Made by a program: the position numbers and the translations under genes. From contig CAYSHH010000001.1 of assembly GCA_964430945.1 (NCBI GenBank), forward strand, positions 6,473 through 70,472: a DNA stretch of 64,000 bases, written 5' to 3'. This DNA comes from an uncultured Candidatus Saccharibacteria bacterium (GTDB lineage Bacteria > Patescibacteriota > UBA1384 > JAMDBS01 > CAYSHH01). Position 1 is the stretch's first letter; each line of letters opens with the position of its first letter. Shown here in pieces: positions 1 through 64,000 of this stretch. The notes under the pieces were generated by a model. It made no database searches. It was given only the letters and a program-made list of their open reading frames with translations, and was not told the DNA's origin.

Positions 1-56
1 CTTCATCGGCTAAGTCTCCCAAGGCATCCACCGTATACTCTTAATGATGATTCTAA
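1..56 (-). rRNA. rrl: 23S rRNA, 5' end only (gene continues leftward out of window)
   Basis: Reverse complement of 1..56 reads ..TCATTAAGAGTATACGGTGGATGCCTTGGGAGACTTAGCCGATGAAG. This matches the universally conserved 23S 5' region (ACGGTGGATGCCTTGG...GCCGATGAAGG). Confidence 0.6.
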
Positions 57-194
57 GATAATCTTATAACTGCAAATACACTGAGTTTTTATTACCCAAA
101 TGATTTATTAATGTTCGTAAAAATTATGTGCAGACTTTAAAACAGGTGTAATAACACCAGTTTTAATAACACATTCATTAGTTGTCGTAAGGCT

Positions 195-222
195 ATATTA
201 ACAAATTTATTTTTTATGTCAA
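195..222 (-). promoter_or_regulatory. sigma70-like promoter (TTGACA-16-TAATAT) facing the 23S 5' end
   Basis: Minus-strand read ggtacTTGACAtaaaaaataaatttgtTAATATagcc. -35 at 217..222, -10 at 195..200, about 130 nt upstream of the mature 23S 5' end. Confidence 0.4.
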
Positions 223-266
223 GTACCTATAAAAATTATAGACAAAAAAATAAATAAATATACATT

Positions 267-1631
267 TTATACCCAACTAGGATGCATACTGTCATCTACA
301 TTATGAGCTTGTTGATCATCTTCATTTGATTCAGAAATTGTAGGAATTATTTGAATCTTCGGTTTATTTTTATCCATAGGAATATCGAGATTTATTCTTC
401 CGCTTTTCTTGAAAGTAAGATTGTTTTTCTTATATTGTTCATAAGATGTTTTGACTGCTGTAATTTTATAATTTCCAGGATTAGCAAGAAAATTGTATCT
501 ACCATTACTATCCGAGATCTGTGTTGAAACAAGTTTATTTTCTCTATTGAACAATCTTAGAATTACTCTATCGATAAATATATTTTCGTTTTTATCCTTT
601 GTTATACCGTAAGGTCGAGTTTTTCTTAATTTATAAAGTTCTAATATCCAGATTACAATATACAGACACGCAACAACCAAATTCAAAGTTGTTATATTCT
701 CATAAAGCGCCATGACAGCAAAAATTGTACCCAAAATTATGACTGGAATTCTAATTACATTAAAAAATTTAATAACTCCTGATAGTAAATTAATTCGACG
801 AGACAAAACTTCATGATCGGGATCTAAGGGTATCTTGTAAAGTAACTCTTGTTTTTGATTTACAACAAATGGAGTGCCATGATAGCCTTCAGTAGTAGAT
901 TTAGATGGAAAAGCATAATTAGATTTAATAACTTTTATATAATATTTCCCAGGACCAACAAATAACAAAAATCTACCTTCCTGGTCTGTAATTTGAGTAG
1001 AAAGAAGCTTATTGTATTCGTTTTCAAATATTTGTACTACTGCTCTTGATATTGGTGCATTTGCCTCTGCATCATAAACCATACCGTAACGCTCCTTCTT
1101 TTTACCAAAATCAAAAAGCGCCAAAAACCATGACCAGGCACTACCGAAAAGCGAGAGTATTGCTATACCACCAAAAAGTTGGGACAAAAGAAGTATTACT
1201 AAGGTAAGCGCTAAACCAACAGTCGCTAGTGGTATATTGAGTTCTTTAGCCAATTGACCCAAAGGTGTGTTGACACCCATCTTAATATCAAAGATAGTAC
1301 CCAAAATAGTAATATCTTCTCCAGTCGGTATCAAATTTTCAGCATCTATGATCGGCCCTAAGCTTATTGGTATTCCTCCGTCTGATTGATTGTTATTATC
1401 TCCTCCTCCGCCACTATTTGATACACTAGGCCAAAATACTATTTGACTCATGTCAGTAAGCATTCCGAATACTTGATAGTTCTCCGAACTACTACTTCCG
1501 CCACTATAATCAACTTGATCAGTAACGTTATATCTTTCCGAAGAAGCAGTATTGGCCATACAAAAAATAGGCAAAAACGTTGCCACTCCCAAAAGCACTA
1601 AAATATAAATTTGATTCACTCCTTTTTTCAT
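267..1631 (-). CDS. Polytopic membrane protein with N-terminal signal/TM, Gly/Ser-rich low-complexity segment and two carboxypeptidase-regulatory-like (CarboxypepD_reg) beta-sandwich repeats
   Basis: ORF track 454 aa. Hydrophobic N-terminus; SGGGGDNNNQSDGG tract; multiple TM helices; two repeats of type GRFLLFVGPGKYYIKV and NGRYNFLANPGNYKITAV. Only 13 nt downstream of the preceding gene. Confidence 0.55.
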   Translation of the reverse strand: MKKGVNQIYILVLLGVATFLPIFCMANTASSERYNVTDQVDYSGGSSSSENYQVFGMLTDMSQIVFWPSVSNSGGGGDNNNQSDGGIPISLGPIIDAENLIPTGEDITILGTIFDIKMGVNTPLGQLAKELNIPLATVGLALTLVILLLSQLFGGIAILSLFGSAWSWFLALFDFGKKKERYGMVYDAEANAPISRAVVQIFENEYNKLLSTQITDQEGRFLLFVGPGKYYIKVIKSNYAFPSKSTTEGYHGTPFVVNQKQELLYKIPLDPDHEVLSRRINLLSGVIKFFNVIRIPVIILGTIFAVMALYENITTLNLVVACLYIVIWILELYKLRKTRPYGITKDKNENIFIDRVILRLFNRENKLVSTQISDSNGRYNFLANPGNYKITAVKTSYEQYKKNNLTFKKSGRINLDIPMDKNKPKIQIIPTISESNEDDQQAHNVDDSMHPSWV

Positions 1632-1644
1632 ATCACAAAATAAC

Positions 1645-3657
1645 TTATTGCTTAATAATAATATAACTAAAACTCATATTCTCACCTGCATTTGAAGAAG
1701 AAACAGTAAAACTTGTATTATCTACAATCGCACTTACCCAATATGATCCTTGTGGCTGACTAGTCGGGGTAATTAACACCAAGTCCCCAGTCTCAATATA
1801 AATATTAGATACAGTAATACTACCAACCGCCCAAGTCGCCCCAGTATCAGCACCCGTCCATCTGTTATTCCCATAAACTGATGCATTCAATTTAATCATG
1901 TTGTCAGTGTCTAATGTCGTACTAGCGGAAGCGTCAAAAACTAATTTAGTTGGATCAGTAATATCCCCCTTATAAGCCCTTAGTGACCCTCCATTTTGAA
2001 CATAGAGCTCTCCAGTAATGTTTTTTATATATATATTATTACCGATATATGTATCATTATTTCCTGCCCCACCATGTCCGATAAAAATATCACCCTGGAA
2101 TGTTTCACCAGCAGCCGCATCGTACCTACCGATGGATATATCTCCGCCACCAGTAGCACCTTGATTAACGATATCGCCAATATATACATTATCTGAGGCA
2201 CTAGCCGCTCTAATACGTATATTATCTGTTACACCTGCCACAACGCTAGCTTCGAAATTTGCATTTTGGACAGTCACTGTATCAGTGATACCTCCTTTTG
2301 TAAACAACAAATTTGCATCCGTTGGTCCAATCCCTATCCAATGTGCAGAATCCACATAAACATTATTTGATATTCTCATACCTAAAGAATCAACATACAT
2401 AGCATCTGCTCCATTAACATTCATATCATACGAACCTCCAGCGGGAATATTTACATCAACTCCAGTTGCTTCAACTGAAAAAATATCTACTTTTGTTCCT
2501 CCAACATCATAACCTAAACTAATTCGCTCAGTTGCACCAACTCCAAGACTAATATTACCGTCTGTATCAAATTCCCAATCACTACTACTAGTTTCGTATC
2601 CTATGAATGAATTACCGTCAAAAGTGACATAATGATCTGCTAATAAAAGATTTCCCGTCATTATCTCAACATTAGCTGTAGTATTATGAATTAAAAGTGC
2701 GTCTACACCGTCTACTGCCAAATCTAAATCTTGCCCAGCCCCTGCCTCAATGTAGGTTGCATTGGTTATACTTTGATCATTTAAATTTAAATTTACCGTG
2801 GCAATAGCTGCGCTTGGAACTATTTTCAACTGATTTGCATCAACCTCAAAAATATCGGAACCATTTATGCCAAATAAAATCGAATTTGAACCATAAGAAC
2901 TAACAGTGTTTACACCGAGAATATTATTATTATTAACATTTAATCCCACTCCTGAGCTAGGTAATATTTTTACAGCACTTGAGTTTATTTCTAAAATATT
3001 TGTTCCACCGATATCAAACTTTATACTATTACTCCCATATCCAGAAATTGTATTGATACTAGTTAAATTATGATTGTTTAAATTAATATTACTCGATAAG
3101 GTTGCTCCAGAAAAATCAATACCGCCAGACACGTTAAGGCCATCGTCAGCTTGCAAATAAGTTGCAGTTTTTATTGCCGACCCAATATTTATTGCTCCAG
3201 CCGAATCCAACACCAATATATCATCAGCCCCAGTACCAGCATTTTTACCATCTAGTTTCTTAGAATTAATCGAAAACGGCGATGCTCCAATTTGTGTTCG
3301 AGGACTCATTTCACTATCTGATCCAACTTTGATACCTAAATAGTACTCACTAGAATTAAAATCAAGAGTTATTGGATTGACATCTCCTAATATTACCGAA
3401 AAAATACCATTTTTGGTAGTCACACTTTGAGTTTCGGACCAAGCATTGTCAGATGCAGTTGAACTAGTATAAATACTAAATACTATGTTATAAGTCCCAT
3501 CCGACACAGTGTTTCCTGAACTATTGGTAAGTCTCCCTTGATAACTCAATTTCGAATCAGGCAAGGCATAAGCACTTTCCGAGTAACCAAAAAAAACTGT
3601 GAAAACAGTCAAAAACGCCAACATAACCAAAAATGATCCGAGGCCTTTCTCTTTCAA
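1645..3657 (-). CDS. Secreted repetitive surface protein (signal peptide, internal ~40-aa tandem repeats, beta-helix/adhesin-like)
   Basis: 670 aa. TTG start preceded by AAGGAGGGG. N-terminal signal peptide (..GYSESAYA|LPD). Repeats such as SGYGSNSIKFDIGGTNILEINSSAVKILPSS and SSYGSNSILFGINGSDIFEVDANQLKIVPSA; Asn/Gly/Ser-rich. Confidence 0.6.
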   Translation of the reverse strand: MKEKGLGSFLVMLAFLTVFTVFFGYSESAYALPDSKLSYQGRLTNSSGNTVSDGTYNIVFSIYTSSTASDNAWSETQSVTTKNGIFSVILGDVNPITLDFNSSEYYLGIKVGSDSEMSPRTQIGASPFSINSKKLDGKNAGTGADDILVLDSAGAINIGSAIKTATYLQADDGLNVSGGIDFSGATLSSNINLNNHNLTSINTISGYGSNSIKFDIGGTNILEINSSAVKILPSSGVGLNVNNNNILGVNTVSSYGSNSILFGINGSDIFEVDANQLKIVPSAAIATVNLNLNDQSITNATYIEAGAGQDLDLAVDGVDALLIHNTTANVEIMTGNLLLADHYVTFDGNSFIGYETSSSDWEFDTDGNISLGVGATERISLGYDVGGTKVDIFSVEATGVDVNIPAGGSYDMNVNGADAMYVDSLGMRISNNVYVDSAHWIGIGPTDANLLFTKGGITDTVTVQNANFEASVVAGVTDNIRIRAASASDNVYIGDIVNQGATGGGDISIGRYDAAAGETFQGDIFIGHGGAGNNDTYIGNNIYIKNITGELYVQNGGSLRAYKGDITDPTKLVFDASASTTLDTDNMIKLNASVYGNNRWTGADTGATWAVGSITVSNIYIETGDLVLITPTSQPQGSYWVSAIVDNTSFTVSSSNAGENMSFSYIIIKQ

Positions 3658-3705
3658 AACCCCTCCTTAAAAGTAGGTTTATTTATTACAAATTTTTATA
3701 AATAT

Positions 3706-3714
3706 ATTATATCA
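3706..3714 (-). promoter_or_regulatory. Extended -10 element (TGATATAAT) upstream of the surface-protein gene
   Basis: Minus-strand TGATATAAT about 40 nt upstream of the strong SD and TTG start at 3657. Confidence 0.3.
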
Positions 3715-3745
3715 AATATAGTCTATTTTCACCAAGTGTATCATT

Positions 3746-4000
3746 CTACCGAGAAGTTGGTTGATGATAATCATCAAGGCCAGTATTCCCCCAATTACCA
3801 AACTCAATTACACCCATAAGATATAAAAATCCTACAAGAATAACTCCGATCGCAATAAGTTTCCACATAGTGTAAGACCCCCCTCCACCAAGATGTTGCT
3901 CTGCCCAAACACTTTTACCGAAAGTTCGCACCAACGGCTCCGTATATTTCAATATTGCAAGCCCAATAACAAACATCGATAAAAATATAAGAAATTTCAT
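3746..4000 (-). CDS. Small membrane protein (2 TM), hypothetical
   Basis: 84 aa ORF with two hydrophobic helices and a GGGG linker. Confidence 0.4.
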   Translation of the reverse strand: MKFLIFLSMFVIGLAILKYTEPLVRTFGKSVWAEQHLGGGGSYTMWKLIAIGVILVGFLYLMGVIEFGNWGNTGLDDYHQPTSR

Positions 4001-4012
4001 AAGTCTATCCTC

Positions 4013-4501
4013 CTATTTAAATATTATCACTAATCCAACCGCTAAAACAACAAGCTGGACTATTACACCCCAGTACCAATATTTTTTATCTAATCTATAA
4101 TGAATCTTTTTATGAAAATTAATTAGCGGTGTTACTAGAGGAATTTTTCTTGTACTATCCAATCCCAATTTACCCCCAGAAAAACTAATTTGGAATATCT
4201 TATCTAAAAAATCTACCATGAAAGTTGCCATACCCCCCCAAATAACATTCACTTTCCCAGTATATCGATATGCAACATAAATTAAAATTAATCCAATGAA
4301 AATATCACTTCCGACTAAACACCAGTCCCAGAAATCAAATACGATTCCTTTTTCAGGATTTCCATGTCTTACGCCACTATCATAATGAGGAAGCATATCT
4401 AAAATATAATGACTTGCTACAGACAGAACTACTACCAAAAAAGTACCATCAAGTACATCTCCAATAGCTGATCCAACTGCAATATGTGGTGTTATGAGCA
4501 T
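4013..4501 (-). CDS. Integral membrane protein, hypothetical (possible membrane-bound hydrolase-like)
   Basis: 162 aa with 4-5 hydrophobic segments and conserved His/Asp residues (HIAVGSAIGD, HYILDMLPHYD). Function not established. Confidence 0.4.
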   Translation of the reverse strand: MLITPHIAVGSAIGDVLDGTFLVVVLSVASHYILDMLPHYDSGVRHGNPEKGIVFDFWDWCLVGSDIFIGLILIYVAYRYTGKVNVIWGGMATFMVDFLDKIFQISFSGGKLGLDSTRKIPLVTPLINFHKKIHYRLDKKYWYWGVIVQLVVLAVGLVIIFK

Positions 4502-4533
4502 AAAACGTCCAATATCTAATTTAATAAATTATA

Positions 4534-5424
4534 TCAAAATAAACTATTTTGTTTTATCTGTTTATTGTATTTATTATTAATAATATTTGCATCAATTTGA
4601 ACAATATGAGAAATCCAAGGGTGCAAATCAATAACAAATTGGCTATTTGATGCTTCGACGACCAAGAAGCTCCCAATCATTGCAATTCCACTACCAGAAA
4701 TATAGTTATTTTTGACAATATCTGGGTCTCTCAAAACATTATTTTCTAAATAATAGTTGTCAAATACCTCAATTTTATTATTAATATCTAAATCAAATTC
4801 CTTCGATATCTCATTTTTCATGTCATTAAGTTTTTCTTTTGCTAATTTGGAATCATAATTATTGATAACCAATTGAATCTTTTTATTTCTACTTACGACT
4901 TCTGGCACAGATAAAAATTTGTGTGTATACTCTTCTATCTCTCTTGCGTCATAGGCATTGTCGCATGTCTTAATTATTATTGCACACCTAGCACCTTGTT
5001 CCAACAACCTCCGACGAATTCTTGGTGCATAAGCGATACCAACTTTGTTCACACCATATCCGAAATTAGCTAAATATACACTATGGGGTTTATTGTTTCT
5101 TTTCTGCTGTTTTAAAGATATATAATCAGCATTATAAAATGCTGGATTAAAACCCTGTTTTCTTTTGCACTTATCACACAATGTATATTTGGGGTGAAAA
5201 ATTTCACTTTTTTCAGGACAAGGATAAAAACCATCAATCGTCATGTCATATCCTCCAATACAATACTTTTTACTAGTTTTTCTAATAGTAAATTTTTGAT
5301 TTCTAATCGAAAAATGATATCTTTTCATATCTCCAAAAATCATATCCAAAACTAAAAATGGTCCTTCTTTTTTATGAAAACCATATCCAGAAAATAAATA
5401 TTTTTTCTCAAAATTAATATTCAT
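4534..5424 (-). CDS. Hypothetical protein with N-terminal Cys-rich zinc-ribbon-like segment and GIY-YIG-like motif
   Basis: 296 aa. CPEKSEIFHPKYTLCDKCKRK, followed by SVYLANFGYGVNKVGIAYAPRIRRRLLEQ, which resembles a GIY...YIG...R...E nuclease core. Assignment tentative. Confidence 0.4.
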   Translation of the reverse strand: MNINFEKKYLFSGYGFHKKEGPFLVLDMIFGDMKRYHFSIRNQKFTIRKTSKKYCIGGYDMTIDGFYPCPEKSEIFHPKYTLCDKCKRKQGFNPAFYNADYISLKQQKRNNKPHSVYLANFGYGVNKVGIAYAPRIRRRLLEQGARCAIIIKTCDNAYDAREIEEYTHKFLSVPEVVSRNKKIQLVINNYDSKLAKEKLNDMKNEISKEFDLDINNKIEVFDNYYLENNVLRDPDIVKNNYISGSGIAMIGSFLVVEASNSQFVIDLHPWISHIVQIDANIINNKYNKQIKQNSLF

Positions 5425-5464
5425 AATACAAATAATCTATAAGTGTATTGTAAGTTAAATATCT

Positions 5465-5496
5465 CAAACAAACAAAATGGCTCCTTTATAGGAGCC
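5465..5496 (-). terminator. Rho-independent terminator after HAD nucleotidase gene
   Basis: GGCTCC-TATAAA-GGAGCC hairpin (5479..5496) followed on the minus strand by ATTTTGTTTGTTTG. Confidence 0.5.
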
Positions 5497-5502
5497 AATA
5501 TT

Positions 5503-6099
5503 TCATAAAAGAATTTTTAACATTGGGATTAAATAATCCCAATTGTCAAACTTAAATACACAATCTTGCTTCAAATCGTAATTATATCCCCTCAGAAACA
5601 CTATCCTTCTCCATTTGGGAACATATTGACCAATAATATTTCTAGGAACATCATCTATAAGTAAATCACCCTCGAATAATGTCTTGTCGCTCATAAATAA
5701 AATATTATCCATTAGTTCTGGAAAATATTTATTAATCAGATATATTTTATCAGCTACATTTGTCTGTGATCTAGACATTGGATTTGTGACAAAGTATATC
5801 TTGGCACCTAATTTATAAAGGAGTTTTATAGTTTTAACTGCACCAGAAATAGGAGCCATTTCCCTTGCAAATCCATCCGCATAATATATATTGTCCAAAA
5901 TATCCCAAAAATATTTAGGAAAATTCTCCCTCAAAGGAAATTTTTTTATATCATACAACTGCATCCTTTTTAGAATATCAAACGTTTGATAAAAAATATC
6001 AAGCGTCAATCTATCAAAATCAAAAACAGTATTATCAAGATCTATTCCGATAATCATTCCTTTGATCATCGATAAAAAATTCTTATTCATATTACTCAC
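5503..6099 (-). CDS. HAD-superfamily hydrolase, 5'(3')-deoxyribonucleotidase-like
   Basis: 198 aa. N-terminal HAD motif I GIDLDNTVFDFD and a downstream LIDDVPRN motif. Confidence 0.5.
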   Translation of the reverse strand: MSNMNKNFLSMIKGMIIGIDLDNTVFDFDRLTLDIFYQTFDILKRMQLYDIKKFPLRENFPKYFWDILDNIYYADGFAREMAPISGAVKTIKLLYKLGAKIYFVTNPMSRSQTNVADKIYLINKYFPELMDNILFMSDKTLFEGDLLIDDVPRNIIGQYVPKWRRIVFLRGYNYDLKQDCVFKFDNWDYLIPMLKILL

Positions 6100-6144
6100 C
6101 CCGTATTTTTAATAAAACAAATTAGCCTTAAGGTAACAGAATAC

Positions 6145-6187
6145 TCAAAATAAAAAAAGCTTCAAGCAAATAATATTGCGTGAAGCT
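6145..6187 (-). terminator. Rho-independent terminator after 139-aa gene
   Basis: AGCTTCA...TGAAGCT stem (6158..6187) followed on the minus strand by TTTTTTTATTTTG. Confidence 0.5.
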
Positions 6188-6207
6188 CGAATTCAAAGTT
6201 TCCTTCA

Positions 6208-6627
6208 TTAACTGCGGATGATTATTACATCCCTGTTATTTATCTGGATTTTGCCTTCATCTAATACTACATCATCAACCTCACAGATATTCTTACCCCA
6301 AGGCTGATTTCTCACATTATTTACAAGTTTATCCTTAGCCTCCTGGTCTTTGCCGTTCATGATCATAACTGGAAAAATATCAACCAGAGAGATCTCAATA
6401 AGCTCATTTTTTGAGTACATGTGCCAGACACAATAAAAATAATTTCTGTACTCGCCAGTTGCGCCAGTGTCTTCATCAAATTCATTTCGCTTTGTCAAAA
6501 CTGCAAAATGATTATCATCGACATAAAACAATGCGATCGCAGACTCGTGAAGCTCATGGTCCCAAGTATAGTTGCGCCATTCTCTATCGATGTGTTCAAA
6601 TATCATTCGATAATTATCAACACACAC
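6208..6627 (-). CDS. Hypothetical protein
   Basis: 139 aa ORF, no recognisable motif; has its own terminator. Confidence 0.4.
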   Translation of the reverse strand: MCVDNYRMIFEHIDREWRNYTWDHELHESAIALFYVDDNHFAVLTKRNEFDEDTGATGEYRNYFYCVWHMYSKNELIEISLVDIFPVMIMNGKDQEAKDKLVNNVRNQPWGKNICEVDDVVLDEGKIQINNRDVIIIRS

Positions 6628-6769
6628 TACCTTTCACCTCCTTATAGAAAATTAATTCTCCTCCTTTCAAAAATTATTATTAAATTACAATTATAATCAT
6701 CCAAAACAAAACTACACTAAATTAAGCAAAAAATCAATCATTTTCAATTCATTTAAATTCAATCTTGTA

Positions 6770-6807
6770 TGACCAAACGACAAATACTCAGCAGAAGCTG
6801 AGTATTT
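6770..6807 (-). terminator. Hairpin/terminator-like element immediately 3' of tRNA-Ala
   Basis: Perfect 11-bp stem AAATACTCAGC-(4 nt loop)-GCTGAGTATTT at 6782..6807, followed on the minus strand by GTCGTTTGG. Confidence 0.4.
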
Positions 6808-6813
6808 CTCGTT

Positions 6814-6889
6814 TGGTGGACCCGACAGGACTCGAACCTGCCACCTCCACAGTGCAAATGTGGCGCTCTACCAGATGAGCTACGGGCCC
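6814..6889 (-). tRNA. tRNA-Ala (anticodon UGC), CCA encoded
   Basis: Reverse complement GGGCCCGTAGCTCATCTGGTAGAGCGCCACATTTGCACTGTGGAGGTGGCAGGTTCGAGTCCTGTCGGGTCCACCA. Cloverleaf with G3:U70 Ala identity pair and anticodon loop TT-TGC-AC. Confidence 0.9.
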
Positions 6890-6905
6890 TCGCATAATTA
6901 TTAAC

Positions 6906-6981
6906 TGGTGCGCATGGGAGGAATTGAACCTCCGACCTCGTCATTATCAGTGACGCGCTCTAACCCCTGAGCTACATGCGC
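6906..6981 (-). tRNA. tRNA-Ile (anticodon GAU), CCA encoded
   Basis: Reverse complement GCGCATGTAGCTCAGGGGTTAGAGCGCGTCACTGATAATGACGAGGTCGGAGGTTCAATTCCTCCCATGCGCACCA. Anticodon loop CT-GAT-AA. 16 nt upstream of tRNA-Ala, as in rrn spacers. Confidence 0.9.
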
Positions 6982-7034
6982 AAGAATTCATTTTAGTAAA
7001 ATAATAATAACAGAAGTACCTAAGAGTTTCAAGA

Positions 7035-9602
7035 TTAAATATTATTCTTGTCAATTTTTATTGTCTCACCCTTTTTTACTTCGCCCGATATCATTTCCTT
7101 GGCAACAAGATTCTCCACTTTTTCTTGAATCAGCCTTCTTAGTGGCCTTGCTCCAAACAGGGGATCATATCCCTCTTCTGCTAATTTGTTTATTGCCCCA
7201 TCAGAAATCTCAAGTCTAATATTTTTCTCAGCCAAATCGTCATGAAGACTTTTTATCATAAGTTTTACAATTTGAATAATTTCCTGGATATCAAGTGGTT
7301 TATAGCACACAACTTTATCAAATCTGTTGATAAATTCCGGTCGAAAAATGCCTTGCGAAAGTAAATAATCAACAATTACCTTTCCTAAAGCATTGGCTGA
7401 TATATTACCTTCCAAATACTGTCTGATCTTTTCACTTCCGGCATTTGAAGTACAAATAATTATTGTGCTCGTAAAATCAATAGTTTTTCCAGCAGCATCA
7501 GTAAGTCTTCCCTCGTCCAAAACTTGCAATAACAAATTTAAAATATTTGGGTGTGCTTTTTCGATCTCATCAAAAAGTATCAATGTATATGGATTATTTT
7601 TTACGCCTTGTGTAAGTCTGCCTGGAACGTATTCTCTTCCGCTTTTTGTTCCTATCAAACGATCAATAGTATTAACTTCCTGAAATTCACTCATATCAAA
7701 TCTGATCATATTCTTTTCTGAACCGTAGTACGCTTCGGCCAAAGCACGAGCAGTTTCAGTTTTTCCGACTCCAGTAGGACCAATAAATAAAAAACTTCCG
7801 ATTGGTCTTTTTTTACCAGCAATACCAGCTCTAGCTCTTCTCAAAGCATCAGCAACTGCATCGATTGCTTCTCTTTGACCAATAACCCTTTTATGTAAAA
7901 TATTTTCCAAATTAAGCAATCTCTCCTTCTCCTCTTCTTCAACTTTTCCAACAGGCATTTTTATTTTGCGACTCATAAAATCGTTGATATAATCTACATC
8001 TACAATCTTTTCATTACTTTTCTGAGCATTTATTCCAACTTCACTTAGGAGGTCAACCGCTTTTTGCGGAAATGACTCATCATGAATATATCTCGACGCA
8101 AGTTCAATCAACGTCTTTACTGCCTGATATTTAAAAACAATTCCATGTTTTATTTCTATAAAAGATATAAGATGTTCAATACTTGGGATAACTTCTTCTT
8201 TACTCATCTCCTTTACTTCAATTTTATTAAACAACGTTTCTAGGCTAGTATTCGCCTGCATTTTTCCTTTGAAACTATCATATGAAATACTAGCAATAAC
8301 ATTGATTTCACCAGATTCTAGATAAGGCACTAAAAACTCAGCAGCATTAACTGTTCCCATCTCTCCCAGATAATTTCCTATCAAATGATCTATTTCTTTT
8401 ACAAAAAGAATTATATTTCCGGCATAAGTTGTTTCATTGAATACTGCCAAAAACCTAGCTTCAAGCTCGCTTTTTGAATTTACACCAGCCAAGATTTTAT
8501 TAATATCCAATTGGAATAAGTGTTTGTAGTTCAAACTTGGATATGATTTCCCTCTTCCAATTTTTTGTGCAAGTGAATTTACTAAGGTTGTTTTTCCAAC
8601 ACCCGGATCCCCAATAAGAAGGATATTATTTCTACCTGATTTTGCTAAATCGTCTTCAATAGTTTTAATTATCTCTTGCCTTGTTTGAGACTGATATTCT
8701 AGTTTGGCATCTATAAGATATTGTGAGATATCAGTGCAATACATATTGAGATATGGTGTATATCCCGAAGCCCAATCTTGACCTATACCTGCAGGATAAT
8801 AATCCTTTTGCCAATAATATTTCTTCTTACTTTCCAACAATGTTCTTTCAGTCCAAGACAAAATATTTTTTAAATCATTTTCTTTTATATCAATGTCATT
8901 GAGTACATGCGAAAAAATCTGCAAATTCTTGTAAAGTGACATGACAAGATCTGAAAAATTGATATTTGTGTGATTGCTTGCCAATGCTTCCTTGTCACAC
9001 TGATTCAAGAAATTTTTATTTTGTATATCGAGCTGATCTTGAGCGTTTGCAGACAAACTTTTCATTTCATCTATTAGACTCTTTCTAGTCGCATCGTCAA
9101 CGATAAAACCAGATCTGATAGCAAATACTCTACCAATATCCGTTTTATCCAAAGCTACCAAGATAGCCATAAGATTAATTTCTCGAACATTGTTTTTTCT
9201 AGAAATATCTATAGCTTCACCTAAAATTTCAATATTTTTTTCATTAAAATAATCAAATAAATTCTCACTTGTTTTTTTTTGAATATTTAAATTGTTTTGT
9301 ATATGAGTACCAAATTTTACATATATGTTGATGAGAAAAATAAAAATTCCAAAACCCAATACAATATAAAGCAAAGATCTTATTTCTGGATTTACTAAAT
9401 TGCTATTCCTAGCCAAAATTAAATAAGCAAAGGATGATATCCCAGCAAAATATATTAGATAGCCAAAAAAACTAACCCAAAAACTTCCAAAAGTTTTTCG
9501 TAGTCTGTAAGCTTCATAAGATTTTGAACTCAAAAAATCTTTAATCATATTATTAACCCTCGATAAATCAGATAAATAATTAAAAATGGTAAACTCAACC
9601 AT
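7035..9602 (-). CDS. Membrane-anchored ClpA/ClpB/ClpC-family AAA+ ATPase (two AAA domains; atypical N-terminus with 2 TM helices; divergent D1)
   Basis: 855 aa. The N-terminal 100 aa contain two hydrophobic helices and no Clp_N domain. D1 Walker A is LLIGDPGVGKTTL, but the Walker B region reads ILFVKEIDHL instead of ILFIDEIH. D2 is canonical (VIGQREAI..., FLFIGPTGVGKTETARALA, LILFDEIEKAHPNI, sensor-2 GARPLRR). Confidence 0.8.
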   Translation of the reverse strand: MVEFTIFNYLSDLSRVNNMIKDFLSSKSYEAYRLRKTFGSFWVSFFGYLIYFAGISSFAYLILARNSNLVNPEIRSLLYIVLGFGIFIFLINIYVKFGTHIQNNLNIQKKTSENLFDYFNEKNIEILGEAIDISRKNNVREINLMAILVALDKTDIGRVFAIRSGFIVDDATRKSLIDEMKSLSANAQDQLDIQNKNFLNQCDKEALASNHTNINFSDLVMSLYKNLQIFSHVLNDIDIKENDLKNILSWTERTLLESKKKYYWQKDYYPAGIGQDWASGYTPYLNMYCTDISQYLIDAKLEYQSQTRQEIIKTIEDDLAKSGRNNILLIGDPGVGKTTLVNSLAQKIGRGKSYPSLNYKHLFQLDINKILAGVNSKSELEARFLAVFNETTYAGNIILFVKEIDHLIGNYLGEMGTVNAAEFLVPYLESGEINVIASISYDSFKGKMQANTSLETLFNKIEVKEMSKEEVIPSIEHLISFIEIKHGIVFKYQAVKTLIELASRYIHDESFPQKAVDLLSEVGINAQKSNEKIVDVDYINDFMSRKIKMPVGKVEEEEKERLLNLENILHKRVIGQREAIDAVADALRRARAGIAGKKRPIGSFLFIGPTGVGKTETARALAEAYYGSEKNMIRFDMSEFQEVNTIDRLIGTKSGREYVPGRLTQGVKNNPYTLILFDEIEKAHPNILNLLLQVLDEGRLTDAAGKTIDFTSTIIICTSNAGSEKIRQYLEGNISANALGKVIVDYLLSQGIFRPEFINRFDKVVCYKPLDIQEIIQIVKLMIKSLHDDLAEKNIRLEISDGAINKLAEEGYDPLFGARPLRRLIQEKVENLVAKEMISGEVKKGETIKIDKNNI

Positions 9603-9907
9603 GTAATAAAAATAATAATGAAAGCAATAATAGATAAAATTATTATTATATACCCAGCCATGATAGTAAGTGATCTTATCAAAACCCCCATAAATCTAGA
9701 TATTATATTTATTGCAAACATATTCAATCGTTCCTGAAGTGATGGATTCACTATCTTAGAAATATCTTTTTTCCAAGGCAGAAATAAAGTTCGCATCAAA
9801 AAATCAATAGAAAATTGATGATACAAATACGCAATTGTTTTTTGAAATATAAATATAATTTTTTTTGGCGCCTCAATAAATTGCCAACCAAAATAACTTC
9901 CTATCAT
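9545..9907 (-). CDS. Small polytopic membrane protein, hypothetical
   Basis: 120 aa, 3 predicted TM segments. Overlaps the start of the Clp-like ATPase by about 58 nt. First ORF downstream of the 16S trailer. Confidence 0.4.
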   Translation of the reverse strand: MIGSYFGWQFIEAPKKIIFIFQKTIAYLYHQFSIDFLMRTLFLPWKKDISKIVNPSLQERLNMFAINIISRFMGVLIRSLTIMAGYIIIILSIIAFIIIFITWLSLPFLIIYLIYRGLII

Positions 9908-9996
9908 AGCACTTAGTACACCTCCTTAATTATAATATGTCTACTTAATCATATCAGAACAATAAAAAAAATCCCATACAAGATGAGATTTTTTTA

Positions 9997-10023
9997 TATC
10001 AGTAACTTTGCGGTTGTAAGAAT
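9997..10023 (-). other. 16S rRNA trailer half of leader-trailer processing stem (pairs with 11684..11710)
   Basis: Plus 9997..10023 is the near-perfect reverse complement of plus 11684..11710: 27 bp with 1 G:U and 1 mismatch. The pair brackets the 16S gene like an RNase III processing stem. Confidence 0.6.
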
Positions 10024-10097
10024 GTTCAGAAATAAATTTCTGAAATCGATCTAGTAAGTTTCAAATATAAATATTCAATTCTTACTGATTCCTTTAG

Positions 10098-11596
<1,499 letters not shown>

Positions 11597-11683
11597 TATA
11601 GTTCGCTCCAGCAAATGCTGGATCTGGCTACAAAAAGAAATTAACAAAGTGTTTATTATACTGTGATCTGTTAAAAGCACAGT

Positions 11684-11710
11684 ATTCTTACAACCGCAGA
11701 GTTACCGATA
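11684..11710 (-). other. 16S rRNA leader half of processing stem (pairs with 9997..10023)
   Basis: See trailer half. Complementary over 27 nt across about 1.7 kb. Confidence 0.6.
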
Positions 11711-11898
11711 AGGTTACTCTGCAAAATAATTTAATAAAGAACAAAGAGTAACAAAAAGTTGTCAGGAACAAGTTCTCGACAACTTTTCGCAACTCTTTCA
11801 GATTGTATATATTTGTTAAGCCATTGATAAATCTCCCTCACTTTTTTTATCAGCCGATACCGTTAAAAAATAATTTATGATTATCCACAAGCATCAAT

Positions 11899-11927
11899 AT
11901 GATAGCATGCTTAAAAATATTAGTCAA
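11899..11927 (-). promoter_or_regulatory. Candidate 16S rRNA promoter (TTGACT-17-TATCAT)
   Basis: Minus-strand read ccTTGACTaatatttttaagcatgcTATCATattg. -35 at 11922..11927, -10 at 11899..11904; about 300 nt upstream of the mature 16S 5' end and just downstream of the pepA stop. Confidence 0.4.
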
Positions 11928-11935
11928 GGCCGGTT

Positions 11936-13423
11936 TTAACCTAAACTTTTTACAAACTCAATCAACGTTTTTACGCCAGCACCAGACCCACCTTTTTGGA
12001 TATAAGGCTTAGTAGGTCTAATCTGGATTGCACTACCGGCAATGTCCATATGCATCCACTTTATTTTCGGATCAACAAACTCTTCCAAAAACGCTGCGGC
12101 AGTTGATGCTCCTCCTTCACTACCTTTGCCAAGATTCTGTAAATCAGCAACACTGGATTTCATCTCTTCATGATGGACATTATCCATAGGAAGTTGCCAC
12201 AATTTTTCATAACTATTTTTTGATCTATCGATTGCCTTTTCAATCATTGACTGATTATTTCCAAACACGGCAGTATATTCAAAACCGAGTGCTATCATGC
12301 AAGCACCAGTTAATGTTGCCAAATCTATCATATAATTTGGCTTATATTGCTTACCGATATAAGAAAGTACGTCAGCCAAAACCAATCTTCCTTCAGCATC
12401 AGTATTAATAACCTCTACTGTTTTTCCATTATATGCTTTCCAAATATCACCTGGTTTTTGTGCTTTGTGTCCTGGCAAATTTTCGCAAGCACCTATCGCT
12501 CCAATAATGCGAATATTTTTAGGATTCATTTTAGAAATAACCTGAAATGCCCCCAGCACAGAAGCCGAACCAGCCATATCCATCTTCATTAACTCCATAT
12601 GCTCAGACGGTTTTATTGAAATACCCCCCGAATCAAAGGTCAAACCCTTCCCAACAAAAGCAATAGTTTTATTATATTTTCGAGGCCTATAGTCAAGTAC
12701 AATCATCCTTGCGTCTTCATCTGATCCACGAGCCACAGATGCAAAAAGCCCCATACCCATCTCAGTTATCTTACTTTCATCATATATTTTTACAGAGATA
12801 TTTTTACATTCTTTAGCGATATTTTTAGCTTCCTCGGCTAATTTTTTTGGATTGATAATATTGGATGGATGATTAGTTAAATCCCTGGCCAGATAGATTC
12901 CCTCTATTAAATTTTGAGCGCTCTTTACAATATCATTAAGCTTAGTTATATCCTTTTGGCCGTCATAAACGAAGTCTATTTGAGATAGTTTTGTATCTTT
13001 CTTCTTGGATTTATGATGATGAAATCTGTATAAGGATAAAAGTGTAATCTCAACAGTATCTCTTAAGAAATCTTCATTCTTATTGCCCACATAAATAGCA
13101 CAACTTCTGATACTCGTTTTGCCAACATAGATTATTGCTAAAGAAATTGCTTTATTATATCCTTCCATATTTAAATCTTTTTTCTTACCAAGCCCAACAA
13201 GTACAATCTTTTTAACTTTAAGTTTTTCATAACTATAAACTACATGCACTTCGCCTAATTCTGGTGTAAAATACCCATCTTTAATAATTTCCGAAATCCA
13301 TCCGCCAAGTTTTTTATCAACTACTTTAGCCTGTCCAGATAATTTTTCATCACTATAAATCGGCAATATCATTGCCTGAAAATTTAAATCAACTAATTGT
13401 TTATCACTAAATTTAATTTTCAT
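11936..13423 (-). CDS. pepA: Leucyl aminopeptidase (M17 family)
   Basis: 495 aa with M17 signature NTDAEGRLVLADVL and metal-binding residues in the C-terminal catalytic domain. Confidence 0.9.
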   Translation of the reverse strand: MKIKFSDKQLVDLNFQAMILPIYSDEKLSGQAKVVDKKLGGWISEIIKDGYFTPELGEVHVVYSYEKLKVKKIVLVGLGKKKDLNMEGYNKAISLAIIYVGKTSIRSCAIYVGNKNEDFLRDTVEITLLSLYRFHHHKSKKKDTKLSQIDFVYDGQKDITKLNDIVKSAQNLIEGIYLARDLTNHPSNIINPKKLAEEAKNIAKECKNISVKIYDESKITEMGMGLFASVARGSDEDARMIVLDYRPRKYNKTIAFVGKGLTFDSGGISIKPSEHMELMKMDMAGSASVLGAFQVISKMNPKNIRIIGAIGACENLPGHKAQKPGDIWKAYNGKTVEVINTDAEGRLVLADVLSYIGKQYKPNYMIDLATLTGACMIALGFEYTAVFGNNQSMIEKAIDRSKNSYEKLWQLPMDNVHHEEMKSSVADLQNLGKGSEGGASTAAAFLEEFVDPKIKWMHMDIAGSAIQIRPTKPYIQKGGSGAGVKTLIEFVKSLG

Positions 13424-13440
13424 ATTATAATTTAAAAAAG

Positions 13441-14043
13441 TTATTTCTTTCTAACCACTTCATCGATAATACCGTATTTTTTAGCTTCATCCGCGCGCAT
13501 GAAAAAATCTCTGTCGGTATCTTTTTCAATTTGAGATATTTTTTGTCCAGTATGCTCAGCAAGAATTTTATTTACTTGGTCTTTTGTCTTTAAAACTTCT
13601 TCTGCCTGAATCTTGATATCAGTAGCTTGCCCCTCAAATCCACCCATTACTTGATGGATTAAAATCTTTGAGTTAGGTAGCGCATAGCGCTTGCCTTTTG
13701 CACCACCCGCCAAAAGAAAGGCTCCCATACTAGCTGCCATACCCACACATATAGTTGCTACATCAGGTTTTACATATTTCATCGTATCGTATATCGCAAG
13801 CCCGGAAGTAACAGAACCACCTGGTGAATTTATATAAATTTCAATATCTTTCTTTGAATCATCAGCTTCCAAAAATAAAAGCTGAGCAATAATGATGTTT
13901 GCCATATGATCATCGATCTGACCACCAACGAATATTATTCTATCTCTAAGTAGTCGAGAATATATATCATATGCCCTCTCCCCCATCTCAGATTTTTCAA
14001 TTACTGTGGGTATAAGCACCTGGTTTTTTATTTCATTATTCAT
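13441..14043 (-). CDS. clpP: ATP-dependent Clp protease proteolytic subunit
   Basis: ClpP core motifs [60 protein letters not shown]. Start placed at the internal Met ([14 protein letters not shown]...), because the ORF-track 5' extension to 14118 runs over a terminator hairpin. Confidence 0.85.
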
Positions 14044-14084
14044 AAGTACATATAAAATACCAACTTCACACCTTAAAATCAAGT

Positions 14085-14108
14085 AAAAAACCCCTCTTGC
14101 GAAGGGGC
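14085..14108 (-). terminator. Rho-independent terminator after HD-domain gene
   Basis: Minus strand CCCCT-tcgcaag-AGGGG followed by TTTTTT, between the HD gene stop (14115) and the clpP start. Confidence 0.5.
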
Positions 14109-14114
14109 TTGTAC

Positions 14115-15482
14115 TCATATTCTTAAATAATAATATATTGGCTGTTCAATTACAGCCTCGTTATTCCGTATGAATTCAACAAAATGATGTTTTGTTTCAC
14201 TGATCTCCAATATCAAACCATCATTTTCAATAAATAATGAAAGACCAGAATGAAATTTGATTTTTTGTTCATTGATCAGCTTTAATTTCTTATCCTCCAG
14301 TTCATGCTTGCTATTGATCATTTTTTCAAAAATTATCATCTCTATGTACCCCATACTAAGATTATCGATAAGACAATTAAATTCCTGTAATTCCTTTTTA
14401 TCCTTTTTCCTCACCCTCGAGCTAATCAATCTCAATATCTCGCACTCTGTTTTTCTGACCAATTCTGTTTTAGTAACATATTCCATAAACCTTTTAAACC
14501 GATAAGCTATATATATTTCTACACTCCTTCCGAGAGGGTTAAAGTAGAAATATCTTGCCATTAAAGAACGTATCAGTAAAAACCAGTACACCTCTCTATT
14601 ATTTTTACAAATTAATTTACCATTACCATCAAAATAAAAATTTAGATAACAGTCAGCAAAATTACAATCCTTAAATCTCAACTCCGGCAACTCAAACTCA
14701 TACAGACTTTCAGTTTCTGGACGTACCCGGCTAAAATCAAGAGCTGTATAACTAAGCCGGTCAACAACTTTACTAAAAAAATAGTATAGTCGTGAGAGTT
14801 CAGGTGAGACTTCATTAAATTTTCTCTCAAATAATGCCAACACTTTTTCAAGATCTATGCCATATTTAATACAAAAATTTTTAACAATATTTTGGTCAAG
14901 ACCAGAGATGTATAATCGAAGATTTTTTTCCTCATCATAATCTGCGTAATAAAAATACTTCATCATATCTCCAAAAGCAGAAGTCGCTGCATCATGCAGA
15001 AGTGCCATTAATATTCCAAAATTTATTATTTCCTCAGAATAATGCCCCTGTTTTCTCATCCATATTTCCAACATGACTGCCGAAGTTATAGTATGATAAA
15101 ACCGACTATGAGTTGGGCATCCGACAATCATTCTTTCATCCATATCCGATTTTGGATTGTAATATGGTAAATGAGTGAATTGCCTTATTTCGTGCAATCG
15201 ATCGAGCCCAAAAACTCCAATCGTACAATTATATATATCACCCTTAATCAATATACTCTTTCCATTTATCCCAGAAAAATTACTAAACGGAATATGCACA
15301 AATATTGGATCTTCATAATAGTGTCGAGCCCCAATATTACCGCACATTTGATCCACCAAAACCAAATTGGGACCCAAAAGACCTTTCTCGAAATCAAAAA
15401 TACCGTCCTTAATCTCTTCTGTCTCAACCCAAGTTTGATTTTTAAGTGTATATTGAAAATTTTTAAAAATTTTAAAAGACAT
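14115..15482 (-). CDS. HD-domain phosphohydrolase-like protein (large, uncharacterised)
   Basis: 455 aa. His...HD motif ([17 protein letters not shown]...[12 protein letters not shown]). Own promoter and strong SD (AGGAGG). Confidence 0.6.
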
Positions 15483-15516
15483 ATCTTATTCCTCCTAAAC
15501 AATAAAATGAGGATTT

Positions 15517-15545
15517 ATTATATAAGATTTTCCAATATTACTCAA
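15517..15545 (-). promoter_or_regulatory. sigma70-like promoter (TTGAGT-17-TATAAT) for HD-domain gene
   Basis: Minus-strand TTGAGTaatattggaaaatcttaTATAAT followed by a TAGGAGGAATAAGAT-ATG RBS. Confidence 0.45.
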
Positions 15546-15620
15546 ACATTACATATAAAAAACGGCCCTTCATAGAGCCGCGTCCTAAAAATAAAAATAA
15601 AAATAATTTTACACAGTTAA

Positions 15621-16064
15621 TTAAATACCAAATTCCTGTGCCTTTCTTTTAAAATCCGGTCCGGCCATATTTACTGTCTCTAGGACAGAGACGATGAAAT
15701 CAAATGCCTGCTTAAATTGATCATCTTTAGATAAAAAAACTTTAACAGCTTCATAGATTTCTGAATCGTCGAACTTATATTTTCTAATATGTTTCCCGGT
15801 AAAACTATGAGAAAAATTAGCTAATATCTGGGAAAAGACATCAGACGTCACAGGATCATCATATAGATTAAACATAATATGATATCCGACAAACAAGTTT
15901 CTTACGCTCGCGAATCGAAGTGACAATTGACCACATATGTCGACTATTTGGCAATCGCTTAAATCAGTTTTATGATCACTTTTTTGTGTAAATCCCCACA
16001 AAATTGCTCGAACCAAATCTGATCCAACCATTCTTTGAGTTTTTAATCCCATATTAAATACCAC
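15621..16064 (-). CDS. Hypothetical small protein, paralog B of tandem pair
   Basis: 147 aa. Shares an N-terminal motif with the adjacent 158-aa ORF (MVGSDLVRAILWGF vs ITGVDLVRALVWIL). Confidence 0.5.
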   Translation of the reverse strand: MVFNMGLKTQRMVGSDLVRAILWGFTQKSDHKTDLSDCQIVDICGQLSLRFASVRNLFVGYHIMFNLYDDPVTSDVFSQILANFSHSFTGKHIRKYKFDDSEIYEAVKVFLSKDDQFKQAFDFIVSVLETVNMAGPDFKRKAQEFGI

Positions 16065-16141
16065 CTCTCAAAAATTTTATTGACTACACTCAACATAATG
16101 AAAATCAATAATAATAAAACGATATTTGCTAAGTAATTGGT

Positions 16142-16618
16142 TTATCTAAACAAATATTCATTTTCTATATCAGCATCATATAGGCAAATACTTCCTTGAC
16201 AAGTTTGCTCGCAAAGGGTTCCTAGGTAACTCTTTAGAAAATCAAACTCATTTCCGTACCCACTTTCCCTTAAATATTTTTCCACCTCTGTATATTTTTG
16301 AGAATCGTCTCTGCTATATCTTCTCTGGCCATATAGCTCGGCAATATATGAAAATGGTAAATTATCTAACATTCCAGATAGTTCACAAGACTTTATTGGA
16401 TAACTGTGAAAGTCAAAAAATATTCCTAATTCTGAAAAAAGTGTTTTTATTCTTTCATGATTGCGAGCTACAAATCCCAAGGCATAAACAATCATTGAAT
16501 CTTCCAATACCATCATTCTTTCATAATTTTCCACTAGAATCCAAACCAGGGCTCTAACCAAATCAACACCCGTTATCTCGTTCTTTTCACACATTTTTAA
16601 ACACCATCCCTTTTTCAA
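16142..16618 (-). CDS. Hypothetical small protein, paralog A of tandem pair
   Basis: 158 aa. Conserved GxDLVRALVW segment near the N-terminus, paralogous to 15621..16064. Confidence 0.5.
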   Translation of the reverse strand: MKKGWCLKMCEKNEITGVDLVRALVWILVENYERMMVLEDSMIVYALGFVARNHERIKTLFSELGIFFDFHSYPIKSCELSGMLDNLPFSYIAELYGQRRYSRDDSQKYTEVEKYLRESGYGNEFDFLKSYLGTLCEQTCQGSICLYDADIENEYLFR

Positions 16619-16647
16619 TTTTTCACATTAATATTATCAAATATATT

Positions 16648-16682
16648 TAAAAATAAAAACAACTCCACGCATGCAGAGTTGT
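16648..16682 (-). terminator. Rho-independent terminator after tig
   Basis: Minus strand ACAACTC-tgcatgcgtg-GAGTTGT followed by TTTTATTTTT. Confidence 0.55.
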
Positions 16683-16706
16683 TTTGTCTATATTTTATTA
16701 AAATAT

Positions 16707-17888
16707 CTACTTAGTAGCGATCTCAATAAGCTTATCGAGAGTCTTTTTTACTGCTTTTTGCTGCAACTCATGATTTTTCTTCATATCAGTTCCAAGTTTT
16801 TTGGGATCAAAGTGCCCCATGTCTTTCGAAATCTCGCTAAGAGCTAATGATATTTTTACACCTTTTTCGGCATTAGGCTTGATATCATCTCTCAATTGAA
16901 CCAAAGTTTTACCCATATTCTCTAAATATTTTCCAAATGCTGGGCCAGTTTGTTGTTTTATAGTATCGATTCTTCGATCAATTTCCTGCTCAATTAAAGC
17001 TTCAGAAATATCTATTTCAACATTTTTAAGCACCTCATCAAGCACTTTTGATTCAAGTATTTGTCTATCTTTTTGTTCCTTTTCTGCGACTATACTTTTC
17101 GCGATAGCATCCTTCAATGCCTTCATTCCTTTGTGACCGAATTTTTTGGCAAATTCTTGATCTTCTTTAGGAAGTTTTACATGCCATACTTCATCAATCA
17201 CTACGTCAAAATTTACATCATCTTTTTGTATCTTCATTTTAAAATTAAGATTGTCACCTTTTTTGGTATCAATAAGTTTCTCTTCAAACTTAGGCATAAG
17301 CACACCCTCACCTAAGATAAACGGATAATGCTTCGAAGTATATTTATCTATCTGCACACCTTTTACCTTACCAATAAAGCTAACCTCCATACGATCACCC
17401 TTTTTCGCCTTATCTGATGTGATAGAATATTCTGCACCTTGTTGTTTTAAGCGATCGATAACCTTACCAACTTCACTGTCAGTAGCTTCAATTTTTGCTT
17501 TATCGTGCTTTGCTTTTATTTTTTTATAATTACCTAACTTAATTTCTGGTAAAAGATCTACTTCTGCTTCAAAACTAAATGGCTTATTTTCATCGAATGT
17601 AATGACATTCACTTTTGGGCTTCCTACCGGCACAAGCTTTTTCTCATGAACAACCCTAGAATAAATCTGAGGCAATGCGATATTCAATGCTTCAGAATTG
17701 TATTTTCCACGACCAATAGTCTCAATAGTAAGCATACGAGGCGCCTTACCTGGTCTAAAACCTTTGATGTCTACTGTCAATGCAAGTTTAGTATAGGCTT
17801 CGTCAAAATATCGCTTCATATTTACTACATCTTCAGTAATTGTAAGTTTAACTTTTGATTTGGGTAATTTTTCTATTTTAATATCCAT
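16707..17888 (-). CDS. tig: Trigger factor (ribosome-associated chaperone / PPIase)
   Basis: 393 aa. N-terminal ribosome-binding domain (MDIKIEKLPKSKVKLTITEDVVN..GFRPGKAP) and FKBP-like middle domain. Confidence 0.9.
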   Translation of the reverse strand: MDIKIEKLPKSKVKLTITEDVVNMKRYFDEAYTKLALTVDIKGFRPGKAPRMLTIETIGRGKYNSEALNIALPQIYSRVVHEKKLVPVGSPKVNVITFDENKPFSFEAEVDLLPEIKLGNYKKIKAKHDKAKIEATDSEVGKVIDRLKQQGAEYSITSDKAKKGDRMEVSFIGKVKGVQIDKYTSKHYPFILGEGVLMPKFEEKLIDTKKGDNLNFKMKIQKDDVNFDVVIDEVWHVKLPKEDQEFAKKFGHKGMKALKDAIAKSIVAEKEQKDRQILESKVLDEVLKNVEIDISEALIEQEIDRRIDTIKQQTGPAFGKYLENMGKTLVQLRDDIKPNAEKGVKISLALSEISKDMGHFDPKKLGTDMKKNHELQQKAVKKTLDKLIEIATK

Positions 17889-17899
17889 AATAATCCTAA

Positions 17900-17976
17900 C
17901 CTTTTCATCCTGAATTTTCTTCAGGATCCATGTTTTATATCTTATTATTTATGTATTTTGCACTGCCATTATACCA
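17900..17976 (-). promoter_or_regulatory. tig upstream region: extended -10 (TGGTATAAT at 17968..17976) and 5'-UTR hairpin (ATCCTGAA-ttttc-TTCAGGAT at 17901..17925)
   Basis: Minus-strand aatatGGTATAATggcag upstream; perfect 8-bp inverted repeat immediately before the tig RBS. Confidence 0.35.
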
Positions 17977-17988
17977 TATTCTTTAGGT

Positions 17989-18012
17989 AAAAAAAAGGCG
18001 GCCATAGGCCGC
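17989..18012 (-). terminator. Rho-independent terminator (GCGGCC-uau-GGCCGC + U9)
   Basis: Minus-strand GCGGCCTATGGCCGCCTTTTTTTTT directly after the stop of the 36-aa small ORF. Confidence 0.6.
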
Positions 18013-18030
18013 ATTAATACAAAAAACTCG

Positions 18031-18141
18031 TTAGTTTCCGAGAGTCATCAAATATTGACACTCCCGGTAAAAATGCCAGTACATATATCCAACTCCGAAA
18101 TCTCTATCGGCTGCTGCCGAAGAGCATAAATCGATTTCCAT
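18031..18141 (-). CDS. Small ORF (36 aa, MEIDLCSSAAADRDFGVGYMYWHFYRECQYLMTLGN) with consensus SD and own terminator
   Basis: Not in the ORF track. Minus strand AAAGGAGGttcgactgATG with 7-nt spacing; stop TAA is followed within 15 nt by the GCGGCC terminator. Confidence 0.4.
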   Translation of the reverse strand: MEIDLCSSAAADRDFGVGYMYWHFYRECQYLMTLGN

Positions 18142-18183
18142 CAGTCGAACCTCCTTTAAAAAATCCGATTACTCTCCTACTTG

Positions 18184-18369
18184 TCAAAAATTAAATGGAT
18201 CATAAGTCGCAACAACGAATGCCATCTCCGGATCAGCAGATATTATCTGCCGTATCCTTTTTTCTGCGCTGTCATAGTACTCGTCGTACTGATCCGATAT
18301 TGCAGAAAAATTATTAACAAACCAATTAATAATCTCTGCCAAAGACATTTCCGAAAAATTCACATCCAT
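18184..18369 (-). CDS. Hypothetical small acidic protein
   Basis: 61 aa ORF between pfkB-family kinase gene and the small peptide ORF; no motif. Confidence 0.25.
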   Translation of the reverse strand: MDVNFSEMSLAEIINWFVNNFSAISDQYDEYYDSAEKRIRQIISADPEMAFVVATYDPFNF

Positions 18370-18514
18370 TTAGAATACCTCCTCGCAGTTGGATATTTTA
18401 TTAAAAAATACAAAAAACTTATAATAAACAAGATTAAATCGATGATATCCATAATAGCATCATGTAAAAGAACATGATATCTTTTTACCATAAAAAAACA
18501 AATCGGTAAAGGAC

Positions 18515-19492
18515 CTAAATCAATTTTAAATATTCTTCTTCTATTCTTGACCGTGTAAGTATTCCATTTTGCGCACCAATTTCCTCAGTGACCAATCCAC
18601 CGTTTATCACTCCCCATTTAAGAGCCTTTGCGAGATTCTCATCTTTAATATAACTTGCTAAAAAACCAGCGGAAAAAGCATCTCCCGCACCAGTGACTTC
18701 TACTGTTTTTGCCTTGATTGCTCTTTGGTGAATTATCCTCCCATCAATTTTAGAATAAGCTCCCAAAACTCCGTCAGTAACTACCAAATTTTTAATCCCA
18801 TATTCAGCCACCTTATAAAATATTTCTTTCATTTCAAGCGGAAAACGTGCCCCAAGAAGATGCTCCGCTTCTTCTTTGTTTAATATCAATATTTCAGCCA
18901 TCTTAAGAAGCAATAAAAAATCTTTTTTCTTTTCCTCAAGCTGCAGTTTTCCTGGATTTAAGGCGATTTTAATATTTTTTTCGGCCGCTAGACTTATTGC
19001 TTCTTTCTCATAGCCCTTACCAAGGGAACTAAGATAAAGCCATTTTGATCTTTTCAGCTTTGACACTTTTAGTTTTTTATAATCAAATTCATCCCTATAT
19101 ACAAGAATTGTTCTATCATTTTTATACCGAATAACGAACGAATATGTACTATGGATCTTTTTATCGGTTACAAAATTTACCAATCTAATATTTTCAGTTT
19201 CAATCAACGTCTTAATCTTTTCTCCCATTTCATCGTTACCACAAAAACTACAAAGTCCAGTATCTAGACCCAGTTTTGCCACTCCAGCTGCCACATTACA
19301 AGCCGTTCCGCCTAAAGAATAGTCAACACTTTCTACCGCAATTTTATCTCCATAAGAGAAACAAAGTAATTTCTCATAAGGAATATTGTGACTTACCGAT
19401 CTTCCAGACTTCAAAACTTCCGCTTCGTGCGGTCTAATAAATATATCATAAGTTGAATCACCAACACATATAAGATCGAGCATAACAATCAA
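18515..19492 (-). CDS. PfkB-family carbohydrate kinase (ribokinase-like fold)
   Basis: 325 aa. C-terminal PfkB signature VTGAGDAFSAGFLA (GAGD anion hole) and an N-terminal GG substrate-lid motif. Confidence 0.8.
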   Translation of the reverse strand: MIVMLDLICVGDSTYDIFIRPHEAEVLKSGRSVSHNIPYEKLLCFSYGDKIAVESVDYSLGGTACNVAAGVAKLGLDTGLCSFCGNDEMGEKIKTLIETENIRLVNFVTDKKIHSTYSFVIRYKNDRTILVYRDEFDYKKLKVSKLKRSKWLYLSSLGKGYEKEAISLAAEKNIKIALNPGKLQLEEKKKDFLLLLKMAEILILNKEEAEHLLGARFPLEMKEIFYKVAEYGIKNLVVTDGVLGAYSKIDGRIIHQRAIKAKTVEVTGAGDAFSAGFLASYIKDENLAKALKWGVINGGLVTEEIGAQNGILTRSRIEEEYLKLI

Positions 19493-19507
19493 TTATTAAT
19501 AAATTTA

Positions 19508-20353
19508 CTAAATTTTATTATCACTACCAAAAATCTTAATCTTTTTTTCTACCACTTTTCTCACTGCTTCCTTGGCAGATTCAAGTATCTCTCTCGGATC
19601 ATAAATATCTGGGTGATTCTGTTGAAACTTTTTAATACTTCCAGAAAAAGCCATTCTAATGTCCGTATCAATATTTACTTTTGACATACCCAGAGATATT
19701 GCCTTTTTCATATCGTTTATAGGAGTAGAAGAAGCACCGTGAAATACAAGAGGAATTTTCACCAATTTTGCTACTTGCGACAACACATCAAAATCTAATT
19801 TTTCTTTTGGGTCTGGCACACCATGAGCATTTCCAAAAGCAATAGCCAGACTATTAACTCCCGTAAGTTTAACAAATTTCAAAGCAATATCTGGGTCAGT
19901 ACACTTAATATTTTTGTTACTTATATCGTCCTCTACACCACCGATTGTTCCGATCTCACCTTCCACTTGAGCATCATATTTTTTGGCCAACTCTACTACT
20001 TCTTTTGTCAACTTAATATTATCATCATATTCAAGTTTTGACCCATCAATCATCACCGATTTATATCCAACCTCCAAACATCTTTTCACAATTTCAAAAT
20101 TACTTCCATGGTCAAGATGTAAGGCAACATCAATACCGAGCCTCTCCGACTCATTTTTCACCACATCATAAATATTTTCAAGTCCAGCATAATCTATCGC
20201 TTTTTCGGAAGTCTGAATCATTATCGGCGCCTTTGATTCTTTCGCAACATCCATAATGGCTTGTGTAATCTCAATATCGGAAGTGTTAAAAGCTCCGATA
20301 GCATACCCCTCTTGTCTCGCTTCTTCTAATTGTTTTTTTGGATTAATAATCAT
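19508..20353 (-). CDS. fba: Class II fructose-bisphosphate aldolase
   Basis: 281 aa with class II aldolase zinc-binding motifs (VALHLDHGS, FHGASS, GNAHG). Confidence 0.85.
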   Translation of the reverse strand: MIINPKKQLEEARQEGYAIGAFNTSDIEITQAIMDVAKESKAPIMIQTSEKAIDYAGLENIYDVVKNESERLGIDVALHLDHGSNFEIVKRCLEVGYKSVMIDGSKLEYDDNIKLTKEVVELAKKYDAQVEGEIGTIGGVEDDISNKNIKCTDPDIALKFVKLTGVNSLAIAFGNAHGVPDPKEKLDFDVLSQVAKLVKIPLVFHGASSTPINDMKKAISLGMSKVNIDTDIRMAFSGSIKKFQQNHPDIYDPREILESAKEAVRKVVEKKIKIFGSDNKI

Positions 20354-20447
20354 AATTTTTAAAACGTTATTCTCCTATTAACTTTACTTGCCAACAATAC
20401 GAATATTAATTGTATATGTGAATATTTAACATCTAAAATTACAAAAA

Positions 20448-21602
20448 TCATTTACTATTTTCAAGCGCTTCTACTGCTGATAATTTTTCACCAGCAAGAT
20501 AAACCAAAGATGCACCGCCACCAGTAGATACATGTGTCATCTTATCAACCATACCCATCTTATCAACCTCGGCAATTGTATCACCGCCGCAAACTATTTT
20601 TTCTTCTGCACCTGATTCGGCAATAGCCTCGATTACTGCTTTTGTGCCCATCGCATATTTGAAGTTACCAAGTGATGTTAACCCCATTGTACCATTCCAA
20701 AATACAGTTTTAGCCTTACGAATAACCCATTTATATTGATCCTGAGTGGTTTTGCCAATATCAACCGCCATACCACCTTTCCACACAAGATCTGTTGGTA
20801 GGTAAAACTTCCCAGCATCTTTTGAATAAATATCGCTCGCCACCGAAACGCTATCCTTGTCATATTTAGAAGCTTTCATGTCAATTTTCCTACTTACCAA
20901 AAATGTATTTGCCATCACTCCACCAAGAAGTATTTTGTCTGCTTTTTTTACCAGTTTTTTGAGTATTTTAATCTTATCGGATACTTTCGCACCGCCGATA
21001 ATAAGAACAAATGGCTTCGGCGGGTTCTTAAGAATTTTTTGGAATACCTTTATTTCTTTCTCAAACAAAAGTCCTGCGTATGATGGAACAAATTTAGTAA
21101 CAGCTACCATACTTGCATGTTTTCTATGCGCGTTACCAAAAGCATCATCGACATAAATATCTCCAAGATCAGCAAGTTTCTTAGCAAAAACAGAATCATT
21201 TTCTTCTTCCCTAGGATCAAAACGAAGATTTTCCATCATTACTATTTTTTCACTCAATCTGTATATTGGTAACGCAAATTTATTATCATATTCTCTTTTC
21301 AACTTACTAAGATTAATTCTGAGCTTTTTAGCCAAATCATTTGCAATAGGCTCTAGCGTTAAACCATGATTGCCCTTAATAACATCTTCAATCTTGGCAT
21401 TTTTTTGAACAATTGGTCTGCCCATATGAGAAAGTATGATAATCTCTTTAACCTTATTTTTAATAAGGTATTTTATTGTAGGAATAGTCGCTCTAATTTT
21501 TACGTCATCAATTATTTTTCCGTAAGCATCCAACGTAACATTATAGTCCACCCTAAGTATCACTCTTTTATCTTTGACTGAAATATCTTTTATGGTTTTC
21601 AT
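20448..21602 (-). CDS. pgk: Phosphoglycerate kinase
   Basis: 384 aa. N-terminal KRVILRVDYNVT and GRP motifs; C-terminal GGGASLVYLAGEKL. Confidence 0.95.
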   Translation of the reverse strand: MKTIKDISVKDKRVILRVDYNVTLDAYGKIIDDVKIRATIPTIKYLIKNKVKEIIILSHMGRPIVQKNAKIEDVIKGNHGLTLEPIANDLAKKLRINLSKLKREYDNKFALPIYRLSEKIVMMENLRFDPREEENDSVFAKKLADLGDIYVDDAFGNAHRKHASMVAVTKFVPSYAGLLFEKEIKVFQKILKNPPKPFVLIIGGAKVSDKIKILKKLVKKADKILLGGVMANTFLVSRKIDMKASKYDKDSVSVASDIYSKDAGKFYLPTDLVWKGGMAVDIGKTTQDQYKWVIRKAKTVFWNGTMGLTSLGNFKYAMGTKAVIEAIAESGAEEKIVCGGDTIAEVDKMGMVDKMTHVSTGGGASLVYLAGEKLSAVEALENSK

Positions 21603-21693
21603 AATTCAAAATATAATTATATGATTTATTTAATTTTATCCAACTTTAAGCTAAAATAAAAGTATAGACCTAAAATAAACTTAAGGAGGATTT

Positions 21694-22641
21694 TTGGCCG
21701 ATAGTAGATGTATCCCTCATAATAAGATCATAAGTTATCTAAAATCTTTACTAAAAGACTATATTGTTTATTATCCAATAAAACCCCAAAAAGAAATTAT
21801 TTTTACAAATGACCCCAATCGAGCTGATGAATTTTATTGGGGACTCTCTCACATACCCCCCAAACAATTTTTTATCCCACAAAAAGAAGAACTTCTTAGA
21901 TACAAAAATAATCAACCTTCTGTCCCATCAATAAATACATCTAAAAAAATAATTTTTGGTTTACATCCATACGACATAAAAGCTATCGCCATTTTAGACA
22001 AAATATTCTTTGAAAAACGTCCTGATTTTTATTATCAAAGAAGAAGAAATAATTTTCTTATTATTGGTATGGGTGATAACGAATTTGAAAGCTATTTTGA
22101 GCCTGATATATTTCTCAATACTAATGCGGACACATATGAAGTAATTTTAAAAAATCCAGTTGCCAAACCCCTACTTGATTATAAAAATATTTTTCGAAAA
22201 TCAGTATTCGAACCCGATAATAAATACTATAAAGAAGAACCGCTTTTTTCCAATATCAAAGAACTCTCCCAATCTGTTGAAAAATCGCATACATCAAAAA
22301 TTTGGGACGAACTCGCTAAAATTGATCTTGGGTGTGGCATTTGTTCTTATACTTGCCCACTATGCTATTGTTTTGATCTGGACAACGAACTTTGTTTGGA
22401 AAATAATTGTGATGCCAAAAAATATCGCTCCCACTCAAGTTGCTACCACAAAGATTTTGCCGAAACATCATCCATAAATTTTCACGGCAGGCTTAGAGAG
22501 AGAATTTATGATTGGTACCATCATAAATTTGTCCGCATGCCCAGAGAAATTGGACATGTTGGATGTGTTGATTGCGGTAGATGTATTAAATACTGCCCTG
22601 CGAAAATTAATTTTAAAAACGTCCTTAAAAGTTTACAATGA
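21694..22641 (+). CDS. hydB: NiFe hydrogenase group 3b (sulfhydrogenase-type) beta subunit, Fe-S protein
   Basis: 315 aa, TTG start 7 nt after AAGGAGGA. Cys clusters CGICSYTCPLCYC and CVDCGRCIKYCP. First gene of a four-gene operon with translationally coupled ATGA overlaps. Confidence 0.75.
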   Translation: MADSRCIPHNKIISYLKSLLKDYIVYYPIKPQKEIIFTNDPNRADEFYWGLSHIPPKQFFIPQKEELLRYKNNQPSVPSINTSKKIIFGLHPYDIKAIAILDKIFFEKRPDFYYQRRRNNFLIIGMGDNEFESYFEPDIFLNTNADTYEVILKNPVAKPLLDYKNIFRKSVFEPDNKYYKEEPLFSNIKELSQSVEKSHTSKIWDELAKIDLGCGICSYTCPLCYCFDLDNELCLENNCDAKKYRSHSSCYHKDFAETSSINFHGRLRERIYDWYHHKFVRMPREIGHVGCVDCGRCIKYCPAKINFKNVLKSLQ

Positions 22642-23444
22642 TAAATATGAATAAATACCATCAAACAAAGATTAAAATAAAAAATATTACCAAGATTCAA
22701 GATAATCTTAGAATATTTACATTCACACCAGGTCACAATACTTTCATACCTGGGCAATTTTTTATGCTCGATATTCCCGGTTTCTCTGAAGCGCCTTTTA
22801 CCCCTACTAATTTTCCAAATACATCAAGCATTGAATTTCTTATTCAAAAAAAAGATAAAGGATTATTCACTGATAAGTTATTCTCACTTAAAATTAGTGA
22901 CACTATTCTTGCAAGAGGACCGTATGGAAATGGGTTTGACCTTCAAAAGTTAAAAGGAAAAAATGTTGCGCTTATTGCTGGTGGATGCGGTTTAGCTCCG
23001 ATAAAATCAGCCATGGAATATTTGTATCGCAAAAGTTCATACTATGGCCAGATCCAATTATTTTATGGCGTAAATACTATTCGAGATTTTGCTTACAAAA
23101 AAGATATTTTATCAAAAAGTGATAAAATTGAAATAATATACACAGTTGCCAAATCTGACAAAAGCTATCGTGGAAATATTGGTTTCGTTGATAAACTTAT
23201 CGACAAAAATACTATCAAAAAAAATTCAGTAGCTATACTTTGTGGACCAGAAATCATGTATAGGGGAGTTATTGAAAAACTAATATCCTTAGGTTTAAAT
23301 CCAGAGGATATTTATCTTCAATATGAACGTAGAATGCATTGTGGTACTGGTACCTGTCAACACTGTGTTTGTGGCGACAAATATGTTTGCCTTGACGGCC
23401 CAGTTTTTACCTATAAGCAAATATTAAAAATGGATATAAAATGA
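22638..23444 (+). CDS. hydG: NiFe hydrogenase group 3b gamma subunit (FAD/NAD(P)-binding oxidoreductase with C-terminal 2Fe-2S)
   Basis: 268 aa, ferredoxin-NADP reductase-like fold (GPYG, LIAGGCGLAPI); C-terminal CGTGTCQHCVCGDKYVCLDGP cluster motif. Confidence 0.8.
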   Translation: MINMNKYHQTKIKIKNITKIQDNLRIFTFTPGHNTFIPGQFFMLDIPGFSEAPFTPTNFPNTSSIEFLIQKKDKGLFTDKLFSLKISDTILARGPYGNGFDLQKLKGKNVALIAGGCGLAPIKSAMEYLYRKSSYYGQIQLFYGVNTIRDFAYKKDILSKSDKIEIIYTVAKSDKSYRGNIGFVDKLIDKNTIKKNSVAILCGPEIMYRGVIEKLISLGLNPEDIYLQYERRMHCGTGTCQHCVCGDKYVCLDGPVFTYKQILKMDIK

Positions 23445-24229
23445 AACCTAAAAAAACTTTAGCCATTTTCGATTTAACTGACTGTGAAGGATGTGAAGTT
23501 GAATTCTTATCACTAAGAAGATCCAAAGATTTTGCATTTCTCGAAAAACATTTTAATATTAAAAATTGGAGACTTCTTACTGCTCACGAGAAATCTGGAT
23601 TTTTTGATGTCGCATTCATTGAAGGATCGCCAGTAACACTTAATGAAATTCATCTTTTAAAGAAAATACGCGCCAACTCCAAGACAGTAATCGCTCTTGG
23701 AGCATGTGCTTCTATTGGCGGAATACCTGCAATATTAAGTGAAAACAAAAGACAAAAACTTGTCAGATATGTTTATGGTAAAAGATACAAGGCTAAAGCA
23801 CTAAACGCCAAACCAATAACAAAATATATCGATGTCGATTACCATCTTTCTGGATGTCCAATAAGTCCACATGAACTTAAACAATTACTCATTGATATTG
23901 CATATGACAAACAGCTAAAAGAAAATCCTAATTCTGTTTGTTATGACTGTAAAGCAAAAGGAAATGAATGCTTACTAATTCAAGGAAAACCCTGTCTTGG
24001 TCCAATTACCAAGGGTGGATGTGGAGCAATTTGTCCAGAAAATGGTCAACATTGTTATGGATGCTGGGGACTAAAAAAAGATGCTAACTTTCCTGCAATG
24101 ATCATTACTCTAAAAAAACATGGATTCAAAAAATCTGAAATCAAAAAAATTATGGATATCTTTCTCGAAGAGTCAGATGGCTATCAAAAATATCTTAGAA
24201 ACAAAACAAAAATTCAAATTAAAATATAA
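23441..24229 (+). CDS. hydD: NiFe hydrogenase small (delta) subunit
   Basis: 262 aa. CEGCEV and GACASIGGIPA motifs of the small-subunit proximal cluster; further Cys ligands in the C-terminal half. Confidence 0.8.
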   Translation: MKPKKTLAIFDLTDCEGCEVEFLSLRRSKDFAFLEKHFNIKNWRLLTAHEKSGFFDVAFIEGSPVTLNEIHLLKKIRANSKTVIALGACASIGGIPAILSENKRQKLVRYVYGKRYKAKALNAKPITKYIDVDYHLSGCPISPHELKQLLIDIAYDKQLKENPNSVCYDCKAKGNECLLIQGKPCLGPITKGGCGAICPENGQHCYGCWGLKKDANFPAMIITLKKHGFKKSEIKKIMDIFLEESDGYQKYLRNKTKIQIKI

Positions 24230-24342
24230 ATTAATATGTACGACATCCCTCAAATCTCTTTCCGCAGATATACACAAATAGATATTGAGTAATCTGTAAT
24301 ATCCGTGAAAAAAAGATTAGTGGGAAAAAGTCAACTTAAATT

Positions 24343-25599
24343 ATGATTAAACAATACATTGCCAAAATAGAAGGACATGGAACGCTTAACATTGATTTTA
24401 ACAAAGACAAGGTCAAGCTCAGCATTGAAGAAGGAGAACGCCTCATAGAAGGGATCATGCTTGATAGACCTTACTACGACGCCCCATTCATCACTTCTCG
24501 CATTTGCGGAGTATGTCCCATTGCTCACAACACTGCATCACTTCTTGCTCTTGAGAATGCGTTTAAAATAAAAATTGATCGTACTACCCAAAGACTAAGA
24601 GACCTCATGATTTGCACTCAAATGATTCAAAGTCATGCTTTGCATTTATATTTTTTATCTTTAAGCGATTACCTTAATACAGATTCCACTCTGGCTCTTG
24701 CCGATTCAAACCCAAAAATATTTGCCGATGCACTCCAAATAAAAAAAGTTTCCGATCACTTGGCAGATGCCTCTGCGGGTAGAAACGTCCATCCAATATC
24801 ACCAACGATTGGCGGGTTTTTAAAAATTCCGACTAAAACAACATTGCAGAAATTACTAAATGAATTAAATACTGCCGAAGAAGCAATATTAAATACTGTT
24901 AAACTTTTTAGTAAACTTAATTATCCAGAATTATCAAACACCACTAAATATCTAGCCTTATCATCCACGCGTGATTACCCAACAATCTCCGAAACAGTAG
25001 AATCTAGCTCTGGAGAAGTTTTTGTAAAAAGAAATTATGAAAAAAATATCATAGAAAAAGTACGCCTCAGTTCCCCAACAAAATATGCAACTTACAAAGG
25101 TAGTCCATTTATGCTCGGGGCATTATCTCGTCTTTCTATAAATCCAAATCACCTCAACAAATTTTCCAAAGATTTATATTCGCGATATAAAACCAATCTT
25201 GGTAATTTCCCAGCCTACAATAGTTTCCATAATAATTTTGCCCAAGCTATAGAGATTGCCCACTTTTATGAAAAAGCCAAAATGATAATCGGTAAACTGT
25301 TGAATGACAAATCTTATAAATTTAAGAAACCACCGGTCATCAAACCCAGACAGGCAAAAGTATATGGTTTAGTAGAAGCTCCCAGGGGAATTCTATATCA
25401 TTATTATGAAATCACCAATGGTGGAAAAATTAAAAATTGTAATATTATCACCCCCACAGCCCAATCACTCACAAATCTTGAAAAAGATTGCCAAGCACTT
25501 ATAAAACAAACAAACAATTTATCAAATAAAGAACGTACTCGCCTTATCGAAATGCTCATTCGCGCCTATGATCCGTGTATTACATGCTCTGTGCACTAA
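24343..25599 (+). CDS. hydA: NiFe hydrogenase large (alpha) subunit
   Basis: 418 aa. N-terminal Ni-Fe ligand motif RICGVCPIAHN and C-terminal motif DPCITCSVH. ORF stops immediately after the His, so there is no C-terminal extension. Confidence 0.85.
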   Translation: MIKQYIAKIEGHGTLNIDFNKDKVKLSIEEGERLIEGIMLDRPYYDAPFITSRICGVCPIAHNTASLLALENAFKIKIDRTTQRLRDLMICTQMIQSHALHLYFLSLSDYLNTDSTLALADSNPKIFADALQIKKVSDHLADASAGRNVHPISPTIGGFLKIPTKTTLQKLLNELNTAEEAILNTVKLFSKLNYPELSNTTKYLALSSTRDYPTISETVESSSGEVFVKRNYEKNIIEKVRLSSPTKYATYKGSPFMLGALSRLSINPNHLNKFSKDLYSRYKTNLGNFPAYNSFHNNFAQAIEIAHFYEKAKMIIGKLLNDKSYKFKKPPVIKPRQAKVYGLVEAPRGILYHYYEITNGGKIKNCNIITPTAQSLTNLEKDCQALIKQTNNLSNKERTRLIEMLIRAYDPCITCSVH

Positions 25600-25608
25600 A
25601 AAACTCGC

Positions 25609-26319
25609 TTAAGATCTAAGCGAGTTATAAAAACGAAAATTTCTTTCATATATCCCATTTAAGAATTGGTAGTCAATTTCTAGACTCTTGCGAGCCATAG
25701 TATTAAAGTCATCAAATATCTCATCTTGTGAGCTCAATAGCTCGGCAATAATTGTTTGATTTTCTTCAGTCGTATAGTCCAGAGATTCTACGACAACTCC
25801 AAAGTGCACCAGATGCACTATTTGTCTGTTTGGGTCCCTGGAATAATATAAATTTTTCAATAAAAGATTATTATATCTCTTTGAAAACAATTTCAGTCGA
25901 GTATGATCACTAACATCGACTATCGCTGGTTTGATAATATGAGAAATCAGAAACTCATCTAGGCTAAATTTTTCATGCCAAAAATCAGTCTGACCTCCAT
26001 ATATATACATCTCTTTCATCGCCTCAAGATGTACTTCGTCTGCAAAAGCCATGATAACATCTTTTTTTGTGATCGATTTACCACTGCTTTCTGAAAATGC
26101 TTTATAGCAACCGATAGTACAACTACCGGTTTTTATTTGCTCATATGTATCAGCTAAAGTAGCCGGTGCATCCATTTCTAAGAAACGAGAGCAATTTTGT
26201 AAAACATTTTTATGATAAACACAACTCAACCAGATCCTCTGGAACAATTTCAATGCCTCTTCTGTAAATTTAAATTCACGAAAATCAGGTAAATTAAACA
26301 AATAAATCAGCCTCCTCAA
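25609..26319 (-). CDS. Hypothetical protein, last gene of hypC operon
   Basis: 236 aa. Start overlaps the stop of the upstream gene by 4 nt (ATGA). Conserved Cys/His scattered; no assignable domain. Confidence 0.5.
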   Translation of the reverse strand: MRRLIYLFNLPDFREFKFTEEALKLFQRIWLSCVYHKNVLQNCSRFLEMDAPATLADTYEQIKTGSCTIGCYKAFSESSGKSITKKDVIMAFADEVHLEAMKEMYIYGGQTDFWHEKFSLDEFLISHIIKPAIVDVSDHTRLKLFSKRYNNLLLKNLYYSRDPNRQIVHLVHFGVVVESLDYTTEENQTIIAELLSSQDEIFDDFNTMARKSLEIDYQFLNGIYERNFRFYNSLRS

Positions 26320-27023
26320 ACAATCGCGTTAATTATACCTAGATGGTATCTATTCCATCTTTCTAAGTTTTTAATTTGCGTATCTGTAATCTTATCACAT
26401 ATCCAATCCCAATGAAACGATACATTATCACCAATAAAATATTTATCCAATCCAGTCGTCCTTACATTCCTAATCTCTTCACTACCAATAAGCATTTTAT
26501 TCTTAAAAACAATAGGATTATATTTTACTTTAATCACATCACTTTTTGTTTCAATCACTGTTCCTGGAAGTATTAGACAATTGTTTACGTGATCCATTAT
26601 CTTTCTATTTTTATTTTTCTTAGCAAACAATGATAGTACATGAAAACTATGATGTGGCTTTGCACCATATCCGTGCGATTCTCCAAATACTATATCCAGC
26701 GCATGTCTATCCCACTGTCCTTTATACTGATCTCTCAAATATTGATAGTAATTATTTATCGAAACGTTGGCCAAAAGTTCATTTCCTATCCAATAGGCTT
26801 CAACTACCTTCTTGGAAAATGGATCTAATATTTTATTTGCTCGGGCAATATATAAAAGATTTGGATATGCACCATCAAATTTTGTAAGTAGTTCTATGAG
26901 GCCTTGATCAACTTTCTCATGTAAAAAATAATCAAAAATAGCCCTATTATTACTAGGACCACAATATCTAAGCTTATTTGGAGGATAAGCATACTTTATA
27001 AAATCAAGCGCTCCATTTTGCAT
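26316..27023 (-). CDS. Hypothetical protein, middle gene of hypC operon
   Basis: 235 aa, 19 nt downstream of hypC; no assignable domain. Confidence 0.5.
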   Translation of the reverse strand: MQNGALDFIKYAYPPNKLRYCGPSNNRAIFDYFLHEKVDQGLIELLTKFDGAYPNLLYIARANKILDPFSKKVVEAYWIGNELLANVSINNYYQYLRDQYKGQWDRHALDIVFGESHGYGAKPHHSFHVLSLFAKKNKNRKIMDHVNNCLILPGTVIETKSDVIKVKYNPIVFKNKMLIGSEEIRNVRTTGLDKYFIGDNVSFHWDWICDKITDTQIKNLERWNRYHLGIINAIV

Positions 27024-27042
27024 ATCCCAATTGTATCATATG

Positions 27043-27303
27043 CTAATGACTGTGTGAGCAAGCATGTGAGTGAGTATGTCCATGACGATGATCATGTGGA
27101 CATTGTTTGATAAGAGAAAATATATTGTCTGCTTCTTTTTTGGTTATCTTATTTATAGCCAAATCTCCATGTACCAAAAGCCAATCACCCTTTTTTACGC
27201 TAGGTACTAAAGAAATATCTATCTTTTTATCATCTTCGATTAATACTTTTGACTTTTCGTCTTTAACTTTTAATTTTACCTGTACTGGCGTCGCCATACA
27301 CAT
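27043..27303 (-). CDS. hypC: Hydrogenase maturation factor HypC/HupF family with His-rich C-terminal tail
   Basis: 86 aa. N-terminal MCMATP (HypC signature MC[LM]A[IV]P with essential Cys2); core ..GDWLLVHGDLAI; C-terminal tail CPHDHRHGHTHSHACSHSH. Confidence 0.75.
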   Translation of the reverse strand: MCMATPVQVKLKVKDEKSKVLIEDDKKIDISLVPSVKKGDWLLVHGDLAINKITKKEADNIFSLIKQCPHDHRHGHTHSHACSHSH

Positions 27304-27342
27304 AAATCACTCCTTTACCATATAGCTAGTTTCAAATATTTT

Positions 27343-28347
27343 CTACAATTTATGATTTACAATCTTTTCCGCCAACTCAACAAGTCTATTCGCATAACCC
27401 CATTCATTGTCATACCACGCCACTACCTTCACCATATCACCGTCAACAACTTTTGTAAGACTTAGATCTACTATTGATGAAAAATTATTACCGATAACGT
27501 CTGAAGACACGATTGGATCAGTTGTACACATAACTACATTTTTATATTCTAAATTATCACATGCTTTTACGAGAATACTATTTACTTCCCCTTCTGTTAC
27601 TTTCTTCTCAAGAAGGAAAGTAAAATCAGCTAATGATCCACAAGCAACAGGAACCCTGATAGCCATACCATCAAATTTTCCCTTAAGACCAGGTATTGTT
27701 TCCGTTGTCGCTTGAGCAGCACCAGTCGTAGTAGGAATGATATTCTCCCCAGCTGTTCTTCCACGTCTAGCATCTTTGTGCGGCCCATCAACCAAGCTCT
27801 GATCAGCAGTATAGGCATGCACCGTACTCATCATGGCCTTTTTAACTCCAAAAGCATCATTGATAATCTTAGCTACAGGTGCAATACAGTTTGTAGTACA
27901 ACTAGCGTTATTTATTATCTCATCGTTCTTGTATTCATTATCATTAACCCCAATTACATAAGTTTTCGTTACTTTGTCTTTTGCAGGTGCCGATATAATC
28001 ACTTTTTTTGCACCAGCAGATATATGAGCCTTTGCATCTTTTGTAGTTCTAAATATTCCAGTACACTCAAGCACAACATCTATTTCAAGTTCTTCCCATG
28101 GTAATTTATAAGGATCTTTCTCGGAAAGATACTCTATCTTTTTATTTGACACGATTATTTCTCTATCGCCAACGTCGACTGGTTCACTATATCCGCCATA
28201 AACACTATCATATTTAAGAAGATAAGCCATATTTTCTATATCACCCAAATCATTTATTGCCACCACATCAATACCTCGCTCAAGTGCAATTTTTAAAGCA
28301 GCCCTTCCTATTCGACCAAAACCATTGATTGCAATTTTCATATTCAC
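27343..28347 (-). CDS. gap: Glyceraldehyde-3-phosphate dehydrogenase
   Basis: 334 aa. NGFGRIGR NAD-binding motif and active-site ASCTTNCIAP. Confidence 0.95.
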   Translation of the reverse strand: MNMKIAINGFGRIGRAALKIALERGIDVVAINDLGDIENMAYLLKYDSVYGGYSEPVDVGDREIIVSNKKIEYLSEKDPYKLPWEELEIDVVLECTGIFRTTKDAKAHISAGAKKVIISAPAKDKVTKTYVIGVNDNEYKNDEIINNASCTTNCIAPVAKIINDAFGVKKAMMSTVHAYTADQSLVDGPHKDARRGRTAGENIIPTTTGAAQATTETIPGLKGKFDGMAIRVPVACGSLADFTFLLEKKVTEGEVNSILVKACDNLEYKNVVMCTTDPIVSSDVIGNNFSSIVDLSLTKVVDGDMVKVVAWYDNEWGYANRLVELAEKIVNHKL

Positions 28348-29084
28348 CCCTTTAAATTATCATATATTTTATTAAAGTTATTTACATCTAAACTTGAACT
28401 ACCTACCAAAAAACCATTGATGCTTGTTTCGTCTAAAAATGATTTTATGTTTTGACTATTGATACTTCCTCCATATAGAAATCTAATCTTGTGAGTTACT
28501 AGTCTATTATAAATCACAGCCAATCTCTCATGTGCTGATTCTATCATTTCTCTTGCATGAGATGCGCTAGATACTTCACCAGTACCAATAGCCCAAACCG
28601 GCTCATAGGCAAAAACAACTTTTTTAATTTCATGGCTAGATAATCCTTGAATCGATTTAGCTACTTGGGCAAGAGTATGATCTATACCTTCTTCTTTTGT
28701 TTCCTCGCCAAAACAAATAATTGGTCTCAAATTGTTTTTTATTGCCATTTTAACTTTAAGATGAACTGCTTCATTTGTTTCATGGAAAAAACGTTTTCTT
28801 TCCGAATGTCCAAGTATTACATATTTAGCAAATTGTCGCACCATTGGAGCAGAAACTTCACCAGTAATAGCACCTCGCTCAAGATAATGAATATTTTGAG
28901 CACCGATTTCGATATGTGAGTTTTTTAATTTCTTGTATGTACTTTCAAGCCATATTGACGGAGGACAAACAACAATTTTAACATCATCATTTTTCTTAAG
29001 ATGATTTTTATAAAAATCTAAAAAATCCATCGCTTCGCGATATGTAGTATTCATTTTCCAATTAGCGACTAAAAGTTTCCGCAT
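28344..29084 (-). CDS. tpiA: Triosephosphate isomerase
   Basis: 246 aa. AYEPVWAIGTG active-site motif; overlaps gap by 4 nt. Confidence 0.95.
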   Translation of the reverse strand: MRKLLVANWKMNTTYREAMDFLDFYKNHLKKNDDVKIVVCPPSIWLESTYKKLKNSHIEIGAQNIHYLERGAITGEVSAPMVRQFAKYVILGHSERKRFFHETNEAVHLKVKMAIKNNLRPIICFGEETKEEGIDHTLAQVAKSIQGLSSHEIKKVVFAYEPVWAIGTGEVSSASHAREMIESAHERLAVIYNRLVTHKIRFLYGGSINSQNIKSFLDETSINGFLVGSSSLDVNNFNKIYDNLKG

Positions 29085-29127
29085 TTAACCCTCCATCTCT
29101 CTTTACAGAAAGAAAATATTTATAAGA

Positions 29128-29931
29128 TTATTTCCCAGCTTGTTTTTTTTGATTATTTACTTCATTCTCAACATAAGCGTTCATTGTCACCATGTCTTTA
29201 TAATCAAACCCCTTATATCCACCAAGAATTTCTAATGGCACTGCAAAAACGACAGTATTGGACTGATCGCTTGAAAGATCATTTATTGACTGCAAAGTTC
29301 TTAAATGCAACGCTCCAGGTGAGTTTGACAACATCCTTGCAGCTTTCGACATGTTTTCAGCTGATGCAACTTCTCCTTCGGCTTTAATAATCACTGCTCT
29401 TCTTTCACGCTCTGCCTCAGCTTCCTTGCCAATAGTTCTTTTTAATTGTTCTGGAAGTTCAACATGCTTAAGTTCTACTGATTCTACTTTTATGCCCCAC
29501 GGATCAGTTGCCTTATCTACAATCTCACGAATTCTTTTTGATACATCGTCACGATTTGAAAGCAGCTCATCTAAAGTTACTTCTCCGACTACATCTCTCA
29601 TTGTAGTCTGAGCAAGTTGAGATACTGCAAAATCAAAATATTCGACTTCTATTATTGCCTTCGCTGCATCAGAAACTTTAAAATAAAGTACTGCATTAAC
29701 TTTCAAAGATACGTTATCTTTAGTAATCGCATCTTGATCTGGTACATCTACCGCTTTAGTTCGTATATCAACTTTTTGCATACTTTGAAAAACTGGTAAT
29801 ATCACATGCCACCCAGGCTGAACAATCTTAGTAAAACGTCCAAAAGTGAATAATACGCCTCTTTGATACTGATTGATCTGTCGTATAAATGAAAAGATCA
29901 GAATTATAAATATTATTAAGATAATATACAT
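29128..29931 (-). CDS. SPFH/band-7 (stomatin/prohibitin-like) membrane protein
   Basis: 267 aa. N-terminal TM helix followed by an SPFH domain (QYQRGVLFTFGRFTKIVQPGWHVILP...); coiled-coil, charged C-terminal region. Confidence 0.8.
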   Translation of the reverse strand: MYIILIIFIILIFSFIRQINQYQRGVLFTFGRFTKIVQPGWHVILPVFQSMQKVDIRTKAVDVPDQDAITKDNVSLKVNAVLYFKVSDAAKAIIEVEYFDFAVSQLAQTTMRDVVGEVTLDELLSNRDDVSKRIREIVDKATDPWGIKVESVELKHVELPEQLKRTIGKEAEAERERRAVIIKAEGEVASAENMSKAARMLSNSPGALHLRTLQSINDLSSDQSNTVVFAVPLEILGGYKGFDYKDMVTMNAYVENEVNNQKKQAGK

Positions 29932-29945
29932 AAATCAACCTCTTT

Positions 29946-31160
29946 CTAAATATTTTTTAAACTATTAATTTTAATCAATTTAGATTCCTTTTCATTGCGC
30001 ATTTTTATCTCAACACTATCCTTTTCTAAAGTTTTTCTGCTAACAACAATCCTTATTGGCATGCCCATAAGATCAGCATCGGCAAATTTTTGTCCTGCTG
30101 ATACATCACGATCATCGATAAGACAATTGTCTTCACCAAATACCCTGATTACTTCTGATAGTTTTTCAGTGTCATCTGACAATTGTATTATATGATATTT
30201 ATAAGGTGCAACACTTTCAGGTAAAATCATTCCGTTTTCATCATGAAAAATCTCAGCAATTGTCCCCATAACTCTTGATGGACCAATACCATAGCATCCC
30301 ATAATAATCGGTCTATCTTTACCATCTTTATCTTTATATGTCATATTAAATGAATCTGAAAATTTAGCCTTTAATTTAAATATATTGGCTACTTCAATTG
30401 ATCTCATTTCTTCCAAATTTTTCCCCCCACACTCAGGGCATGTTTTTTGAACATCAATAATTTCTTTGTTTACTCCAGCCCCGCATTTTTTACACATATG
30501 AACTGTATCTTCACCAGTAGGACAAACAGCCTGAAACTCATGCGAAAATTTTGAAAAAGTCCCGCCAGATGCATAAACCAAATGTGTTAATTTACCCAAT
30601 CCAAGCCTCTTAAATATATTAAAATATGCTTTGATTGCTTTTTTATAATATTTATCAAGATCAGTCTCGTCTACATGAAAACTATACAGATCTTTCATGA
30701 TAAATTCTCTGCCACGAAGAAGTCCACTTCTGGCCCTTGGCTCGTTTCTAAATTTTGTTTGTATTTGATAAACCGCAACTGGTAAATCTTTATAAGAATT
30801 AATAAATTTTTGCACCAATGGTGTAACCACCTCTTCATGGGATTGATTTAAAACAAAATCACTACCGCTATGAAGTTTTGTTCTGAAAAGTATATCAAGA
30901 TTATCGCGTTTGGTTTTTTTATAGTTTTCGATAGAAGTCAAAGTTGGCATAAGTATCTCTTGACCCCCAATACCATTAATTTCTTCACGTATAATACTAT
31001 TAATTTTTCCAACCATTACAAGACCAAGCGGTAAATAACTATAAACCCCAGCCATCTGTTTAGACACAAATCCGGCTCGCTCTAAAAGTTGAGCATTAAT
31101 TGATTTCTCATCCTTTGATATTTCTTTTTGAGTTTTTGTAAACAATTTTGATAAATACAT
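29946..31160 (-). CDS. proS: Prolyl-tRNA synthetase, compact form lacking editing (INS) domain
   Basis: 404 aa. Class II motifs (AGFVSKQMAGVYSYLPLG; motif 2 FRNEPRARSGLLRGREF; motif 3 GCYGIGPSR). Cys-rich insert CKKCGAGV...CPECGG. C-terminal anticodon-binding domain. Confidence 0.85.
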   Translation of the reverse strand: MYLSKLFTKTQKEISKDEKSINAQLLERAGFVSKQMAGVYSYLPLGLVMVGKINSIIREEINGIGGQEILMPTLTSIENYKKTKRDNLDILFRTKLHSGSDFVLNQSHEEVVTPLVQKFINSYKDLPVAVYQIQTKFRNEPRARSGLLRGREFIMKDLYSFHVDETDLDKYYKKAIKAYFNIFKRLGLGKLTHLVYASGGTFSKFSHEFQAVCPTGEDTVHMCKKCGAGVNKEIIDVQKTCPECGGKNLEEMRSIEVANIFKLKAKFSDSFNMTYKDKDGKDRPIIMGCYGIGPSRVMGTIAEIFHDENGMILPESVAPYKYHIIQLSDDTEKLSEVIRVFGEDNCLIDDRDVSAGQKFADADLMGMPIRIVVSRKTLEKDSVEIKMRNEKESKLIKINSLKNI

Positions 31161-31239
31161 AATCAGTTTTTAACTTATAATATTCAATATGTTTCAAATT
31201 ATACCGATGGTCAATAATTGTCCTTTGTATCAAAATATA

Positions 31240-32358
31240 CTATTTAATAAACCATTTACTAATATCATTATACGTCACTACAGCAAACAAAATCAAAAGT
31301 ACAATAAAACCAAACCAATGAAGCGTATTTTCCCACCTTGCTTTCATAATTTTTTTACCTCGTATTGCTTCACCAACGATAAATAAAAGATGTCCTCCAT
31401 CAAGCGCAGGAATAGGCAACAAATTAAAAAAACCAACAGCAATAGATATCATTGCAATAAATCGAAGTACAAATATCCACCCATAACCTATAACTTGATA
31501 TAAAAGCGCAAATACACCAACCGGTCCAGATACCATATCACCTGATACCTGAGATTGTCCAAAAATACCCATAATTAGTCCACCAATAAATTGTACGCTT
31601 ACCCAGATTATGCTAACTATCTCCATAAAAGCCCAATATGGTGATTGCCACCAAGGAAAGTTTGGCATATCTTCTGATGATCCCGTCTCTGTAAGTCCTA
31701 CTCCAAGTGGCGTGTCAGTATTGTCCGGTAATACAGCTTTTTTAATCTCATCTTTTCCAAAATGATTTACTACTAAAGATATTTCCTTTCCTTTATTACT
31801 TGCTGTAATATTTTTCAAATCTTCAATATTCTTAATTTCTTGATCGTTGATACTTAATATAAAATCATTAGCCATAAGATTCATTTCCTCTGCAACTGAT
31901 CCTTTACTTACAGAAACTACAACAACTTGATTGGGTATATCTTTAGGTAACACCCAAAACCAAACGGTAAGGAGTATCCAAGCCAAAAGAAAATTAAACA
32001 ACACTCCCGCTACAATAATTTTTGCTCTCACCCATGGTGATTTCTCGGAAAATGAATCTTTGTTTTTATTTTCACTTTCCTCACCCAACATCCTGACAAA
32101 ACCACCAAATGGAATCCAATTGAGCGAATATATCGTATCATTGATATCTTTTCGTTTATCTATATTTTTTCCTCTCACGAATCTCCATTTGCCAGTTTCA
32201 GCCGATTTATACCAAGCAAAAATTCTTGGGGGATAACCAAGTCCAAATTCTTCAACTTTAACTCCATTTCTTTTAGCAATCCAAAAATGCCCTGATTCAT
32301 GAATCATGACGATAAGAGAAAGTATCAATATAAATATTACAATTGAGAGAAATAACAT
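31240..32358 (-). CDS. rseP: RIP site-2 metalloprotease (RseP/YluC family) with PDZ domain
   Basis: 372 aa. HESGHF zinc motif in TM1; central PDZ; LNLLPIPALDGG motif near the C-terminus. Confidence 0.85.
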   Translation of the reverse strand: MLFLSIVIFILILSLIVMIHESGHFWIAKRNGVKVEEFGLGYPPRIFAWYKSAETGKWRFVRGKNIDKRKDINDTIYSLNWIPFGGFVRMLGEESENKNKDSFSEKSPWVRAKIIVAGVLFNFLLAWILLTVWFWVLPKDIPNQVVVVSVSKGSVAEEMNLMANDFILSINDQEIKNIEDLKNITASNKGKEISLVVNHFGKDEIKKAVLPDNTDTPLGVGLTETGSSEDMPNFPWWQSPYWAFMEIVSIIWVSVQFIGGLIMGIFGQSQVSGDMVSGPVGVFALLYQVIGYGWIFVLRFIAMISIAVGFFNLLPIPALDGGHLLFIVGEAIRGKKIMKARWENTLHWFGFIVLLILFAVVTYNDISKWFIK

Positions 32359-32404
32359 ATATAAATTTATAATTATGCTAATGATCTAAAAACCAACTCA
32401 ATTA

Positions 32405-32962
32405 CTATACAGTTTTCAATTCTTTTTCTTTTTTATCGGATAACTCTTCTATCTGATCGTTATATGCCTTAACTACCTTATTTAATTCTTCCTCGCTATT
32501 GTATTTATCGTCTTCCGTGAGATCGCCATCCTTTTCCATCTTCTTGACTGTTTTCCAGACATCTTCTCTTAGATTTCTTACAGCAACCCGTGCTTCTTCA
32601 GATAACTTTGTGACAAGACTGGCAAATTCATTTCTTCTTTCCTCAGTAAGTGGGGGCAACGAAATACGGACATTTTTTCCATCATTTACTGGATTAAACC
32701 CTAGATCAGAATTTCGAATCGCATTTTCAATGTCACCCAAACTATTTACATCCCAAGGAGTAACAAGTATTTGATTCGATTCTGGAACTGTAATCGATGC
32801 CATTTGTTTTAAAGCTTGTTTCTGTCCATAATAATTAACTGAAACATTTTCTACTAAAGCCGAACTAGCTCTCCCTGTATGAATATTCTTATATTCTTCT
32901 TTTAGGCTTTCTATAACTTCATCTGATTTAGACTTCATGTCTTTAAGCATATCATTATACAT
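32405..32962 (-). CDS. frr: Ribosome recycling factor
   Basis: 185 aa, collinear with RRF (..HTGRASSALVENVSVNYYG..ISLPPLTEERR..). Confidence 0.9.
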   Translation of the reverse strand: MYNDMLKDMKSKSDEVIESLKEEYKNIHTGRASSALVENVSVNYYGQKQALKQMASITVPESNQILVTPWDVNSLGDIENAIRNSDLGFNPVNDGKNVRISLPPLTEERRNEFASLVTKLSEEARVAVRNLREDVWKTVKKMEKDGDLTEDDKYNSEEELNKVVKAYNDQIEELSDKKEKELKTV

Positions 32963-33091
32963 GAAAAAATCCTTTCTAAAAATAATTAAACTATCTACTT
33001 ATATTATATAATTTTCTCCCTATAAAATCAAAAACAGTCCCTAAAGACTGTTTTTGATTGAAATTCTACTTTATAAATGCTTTGAGAACTT

Positions 33092-33541
33092 TTATAAACC
33101 CAACCTCTTAAAATCAACCACCCTAATGTTTTCACCAATTTTTCCAATATTTTCTTCGATAAGTTCAGCAACAGTCATATCTTGATCTTTGATAAAAGTC
33201 TGAGCCAAAAGCTCTTTTTTATTCTTCGGATTCATGGATGCAATCTGCATTGCTAGATCATGTGCCAAATTCCTGAATTGCTCGTTTTTGGCAACAAAAT
33301 CGGTTTCACATCCAAGTATTACTATTGCTCCGACACGAGAGTCATGTATATATGCCTCGACAACACCTTGATCTGTAGTACGATCTTTTCTCTTTTCAGC
33401 CTTCATTGATCCTTCCTTTGACAAAGCTTTTTTTGCATTAGAAAAATCACCTTTAGCATCATTTAGAGCTTTTTTACATTCCATAATACCGAAACCAGTC
33501 TCCATTCTTAATTTTTGAATATCTTTTGCAGAAATAGACAT
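33092..33541 (-). CDS. tsf: Elongation factor Ts (short form)
   Basis: 149 aa. N-terminal UBA-like signature LRMETGFGIMECKKAL. Confidence 0.85.
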   Translation of the reverse strand: MSISAKDIQKLRMETGFGIMECKKALNDAKGDFSNAKKALSKEGSMKAEKRKDRTTDQGVVEAYIHDSRVGAIVILGCETDFVAKNEQFRNLAHDLAMQIASMNPKNKKELLAQTFIKDQDMTVAELIEENIGKIGENIRVVDFKRLGL

Positions 33542-33556
33542 ATTATCTCCTTAATC

Positions 33557-34258
33557 TTATTTTTCTGACTTAGTACTTTTCTTTTTATTATCACTAATAG
33601 TTTTCGCAATATAGTTACAAATATATTCAATGGTTTTTGGAGCATTATCATTACCAGCAATTGGGTATTCTATTTTGGTGAAATCAACATTTGTATTTGC
33701 CAATGCAATCACGGGAATACCTTTATTTTTTGCTTCTCTTATCGCTACATGCTCTTCACTGGGATCAACAACAAACAATGCATCAGGCATACCACTCAAA
33801 TCCTTGAGTCCATAAAAGAACCTATCCAATTTTGCTACTTCTTTTTCCATTCTAACACGTTCTTTTTTAATATATTTCTTTCCTTCTTCGCTCTCTAGTT
33901 CACTTTTTAATTTTTTATAACTATCAATTCTGGCTCTAATCGTTTTAAAATTAGTAAGAGTACCGCCAAGCCATCGATAATTAACAAAAGGCATATCACA
34001 TTCAAGCGCAGTTTTTCTAATAATATCTTTTGCTTGTTTTTTTGTTCCGACAAAAATAACTTTTTTTCCATCTTTCGCAAGACCAGCCAAAAAAGCGCTA
34101 GCACGATCCAAACCTTCGATAGTTTTCTCTAAATTTATGATATTAATTCCTTCGCAGATTGTATAGATGTATTTATTAGCTTTGGGATGGGATAGTTCCT
34201 TTTTGTGACCAAAATGTGCACCCATTTCCAAAAGGTCTTTTAAGGTTGGAGCTTGCAT
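33557..34258 (-). CDS. rpsB: 30S ribosomal protein S2
   Basis: 233 aa. LLEMGAHFGHKK..IFVGTKKQA.. conserved S2 motifs. Confidence 0.95.
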   Translation of the reverse strand: MQAPTLKDLLEMGAHFGHKKELSHPKANKYIYTICEGINIINLEKTIEGLDRASAFLAGLAKDGKKVIFVGTKKQAKDIIRKTALECDMPFVNYRWLGGTLTNFKTIRARIDSYKKLKSELESEEGKKYIKKERVRMEKEVAKLDRFFYGLKDLSGMPDALFVVDPSEEHVAIREAKNKGIPVIALANTNVDFTKIEYPIAGNDNAPKTIEYICNYIAKTISDNKKKSTKSEK

Positions 34259-34599
34259 TATTTAATATCCTTTCTTTTTAAATCTTTAATGTCTACTCTT
34301 TTAAGCTTCTTTTCAGTATTTTTCTTTTCCTCAACATTATTTTTTTTGACAACTTTCTTTTCATTCAACATTTTTTCCTTCTTGGCCAATCGTTCCTTGA
34401 ATTTATCTACTCTACCCGAAGTATCAACAAGTCTCTGTGTTCCAGTATAATATGGATGACACGCTGAGCATACCTCAACGCTTATGTTTTCGTCAGTTGA
34501 ACCAATTTGAAAACTAGCGCCACATGAACATTTTACATTTGCATTTGGATAGTACTTTATTTCATCAATTTTAATCTGTTCCTTTTTTTTACTTTTCAT
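34258..34599 (-). CDS. rpmE: 50S ribosomal protein L31 with Lys-rich C-terminal extension
   Basis: 113 aa. CSCGASF...CSACHPYYTG zinc-ribbon motif of L31; SD AGGTGG upstream. Confidence 0.85.
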   Translation of the reverse strand: MKSKKKEQIKIDEIKYYPNANVKCSCGASFQIGSTDENISVEVCSACHPYYTGTQRLVDTSGRVDKFKERLAKKEKMLNEKKVVKKNNVEEKKNTEKKLKRVDIKDLKRKDIK

Positions 34600-34748
34600 A
34601 TTCCACCTAAAAAATAATAAATAAACAATACTATTTGTATTGCTTATAGTTTTTTATAATTTTCAAATGGAATTATATCTTATTTTACTAATTATTGCAA
34701 GAAAACGCTTTTTCTGTTACAATTTGCGAAAATAAATATTGTATTTTT

Positions 34749-35654
34749 ATGGATAAAAATAAACAAAAAATTATAGAAGAACTGAAGAAAAATCAATCGC
34801 TTCTTGCCGAAACACAAGATGAAGACTTTAAAACTCTTATCAAAGAAGAGATTGATGCTCTATTGAAAAATTTGATATCCGATGATCCAACTGATAAAAA
34901 AAACATTATTATTGAGATTCGTCCAGCCGCTGGCGGTCAAGAATCTGAGCTTTTTGCATCTGATCTATGGAAAATGTATGAAAAATATTCTGAAAAAATA
35001 GGCTGGAAGGTTAGAGTTCACGATATTTCAAAAACTGGTATCGGAGGCATCAAATTTATTTCTGCTGAAATTCGTGGTGAAGATGTTTACAAACATTTCA
35101 AGTACGAATCCGGTGTCCATAGAGTTCAACGTGTACCAAATACTGAAAAATCTGGTCGTATTCACACTTCCACGGCTACAGTTGCTGTATTGCCCGAAGC
35201 AGACAAAATAGACCTTGAAATAAACCCAAATGATCTTCAAATAGATAAATTTCATTCTGGCGGATGTGGCGGCCAAAACGTAAATAAAGTTGAAACAGCA
35301 ATTCGTATAACTTATAAACCTACTGGGCTTGTAATCACCTGTCAAGACGAACGTTCACAGCTCAAAAACAGGCTTAAGGCTATGTCCATACTGCGATCCA
35401 AACTTCTCGAAGAAAAACGTCGAAAAGAAGAAGAAAAAATTGGCTCCGAAAGGCGATCTCAAGTAGGCACAGGCGATAGATCTGAAAAAATCCGCACCTA
35501 TAACTTCCCCCAGGATCGTATTACTGACCATCGCATCAAAAAATCCTGGAATCAACTTGAAAACATTCTTGCTGGTAATATGGATAAAATTATAGAAACC
35601 TTAAAAGAAGCCGATTATGAGAAAAAGAAAGAAATCATTCTCCAAGGACGATAA
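34749..35654 (+). CDS. prfA: Peptide chain release factor 1
   Basis: GGQ motif (HSGGCGGQNVNK) and a PxT-type codon-recognition tripeptide (RVPNTEKSGRIHTS). Start placed at the internal ATG (MDKNKQ...); ORF track extends to a TTG at 34695. Confidence 0.8.
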   Translation: MDKNKQKIIEELKKNQSLLAETQDEDFKTLIKEEIDALLKNLISDDPTDKKNIIIEIRPAAGGQESELFASDLWKMYEKYSEKIGWKVRVHDISKTGIGGIKFISAEIRGEDVYKHFKYESGVHRVQRVPNTEKSGRIHTSTATVAVLPEADKIDLEINPNDLQIDKFHSGGCGGQNVNKVETAIRITYKPTGLVITCQDERSQLKNRLKAMSILRSKLLEEKRRKEEEKIGSERRSQVGTGDRSEKIRTYNFPQDRITDHRIKKSWNQLENILAGNMDKIIETLKEADYEKKKEIILQGR

Positions 35655-35734
35655 TTAAACGAATTTAACATATAAAATAAACTGTCAGCTTATATGCTGG
35701 CAGTTTATTTTATATAAAGACAATTCAGTTAAAT

Positions 35735-36961
35735 TTATTTTGCTTCTTCCAACTTCAATTTAACTTCTTTTGTACTACCTTGATGTTGTATTTTAAGATT
35801 AACTTCATCACCGACATTGTAATTTCTTAATATTTTAGTAAGAGAGTTATTTTCATCTATTCTCTGACCGTCAATCTCAAGAATAATATCATTTTCTACG
35901 ATTCCTGCCTTATCAGCTGGAGAACCAAGCACTATTGCAGTAGTATTATTTCCTCTTAGAACCCAAGCGCCATAATTATCATCCAGGTTATTAGCTTCAG
36001 CGATTTCCTTGGTAATAGGAACGTATCTCACGCCAATCATTGGGCGTTTGATCTCACCAGTCTCCTTGATAGAATCAATTGCCTTTTTAACTGAATTTAT
36101 CGGAATCGCGAAACCAATATTTTGTGCCTCACTTGCTACAGCCGTATTGATACCAATCACCTGACCAGCAAGATTCACTAGTGGTCCACCAGAATTACCA
36201 GAATTGATTGCGGCATCGGTTTGAAGCAAACCATCAAGATTTTCGGATACACCCCCACCACTCGCAGTGATCTGACGCTCTTTCGCTGATATCACACCAG
36301 CAGTTACAGAATTAGAAAACTCTCCCAAAGCATTTCCAATGGCTACTACCCATTGCCCGATAGAAACATCATCGGAATCACCCAACTCAACTGTCTGCAA
36401 ACCATTTGCTTCAATTTTAAGTACGGCTAGATCATCAAGTGGATCAGTTGCGACAACCTTAGCATCATATTCTTTACCGTCATACGTATATATTTTATAC
36501 GTGCCATCTTGATTTGATGCCACATGCTTATTGGTCACGATAAGACCATCCGAAGTAATAATAAATCCCGTACCACCACCTTTCTCTTCATACGTTCTAC
36601 CAAAAAGATCTACCACATTTTGAGTAGTTGTAATTGATACAACAGCTGGAGAGACGTGATCAACCGTATCTGTAATAGCAGAAGACTCTTCAAGCTTAAT
36701 TTTTTCCGTCTTTGTAACTGGTATATTAAATTTATTAATACCAATTTTTTCTTGAAGACTTTGATGATCAGATAAATAAAGCAATGACCCCACCGCACCA
36801 ACTACGCCCATTACAAGTGCAACAATTAGAGTTAATATATAAAAACCTACTCCAGGACCACATTTTTTATTACCAGTTGAACTATAGGCATTTTTCTGTT
36901 TCTCGCTTAATTCATGCTCTTTACCGGCTTCATCGGTATAAGTAATTTTGGTTTTTGGCAT
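35735..36961 (-). CDS. htrA: HtrA/DegP-family serine protease with C-terminal PDZ domain
   Basis: Catalytic triad motifs (..TNKHV.., GNSGGPLVN) and PDZ. Start set at the ATG preceded by GGAGG (MPKTK...); ORF track extends to 37018. Confidence 0.85.
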   Translation of the reverse strand: MPKTKITYTDEAGKEHELSEKQKNAYSSTGNKKCGPGVGFYILTLIVALVMGVVGAVGSLLYLSDHQSLQEKIGINKFNIPVTKTEKIKLEESSAITDTVDHVSPAVVSITTTQNVVDLFGRTYEEKGGGTGFIITSDGLIVTNKHVASNQDGTYKIYTYDGKEYDAKVVATDPLDDLAVLKIEANGLQTVELGDSDDVSIGQWVVAIGNALGEFSNSVTAGVISAKERQITASGGGVSENLDGLLQTDAAINSGNSGGPLVNLAGQVIGINTAVASEAQNIGFAIPINSVKKAIDSIKETGEIKRPMIGVRYVPITKEIAEANNLDDNYGAWVLRGNNTTAIVLGSPADKAGIVENDIILEIDGQRIDENNSLTKILRNYNVGDEVNLKIQHQGSTKEVKLKLEEAK

Positions 36962-37041
36962 AATTCCTCCATTTGTAAGCCCGTAAGATAACAGGCAAAT
37001 TCTCCAATACAGCTTCATTAAAAACTGAGAACATTACATTA

Positions 37042-37335
37042 CTATTTTTTTATACAGACCTTATTCTTCAATTCTTCCTCTAATTTCTCTACTCTTTTAG
37101 CAAGTTTTTCTTCGCGTTTCAATATTTTTGTTGCAAACTCATTTATATAATAAGAAACCAAAACCGCCAGAATAGTTATAATAACCGCGTATATAAAAAG
37201 TGATAATACATCATCACCTTTCGAAACATATGTATTTATCAGAGTTTTGATAGCATCATTCCATGCAAGAGCTGCTAAAAGTGCAAAAGCTCCGGTGATA
37301 AGTGCTGCGAATTTTTCTACAAATTTCTTAGTCAT
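37042..37335 (-). CDS. Small membrane protein with C-terminal coiled-coil, hypothetical
   Basis: 97 aa; two hydrophobic helices then REEKLAKRVEKLEEELK. Confidence 0.4.
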   Translation of the reverse strand: MTKKFVEKFAALITGAFALLAALAWNDAIKTLINTYVSKGDDVLSLFIYAVIITILAVLVSYYINEFATKILKREEKLAKRVEKLEEELKNKVCIKK

Positions 37336-37362
37336 TTCCGTTATATTTAATTAATACATTAT

Positions 37363-38820
37363 TTATTTTATTTTCGTACCAATAATCTTGTTAACTATCT
37401 TGGGGTTAGCTTTTCCTTGAGTCTCTTTCATTACTTGTCCAACCAGAAACCCCATTACTCCTATCTGCCCAGATTTAATTTTTGCTACCGCATCAGGATT
37501 TTCTTTTACCACTTTTTCTACAATCTTCTCTATTTCTCCAGTATCAGATACTTGTTCAAGACTTTTTTCTTTTACAATCATATTTGGTGATTTTCCCTTT
37601 TTAACCTCAGGTAAAATATCCTTAGCAATTTTTCCGGAAATCTTACCATCCGATATCAAGATAATTATTTGAGCAAGATCTTTAGGCTTTACTGATAAAT
37701 CAGGAATCTCATTAACCATCCATTTCACAGCATCTTTAACAAATGAACAGTCCAACAATTTAATAATTTCTTCAAAATATTCTACTTTTTGTAAATCGTT
37801 AGCAATATGCTCAGCATTTTCTTTTGAAATTTCATACTTTTTTTGATATCTCTTCACCTTATCCTTAGGTAATTCCGGCAATTGTTTTTCGATTTCCTCA
37901 ATACAAATATCATTCTTATTTTTTAATTCTGTTTGATTACTTCTTACTTGTGTGGGCGGCAAATCTGGCTCAGGAAAATATCTATAATCAGCTGAAGTTT
38001 CCTTAACGCGCATCACATAGGTCTTGCTTCCTTTTTCATCCCAACCACGAGTTTGCTGAGCAATTTTTTCACCAGACTCAATAGTATCGATTTGACGCTT
38101 AATTTCATATTCTATCGCTCTTTCAACAGATTTAAACGAATTTAAATTTTTCACTTCAACTTTAGTTCCAAACTTCTTTTCACCAGCTTTCCTTACTGAA
38201 ATGTTGGCTTCGCACCTCATTTCACCTTTTTCCATATTTGCATCTGATACTTTTAGAGTTCTTAAAATCGTCTGATAATTTTTACAAAATTCTTTGGCTT
38301 CTTGAGCATTTCTAATATCTGGTTCTGTTACAAGTTCCATAAGAGGCGCACCAGCACGATTGAAATCCAAAAGTGAATAATCGACATCCGCTCTGCCTTC
38401 TGGGTGTTTACTTGTTCCCGTATCTTCTTCCAAATGAATTCTAGTGATTCCAATTTTCCTTACTTGATCATTAGGATTTATTTCCAAATACCCATCATAA
38501 ACCAACGGCAGATCATACTGGGATATTTGATATCCTTTTGGAATATCGGGATAAAAGTAGTTTTTTCTATCCCATTTGGTAAATTTATTCACTTTACAAT
38601 TTAATGCCAAACCAGTAAGTATTGTCCATTCGATCGCTTTTTTATTGAGAACGGGCAGTGTCCCAGGCATACCTAAACATACCGGACATACATTTTCATT
38701 TGGCCCAGAGTGAAATGGATCGTTTTTACAACCACAAAACATCTTACTATTTGTTTTAAGTTCTGCGTGTATTTCAAGTCCAATTATTACTTCATATTTT
38801 TTATTTATTACCTTTTCCAT
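37363..38820 (-). CDS. gatB: Asp/Glu-tRNA(Asn/Gln) amidotransferase subunit B
   Basis: 485 aa. N-terminal YEVIIGLEIHAELKT...MFCGC and C-terminal GatB/YqeY domain. Confidence 0.95.
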   Translation of the reverse strand: MEKVINKKYEVIIGLEIHAELKTNSKMFCGCKNDPFHSGPNENVCPVCLGMPGTLPVLNKKAIEWTILTGLALNCKVNKFTKWDRKNYFYPDIPKGYQISQYDLPLVYDGYLEINPNDQVRKIGITRIHLEEDTGTSKHPEGRADVDYSLLDFNRAGAPLMELVTEPDIRNAQEAKEFCKNYQTILRTLKVSDANMEKGEMRCEANISVRKAGEKKFGTKVEVKNLNSFKSVERAIEYEIKRQIDTIESGEKIAQQTRGWDEKGSKTYVMRVKETSADYRYFPEPDLPPTQVRSNQTELKNKNDICIEEIEKQLPELPKDKVKRYQKKYEISKENAEHIANDLQKVEYFEEIIKLLDCSFVKDAVKWMVNEIPDLSVKPKDLAQIIILISDGKISGKIAKDILPEVKKGKSPNMIVKEKSLEQVSDTGEIEKIVEKVVKENPDAVAKIKSGQIGVMGFLVGQVMKETQGKANPKIVNKIIGTKIK

Positions 38821-38859
38821 ATTTAAATTCCTTTGACAAAATATTTTAAAGACATATCG

Positions 38860-39651
38860 TCATTTATCCTTACCGATCATTGATACTAATTCCAAATCTT
38901 CTATATTAAAAACTCCTTTTTGGTTCCATCGATCCGATAACTCCTGACTCACGGGGACATAATCTATATTAAACTCACTATTTTCATACCCATTTTCTTT
39001 AAATAAATAATACACTTTGGCGGCTGATATATAATCTTTTTCTTTTAAAAAAATTTTAAAACAATCTTTTGATTTCTTGAAAACTTTATCCAAATTATCT
39101 TTATCAAGAGTAAAACCTAGTAATGTTATAGCATCAAAAATATGTGACGGATTCTTTGTATTGATTAAATTATCTATAGCCTCGTCATAGCTTATGTTTA
39201 ATTTCTTTTGCAAATATTCATCATCAAATAAATCAGGATTATAATTATTTTTATCTACTAAGTAATTTCTCGTAAGAATATTTCTTGTTCTCAATATATT
39301 TATCATACCATGAATCTTATCAAAAACATTTAATGATTTTTCAGCCTCATTTGTAATTTGTCTACACCTATCATCTATCACTGTTAGATAATCATTATTT
39401 GGTATAGCATAATTAAACTTGGTAGGTTTTTCAATTGATTTAATCGATCTAATCACATCATATGTTCTTAATACCTCCTCATACAACTTATTGTTTTGAT
39501 ATCCATCTAATAAATTATTGATCTGCATTCCGGATTCTAAGTCGCTAGAAATATTATCAATTAACTTATCAAATATTCTTTTGTCATTTAACTTTTCGTG
39601 TTCAATACAAGCTTCTTTTTTACTAAAACGCTTATTCTCTATATTATTCAT
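38860..39651 (-). CDS. Hypothetical protein (island gene 5, most distal from gatA)
   Basis: 263 aa, Asn/Lys/Asp-rich, no assignable domain. Start overlaps the stop of the preceding island gene by 8 nt. Confidence 0.45.
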   Translation of the reverse strand: MNNIENKRFSKKEACIEHEKLNDKRIFDKLIDNISSDLESGMQINNLLDGYQNNKLYEEVLRTYDVIRSIKSIEKPTKFNYAIPNNDYLTVIDDRCRQITNEAEKSLNVFDKIHGMINILRTRNILTRNYLVDKNNYNPDLFDDEYLQKKLNISYDEAIDNLINTKNPSHIFDAITLLGFTLDKDNLDKVFKKSKDCFKIFLKEKDYISAAKVYYLFKENGYENSEFNIDYVPVSQELSDRWNQKGVFNIEDLELVSMIGKDK

Positions 39652-40027
39652 TTAAAGCATTCTTAAGTTTTTCTTTCAAGTCACTCAGGCTATTATACAT
39701 AAAATTAATTTTGGATGTTCCACTCATAGTAGGAGATTCTTTAATCTTTTCATTCTGAAAACTAATTACCCTTTTTTCTTTTGCATAAAAATAACCTGCT
39801 TCTATTCCTACTCCAAAAGCGCATTCCGAGGCTTCACAAACAATCATATCGCACTCATCCATCTTTTTGAAAGCTAATCTCATCATTTCTTTCGCATCGG
39901 GAATATATCCTTCATCGATAAAACTATAACTTGTATTTCCAGATTCTCTTATAGCATCTTTGATAACGTTAACAATTTCTTCGTTACTACCGTCTTTTTT
40001 GAATCTTATACTTATAAATATTTTCAT
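39644..40027 (-). CDS. Nucleoside 2-deoxyribosyltransferase-like / SLOG-like small Rossmannoid protein (island gene 4)
   Basis: 127 aa. MKIFISIRF...CDMIVCEASECAFGVGIEAGYFYAKEKRVISF matches the NDT-family core (D..G...E.G.A...K.V), including the catalytic-type Glu. Confidence 0.5.
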   Translation of the reverse strand: MKIFISIRFKKDGSNEEIVNVIKDAIRESGNTSYSFIDEGYIPDAKEMMRLAFKKMDECDMIVCEASECAFGVGIEAGYFYAKEKRVISFQNEKIKESPTMSGTSKINFMYNSLSDLKEKLKNALNE

Positions 40028-40077
40028 AATTTATTAAATTTATTGTGTTATTGCATAATATTTTACTAACTCAATCA

Positions 40078-41013
40078 CTATTTTCCAAAATCAGGATTAA
40101 CCCCATAATATTTACAGGCCTGTTCATATGTTTTAGGATACTGACTTCTAATTGATATTGGAATATTATTTTTTCTTTCAAAACTAACTACAGCATCGCT
40201 AACCATTGTCCATATCCTATCTCTTTCCGTTTTAGCATATTTAGCAATACTATTCAAAAAATTTTGCCGATATTTTTTCATTCCTCCTCCAACATCCAAA
40301 GCAAAATATCTCGCTAGTTGGAATACATTACCTTCATAATCTGCGGTATCAACCGAGCCTATAAGCTGATTTATACTGTCCTTAATGGAACTATCGTCAA
40401 TAAGTTGAATATCAACATCACGGTATGCATTAAATTCAATATCTGGGAATAACTTTTCAAATTTATTAAATATAAACTTATCTATGATTTTTTTTGCAGC
40501 GATAAATTTCAATTTCTTTAAATTTTCCGAATCATAGCTATTAGGCTTTGTCTTATTTTGCAATGATTTTTGAGCCTGACTCACGCTAAATGAATTATTT
40601 TTTGCCAATATCAATTCTTCTTTAAACTCTTGGGTTAATTTTTTTTCTTTTATAAAACTAAAGCATTTTTTCTTAAACTGACCTTGATTAATATATATCG
40701 TAACATCAATATCAGATAAATTGTGTGTTTTATGATTTAACGCTTTACCTTTGCTCAAAGAACCAAACAAAATCATACCTAAATCAATATTTAAATCTTT
40801 TTTTAGCTCAGTAAACATTTCTTTTAAATTTCTAATTCTTTCTCGGGAATATCTATCTTGAGATATTTCAAATCTCTTATGCTCCGATGAATTATAATCA
40901 ACCTTGCCTCCCATTGGATCATTACCAATACCGATAGATTCCCTTTTTTCGCATTCATTATCAACTTGATATTGTTGACCTATGTTTTCACTGTTTAATG
41001 ATCTTTCATCCAT
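40078..41013 (-). CDS. Pol-beta-superfamily nucleotidyltransferase (island gene 3)
   Basis: 311 aa. Helix followed by GMILFGSLSKGKALNHKTHNLSDIDVTIY, i.e. a GS...D[IV]D nucleotidyltransferase motif; long C-terminal helical region. Confidence 0.55.
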   Translation of the reverse strand: MDERSLNSENIGQQYQVDNECEKRESIGIGNDPMGGKVDYNSSEHKRFEISQDRYSRERIRNLKEMFTELKKDLNIDLGMILFGSLSKGKALNHKTHNLSDIDVTIYINQGQFKKKCFSFIKEKKLTQEFKEELILAKNNSFSVSQAQKSLQNKTKPNSYDSENLKKLKFIAAKKIIDKFIFNKFEKLFPDIEFNAYRDVDIQLIDDSSIKDSINQLIGSVDTADYEGNVFQLARYFALDVGGGMKKYRQNFLNSIAKYAKTERDRIWTMVSDAVVSFERKNNIPISIRSQYPKTYEQACKYYGVNPDFGK

Positions 41014-41023
41014 AATAATTTAA

Positions 41024-41479
41024 TTATAATGCTCCTATATTCTCAAGACCTCTTCTAAATTTATTTAAAGCGTTTTTGCATTCGTTATTTGTCGGCTTGT
41101 GATTTTCTTCATGTGTAATCTGATTTCTCAGTTTATGTGCTTGCCAAATCATCTGATATGTATTTTTATTAAAATGATCTTCCCAATTTCTCAGTCTATG
41201 AGCGAACGTCTCACCTTGGGCACCACCATGACGAAGTTGTGCATCAAAAAACTTGTCAGCTCTCACTACAGCCTGTTCGGCATGTACTTGATCACCAGAA
41301 TCTAAAAGTTTCTCAATCTCAATCCATTTAGCTAAATTTTTAGCTTTATCGTATCTATCTTTTTCCTTTATTCCAAATATTTTTTTAAACGGCCAACTCA
41401 CCAAAAACCACAATCCCTTTCCCAAAGATATAAAAATACTTTCTAAAAAACCTGGTTGACTACGATGATACCTTGACAT
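41024..41479 (-). CDS. HEPN-like protein with N-terminal hydrophobic segment (island gene 2)
   Basis: 151 aa. N-terminal FLESIFISLGKGLWFLVSWPF hydrophobic stretch; C-terminal AHKLRNQITHEENH fits the HEPN Rx4-6H motif (RNxxxH). Confidence 0.4.
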   Translation of the reverse strand: MSRYHRSQPGFLESIFISLGKGLWFLVSWPFKKIFGIKEKDRYDKAKNLAKWIEIEKLLDSGDQVHAEQAVVRADKFFDAQLRHGGAQGETFAHRLRNWEDHFNKNTYQMIWQAHKLRNQITHEENHKPTNNECKNALNKFRRGLENIGAL

Positions 41480-41730
41480 TAATTATTTTTTATTTCATTT
41501 TGATTAATTTTCAATTCATCTTGATTTTCATCAATTGTTGCTCGATTTTCATTTGGTTTTTCTCCAATTTCTTCTTGAACTCTATCTTTTGTTTTTTTTC
41601 GTTCCTCTCTGTTTTGCTTTGCGACTTCTTTTAGTTTATCCCAACTTGCTTTTTCTGGCTTACGATCACTTTGATTTAAATCTTCTAACATTTTTCGAGT
41701 GTCAAATGGTCCCAAAGGTCTTTCTCTCAT
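41479..41730 (-). CDS. Small highly charged (Lys/Glu/Arg-rich) protein (island gene 1)
   Basis: 83 aa, predicted disordered/coiled. Stop overlaps the start of the HEPN-like gene by 1 nt; preceded by AAGGAGAAAAAT-ATG. Confidence 0.4.
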   Translation of the reverse strand: MRERPLGPFDTRKMLEDLNQSDRKPEKASWDKLKEVAKQNREERKKTKDRVQEEIGEKPNENRATIDENQDELKINQNEIKNN

Positions 41731-41744
41731 ATTTTTCTCCTTAT

Positions 41745-41791
41745 AATCACTATATAGAGTGATTTAAGCGACTCCAAAATTTTCTCGGAGT
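41745..41791 (-). promoter_or_regulatory. Two adjacent hairpins in the gatA-island junction
   Basis: AATCACT-atatag-AGTGATT (41745..41764) and ACTCC-aaaattttctc-GGAGT (41771..41791), in the 68-nt gap between the gatA stop and the first island gene. Confidence 0.3.
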
Positions 41792-41798
41792 TTAGCTT

Positions 41799-43259
41799 TC
41801 ATTTAACTAATTTCTCATATTTATCTGCAATACTTAATATCAGCTCCTCCGACCACTGTGGTCCTAAGATTTGCATTCCAACAGGAAGTCCTTCAACTTT
41901 TCCAACTGGAATTGAAACTGCTGGAATTCCTGCAATATTTGCCCCAACCGTGTAGACATCAGCCAGATACATGCTAAGCGGATCTTCTTCACGTTCACCA
42001 ATCTTAAACGGCAATGTTGGAGAAGTTGGAGTAATAATTATATCAACTTCGTGAAATGCTTTTTCAAAATCCTTCATTACCAAAGTTCTCACCTTCATTG
42101 CTTTTTTATAATACGCATCAAGATATCCAGAGCTTAAGACATAAGTTCCGAGCATAATTCTTCTTTTTGCTTCATCGCCAAAACCTTCCGCACGAGATTT
42201 TAAATATAGCTCGGAAAGATCCTTGGCTGATTTACTCTGATGTCCGTATCGAATTCCATCGTATCGAGCTAAGTTTGATGATACTTCAGCTGGCTGGACA
42301 ATATAATAAACCGCAAGTGCATAATCTGTCATTGGTAAACTTATTTGTTTAACTTGTGCACCTTGTCCTTCCAATATTTTTACTGCATTTTTTACTTTTT
42401 CCTCTATCTTAGGATTCAACCCCTTAGCAAAATATTCCTTAGGTAATCCAATCTTTAAATCTTTTAGCTTGTAGTTTGTAGTTTGTAGCTTTTTAGAATT
42501 AAAATCTTTATTCGGTACTGTAGTAGAATCTTTGATATCAACTCCACTTATAATTTCAAGAAGCATTGCTGCATCTTCTGCGCTTTTAGTAATTGGCCCT
42601 GGGACATCCAAACTCGAAGCCATAGCAACAAGTCCGTAACGTGATGCTCTACCATAAGTTGGTTTAAGCCCAACCACATTACAAAATCCAGCTGGCTGGC
42701 GAATAGAACCACCAGTATCAGTTCCAAATGATGCAAAGCCCATACCAGAGGCAACTGCTGCGCAGGATCCACCAGAAGATCCACCTGGAACTCTCTCTAA
42801 ATCGTACGGATTATGTGTTGTGAAAAACTGGGAATTTTCTGTTGAACTTCCATGCGCCCAAGCATCCATATTACATTTACCAACAATTACAGCACCCGCA
42901 TTTTTTAATCTTTCGACGATTGTCGCATCATAAGCTGGCACAAAATCCTCTAACATCTTAGAAGCTGCAGTAGTTCGAATTCCTTTTGTTAAAATATTAT
43001 CTTTCAAAGATATTGGCACACCATCAACTTTCGAAAGTCTCTTTCCTTCGTTGATTCTTTTATCAGCCTCTTTCGCTTGCTCAAGCGCTTCTTTCTCTGA
43101 AATAGTAATAAATGCCTTAATTTGTGGATCTTTCAGCTTAATTTGTTCCAATACTAATTTAGTCAGTTCAACTGAACTAACTTCTTTTTGATCTAAAAGT
43201 TCCGATATCTCCGATATCGATTTTTCTAAAATTTTAAATTTTGATCTGTCATTTTGCAT
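41799..43259 (-). CDS. gatA: Glutamyl-tRNA(Gln) amidotransferase subunit A (amidase signature family)
   Basis: 486 aa. Amidase signature GGSSGGSCAAVASGMGFASFGTDTGGSIRQPA. Confidence 0.95.
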   Translation of the reverse strand: MQNDRSKFKILEKSISEISELLDQKEVSSVELTKLVLEQIKLKDPQIKAFITISEKEALEQAKEADKRINEGKRLSKVDGVPISLKDNILTKGIRTTAASKMLEDFVPAYDATIVERLKNAGAVIVGKCNMDAWAHGSSTENSQFFTTHNPYDLERVPGGSSGGSCAAVASGMGFASFGTDTGGSIRQPAGFCNVVGLKPTYGRASRYGLVAMASSLDVPGPITKSAEDAAMLLEIISGVDIKDSTTVPNKDFNSKKLQTTNYKLKDLKIGLPKEYFAKGLNPKIEEKVKNAVKILEGQGAQVKQISLPMTDYALAVYYIVQPAEVSSNLARYDGIRYGHQSKSAKDLSELYLKSRAEGFGDEAKRRIMLGTYVLSSGYLDAYYKKAMKVRTLVMKDFEKAFHEVDIIITPTSPTLPFKIGEREEDPLSMYLADVYTVGANIAGIPAVSIPVGKVEGLPVGMQILGPQWSEELILSIADKYEKLVK

Positions 43260-43280
43260 TTTGATCTTTGATTTTTTAAT

Positions 43281-43595
43281 TTATGATAGCATTTGTTTCA
43301 CTTTTACATAATCACCTTTTTTCTCTTTTGCATTTGAAAGTAATTCTTTTCTGTTTTTATCAACGTTCTTATCTGCTTTCCAAATATCACTCACTTCATC
43401 TTCTCGATAAATATTTTTAAGTCCTGTAACTTGCGAAGTTTCTTCAATATTTTCAGTTTTAACTTTATTAAGTTTCTCGACATAACCTAAAATACTCGAT
43501 AATTCTTTCGAGTATTTTTCTTTTTCTTTATCAGTAATATTTATACGAGCCAATCTTGATAAATGTTCAATTTCAGCTTTAGTAATATCATTCAT
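43281..43595 (-). CDS. gatC: Asp/Glu-tRNA amidotransferase subunit C
   Basis: 104 aa. N-terminal ITKAEIEHLSRLARINITDKEKEKYSKELSSILGYVEKL, typical GatC. Confidence 0.85.
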   Translation of the reverse strand: MNDITKAEIEHLSRLARINITDKEKEKYSKELSSILGYVEKLNKVKTENIEETSQVTGLKNIYREDEVSDIWKADKNVDKNRKELLSNAKEKKGDYVKVKQMLS

Positions 43596-43607
43596 AATTT
43601 ATCTTGA

Positions 43608-43636
43608 TTATAACAGTTTATTCGACCTGTTGTAAA
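43608..43636 (-). promoter_or_regulatory. sigma70-like promoter (TTTACA-17-TATAAT) for gatC, giving a near-leaderless transcript
   Basis: Minus-strand TTTACAacaggtcgaataaactgTTATAATcaagataaatt-ATG. Only about 12 nt separate the -10 from the start codon; no SD. Confidence 0.4.
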
Positions 43637-43730
43637 ATTTTATTTGTCCACAAAAAATTTCATATTTTTCTGATATCATGTAATTAACAAATGTAAGTTT
43701 TCGTTCGTTTATTTGATAGGAGGGATATCA

Positions 43731-43928
43731 ATGCAAAACAATAGTACTTTTAAAGTACTCCAAAAAGCGATGGACTTATCTCGTCGAAGAAAAGATGATG
43801 GCAAAATTTCCCGATCTAGTCTGAACGATTCTCAGACTCAACCACAACAAAAAACCACGAAACAACCAAGATCATCAAATATTATTATATCGACTTCCGC
43901 CCCGAAAGAACCAATCTGTGTTTTCTAA
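43731..43928 (+). CDS. Small hypothetical protein (65 aa) with SD and own terminator
   Basis: AGGAGGGATATCA-ATG; polar, Lys/Arg/Ser/Gln-rich product; followed by a hairpin and T-run. ORF track starts it 18 nt earlier, at 43713. Confidence 0.35.
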   Translation: MQNNSTFKVLQKAMDLSRRRKDDGKISRSSLNDSQTQPQQKTTKQPRSSNIIISTSAPKEPICVF

Positions 43929-43940
43929 AAACAATACCTA

Positions 43941-43979
43941 CCCAATCACAACAAGCTCTTATGTCTGATTGGGTTTTTT
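43941..43979 (+). terminator. Terminator-like hairpin (CCCAATCA...TGATTGGG + T6)
   Basis: 8-bp stem with 17-nt loop followed by TTTTTT; overlaps the ligA stop region on the other strand. Confidence 0.35.
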
Positions 43980-46020
43980 ATTTTATCATCCCCAAAAATC
44001 CTTTTTCATTAATTATCTCAACATTATTTTTCTTTGCTTTTTCAAACTTACTTCCGGGATTTTCACCACTAATAAGATAATTAGTTTTACTAGTTATAGA
44101 ACTTAAGACTTTGCCACCATACTGGATAATTTTTTTATGAGCATCTTCGCGAGTAAGTGTTGGAAGTGTACCAGTCACAACAAACGATTGTCCTTTGAGT
44201 TTATTGGCACTGACTGGTGAATGATAGTTTTGAACAACAATATCAGCTTTCAATAAATCGTCGACAAATTTTTGATGTCCAATATTTTTAAGCCAATCGC
44301 ATATCTCTTTAGCAGTTTTATCTGCTACTCCATACATGCGTCTAATACTTTCATAATTCGCTTTTCTAAATTTTTCTAAAGTATGGAATTGCTTTGCCAA
44401 ATCTACTGCCATTTCAGCCCCTACACTTCTAATAGAAAGTGCATAAATAAATCTATCAAGTGTAATTTTCTTAGCACTTTGAATAGAGTTATAGGTATTT
44501 TGTGAAGATTTTTCTGCAAATCTTTCTAAAGGTTCTAAATCACCTGGCTCTAGCTTAAATAAATCTACTGCCGATTTAATAAGTCCTGCATCGATAAGTT
44601 GGTCAATGACTTTTGGCCCTAATCCCTCCATATTAAAAGCTGATTTTGAAACAAAATGCACAATTCTTCGCCTCATCTGCGAAGCACAGTTTTTATTTGG
44701 ACATCGTGTAATTGCTTCTCCTTCTGGCCTGACAACCCCTACACCGCAAATTGGACATTTTTTTGGCATATGAAACTCTCGAGCAGTTTTAGGCCTCAAT
44801 CGCTTTAATACCTCAACAACTTCAGGTATAACATCTCCAGCCTTTTGAATAATCACTGTATCACCCACACGCACATCTTTTTTATGAATTTCATCCTCAT
44901 TGTGAAGTGTAGCACGACTTATTGTTGATCCAGCTACAAGTACAGGCTCAAGTATCGCCACAGGGGTTAAAGCTCCTGTCCTACCTACCTGCACCACAAT
45001 ATTATTTATTGTAGTTGTTGCTTGCTCTGCTGCCCATTTGTAAGCAATCTCCCAACGATAAGCTTTGCCAATATATCCAAGTTTTTTCCTCTCTATTAAA
45101 TTATTTACTTTAATAACTACTCCATCAACCTGATACGGTAGCTTTTCTCTTTTCTTTTGCCAAAGCTTATATAATTTTTCTATATCTGTGGTAGTTCTCA
45201 CAATTTGAGCATGGGGATTGATTTTAAATCCTACTTTTTTAGCAATTTCAAAATTTTCTAAATGAGTTTTGGTGCCTATATCCGTATCAATACTATAAAT
45301 ATTAAAATCAAGCTTTCTTAGTGCAGTCACCTTAGGATTTAATTGACGAATAGATCCTGCGGCAATATTTCTTGGATTAGCATATTTAGCCAATCCCTTT
45401 TTTTCCTGTTCTTTGTTTAATCTTTGAAATTCTTTTTTAGAAATATAAACTTCCCCCCGAACTTCAAATATTCCATTTTTAATAATTTCTTCTAATTTTG
45501 AATTTTTAATTATTTTTTTAAGTTTTTCGCTTTGAGTTTTAAGTTCTAATGGAATTGATTCAATTGTCCTAATGTTTTGTGTGACATCCTCTCCGATGAC
45601 TCCATCACCACGTGTAGCAGCTTGTATAAGTACTCCCTTTTCATAAATCAATGAGACTGCCAACCCATCCATTTTAAGCTCTGCAAAATATTCTTTTGGT
45701 TTATGACCCAAAATTTTACTTATCCGAGTTTCCCAATCAATAATTTCTTCGTATGTAAAAGCATCCTCCATGCTCATCATCCGAGTTTTGTGTTTTACCT
45801 TTTTGAATTTATCCAATGCTTTTCCACCCACCCTTTGAGTTGGAGAATCAGATGTAATAAACTCAGGATATTTGTGCTCTAGCTCATAAAGTTTATGCTT
45901 AAGAGAGTCTAAAGCCGCATCGGTTATTTCTTCACGATCAAGTACGTGATACAAATATCGATGATGATTAATCTCTTTTTTTAATGCTTCTATTCTTTTT
46001 TTCACTTCATTTTTATCCAT
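43978..46020 (-). CDS. ligA: NAD-dependent DNA ligase
   Basis: 680 aa. Adenylation motif KMDGLAVSLIYEKG; Cys4 zinc finger (CPICG...CPNKNC); HhH and BRCT regions. Confidence 0.95.
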   Translation of the reverse strand: MDKNEVKKRIEALKKEINHHRYLYHVLDREEITDAALDSLKHKLYELEHKYPEFITSDSPTQRVGGKALDKFKKVKHKTRMMSMEDAFTYEEIIDWETRISKILGHKPKEYFAELKMDGLAVSLIYEKGVLIQAATRGDGVIGEDVTQNIRTIESIPLELKTQSEKLKKIIKNSKLEEIIKNGIFEVRGEVYISKKEFQRLNKEQEKKGLAKYANPRNIAAGSIRQLNPKVTALRKLDFNIYSIDTDIGTKTHLENFEIAKKVGFKINPHAQIVRTTTDIEKLYKLWQKKREKLPYQVDGVVIKVNNLIERKKLGYIGKAYRWEIAYKWAAEQATTTINNIVVQVGRTGALTPVAILEPVLVAGSTISRATLHNEDEIHKKDVRVGDTVIIQKAGDVIPEVVEVLKRLRPKTAREFHMPKKCPICGVGVVRPEGEAITRCPNKNCASQMRRRIVHFVSKSAFNMEGLGPKVIDQLIDAGLIKSAVDLFKLEPGDLEPLERFAEKSSQNTYNSIQSAKKITLDRFIYALSIRSVGAEMAVDLAKQFHTLEKFRKANYESIRRMYGVADKTAKEICDWLKNIGHQKFVDDLLKADIVVQNYHSPVSANKLKGQSFVVTGTLPTLTREDAHKKIIQYGGKVLSSITSKTNYLISGENPGSKFEKAKKNNVEIINEKGFLGMIK

Positions 46021-46096
46021 ACTATTATTTTAAACTTTTATATAAGATTGACAAGTAATACTTATGTATATTTCGAAAAGATCATAATATTTACTT

Positions 46097-46120
46097 AAAA
46101 GCTCCCTTAAGGGAGCTTTT
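46097..46120 (-). terminator. Palindromic terminator hairpin AAAAGCTCCC-TTAA-GGGAGCTTTT
   Basis: Perfect 10-bp stem including flanking A/T runs, between the DUF2207-like gene stop and the ligA start; can act on either strand. Confidence 0.5.
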
Positions 46121-46149
46121 ATCTTTATCCAATTATATGATTTTTGTTT

Positions 46150-47880
46150 TTACCAACTTCCGCCACCACCTCCGCCGAATCCTCCTCCAGAACCACCACC
46201 GGAAAATCCAGATCCTCCGGAACCAGCTGAAGATGGAGCTGATATTAAAGCCGAATTCATGCTTGTTTGCATATCGGACATAGAAGAAGCAAAAACAACA
46301 GGGTAAAATGCACCACGACCTTCATACCAATCAGGTCTATCTATTTGCATTTTCTCAAACTTTTTAGACCATTCTTTTACTATTCCGAATATCATCGCAT
46401 AAGGCAGAAATTTCTCAAATATCTTATTATCTTCATTGAACTTTTGCCTATACCTCTCAGCAGTATACATATAAAGTTTAAATCCCTTAATCTGACGTGT
46501 TATTTCTACCCCCTTGTCAGTTCTTTTGGGCATAAGAAAAGAAAATATAATAATAAGAATTCCCGAACCAACAAAAGCGAACATTATCGGAAAAAATGAG
46601 CCCATGAAAAACACCAAAAATTCTGGCAAAAAAAATCCTAAAATAAGCACTACCACGCCAAACGCTAGATATTTATTTCTTACATTTTCCGGATTCTCTT
46701 CAAAATAACCATCCTTTTTTACAGTATCGTATAAATCTTTTTTAATATCTTTGATATATATATAAAATTTATTTCGCAATTCACTAATTTTTACTAGACT
46801 ATCTTCTTTAAATAGTCCATCCATAATTTTCATCTCATAATTCGCAAGTCCATTCCTTATCTTTTTTGTATCTGTCAGCAGATAATCTTTCCCACTACCA
46901 ATACCTAATATTTTCTTTTCTTCTAATTCTTTAATTTTAATATAACCTCTTACCGCCATATCAATAATCACTGCTGAAATATCATGAGTATCCACCTTTT
47001 CATCGTAAATAGTTCCCATAACTGCTGGGCTAAGTTTCTCTGGTGGAGCAAATTCTGGTACAACAGTTTTCTTCATATCTCTTGGGTCCTTACCTTTTTT
47101 ATAATAATTATTGATAAGTAATATTAGTACCAAAAAAGGCACCAAATAACCCCAGTTATCTTGAAGAAACCATTCGATTTGAGTCCAAACAGAATATTGT
47201 TTTATAACGCCTGGCTTAATTCCACTAACCACCGTAAACCCTTCTCCAGGTGTTAAAACGTCCCTTATACTTAAGTTTACCGAATTGTCCTGAACATCTA
47301 TTTGGCAATTACTTGTATTGGAGCCATAACTTCCTGTAAAACAGTTATTATCAAACATTTCTGCATTTTGAGGCCATGTTATCTTTATGTTTGCTTCTTT
47401 AATATCGACGGGCCAATCGTTTCCAGTCGCATTCCAATAAAACTCGTCGTGATCTGAAAAACTATTTATTACTCTATTTATAAAATATTCAATGGTATAA
47501 TGCTGGCTTCCAGAAATAAGCTTATCGGCATCACCGATTTTCAATTCTAAGTTTCCAGATGAACGCGATTCTTCATAACTCACACTATTTCCATCTTGAT
47601 CGGTAACACTTTTAACATCTATTCTTACGTCATAGTTATTACCATTTCTAGAATATTTATATGGAATATACCTATAAATTCCGTGTTTATTGAGATTATT
47701 GAAATTTACATCAATATCCTCTTTGACAGTTGCAGACCTATCTTCATTGATCACAACATCTGAGTTAAATTTATCAATTTCCCAGCCAGTATCGTTTGTA
47801 TCGTATGCCTGCGAATTACTAAAACCAAAAAATACTGCAAGAAAAGTTGCAACTATAAAAATATATAATATTTTTCTCAT
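46150..47880 (-). CDS. DUF2207-like membrane protein (N-terminal extracytoplasmic domain, TM helices, Gly-rich C-terminal tail)
   Basis: 576 aa. Signal peptide, large N-terminal domain, 3-4 TM, C-terminal SGGSGFSGGGSGGGFGGGGGGSW. Confidence 0.55.
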   Translation of the reverse strand: MRKILYIFIVATFLAVFFGFSNSQAYDTNDTGWEIDKFNSDVVINEDRSATVKEDIDVNFNNLNKHGIYRYIPYKYSRNGNNYDVRIDVKSVTDQDGNSVSYEESRSSGNLELKIGDADKLISGSQHYTIEYFINRVINSFSDHDEFYWNATGNDWPVDIKEANIKITWPQNAEMFDNNCFTGSYGSNTSNCQIDVQDNSVNLSIRDVLTPGEGFTVVSGIKPGVIKQYSVWTQIEWFLQDNWGYLVPFLVLILLINNYYKKGKDPRDMKKTVVPEFAPPEKLSPAVMGTIYDEKVDTHDISAVIIDMAVRGYIKIKELEEKKILGIGSGKDYLLTDTKKIRNGLANYEMKIMDGLFKEDSLVKISELRNKFYIYIKDIKKDLYDTVKKDGYFEENPENVRNKYLAFGVVVLILGFFLPEFLVFFMGSFFPIMFAFVGSGILIIIFSFLMPKRTDKGVEITRQIKGFKLYMYTAERYRQKFNEDNKIFEKFLPYAMIFGIVKEWSKKFEKMQIDRPDWYEGRGAFYPVVFASSMSDMQTSMNSALISAPSSAGSGGSGFSGGGSGGGFGGGGGGSW

Positions 47881-47894
47881 ATTTTAGTGATTTA

Positions 47895-48245
47895 TTATAT
47901 CTTCAAAGTCTCCGCATATTTGCCAACCACTGGAAGTGGTTTCATTTTACCATTAAGAGCATTCATTATACCCATAACAAATAGAACTGCAATCAATACA
48001 TATACTGCTACCATGATAAGCCATCCTAAAATCGGAATCCAATAGATTATCCATCCAAGCTGAGCAATAATTATCAAAACCAAAAGCGCCAACCCCTGTT
48101 TGCCATGGTATTGAGCAAAAGGAGAATCTTTTTTAGCCAAAAGAGGAATAAGACATAAGATTCCCAAATACCCAATAGCCGCAATTGCTTTATTCTCTTC
48201 GACATCCTTGCTCGATACTTTCTTCTCATTTTTTTCTTCAGTCAT
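47895..48245 (-). CDS. DUF4870-like small membrane protein
   Basis: 116 aa. AAIGYLGILCLIPLLAKKDSPFAQYHGKQGLAL motif followed by two TM helices. Confidence 0.5.
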   Translation of the reverse strand: MTEEKNEKKVSSKDVEENKAIAAIGYLGILCLIPLLAKKDSPFAQYHGKQGLALLVLIIIAQLGWIIYWIPILGWLIMVAVYVLIAVLFVMGIMNALNGKMKPLPVVGKYAETLKI

Positions 48246-48270
48246 ATTTTTTCCTTTTAATTATTTATTA

Positions 48271-48834
48271 TTATTTCTTCTTTTCATTAAAATCTACTTT
48301 TATAGCTTCTTTCTCTGCGCCTTGTGCTTCAAAAAGTTCCTTTTTGGTAAATCCTAGGTTGTTTGCAATTATATTATTTGGGAATACCTGAATTCTAGTA
48401 TTAAAATCACGCACATTACCATTATAAAATCTTCTAGACGCTTCAATCTTATCTTCAGTGCCAGTCAATTCATCTTGGAGTTTAGAAAAATTTTCATTTG
48501 CCTTAAGCTCAGGATAATTTTCTGCTATAGCAAACACGGATTTCAAGGCATCGGTAAGCATATTTTCTGCCTCAGCTTTATTTGCCATACCCTTTGCTCC
48601 CATCGCTTGAGTCCTAGCCTTGGTTACATCAATAAACACATTCTTTTCATGCTTGGCATATCCTTTTACTGTCTCAACCAAGTTCGGAATAAGATCATAT
48701 CTTCTTTTTGTTTGTACATCGATATCACTTTTTGCTTCTTCAACTCTATTTTTTAACCCAATAAGACCATTATACACTGCAATAATCCAGATAACTGCAA
48801 CGACTACAAGTCCAATAATTGCCCATAGTAACAT
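48271..48834 (-). CDS. lemA: LemA family protein
   Basis: 187 aa. N-terminal TM plus LIGLKNRVEEAKSDIDVQTKRRYDLIPNLVETVKGY. Confidence 0.8.
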   Translation of the reverse strand: MLLWAIIGLVVVAVIWIIAVYNGLIGLKNRVEEAKSDIDVQTKRRYDLIPNLVETVKGYAKHEKNVFIDVTKARTQAMGAKGMANKAEAENMLTDALKSVFAIAENYPELKANENFSKLQDELTGTEDKIEASRRFYNGNVRDFNTRIQVFPNNIIANNLGFTKKELFEAQGAEKEAIKVDFNEKKK

Positions 48835-48863
48835 ATTGATTCCTTTTTATATTTTAATTAATA

Positions 48864-49304
48864 TTATTTATCTTTCCCGATTTTTGATTTTACAATTATC
48901 TTAATAACTGTCTTAACATCATGACCAAAGTCAATTTCTACTTTGTGATCACCAACTTCTTTAATCGGTTGAAAATTAACTTGTTTCACATCAATTTTTA
49001 GTTTTTCAGCAACCTGAGACGGTCCTATCGATCCATAAAGCTTGCCTTTGTTAGACGCTTTCAATTCAAATTTAAGTTCTTTATCTGCATAGTTCTTAGC
49101 AATACTCTCTATCTTTTTTATCTCGTTCTTTACTTTCTTTCTTTCACGAGAAATATTTTTTAATATAATCTTTGCTTTCTCGTCATCTGTTTTTACTGCC
49201 AATTTTTTTGGTAAAAGATAATTTCTCGCATATCCATTAGCTACCTCTTTTCTGTCACCAACAATTCCTAATCCTGATACATTTTCCAATAATACTACTT
49301 TCAT
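48864..49304 (-). CDS. rplI: 50S ribosomal protein L9
   Basis: 146 aa. MKVVLLENVSGLGIVGDRKEVANGYARNYLLPKKLA. Confidence 0.9.
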   Translation of the reverse strand: MKVVLLENVSGLGIVGDRKEVANGYARNYLLPKKLAVKTDDEKAKIILKNISRERKKVKNEIKKIESIAKNYADKELKFELKASNKGKLYGSIGPSQVAEKLKIDVKQVNFQPIKEVGDHKVEIDFGHDVKTVIKIIVKSKIGKDK

Positions 49305-49406
49305 ATGGTCCTTTCTATAATCTTTCTATCTTTCCCTCCAAAATGAATCTTTGTCAAATATATCAACCTAACAATATCTTATTAGAAATTACTCCTTTTG
49401 TAAACA

Positions 49407-50612
49407 TTATTTCTGAAATTCTTCCATCGCTTTTTGAAACTGCACATCTTCATCAGTACCAATTTTATTGGTATCCATCTCAACCTCAATATCTGGAGTA
49501 ATGCCCTCATCCTGAATTTGTCTTTGATTTGGAGTAAGCCAATTTGCCACTGTAATTTTTATCTGTGAACCATCAGGCAACTCTTCCAAATTTTGCACGC
49601 AGCCTTTACCAAATGTCTTTTCTCCTATCACAACACCACTTTTAGTATCTTGGATAGCTCCTGTAAAAATTTCAGACGAGGAAGCAGATCCACCATTGGC
49701 CAGTACTACTAGATCAACATCTCTCAATCTCGGAATATGAGTAGTATTGAGTGCTTCTTTCTGTGAGTTTCTGTCTTCTTCCCATACCACAACACCCTCT
49801 GGAATAAACAAACTTGTCACATCAACCGCAGTTGTTAAATATCCACCTGGATCATCTCTGACATCAACAATCATCTTATTGATATTTTTTGACTGCATTT
49901 CTTCGGCAACTTGATTGAGTTTATCAAAAGTGTCTTCTCCGAACTGAGAAATTCTTACATACATCACTCCGTTTTCCTTTTCCTCCCATTTAACCGATTC
50001 CACCAAAATAGTATCTCTGGTCACAACGACATCCTGTGTTTGCTCATCTCCATCGTGTAAAACTGTTAATGTCACATTCGTTCCCTTCTCGCCTCTAATC
50101 TTATTGATTGCCTCAGTAAAAGTGTAATCACCCACGTCAACACCATCAATTTTTACAATAATATCTTTCGATTTCATTCCAGCCTTCTGAGCAGGTGACC
50201 CATCCAAAGGAGATATAACAACCAACAATCCTCCTTTATTTGCAATTTCGATACCGATACCACCAAATTCACCCCCCAGATCTTCACTTAGCATCTTGGT
50301 TTCCTCAGGATTCATAAATACAGTATATGGATCGTTAAGAGAATCAAGCATTCCAGATATAGCACCATATGTCATTTTCTGAAAATCAAGGTTTTTATTA
50401 ATAAAATTAGACCTAACAATGTTCCAAGCATCCCAAAATATTGAGAAGTTTACTTCATTTGGTTTATTTTTATCAATATCCACTATTTTTACTTTTCCAC
50501 CAGATACAGTAAATAAATTTTTATGTCCAACACCATATCCTACAAAATAAACACCTACTAATATTAGTACAATTGAAACAAATTTAATTAATTTTCGTGT
50601 TTTCTTATTCAT
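49407..50612 (-). CDS. ctpA: Carboxyl-terminal processing protease (S41 family) with PDZ domain
   Basis: 401 aa. N-terminal TM; PDZ; S41 catalytic region (GGSASSSEIFTGAIQD, Ser/Lys dyad). Confidence 0.85.
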   Translation of the reverse strand: MNKKTRKLIKFVSIVLILVGVYFVGYGVGHKNLFTVSGGKVKIVDIDKNKPNEVNFSIFWDAWNIVRSNFINKNLDFQKMTYGAISGMLDSLNDPYTVFMNPEETKMLSEDLGGEFGGIGIEIANKGGLLVVISPLDGSPAQKAGMKSKDIIVKIDGVDVGDYTFTEAINKIRGEKGTNVTLTVLHDGDEQTQDVVVTRDTILVESVKWEEKENGVMYVRISQFGEDTFDKLNQVAEEMQSKNINKMIVDVRDDPGGYLTTAVDVTSLFIPEGVVVWEEDRNSQKEALNTTHIPRLRDVDLVVLANGGSASSSEIFTGAIQDTKSGVVIGEKTFGKGCVQNLEELPDGSQIKITVANWLTPNQRQIQDEGITPDIEVEMDTNKIGTDEDVQFQKAMEEFQK

Positions 50613-50620
50613 TAAACTCC

Positions 50621-51709
50621 TTATTTAATTATCCCTCCACCTAGAACTTTTTTGTTATTATAAAAAACTATTGACTGTCCACATGAAATTGCTCTTTGTT
50701 TCTCAAAAAAATACACATTGATACCATTTTCTACACACGTTATTCTACACTTTGCTTTTTTAGAGCATGATCTGATCTTTGCAGAAGCTAAAAAAACATT
50801 TCCTATACTCAGAGGATTAATCCAATTAATTTTTTCAACTGTAAGCCAGTTTTGATACAAATCTCTATTAAGACCCAATACAAGCTCATTTTTTTCTACA
50901 TTTAATTTTAACACATACAATTGCGGAATCATATCTTTACTTTTTTTTAATCTTGATTTTTCTAGATTAATTTTTGAAAGACCACTTCTTTGACCAACAG
51001 TATAGCAGATCAATCCTTCATGCTCGGCAATTTTAACACCACCTCGATCAACAACATCACCATTTTTTTTAAGTTTTTTGGCAGATTTATTTAAAAAATT
51101 TCTGATATTATTATCTTTTATAAAACAAATGTCTTGTGATTCACTTTCATTTTTAGATATTAATTTGTATTTTTTTGCAATTTCCTTAACCTCATCTTTT
51201 TTATAATCGCCTAAAGGAAAAATTATTCTCTTAAGATCATCTTTTCCCAGATTATACAAAAAATAACTTTGGTCCTTATTCTCATCCACCCCTTCCATTA
51301 ACTCAAAATGATAATTGGTATCTGTATCTTTTCCAACCTTTTTAATGCGAACATAGTGTCCAGTTGCCACATTATCGAAATTGTGTTTTTTGGCCAGTCG
51401 AAGCAATGTTTTAAATTTTATCTTTGGATTACAAACAACGCATGGGTTTGGAGTCCTACCTTGTTCATACTCACTAACGAAGTGATCGATAACCTCTTTT
51501 TTAAAATTATGCGATACGTCACAGATAATAAGCTTTATGCCAAGTTTTTTACAAATATTCTGAGTTTTCTTCTGATTTATATTCTGTCTAGATGTCATTT
51601 TGATAAATAAACCAGTCACATCATAACCTCTATCTATAAGCAATTTTGCACTTACTGCCGAATCAACACCACCAGACATCCCAACAAGAACATTTTTTTT
51701 ATGTTTCAT
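50621..51709 (-). CDS. mnmA: tRNA-specific 2-thiouridylase
   Basis: 362 aa. PP-loop VGMSGGVDSAV and the conserved Cys pair of MnmA. Confidence 0.9.
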   Translation of the reverse strand: MKHKKNVLVGMSGGVDSAVSAKLLIDRGYDVTGLFIKMTSRQNINQKKTQNICKKLGIKLIICDVSHNFKKEVIDHFVSEYEQGRTPNPCVVCNPKIKFKTLLRLAKKHNFDNVATGHYVRIKKVGKDTDTNYHFELMEGVDENKDQSYFLYNLGKDDLKRIIFPLGDYKKDEVKEIAKKYKLISKNESESQDICFIKDNNIRNFLNKSAKKLKKNGDVVDRGGVKIAEHEGLICYTVGQRSGLSKINLEKSRLKKSKDMIPQLYVLKLNVEKNELVLGLNRDLYQNWLTVEKINWINPLSIGNVFLASAKIRSCSKKAKCRITCVENGINVYFFEKQRAISCGQSIVFYNNKKVLGGGIIK

Positions 51710-51712
51710 AAA

Positions 51713-52330
51713 TCACCTTGTCAATAAATATAAACCACCAATTTCCCAAATTGCTGACACAAAAAGAATTACAACAATGAGGGGATAAAGTTTCAATGCA
51801 TCTATCCATGCATACTTAAATGCTTTCCATCTGTTTTTGGTCTTATATTTCTCTGGCCAAAATAAGCTTACGCCGATATTTGTACCTGCTGCAGCTGACA
51901 ATATATAAGCACCAAATTCGAGCAGTATTGTTCCAAATAACAATAAATAATACCAGCAATTACCGCCAATATCTCCATACAAAAGACCAATAAAAAATGC
52001 TCTTTCGACCATCACTAAAAGTGGTAATGGGAAAAAAACTCCTACAAGTGTAGTCGACAAAAAAGCCCCCAAAAAACTATTGTAACCAGTAGTATAGAAA
52101 ATAGCGTATATGATATTTTTACTTTGTATTGCCTGTACGATATTTTGTATTGCATCTGTTTTTTCAATCTGTAACATCAAATTTACTTTTAGAGAAGAAA
52201 CAATGTCAAGATCACTTTGAGACATAAAAAAACCAGCGCCAAGCGTGATTAGAGTTATCACAAAAACAATTATAACAATCGGTTTTATTTTTTTTAGAAC
52301 CTCTAGAGATTGCGAGAATATTTTAATCAT
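51713..52330 (-). CDS. Polytopic membrane protein, SpoIIM/DUF95-like (tentative)
   Basis: 5-6 TM helices with a GTILLEFGAYILSAAAG motif. ORF track extends to 52417 into iscU; start trimmed to MIKIFSQ. Confidence 0.4.
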   Translation of the reverse strand: MIKIFSQSLEVLKKIKPIVIIVFVITLITLGAGFFMSQSDLDIVSSLKVNLMLQIEKTDAIQNIVQAIQSKNIIYAIFYTTGYNSFLGAFLSTTLVGVFFPLPLLVMVERAFFIGLLYGDIGGNCWYYLLLFGTILLEFGAYILSAAAGTNIGVSLFWPEKYKTKNRWKAFKYAWIDALKLYPLIVVILFVSAIWEIGGLYLLTR

Positions 52331-52733
52331 TCTTTTTTTTATATTTCTCAATTGCCTTTTTAATACCCTGTTCAGCCAATAATGAACAATGATATTTAAC
52401 CTTTGGCAACCCACCAAGTTTCTTTACAATTTCCTGATTGCTAATTTTTAAGGCATTATCAAGCGATTTACCCTTTATTATTTCAGTAGCGATCGATGAA
52501 GTTGCAATAGCCGCTCCACAACCTAGAGTGAGTACTTTTACATCCTTAATATATTCTTCTTCTTTTCCACCCTTTTTACGTTTATCTATCTTAAGATACA
52601 CTTTCATTACATCACCACACTTAGGATTTCCAACCATAGCTACGCTATCAGCATCTTTAATTTTTCCTATATTCTTAGGATTGATAAAATACTGCATTAC
52701 TTTTTGCGAGTATAAATCAAAATTATCTTTCAT
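52323..52733 (-). CDS. iscU: Fe-S cluster assembly scaffold, IscU/NifU N-terminal domain type
   Basis: 136 aa with three conserved Cys (GNPKCGDVMKV, LTLGCGAAIA, YHCSLLAEQ). Confidence 0.85.
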   Translation of the reverse strand: MKDNFDLYSQKVMQYFINPKNIGKIKDADSVAMVGNPKCGDVMKVYLKIDKRKKGGKEEEYIKDVKVLTLGCGAAIATSSIATEIIKGKSLDNALKISNQEIVKKLGGLPKVKYHCSLLAEQGIKKAIEKYKKKND

Positions 52734-52746
52734 ATATATCTCCTAA

Positions 52747-53487
52747 CTAATAATTTTTTAAGACATATTCTCTAGCCTTGTCCTCAAGATTATCGTTTAT
52801 TTTTTTAAGTTTAATCGGTTTATTATACTTAACCTCAAGCGCTTTTTCAAGAAGCCAATCGGTGACTTGTGGATTTTTAGGCAAAAAAGGTCCATGTAGA
52901 TACGTTCCTATAAAATTTTTTGAGATTATACCTTCAGTCTTATCTACACCATTATTACCACCACCTCTGATAATTTTTCCCATAGCTTCAGATTTATTTG
53001 CTAAAAATGTCCTTCCACTATGATTTTCAAACCCGGCAAGTTTCTCACTACCAAATATCTTACTCTCTACAAATACATTTCCAACCATGCGCTCTTTGCT
53101 GCCAAATGTATTCGCATCAAATATGCCTATGCCTCTTATCTTGCTTCCTTCGCAAGTTTGAAAAAAATTACCCAAAAGCTGGTATCCACCACATATCGTA
53201 AGCATAGGTTTACCAGTATCATAAAATTTCTTAATATCTACCGATTTTATCTGTAAATCTCTGGCCACTACTTTCTGTTCTTTGTCCTGTCCACCACCAA
53301 AAAAAGCTAGGTCAATTTTTTTATAGTCAAATTTATCTCCTATTTCAATATTTTCAATCTCAACATCAATATTTCTCATCTTTGCTCGATAAGTCATCGC
53401 TACAATATTTCCTCTATCACCATAAAGATTCATTGTCTTCGAATAAAGCCACCCAATTGTAAGTTTTTTATTTTGTATCATATGCAA
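52747..53487 (-). CDS. gatD: Lipid II isoglutaminyl synthase glutaminase subunit (CobQ/CobB-type GATase)
   Basis: 246 aa. Type-3 GATase with catalytic Cys (ICGGYQLLG) and His; immediately downstream of the murT-like gene. Confidence 0.7.
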   Translation of the reverse strand: MHMIQNKKLTIGWLYSKTMNLYGDRGNIVAMTYRAKMRNIDVEIENIEIGDKFDYKKIDLAFFGGGQDKEQKVVARDLQIKSVDIKKFYDTGKPMLTICGGYQLLGNFFQTCEGSKIRGIGIFDANTFGSKERMVGNVFVESKIFGSEKLAGFENHSGRTFLANKSEAMGKIIRGGGNNGVDKTEGIISKNFIGTYLHGPFLPKNPQVTDWLLEKALEVKYNKPIKLKKINDNLEDKAREYVLKNY

Positions 53488-53502
53488 AATATTATTGTAA
53501 AA

Positions 53503-54882
53503 TTAAACCTTTTCTACTAATCCCTTCTTCTCTAATATCTTTCTAATTTCAAGCATAGCAGTATAAGTTGGCAGTATATAAATACACTCATCGTCGCCAA
53601 TCTTTTTTCCACCAGCAATTTCAATCTCTTTCCAATAATTATTACTTACTTTTATATATTTTTCGTCCACACCAGCATATTTTAAACGCAGTGCCAAATC
53701 GTATTTTCTTGTACCCATACTTACTATTTTCTTCATATCACCCAAGGACTCAAAGTCAACATCATATATCCACGATACATCTGTACCGTCAGCAATCTTA
53801 TCATTGAGCGCACAGATAACATACTTATCTTTTGCTTGATTCAGTATTTCAATTGCAGTATTCGCCCCAGTGGGATTTTTTACAAGAATTATTCTAAATT
53901 TATTATTTTTGTATACAAATTCTTCCATTCTGCCAAATGCAGGCTTAAAACTGACAAAAGATTGTGCGATCGAATCTTCGGTAAATTCCCACTCTTTGGC
54001 AACAATAAATGCAGCCAGTGCATTATAAACATTATATGACCCCAATATCTTTATATTTATCTTCACAATTGATTTATTGTCATAAAGCTTAAACTCAATA
54101 CTGTCCTTGCAATGCACAATTTCGTCTGCCCACATATCAAGCTTTGGTCTTGAGCTATTACATCCCACGCAGTAGTAATCTCCCAGATGAGAGAACATTC
54201 TTGTCTTATAATTTAGTATTTGTCTACAATTAAAACATCTTACCGAATCAGATGCATGTTCAATCTCATCCTCATTTATCTTTTTATGAGTTCGAATACC
54301 ATAAAATATTTTATCTCCCCGAAAAGAATTAGCGATTGAAGCCAATGACGGGTCGTCAGCATTCACCACAAGCAATGTCTTCGCTGATAATTTTTGAAGA
54401 GTATCTTGCCACTTTCTAGCAATAGTATCCAATTCACCATATCTATCTAGCTGATCACGAAATATATTTCCCAATATCACCACATCCGGTTTTATCACGC
54501 TGGCAATATTAGCAAATTCTGCCTCGTCTACCTCGAACACTCCATAATTTAACTGAATATTGCCAACATAATCTGATTTCTCAATAAGAGCCGAGGCTAT
54601 ACCACGAGCCAAGTTTGAGCCACTTGAGTTTCTAACATAGTTTTCACAGTTTTCCTTGAGGATACCCGCTACCATCTCTGATGTTGTCGTCTTGCCATTA
54701 GTAGCAGTTATAATAACTTTTTTCTCAATGCCGCGCGACAAATCACGTATTAGATCAGGATAAATTTTGAGTGCGATAAGACCGGGGGCAGACTGTCCCG
54801 AACCACGTCCAAAAGCTTGGGTCAAAAACCCAATAAACTTTCCGACTAATATTGCCACACATAATCTTATTGACTTAATCAT
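53503..54882 (-). CDS. murT: Lipid II isoglutaminyl synthase, Mur-ligase-family subunit
   Basis: 459 aa. Mur ligase P-loop (TATNGKTTTSEMVAGIL), the MurT-specific Cys4 ribbon CFNCRQ...CVGCNS, and a C-terminal DUF1727-like domain. Confidence 0.8.
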   Translation of the reverse strand: MIKSIRLCVAILVGKFIGFLTQAFGRGSGQSAPGLIALKIYPDLIRDLSRGIEKKVIITATNGKTTTSEMVAGILKENCENYVRNSSGSNLARGIASALIEKSDYVGNIQLNYGVFEVDEAEFANIASVIKPDVVILGNIFRDQLDRYGELDTIARKWQDTLQKLSAKTLLVVNADDPSLASIANSFRGDKIFYGIRTHKKINEDEIEHASDSVRCFNCRQILNYKTRMFSHLGDYYCVGCNSSRPKLDMWADEIVHCKDSIEFKLYDNKSIVKINIKILGSYNVYNALAAFIVAKEWEFTEDSIAQSFVSFKPAFGRMEEFVYKNNKFRIILVKNPTGANTAIEILNQAKDKYVICALNDKIADGTDVSWIYDVDFESLGDMKKIVSMGTRKYDLALRLKYAGVDEKYIKVSNNYWKEIEIAGGKKIGDDECIYILPTYTAMLEIRKILEKKGLVEKV

Positions 54883-54944
54883 AATTTTATGATATATTAT
54901 CTGGTCTTTAAAAAAACAAATTCTTTAAAAAAGGAGTCGAAAAA

Positions 54945-55139
54945 ATGGGAAAACATGAAGAAATTTTTGCTTTCATGATTTTGATCATCTTTAGAATAGC
55001 AGGATGTTTTGTTGTCTGGTATATAAAACCAGGTGACTACAAACTTCTTGGAGGAGTGATTGTCTTGTTAGTTTTACTAACATTCTTCGACTGGCATCAA
55101 AACCAGTGGGCAAAAAAGGAATACAAAACAAAAGGATAG
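54945..55139 (+). CDS. Small membrane protein (2 TM), hypothetical
   Basis: 64 aa, preceded by AAAGGAG. One of only two plus-strand ORFs in a long minus-strand run. Confidence 0.3.
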   Translation: MGKHEEIFAFMILIIFRIAGCFVVWYIKPGDYKLLGGVIVLLVLLTFFDWHQNQWAKKEYKTKG

Positions 55140-55186
55140 ATTTTTTCTATTTTTTCCGATCAAAATTTAACTTGGGAGGTGAAAAA

Positions 55187-55360
55187 ATGAAATTTTCAAA
55201 ATGGATCTTCGCATTTTTAATTGCGATCATCTATACAATCGGCATTGGTAAAATAGTTACCGATTTAACCATAGCCGGTAAACCAGTATTGGCATATGCA
55301 TTTTTTGGAATTGCAAATATAATAATGGGGGGGGTTGCAGCAATACATGCCCGAGACTAA
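55187..55360 (+). CDS. Small membrane protein (2 TM), hypothetical
   Basis: 57 aa (MKFSKW...), preceded by GGGAGGTGAAAAA-ATG; followed by a terminator. ORF track extends it upstream to 55106. Confidence 0.35.
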   Translation: MKFSKWIFAFLIAIIYTIGIGKIVTDLTIAGKPVLAYAFFGIANIIMGGVAAIHARD

Positions 55361-55372
55361 CAGACTTATAAC

Positions 55373-55397
55373 CCGCAGCACTCGCTGCGGTTTTTTT
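55373..55397 (+). terminator. Rho-independent terminator CCGCAGC-actc-GCTGCGG + T7
   Basis: Between the plus-strand small ORFs and the iscS stop. Confidence 0.6.
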
Positions 55398-55406
55398 ATC
55401 TAAATT

Positions 55407-56588
55407 TTATTTCCCAAACGGACTCATCATTCTTAATTTACTAACAATTTTTTTTAATACTCTGATTGTATAATCTATATCTTCTTTCGTTGTTGTATCT
55501 CCCAAAGTAAATCTGATCGATCCATGTGCATCCTCATGCTTAAGTCCAATTGCCAAAAGTACATGGGATGGATCCAAACTTCCTGACGTACAAGCCGAAC
55601 CAGAACTAGCTGCGATTCCTGCCCCATCAAGATGCAAAAGTATTGCCTCACCTTCAATATATTTAAAACTAATATTTACATTGTTTGGATTTCTCTTGAC
55701 TCTGTCTCCATTTAAAAACGTATTCGGGATTTCTTTTAAGATTTTTTCAATAAAGTAATCTCTCAATTCTTTGATTATTTGATTTTTTCTTTTTGATTTT
55801 TCAATTAGCTCTATCGCTTTTCCTATCCCCACAATTCCTGGGGTATTATATGTCCCAGCCCTCAAATTATTTTCTTGAGCGCCACCAATATTTTCTCGAT
55901 GTAGTTTTACTCCTTTTTTTACATAAAGCAAACCTACGCCTTTAGGCCCCCCAAACTTATGAGCTGACACACTCATCATGTCCACACCTAGCTTTTTCAC
56001 ATTACAATTTTGATATCCGACAGCCTGCACAGCATCGGTATGAAAATACAACTTATCGTATTTTCCAATCAATTTTCCAATTTCCGCAATTGGCTGAACG
56101 GTACCGATCTCATTATTTACATACATTATCGTAACCAGTACTGTATTTTTTTTAATAGCTTTCTCTATATCACTAACACAAATGATTCCCTTATTATCAG
56201 GTTTCACATAAGTTAACTCTATCAAACCTCGCTTCTCTAAATCCTTACACGTATCAAGTACTGCGTGATGTTCAAAAGCTGAGGTGATAATATGTGGTTT
56301 CGATTTCAAATCTAAAAATTCCGATTTTATAATATTGTTTATCAACCCTTTGATTGCCAGATTATCAGACTCCGTACCACCAGATGTAAAAATTATTTCT
56401 CTAGCGTCACAACCAAAATACTTAGCAATCTCGTCTCTCGCTTCTTCTATTGCCTTTTTTGCGTCTCTCCCAAAACCATGAACACTCGACGCATTACCAT
56501 ATTTTTCTGAAAAATATGGTAACATCACCTCAAGAACTTCTTTTTTTACCGGACCAGTTGCCGCATAATCAAGATATATCTTTTTCAT
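55407..56588 (-). CDS. iscS: Cysteine desulfurase (class V aminotransferase, IscS/NifS type)
   Basis: 393 aa. PLP lysine motif SAHKFGGPKGVGLLYV; active-site Cys in SSGSACTSG. Confidence 0.9.
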   Translation of the reverse strand: MKKIYLDYAATGPVKKEVLEVMLPYFSEKYGNASSVHGFGRDAKKAIEEARDEIAKYFGCDAREIIFTSGGTESDNLAIKGLINNIIKSEFLDLKSKPHIITSAFEHHAVLDTCKDLEKRGLIELTYVKPDNKGIICVSDIEKAIKKNTVLVTIMYVNNEIGTVQPIAEIGKLIGKYDKLYFHTDAVQAVGYQNCNVKKLGVDMMSVSAHKFGGPKGVGLLYVKKGVKLHRENIGGAQENNLRAGTYNTPGIVGIGKAIELIEKSKRKNQIIKELRDYFIEKILKEIPNTFLNGDRVKRNPNNVNISFKYIEGEAILLHLDGAGIAASSGSACTSGSLDPSHVLLAIGLKHEDAHGSIRFTLGDTTTKEDIDYTIRVLKKIVSKLRMMSPFGK

Positions 56589-56597
56589 AACAATTTC

Positions 56598-56837
56598 TTA
56601 TTTTGTTTTTTTATCTTTCTGCAAATTAAGTTCATCCACCAAACTTCTCACACAACCACGGCATTCACCTGTAAGACACTCGTATTCTTCCTGTGGGACC
56701 AATACAGCAACCGGTTTGGAATAGCGCATCACCTGATAAGTATTTCCTTTTTCTACGTCTTTAATAATTTTCGAAACACCTGATTGTAATTTATTGATTG
56801 TTACGCTCTTTCGTGTTGTTTTTTTCATAATATTCAC
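56598..56837 (-). CDS. Phd/YefM-fold small protein with C-terminal Cx4Cx2C motif
   Basis: 79 aa. N-terminal KSVTINKLQSGVSKIIKDVEKGNTYQVMRYSKPVAVLVPQEEY matches the Phd/YefM antitoxin fold, followed by ECLTGECRGCV. 9 nt upstream of iscS; no toxin gene adjacent. Confidence 0.55.
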   Translation of the reverse strand: MNIMKKTTRKSVTINKLQSGVSKIIKDVEKGNTYQVMRYSKPVAVLVPQEEYECLTGECRGCVRSLVDELNLQKDKKTK

Positions 56838-56883
56838 TTTAACTTGTTGATCATATGTAATATAACATTATATATAATATAAA

Positions 56884-58515
56884 TCAAACTTTTTTAGATG
56901 CTCGAACTAACTCCATAAATAAAGGATGTGGTTTTGTTGGCCAAGACCTAAACTCTGGATGAAATTGCACTCCTACAAAAAATGGATGGTCATTTTTATT
57001 TAGTTCTACTATTTCTACGATATGATTGTCTGGACTAGTACCTGCAACTACCAATCCGGCTTTCTCAAGCTTTTGTCGGAATTTATTATTGAATTCAAAT
57101 CTATGACGATGTCGCTCTCCGATCAAATTCCTCTTATAAGCACGATACGATATTGATCCTTTTTTTATCTTTGCTGAATACTCTCCTAAACGCATCGTGC
57201 CACCATAGTCACGATCTAGCATTTTCTTTTCTTGTTCTGGCATTATATGTATTACCTGATTTTTGCTATTCTTTACAATCTCTTCAGTACAGGCACCTTT
57301 AATCTTTGCCACATTTCTAGCAAATTCTATTGTCGCAAGTTGCATGCCATAACAAAGTCCAAGATATGGTATTTTATTAATACGTGCATATTTAATTGCC
57401 GATATTATACCTTCAATTCCTCTAGATCCAAACCCACCAGGCACGACAACACCATCGTATTGACTAAGCTTTTTAAGATTTTTTTTGTCATCTTCAAATT
57501 CTTGAGCATTTATCCAACTCAAATCTATATTTACACCATTCGCCCAACCAGCATGCTTTATTGCTTCAATAACAGAAATATAAACATCAGACAACATAAA
57601 ATCACCCGTCTGAAAATATTTTCCAACAAGCGCTATTTTGATGTTATCTTTGGCTTTTTTCATCTGTTGCACCAACTTACGCCATTTTGCACCATCTTTA
57701 AGTTTGGGCGCCAACCCAAATTTGGACAGTATTTTTTCTGCTATACATTGTTGATCCAAGATATATGGTATTTCATAAATACTATCGACGTCTGGGTCAG
57801 AAAATATATGCTCAGTTGACACATTGCAAAATAACGAAATTCTTTCTTTTCTCTTCTCATCCATTTCAATCTCAGCTCGCCCAATAATAAAATCTGGTTG
57901 TATTCCCATTGAATTAAGTGCTTGTACTGATTGCTGAACAGGTTTTGTTTTCATCTCACCAAGCTTCGCGGGTATTGGCAAATATGCCAAGTGGATTTGC
58001 AAAATATCATCTGGGTGTTTCATTTTCATCAATCTTGCTGCCTCAAAAAATAATGCGTTTTGATATTCTCCTACAGTTCCGCCAAGCTCAACCAATACAA
58101 TTTCTGCTTTGTTACTAGTACCAGCAAGTTCAATCCGTCTTATAATTTCATTTGACACGTGTGGAATCGCTTCTACATCTTCACCGTCATACCCAAACGC
58201 ACGTTCTTTTTGCAATACTTCCCAATAAACTTGCCCTGTTGTTATATAATTTGTTTTATTGAGTTCTTGTCCCAAAAATCTCTCATAGTTGCCAACATCT
58301 TGATCGGTTTCCATACCATCATTTGTCACAAATACTTCCCCATGCTCGGTGGGGCGTATAGTTCCAGCATCAAGATTGAGATACATGTCTATCTTTACAG
58401 CTGTTACCTTGTATCCACGCGATTTCAATAAATTTCCAATCGATGCAGTAATTATCCCTTTACCAAGTCCAGACAACACCCCCCCAGAAATAAAAATAAA
58501 TTTAGGTCTTTTCAT
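56884..58515 (-). CDS. pyrG: CTP synthase
   Basis: 543 aa. N-terminal synthetase domain (FISGGVLSGLGKGI) and C-terminal GATase (GLCYGMQ). Confidence 0.95.
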   Translation of the reverse strand: MKRPKFIFISGGVLSGLGKGIITASIGNLLKSRGYKVTAVKIDMYLNLDAGTIRPTEHGEVFVTNDGMETDQDVGNYERFLGQELNKTNYITTGQVYWEVLQKERAFGYDGEDVEAIPHVSNEIIRRIELAGTSNKAEIVLVELGGTVGEYQNALFFEAARLMKMKHPDDILQIHLAYLPIPAKLGEMKTKPVQQSVQALNSMGIQPDFIIGRAEIEMDEKRKERISLFCNVSTEHIFSDPDVDSIYEIPYILDQQCIAEKILSKFGLAPKLKDGAKWRKLVQQMKKAKDNIKIALVGKYFQTGDFMLSDVYISVIEAIKHAGWANGVNIDLSWINAQEFEDDKKNLKKLSQYDGVVVPGGFGSRGIEGIISAIKYARINKIPYLGLCYGMQLATIEFARNVAKIKGACTEEIVKNSKNQVIHIMPEQEKKMLDRDYGGTMRLGEYSAKIKKGSISYRAYKRNLIGERHRHRFEFNNKFRQKLEKAGLVVAGTSPDNHIVEIVELNKNDHPFFVGVQFHPEFRSWPTKPHPLFMELVRASKKV

Positions 58516-59629
58516 AATTCTCCTTATCCCCCGATTTAAGACTTTGTTTATAATTTGTTATATAGAGCCACGCAATTGCTATATATTTAAATAATACCAA
58601 AGTTTGTAGCCAATAAACATGCTCTTTGAACCAAAAAAGAAACAATATTTGTAATCCATTTGGAATTTCAAGTAAATAGAACGCTCGCTTATCTACATTG
58701 TATGCCGTAAGCACCAAAAATGGCAACAAGTATATATTATATTGTGGAGAATATATTCGATCGGTCATTATAAATATAAGAATCACTGCGATACAAAGAT
58801 TTACAATCGACGTTTTTCTAAGTTTAACCCAGGTGAATAAATATAATAATGCAAACAATCCCAAGCTCATCCACCCCATTTTATCACCTAAAAATTGGTA
58901 AAAAATCCACCAATAAGTTCCATTTTCCGGACCCTTAGAAAGATTCTGCCCAATTTGCCAAGTATATGGAAATACCCATTTTGAAAAATCACCTATCATG
59001 TATGGCAAATTGAGCCCAATAACTATCAACACAAATATCAGCCCCAGCCTCCACCAATCTTTTTTTGGTGATTTTAAAATAAAGATAGGTACTAAAAATA
59101 TCGGAAATACCTTCAATACTGTACCTATTGCCAAGCTTACAATTGCTCCATAATATTTTTTCTTAAAAAATAAATATAAAGCTAGAACTATAAGAAACAC
59201 TACTGGCAGGTCATAATTGATAAACGAATATGCGATAAAAGATGGCGCGAATATCCAAAAAACCCAAATACTATTTTTGCTTTTATTTTTATCTCGTTTA
59301 ATAATCTTATAAAGTAATAATGTTGTACCGATTGCGAATAGACTAAGTATAATTGTATTCACAGTAAAAAACTGGATATAACTCTCATATTTGTTAAATT
59401 GCATAAACTCATAAAAAAATCTTAGTCCGGCCGGATACTCTGGTGGATACACGGCATGTTGTCTTCCAAGATAATTGGTCCAAAAATTCCATAAATCACC
59501 GGGATATGTCATAAGGTGTCTATAAAGATATATATAAATCTCTTCCTTATAACGCATCAGGTACCCAGGAATTAAAGCTAGCACAGTCCCCAACAGTAAA
59601 TATATTAATTTTTTATACTTTTTAAACAT
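58502..59629 (-). CDS. Polytopic integral membrane protein (possible GT-C-type glycosyltransferase / DUF2029-like), function unknown
   Basis: 375 aa, about 10 TM helices, Trp/Tyr-rich loops. Confidence 0.45.
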   Translation of the reverse strand: MFKKYKKLIYLLLGTVLALIPGYLMRYKEEIYIYLYRHLMTYPGDLWNFWTNYLGRQHAVYPPEYPAGLRFFYEFMQFNKYESYIQFFTVNTIILSLFAIGTTLLLYKIIKRDKNKSKNSIWVFWIFAPSFIAYSFINYDLPVVFLIVLALYLFFKKKYYGAIVSLAIGTVLKVFPIFLVPIFILKSPKKDWWRLGLIFVLIVIGLNLPYMIGDFSKWVFPYTWQIGQNLSKGPENGTYWWIFYQFLGDKMGWMSLGLFALLYLFTWVKLRKTSIVNLCIAVILIFIMTDRIYSPQYNIYLLPFLVLTAYNVDKRAFYLLEIPNGLQILFLFWFKEHVYWLQTLVLFKYIAIAWLYITNYKQSLKSGDKENYEKT

Positions 59630-59734
59630 GTCTTAATTTTAGCATAAAAAAATTTTAACTTATCCTCTTGAAAAAATATTGTCTTGTCTGTTATTATTAA
59701 TAACGCACCTAAAAAAGATAATTTATAATTTATT

Positions 59735-60178
59735 ATGAAAATTATAAGTCAGATCATAGACATAAAAACCAAAAAAGAATTAGAATTTATCGACATCAGC
59801 GATAAAATTATTAATTTTGTTAAAAAATCAAAAGTTATTAACGGTTTCATAAATATCCAGTCACTCCATACTACTGCATCTATCGTCGTCAACGAGAATG
59901 AACCACTTCTCATAAGAGATTTTATAAATCATCTTAAAAAATTAGCACCAAAAAATTTTGCCTACAACCACAACGATTTTACTCGTCGCACCGTAAACAT
60001 GTGCAATGGGGAATGCAAAAATGGTCATTCACATATCCGAGCACTTCATCTACCAACATCTGTTACCGTAAACGTAATAAAAGGTGCCCTTTCACTCGGC
60101 ACCTGGCAACGAATATTTTATATCGAACTAGATCACTCTCGTACTCGTAAAATAGGGCTTCAAATACTAGGACAATAA
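59735..60178 (+). CDS. yjbQ: YjbQ/UPF0047 family protein (secondary thiamine-phosphate synthase-like)
   Basis: 147 aa. HTTASIVVNENEPLL...HSHIRALHLPTSVTVNVIKGALSLGTWQRIFYIELDHSRTRKI. Confidence 0.8.
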   Translation: MKIISQIIDIKTKKELEFIDISDKIINFVKKSKVINGFINIQSLHTTASIVVNENEPLLIRDFINHLKKLAPKNFAYNHNDFTRRTVNMCNGECKNGHSHIRALHLPTSVTVNVIKGALSLGTWQRIFYIELDHSRTRKIGLQILGQ

Positions 60179-60186
60179 CTTCAGAA

Positions 60187-60222
60187 CCAAATAAGTACAC
60201 CCCGCAGGGTGTACTTATTTGG
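60187..60222. terminator. Bidirectional terminator hairpin between convergent yjbQ and tatD
   Basis: 16-bp perfect stem CCAAATAAGTACACCC-cgca-GGGTGTACTTATTTGG, flanked by T-rich sequence. Confidence 0.6.
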
Positions 60223-60223
60223 T

Positions 60224-61114
60224 TTAAATAGTAAATAGCTTCTCAGCGTTCTTTGTAGTTTGTTTCTCAACTATCTCAACACTAATATTTTTTATCTCAG
60301 CAATTTTCTTAGCAATTACTGGTATATACATTGGCTCATTCCTTTTGCCACGATACGGATCTGGCGCTAAAAATGGACAATCTGTTTCAAGAACAATTTT
60401 ATCAAGTGTTATTTTTTTTATAACTTCTTGCAGCTCAACTGATTTCTTAAAAGTCACAATTCCATTTACACCTATATAAAAACCCAACTCAATAAATTTC
60501 CGAACTTGTTTTGCATTACCCAAAAAACAATGTATCACTCCTCTTAAATTGTCTTTAAATTTTGATTTATCATTTTGCATTTTCAATTTTGCATTTTCAA
60601 TTATTCCTATCATCTCATCATATGCTCCATAAGGATCTTCCTCACTTCCTCTACAGTGAAGTACTAATGGCAAATTATTTTCAATCGCAAGCTCAATATG
60701 TGCTTGAAACACTTTTTTTTGAATTTCTTTTTCATCTTTTACCTTGCCCACATGAAAATAATCCAATCCCGTTTCACCAATTCCAACTATCGCGTCTCTA
60801 CTTTGATCTATTAATTCTTGATATTTTTCTTTATCAAATATCTCTTTTTTAGTTTTAAATTTATACTCTTTTCCATCAAACTTTGCGCTCTCAGTAATAT
60901 CTTGAGTTAGATGTATCGGATGACATCCAATAACTGCTTTCATTTTCACATTTTGAACATTTTTGATCATTTGAACGGCTTTGACGCTTGTTTCATAGTT
61001 ACTTCCAATATTTACAATCTTTTTTACTCCAGCCTCAAAAGAACGTTTCAAAACGTCATCAATCTCCCCCTCGTATTCACGGAAATTAATATGTGCATGA
61101 GTATCGATAAACAT
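60224..61114 (-). CDS. tatD: TatD-family metal-dependent DNase/hydrolase
   Basis: 296 aa. N-terminal MFIDTHAHIN and TIM-barrel His/Glu/Asp metal ligands. Confidence 0.9.
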   Translation of the reverse strand: MFIDTHAHINFREYEGEIDDVLKRSFEAGVKKIVNIGSNYETSVKAVQMIKNVQNVKMKAVIGCHPIHLTQDITESAKFDGKEYKFKTKKEIFDKEKYQELIDQSRDAIVGIGETGLDYFHVGKVKDEKEIQKKVFQAHIELAIENNLPLVLHCRGSEEDPYGAYDEMIGIIENAKLKMQNDKSKFKDNLRGVIHCFLGNAKQVRKFIELGFYIGVNGIVTFKKSVELQEVIKKITLDKIVLETDCPFLAPDPYRGKRNEPMYIPVIAKKIAEIKNISVEIVEKQTTKNAEKLFTI

Positions 61115-61134
61115 AAAAATATATTAGTAAATAA

Positions 61135-62565
61135 CTACTTAATTCTTGGGAATAACGGCTCAGCTTTCAAGGTTTCAAGTTGTTTTTTTATCTTTTCAGA
61201 AGTTTCTGGTAAAAATGGTTCTAAAGATAATGCCACAGTTTGTATTTCAAAAAATATTCTCTCGAATAATTCAACTAATACTTTTTTATCTTTAATTTCC
61301 CATGGTTTCTTAAGTTCTATAATTCTATTTGCAGATCGAATTCTTTGCCAAATATTCTCCAATATAAAACCAAAATTATATTGTTCGATATTTTCCGCAA
61401 ATATTTTCTCAGAGCTATTATATATCGGTTGTGCATCTTTATGATAGTTATCTAGCTTTAATTGATTTTTTTCTGCCATTTTTACAGCTCGCATTACCAA
61501 ATTCCCAAGCTCATTCGCAAGCTCCCCATTATAAACCTCATCAAATCTCTTCTGAGAGAAATCTCCATCTCCAGTTGCAGGAATTTCTTTAAGTAAATAA
61601 TATCTTAGTGCATCAGTCCCATATTTCTCAATAATTACAAATGGATCTACAACATTACCCATTGATTTGCTCATCTTTTTTCCCTCAGAAGTAATCCATC
61701 CGTGAACAAATATCGTTTTCGGAAGTTTTAATTCAGCTGACATAAGCATTGCTGGCCAGATAGCTGCATGAAATTTTAATATATCTTTACCAATACAATG
61801 AATATCTGCAGGCCAATATTTTTTAAATTTTGATTCGTCTTTTTGTCCATAATTAAGACCAGTTAGATAATTTGATAGTGCGTCACACCACACATACATC
61901 ACGTGTGATTCATCACCAGGTACAGGTATGCCCCAAGGCAATTTATCTTTTGGACGAGAAAAACTAACATCAGTAAGTTCAGCCAAGATATTTAATACTT
62001 CATTCTTTCTCGACTCAGGTACAATTTTAAGTTCATCGCTTTGAATTTTTTCTATAATTTGATTTTTATAGTCGGTCAATTTGAAAAAGTAATTCTCTTC
62101 TTTCACAACCTCTGGTTCTTTATTATGATTTGGACATTTACCATCAACTAGATCACGCTTTGTAAGAAATGCTTCACAACCAGCACAATACATTCCTTCA
62201 TAACTTTTTTTGTAAATATCACCTTTTTCTGCCAATTTTTTCCATAATTTTTGTGCCCCAGGCCAATGTGCTTTTTCATCAGATGTTGATATAAAATTAT
62301 CATTTGATATATCGAGTTTTTTTGCTAATTCTTTAAATTCTTTGATATTATCATCAACAAACTGTTTCGGGGTAATCTTTTTTTCCTCTGCACTACGAAA
62401 TATTTTTATTCCATGATCGTCTGTTCCTGTCAAAAAAAACACATCATTTTTTTGATCATGATAATATCGAGCTATTACATCAGCTTGTACCAACTCTAAA
62501 GCATACCCAATATGGGGCTTAGCATTAGTATAGGCGATTGATGTTGTTATATATTTTTTCTTCAT
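61135..62565 (-). CDS. metG: Methionyl-tRNA synthetase (short form, no C-terminal tRNA-binding appendage)
   Basis: 476 aa. HIGH-type motif (KPHIGYA) and KMSKSMGNVVDP. Confidence 0.9.
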   Translation of the reverse strand: MKKKYITTSIAYTNAKPHIGYALELVQADVIARYYHDQKNDVFFLTGTDDHGIKIFRSAEEKKITPKQFVDDNIKEFKELAKKLDISNDNFISTSDEKAHWPGAQKLWKKLAEKGDIYKKSYEGMYCAGCEAFLTKRDLVDGKCPNHNKEPEVVKEENYFFKLTDYKNQIIEKIQSDELKIVPESRKNEVLNILAELTDVSFSRPKDKLPWGIPVPGDESHVMYVWCDALSNYLTGLNYGQKDESKFKKYWPADIHCIGKDILKFHAAIWPAMLMSAELKLPKTIFVHGWITSEGKKMSKSMGNVVDPFVIIEKYGTDALRYYLLKEIPATGDGDFSQKRFDEVYNGELANELGNLVMRAVKMAEKNQLKLDNYHKDAQPIYNSSEKIFAENIEQYNFGFILENIWQRIRSANRIIELKKPWEIKDKKVLVELFERIFFEIQTVALSLEPFLPETSEKIKKQLETLKAEPLFPRIK

Positions 62566-62591
62566 TTTATCTTTAAATTTAATATCTTTCC

Positions 62592-62888
62592 CTAATGTAC
62601 ATCAAATTTCTTGGCTAATATTTCAAATTTTGTAAATTCATCTTTATATTTTTGATAATAAGGCTCACATCTCTCAACTTGTGCATTTTTAGGTCCAACC
62701 TTGCACCACTCAATAAATTTTTTGATATCTGCTTTACTTCCTTCTGCTGTCATCACCACCTGACCAGTTTCAGTATTCAGTGCCCATCCTGTAATTCCAA
62801 GTTTATTTGCAAAATCCTGTGCAGCTTTTCTAAATCCTACCCCTTTTACTTTTCCATAAATAGTAATTTTTACACGCGACTTAGGCAT
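62592..62888 (-). CDS. acyP: Acylphosphatase
   Basis: 98 aa. VKGVGFRKAAQDFANKLGITGWALNT. Confidence 0.85.
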   Translation of the reverse strand: MPKSRVKITIYGKVKGVGFRKAAQDFANKLGITGWALNTETGQVVMTAEGSKADIKKFIEWCKVGPKNAQVERCEPYYQKYKDEFTKFEILAKKFDVH

Positions 62889-63553
62889 ATACTCACCTCT
62901 CCTTTAATTTTCTTATCTTTTAATTTTTCAATAATATCTTTGATATTTCCTCTTATAATTTCTTCGAATTTCTTTGTCATCTCGCGACCTATCACCACTT
63001 GCCAATCACCAATCGCCGAAAAATCTCTCAATGTTCTTACTATTCTATAGGGAGATTCGTAGATAATGATCGCTATATCATCTTTTTTAAAATTTAACAT
63101 TTGAACTTTGATATTTTCTAAAAGTGTTTTTCTACCTTTTTTCTTCGGCAGAAAACCCAAAAAAAGAAATTTACCAGATCTATTTCCAGAAATTGAACTC
63201 AAAGTGGCTACAGCCGATACACCGGGAATTGGCACTACTTTTATTTTATTTTCAATTGCTCTGAAAATCAACTCTGCACCCGGGTCTGATACAGCTGGTG
63301 TCCCAGCATCAGATACAAGCGCCACATCGCTTTCCGATTTCAATATATCAATAATCTCATCAATCTTATAATTTTTTGAATGTTGATGATATGAAATCAT
63401 CTTTGTTTTTATGTCGTATCGCTGAAGTAGTTTTGCTGTTTGCCTAGTATCTTCACACGCAATGACGTAAACCGACTTTAAAATACGTACCCCACGGTAC
63501 GTTATATCTTCCATATTCCCTATCGGTGTTGCAACTACATAAAGTATTCCCAT
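62870..63553 (-). CDS. rsmI: 16S rRNA (cytidine1402-2'-O)-methyltransferase (tetrapyrrole-methylase fold)
   Basis: 227 aa. N-terminal GILYVVATPIGNMEDITYRGVRILK. Confidence 0.85.
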   Translation of the reverse strand: MGILYVVATPIGNMEDITYRGVRILKSVYVIACEDTRQTAKLLQRYDIKTKMISYHQHSKNYKIDEIIDILKSESDVALVSDAGTPAVSDPGAELIFRAIENKIKVVPIPGVSAVATLSSISGNRSGKFLFLGFLPKKKGRKTLLENIKVQMLNFKKDDIAIIIYESPYRIVRTLRDFSAIGDWQVVIGREMTKKFEEIIRGNIKDIIEKLKDKKIKGEVSICLSRV

Positions 63554-63590
63554 GTGATGATTCTAACAGGTCAAAAAACTAATTACAATA

Positions 63591-63640
63591 TTGACAATTG
63601 CCCATTTTTCGCGTATCATCTCTAAGTCTCTCGCGAGAGA
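63591..63640 (+). promoter_or_regulatory. sigma70-like promoter (TTGACA-17-TATCAT) with a 14-bp perfect palindrome TCTCTCGCGAGAGA just downstream of the -10
   Basis: -35 at 63591..63596, -10 at 63614..63619, palindrome at 63627..63640 over the predicted start site; upstream of the partial ORF at 63678. Confidence 0.45.
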
Positions 63641-63677
63641 TTCATTAAAAAATCAAAAGACGAAAGGGGAAAATGAT

Positions 63678-64000
63678 ATGTCAAAAATACTATCAATAAA
63701 AAAACACCGGGTAGAATACCAGCGGGTTTTACAATCTCTAGAAAAGGTACGCAATGAAATTTTTGAAATTTTTCTTTGGACGAAAAGAAACCCTTATCTC
63801 AAAGATGAAGCAATAAACAGAATTTATTCAAAATTGGCTAATCTTGTGCCACGTGCCAATAATATTAAGGAAATTGAACGAGAGATAGAAAATGCGAATT
63901 CTTTTATTCATATTTTTTATAACTCGTTACATGAAGAATTGAAAAAGAGTCTTAACGAGCATTTCTGCCAAGAAATTTCTTATCTAGGAGGTCGCTATGG
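63678..64000 (+). CDS. Hypothetical protein, 5' partial (continues beyond window)
   Basis: Open frame from ATG 63678 (MSKILSIKKHRVEYQRVLQSLEK...) to the window end, preceded by GAAAGGGGAAAATGAT. Confidence 0.4.
   Translation, partial: MSKILSIKKHRVEYQRVLQSLEKVRNEIFEIFLWTKRNPYLKDEAINRIYSKLANLVPRANNIKEIEREIENANSFIHIFYNSLHEELKKSLNEHFCQEISYLGGRY

Follow-up and report, generated by a model that had tools for sequence, protein, structure and literature searches.

The locus analysed here raises the question of which function is performed by a small protein with an antitoxin-type DNA-binding fold that is encoded directly upstream of a cysteine desulfurase gene, with no toxin gene beside it. In the window, that is, the whole 64-kb stretch of DNA under analysis, a minus-strand open reading frame is present at 56598..56837, and a GTG start at 56837 gives a product of 79 aa in the open reading frame listing. 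This open reading frame is real, but the length of 79 aa given in the initial annotation was not retained, since both the orthologs and an independent database gene call (P0001) support 76 aa. The likely start codon is the ATG at 56828, as the 76-aa version corresponds to P0001 and to the N-termini of all orthologs. The 76-aa product, which begins with MKKTTRK, has the sequence MKKTTRKSVTINKLQSGVSKIIKDVEKGNTYQVMRYSKPVAVLVPQEEYECLTGECRGCVRSLVDELNLQKDKKTK. The coding part of the locus comprises the following features:

56598..56828, minus strand: coding sequence of the Phd/YefM-like CxxC protein, 76 aa, with the stop codon TAA at 56600..56598
56652..56678, minus strand: codons for C51-L-T-G-E-C56-R-G-C59, coordinates computed from the ATG at 56828
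55407..56588, minus strand: gene of a nifS-type cysteine desulfurase, 9 nt 3' of the stop codon of the putative regulator gene and presumably co-transcribed with it

The Phd/YefM-type N-terminal fold originally proposed for the protein was borne out by the family profile, an AlphaFold model and a Foldseek search, although the scores of the single sequence are sub-threshold: the match to PF02604 (PhdYeFM_antitox) has E=4.6e-6 and 26.8 bits, below the Pfam gathering score of 29.8, and the match to TIGR01552 has 19.7 bits against a cut-off of 20.8. Beyond these scores, the fold is settled by three lines of evidence. The family profile retrieved P1 Phd from the PDB with E=9e-5. The AlphaFold monomer model of the window protein, for which an alignment of 31 sequences was the input, has a mean pLDDT of 87, with secondary structure in the order b(6-10)-a-a-b(30-35)-b(38-43)-a(46-53)-a(57-75). 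The best Foldseek matches of this model in the PDB are VapB46-N, RelB2, Phd (including operator-bound Phd) and YefM, all of them Phd/YefM-type antitoxin domains. As judged by sequence and structure model, the protein thus has the N-terminal fold of the Phd/YefM superfamily. No Rrf2 match to the window protein was found in Pfam or NCBIfam, and a RING-like zinc-finger match in Pfam over the cysteine motif (E=0.028) was dismissed as noise.

The N-terminal DNA-binding half is the most conserved portion of the protein in the alignment and the best modelled by AlphaFold. The C-terminus consists of about 20 residues, begins with an invariant CxxC motif and forms a helix in the AlphaFold model of the window protein; beyond CxxC-[LVI] this tail is short and poorly conserved across the family, and no similarity to known toxin-neutralising tails was found in it.

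The family, gathered by profile from 1.84 billion representative proteins and then from a collection of 5.8 billion proteins, includes at least 200 distinct proteins. All named matches come from the ultra-small bacteria of Patescibacteria/CPR, namely the Patescibacteria group, Berkelbacteria, "Saccharibacteria" and candidate division WS5, and where the family is named in databases it is annotated generically as "Phd/YefM antitoxin". In the alignment of 31 sequences, at 25-68% identity, the sole invariant residues are R35, Y36, P39, C56 and C59, so that the family signature is represented by RYSxP together with CxxC. The CxxC motif is found in all 70 distinct proteins derived from loci and in all 102 additional database proteins, and the local consensus over 200 distinct family sequences is E-C-[K/R]-x-C-[L/V/I].

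The Cx4Cx2C motif noted in the initial annotation is present in the window protein, and EYxCLTGECRGC with C51, C56 and C59 is invariant in 14/14 close orthologs at 51-80% identity, but it is not a feature of the family: the CxxC pair accounts for the only two cysteines in 179 of 200 distinct sequences, while Cx4Cx2C occurs in 17 of the 200, and C51 is limited to the clade of the window protein. By sequence comparison, Cx4Cx2C is a clade-specific elaboration of the universal CxxC. Additional cysteines beside the pair are found in several lineages, in the forms Cx4CxxC, CxxCx3CxC and CxxCxxC, as would be expected for a metal or cluster site. No His ligand is conserved across the family, and C56 and C59 alone are conserved as ligand-type residues in each chain. 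The proposed analogy with the three-Cys cluster site of IscR therefore does not generalise, and a site of three Cys and a His within one monomer is excluded as a general mechanism, given that 179/200 sequences contain CxxC only. With C56 and C59 as the whole conserved ligand set of a chain, any tetrahedral site must span subunits.

The desulfurase is a class-V aminotransferase of 393 aa (Aminotran_5, E=5.5e-84). It scores 516 bits with TIGR03402 (NifS), whose cut-off is 530.75, and 427 bits with the IscS models, whose cut-offs are 548-643; on these scores the enzyme is NifS-like and not IscS. Accordingly, of the description "9 nt upstream of iscS" the spacing stands and the name of the enzyme does not. 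In the window, the gene of the putative regulator is flanked by pyrG upstream and nifS downstream, with no toxin-like open reading frame at its sides, and tblastn searches with YoeB, Doc and RelE queries found no relatives in the window or in the fetched loci, in agreement with the partner toxin having been reported as missing.

The link with nifS is a conserved one. In the metagenome scan, the pattern for which was taken from a narrower alignment because the 31-sequence alignment is too diverse to yield one, nifS lies immediately 3' of the regulator gene in 78 of 80 loci, as established by tblastn with the NifS and NifU of the window, and the two exceptions are contig ends. In these 80 loci, nifU follows nifS wherever the contig is long enough, and in most cases immediately. 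The same order of regulator, nifS and nifU is found in five genome loci (L008-L012), and nifS also stands behind family members on an 842-kb contig and in a WS5 genome, as well as behind members that are 31-36% identical to the window protein. In total, synteny with nifS(-nifU) extends over about 90 informative loci at protein identities of 31-80%, so that the position in which IscR usually sits is indeed occupied by the protein across the family. The upstream neighbour varies among loci (pyrG, a GT87 glycosyltransferase, others), which places the conserved link with nifS. At a few loci of distant members a small inserted gene intervenes, 23S_rRNA_IVP/bAvd-like or MazG-like.

Fe-S components in the gene tables of related loci are represented by nifS and nifU only, with no further ISC or SUF genes nearby. 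The class-V desulfurase together with the U-type scaffold of the window (NifU_N, E=4.7e-42) corresponds to a minimal system of the NifS/NifU type (MIS/NIF-like), and the regulator gene lies directly upstream of the desulfurase and scaffold genes, as do genes of IscR-type regulators. Relatives of IscR and CymR (Rrf2) were not found by tblastn in the 64-kb window or in about 0.4 Mb of related loci. By gene order, the putative regulator forms a fixed element of the minimal nifS-nifU unit in Patescibacteria/CPR. The fold, the absence of a toxin and this synteny are direct observations.

A look for palindromic operator sites upstream of pyrG or of the phd-nifS unit had been suggested, and candidates are present upstream of the latter as a pair of near-palindromic boxes at 56880..56860. 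The predicted promoter and operator elements, all on the minus strand, are as follows:

56882..56887, minus strand: -35-like hexamer TTGATT, overlapping the pyrG stop codon TGA at 56886..56884
56872..56880, minus strand: predicted operator box 1, ATATTATAT, in the promoter spacer; family consensus ATGTTAYAT
56860..56868, minus strand: predicted operator box 2, ATGTTATAT, 12 nt 3' of box 1
56864..56859, minus strand: hexamer TATATT of the extended -10 element TGtTATATT, within box 2

Nearly all upstream regions of 68 non-redundant loci contain a TTGACA-like hexamer, a gap of 1-2 nt and two copies of ATGTTAYAT 12 nt apart; the hexamer ends 1-2 nt before box 1 in 47/60 loci. The aligned upstream consensus is ATGTTATATAnnATGTTATAT, and its second copy holds the extended -10 element TGtTAYATT. 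Each box is near-palindromic, of the form ATGT-W-AYAT with a central T or A depending on the clade, as would be expected for reading by a symmetric dimer. Box 1 of the window, ATATTATAT, is a weaker copy of the consensus.

The specificity of the pair was assessed with a weight matrix of 21 nt built from 59 training sites of other loci, the window being excluded. The window site at 56880..56860 ranks at the top of about 128,000 positions with 21.7 bits, followed by a runner-up of 11.2 bits, and 20 shuffled versions of the window reach at most 17.5 bits with the matrix. When the loci were scanned leave-one-out, the top-scoring position of the locus as a whole fell no more than 160 nt upstream of the gene in 61/68 loci; over the 333 kb of these 68 loci, sites of at least 14 bits number 59 inside the 160-nt upstream zone and 3 outside it, one of the latter being an operator 186 nt upstream. 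The 12-nt spacing is strongly preferred, with at least 15/18 matches in 54 of 68 loci; no other spacing reaches this level in more than 27 loci. A clear box pair is lacking in about 7-9 of the 68 loci, for example L013, L083, L091 and L102.

In one sub-clade, both boxes are changed together to GTTACCT. Boxes of this variant accompany 15/16 proteins with the motif VSRYSKPVAYL and 2/39 proteins of the VMRYS type (VMRYSxPVAV); this correlation between protein variant and box variant may represent a single lineage event. Part of the conservation of box 2 is promoter conservation, as the box doubles as the extended -10 element, but the conserved box 1 stands in the spacer, a stretch that shows no conservation in promoters. 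The boxes were not accepted as an extended -10 promoter only: a copy is present in the spacer 12 nt upstream, and that reading is also countered by the joint change in the sub-clade and by the near-uniqueness of the pair in 333 kb. In some clades, box 2 has an inverted partner on its 3' side, GTTACCTTA-N4-TAAGGTAAC or GTTATACTA-N4-TAGTATAAC, with compensating changes. An RNA hairpin formed by GTTACCTTA-N4-TAAGGTAAC was rejected, since its left arm is the -10 element itself, which would place the hairpin ahead of the start of transcription; the arrangement more likely represents a DNA palindrome. The conserved boxes and their specificity are observed directly, and we infer that the protein binds them and represses transcription.

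The arrangement has a counterpart in the yefM-yoeB operator of E. coli, where paired palindromes with a TGTACA core stand 12 bp apart, centre to centre, over the -10 element, and the same arrangement of paired palindromes recurs at many yefM-yoeB loci (PMC1802561). Like YefM, Phd and Axe (PF02604), the proteins of the window family possess the N-terminal b-a-a-b-b-a fold for DNA binding and dimerisation and are encoded by the first gene of an operon, and the predicted paired boxes, short and (pseudo)palindromic, 12 bp apart and over the -10 element, match the operator of E. coli YefM in geometry. The box core is TGTWAYA in the window family, in contrast to TGTACA in YefM. Where the antitoxins carry a disordered toxin-binding tail, the window family has a short E-C-[KR]-x-C helix, and it has no toxin gene, nifS always being located downstream instead. 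Two defining features of type II antitoxins, an adjacent toxin and a toxin-binding tail, are absent.

Taken together, comparative support for the role of a regulator is strong. The suggestion that an orphan antitoxin has been domesticated as a regulator is supported by the synteny at about 90 loci and by the conserved pair of boxes overlapping the promoter, and the window protein is very probably a repressor of its own operon. The reading that we consider probable as a whole is that a toxin-less member of Phd/YefM was recruited as autorepressor of the regulator-nifS-nifU unit and carries an inter-chain CxxC site, most plausibly for an Fe-S cluster or a metal. The proposed mechanism would involve dimers formed via the N-terminal Phd fold, two of which would occupy the paired ATGTWAYAT boxes 12 bp apart. 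Since the boxes fill the spacer and the extended -10 element of a sigma-70-type promoter, the bound protein is proposed to block RNA polymerase. The short C-terminal helix opening with E-C-[KR]-x-C would replace the toxin-binding tail, and the CxxC at the start of this last helix would serve as the sensor. A labile Fe-S cluster, or a metal, would be held by four cysteines, either within a dimer or between dimers on adjacent boxes; in the clade of the window, the third cysteine (C51) would be added beside the CxxC pair. Doc bridges Phd dimers on adjacent operator sites, and in the family considered here the inter-chain site would take over the toxin's part as co-repressor, coupling occupancy of the site to cooperative DNA binding. 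Repression would be tighter when clusters are plentiful and relaxed when they are scarce or oxidised.

The CxxC pair may bind an Fe-S cluster, which we likewise infer; the cluster is the favoured ligand on account of the fixed position before Fe-S assembly genes and the recurrent extra cysteines beside CxxC. That the signal sensed is an Fe-S cluster bound by the protein is, by analogy, possible, and we put it forward tentatively. In zinc sites and in thiol-disulfide switches, a CxxC at a helix N-terminus is just as typical. Two alternatives accordingly keep the autorepressor and differ in the meaning of the pair. In the one, which appears unlikely, CxxC is a thiol switch of the Spx type or the CstR/SqrR type, converted by an oxidant or by the persulfide of NifS into a disulfide or polysulfide, within or between chains, that alters DNA affinity and induces nifS(-nifU) for cluster repair. 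The synteny and the operator data apply equally to it, there are just two conserved cysteines per chain, and a reactive thiolate is favoured by their place at the beginning of a helix, by the almost invariant Lys/Arg that stands between them and by the preceding Glu; however, the extra cysteines by the pair, including C51 of the window clade, are more typical of the completion of a metal coordination sphere, and many CPR are anaerobic, so that a signal of cluster status would seem more useful to them than a peroxide signal. The other, which is less likely again, takes CxxC as a structural zinc site similar to the Rad50 hook and assigns the part of a toxin-like co-repressor, acting via the tail, to NifS or NifU. 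The zinc hook is a precedent for a site with two cysteines per chain that needs a partner chain, but the tail is so short and so poorly conserved beyond CxxC-[LVI] that it offers little surface for a specific partner. The place of NifS in the operon does suit such a role: in type II operons the downstream product binds to the tail of the antitoxin and tunes repression by it, as YoeB enhances repression by YefM (PMC1802561), and NifS holds that place here.

Two further explanations dispense with autorepression. The protein might be an accessory of NifS, accepting or relaying sulfur via CxxC with the Phd fold put to another use, and the boxes might be a promoter plus the site of another regulator. 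Small dedicated partners are common for cysteine desulfurases, and box 2 does coincide with the extended -10 element; this explanation is nevertheless very improbable in view of the conservation of box 1 in the spacer, where it plays no part in the promoter, the 12-bp paired geometry, which matches the DNA-binding mode of Phd/YefM, and the covariation of the boxes with the beta-strand motif of a protein whose DNA-binding half is its best conserved part. An ordinary antitoxin, with its toxin elsewhere or recently lost and its adjacency to nifS accidental, would agree with the type II antitoxin label that the family bears in databases. Chance adjacency or a recent loss of the toxin is effectively refuted by the conserved nifS synteny, which persists at about 90 loci across 31-80% identity with variable upstream genes; the tblastn searches for YoeB, Doc and RelE relatives gave no candidate toxin in the window or the loci, the toxin-binding tail is replaced by the invariant CxxC helix, and the probability left to this explanation is negligible.

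Among known regulators, IscR and SufR are transcription factors that sense the status of Fe-S clusters, and the assembly systems for such clusters include ISC, SUF, NIF, MIS and SMS (2026 review, PMC13066941). The proposed autorepressor would work by a feedback like that of the isc operon, which is repressed by holo-IscR (PMC13066941). As with IscR, the regulator is encoded by the first gene of a desulfurase/scaffold operon, and the role of a feedback autorepressor is proposed for it (for the role of IscR, see PMC13066941). The fold, however, is that of Phd and not the winged-helix Rrf2 fold, and with two conserved cysteines per chain the ligand set Cx5Cx5Cx2H of IscR is absent, the binding of a cluster being hypothetical in the family described here. 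SufR, a [4Fe-4S] repressor of suf operons, is similarly encoded with Fe-S assembly genes (PMC13066941), and a repressor role is predicted here as well, but its fold is different and so is the assembly system, SUF.

The site proposed for the autorepressor is shared between chains, whereas the Cys ligands of SufR lie within one chain. In Nbp35/Cfd1/ApbC, a labile [4Fe-4S] cluster is bridged between two subunits, each of which contributes one CxxC, and the same two-chain CxxC logic is realised with zinc in the Rad50 hook. The likeness to Nbp35/Cfd1/ApbC and to the hook is in the logic of the motif alone, the proteins and their functions being unrelated. By fold and predicted DNA-binding mode the window protein belongs to the Phd/YefM superfamily, and by position and presumed role it is an analogue of IscR and SufR.

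In the literature searched, which was not exhaustive, no report linking a Phd/YefM protein to Fe-S assembly or describing this family was found. From the comparison of loci, a domesticated antitoxin module probably serves CPR bacteria at large as a regulator dedicated to their minimal Fe-S system. The broader proposition, that the only Fe-S system of Patescibacteria/CPR is under a new class of regulator in which a Phd fold is combined with a cluster held by CxxC between subunits, giving cooperative repression, is more doubtful, and we offer it as a conjecture. The analysis provides organisms without genetics with a concrete candidate regulator and a predicted DNA site for it. It also corrects a systematic mis-annotation of the family as "antitoxin", which had inflated the counts of toxin-antitoxin systems in CPR genomes, and gives a clean example of an antitoxin DNA-binding module apparently domesticated as a housekeeping regulator. 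With a bridging cluster at CxxC, the protein, at about 70 aa, would represent a new and very small design of Fe-S sensor.

The window locus itself departs from the order found in most relatives, and two further features are concerned:

52323..52733, minus strand: gene of a nifU/IscU-type scaffold, 2.7 kb downstream, behind murT and a gene of a gatD-like amidotransferase
55373..55390, no strand assigned: GC-rich hairpin just past the nifS stop codon, with a T-run on the plus strand only

In the window, the matrix scan gave no operator-like site for nifU itself and no second such site anywhere in the 64 kb; on this ground the window regulator seems to control only itself and nifS. As nifU is located outside the unit and has no box, control of the scaffold in the window is not explained by the model. 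The hairpin at 55373..55390 is common to two small convergent membrane-like open reading frames and is likely the 3' end of the phd-nifS unit in the window genome. A search of Rfam with the window and three long-leader loci returned nothing relevant. The 55 nt that separate the pyrG stop codon from the ATG tightly hold the promoter and both boxes, the -35 element extending into the stop codon. Relatives that lack pyrG here (L001, L006) have the same boxes, and the promoter therefore belongs to the regulator-nifS unit.

In the window, nifS is separated from nifU by other genes (positions 52323..56588, minus strand), unlike most related loci, where nifU lies directly 3' of nifS. The genes located between them are as follows:

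52747..53487, gatD-like amidotransferase gene
53503..54882, murT
54945..55360, plus strand, two small membrane-like ORFs on the strand opposite to nifS and nifU

In related loci carrying a gene of the regulator family, small genes encoding 23S_rRNA_IVP/bAvd-like four-helix bundles were found at differing sites in or near the operon:

L001, 7539..7895, between nifS and nifU
L093, 291..644, between the regulator gene and nifS
L094, 1382..1735, between the regulator gene and nifS
L004, 1413..1790, in or near the operon

Such a gene separates the regulator gene from nifS in the loci L093–L095. The variety of insertion points suggests that the 23S_rRNA_IVP/bAvd-like gene is mobile or often inserted in these genomes.

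The predicted operator is lengthened in some clades by an inverted partner of box 2, its downstream copy of the ATGTTAYAT box, found upstream of the regulator gene in L062 and L063, at about 1085..1140 in L094 and at about 2885..2935 in L098. The forms in these clades are GTTACCTTA-N4-TAAGGTAAC, GTTACCCTA-N4-TAGGGTAAC and GTTATACTA-N4-TAGTATAAC, with compensating changes between clades in the arms of box 2 and its partner; the inverted partner is absent from the operator of the window itself. Three divergent loci, namely, L011 (about 5900..6005), L021 and L060 (equivalent positions), contain a conserved hairpin leader of ~75 nt (GGAGCCGGGTAGT...ACTACCCGGGAG) between the operator and the regulator start codon. 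The leader, which has no match in Rfam, could be a second control element, acting at the RNA level.

The regulator family member P0025 (218 aa) is a fusion with an extra C-terminal domain of ~140 aa, which looks Nudix-like by eye.

Elsewhere in the window (6814..11595, minus strand), a ClpB/ClpC-like AAA+ gene lies between the 16S rRNA gene and two tRNA genes:

6814..6981, minus strand, tRNA-Ile and tRNA-Ala genes
7035..9602, minus strand, ClpB/ClpC-like AAA+ gene (855 aa)
10098..11595, minus strand, 16S rRNA gene

Since no 23S rRNA gene was found across the whole 64-kb window, and positions 267..6627 are occupied by protein-coding ORFs, the 16S and 23S rRNA genes are unlinked in this genome.
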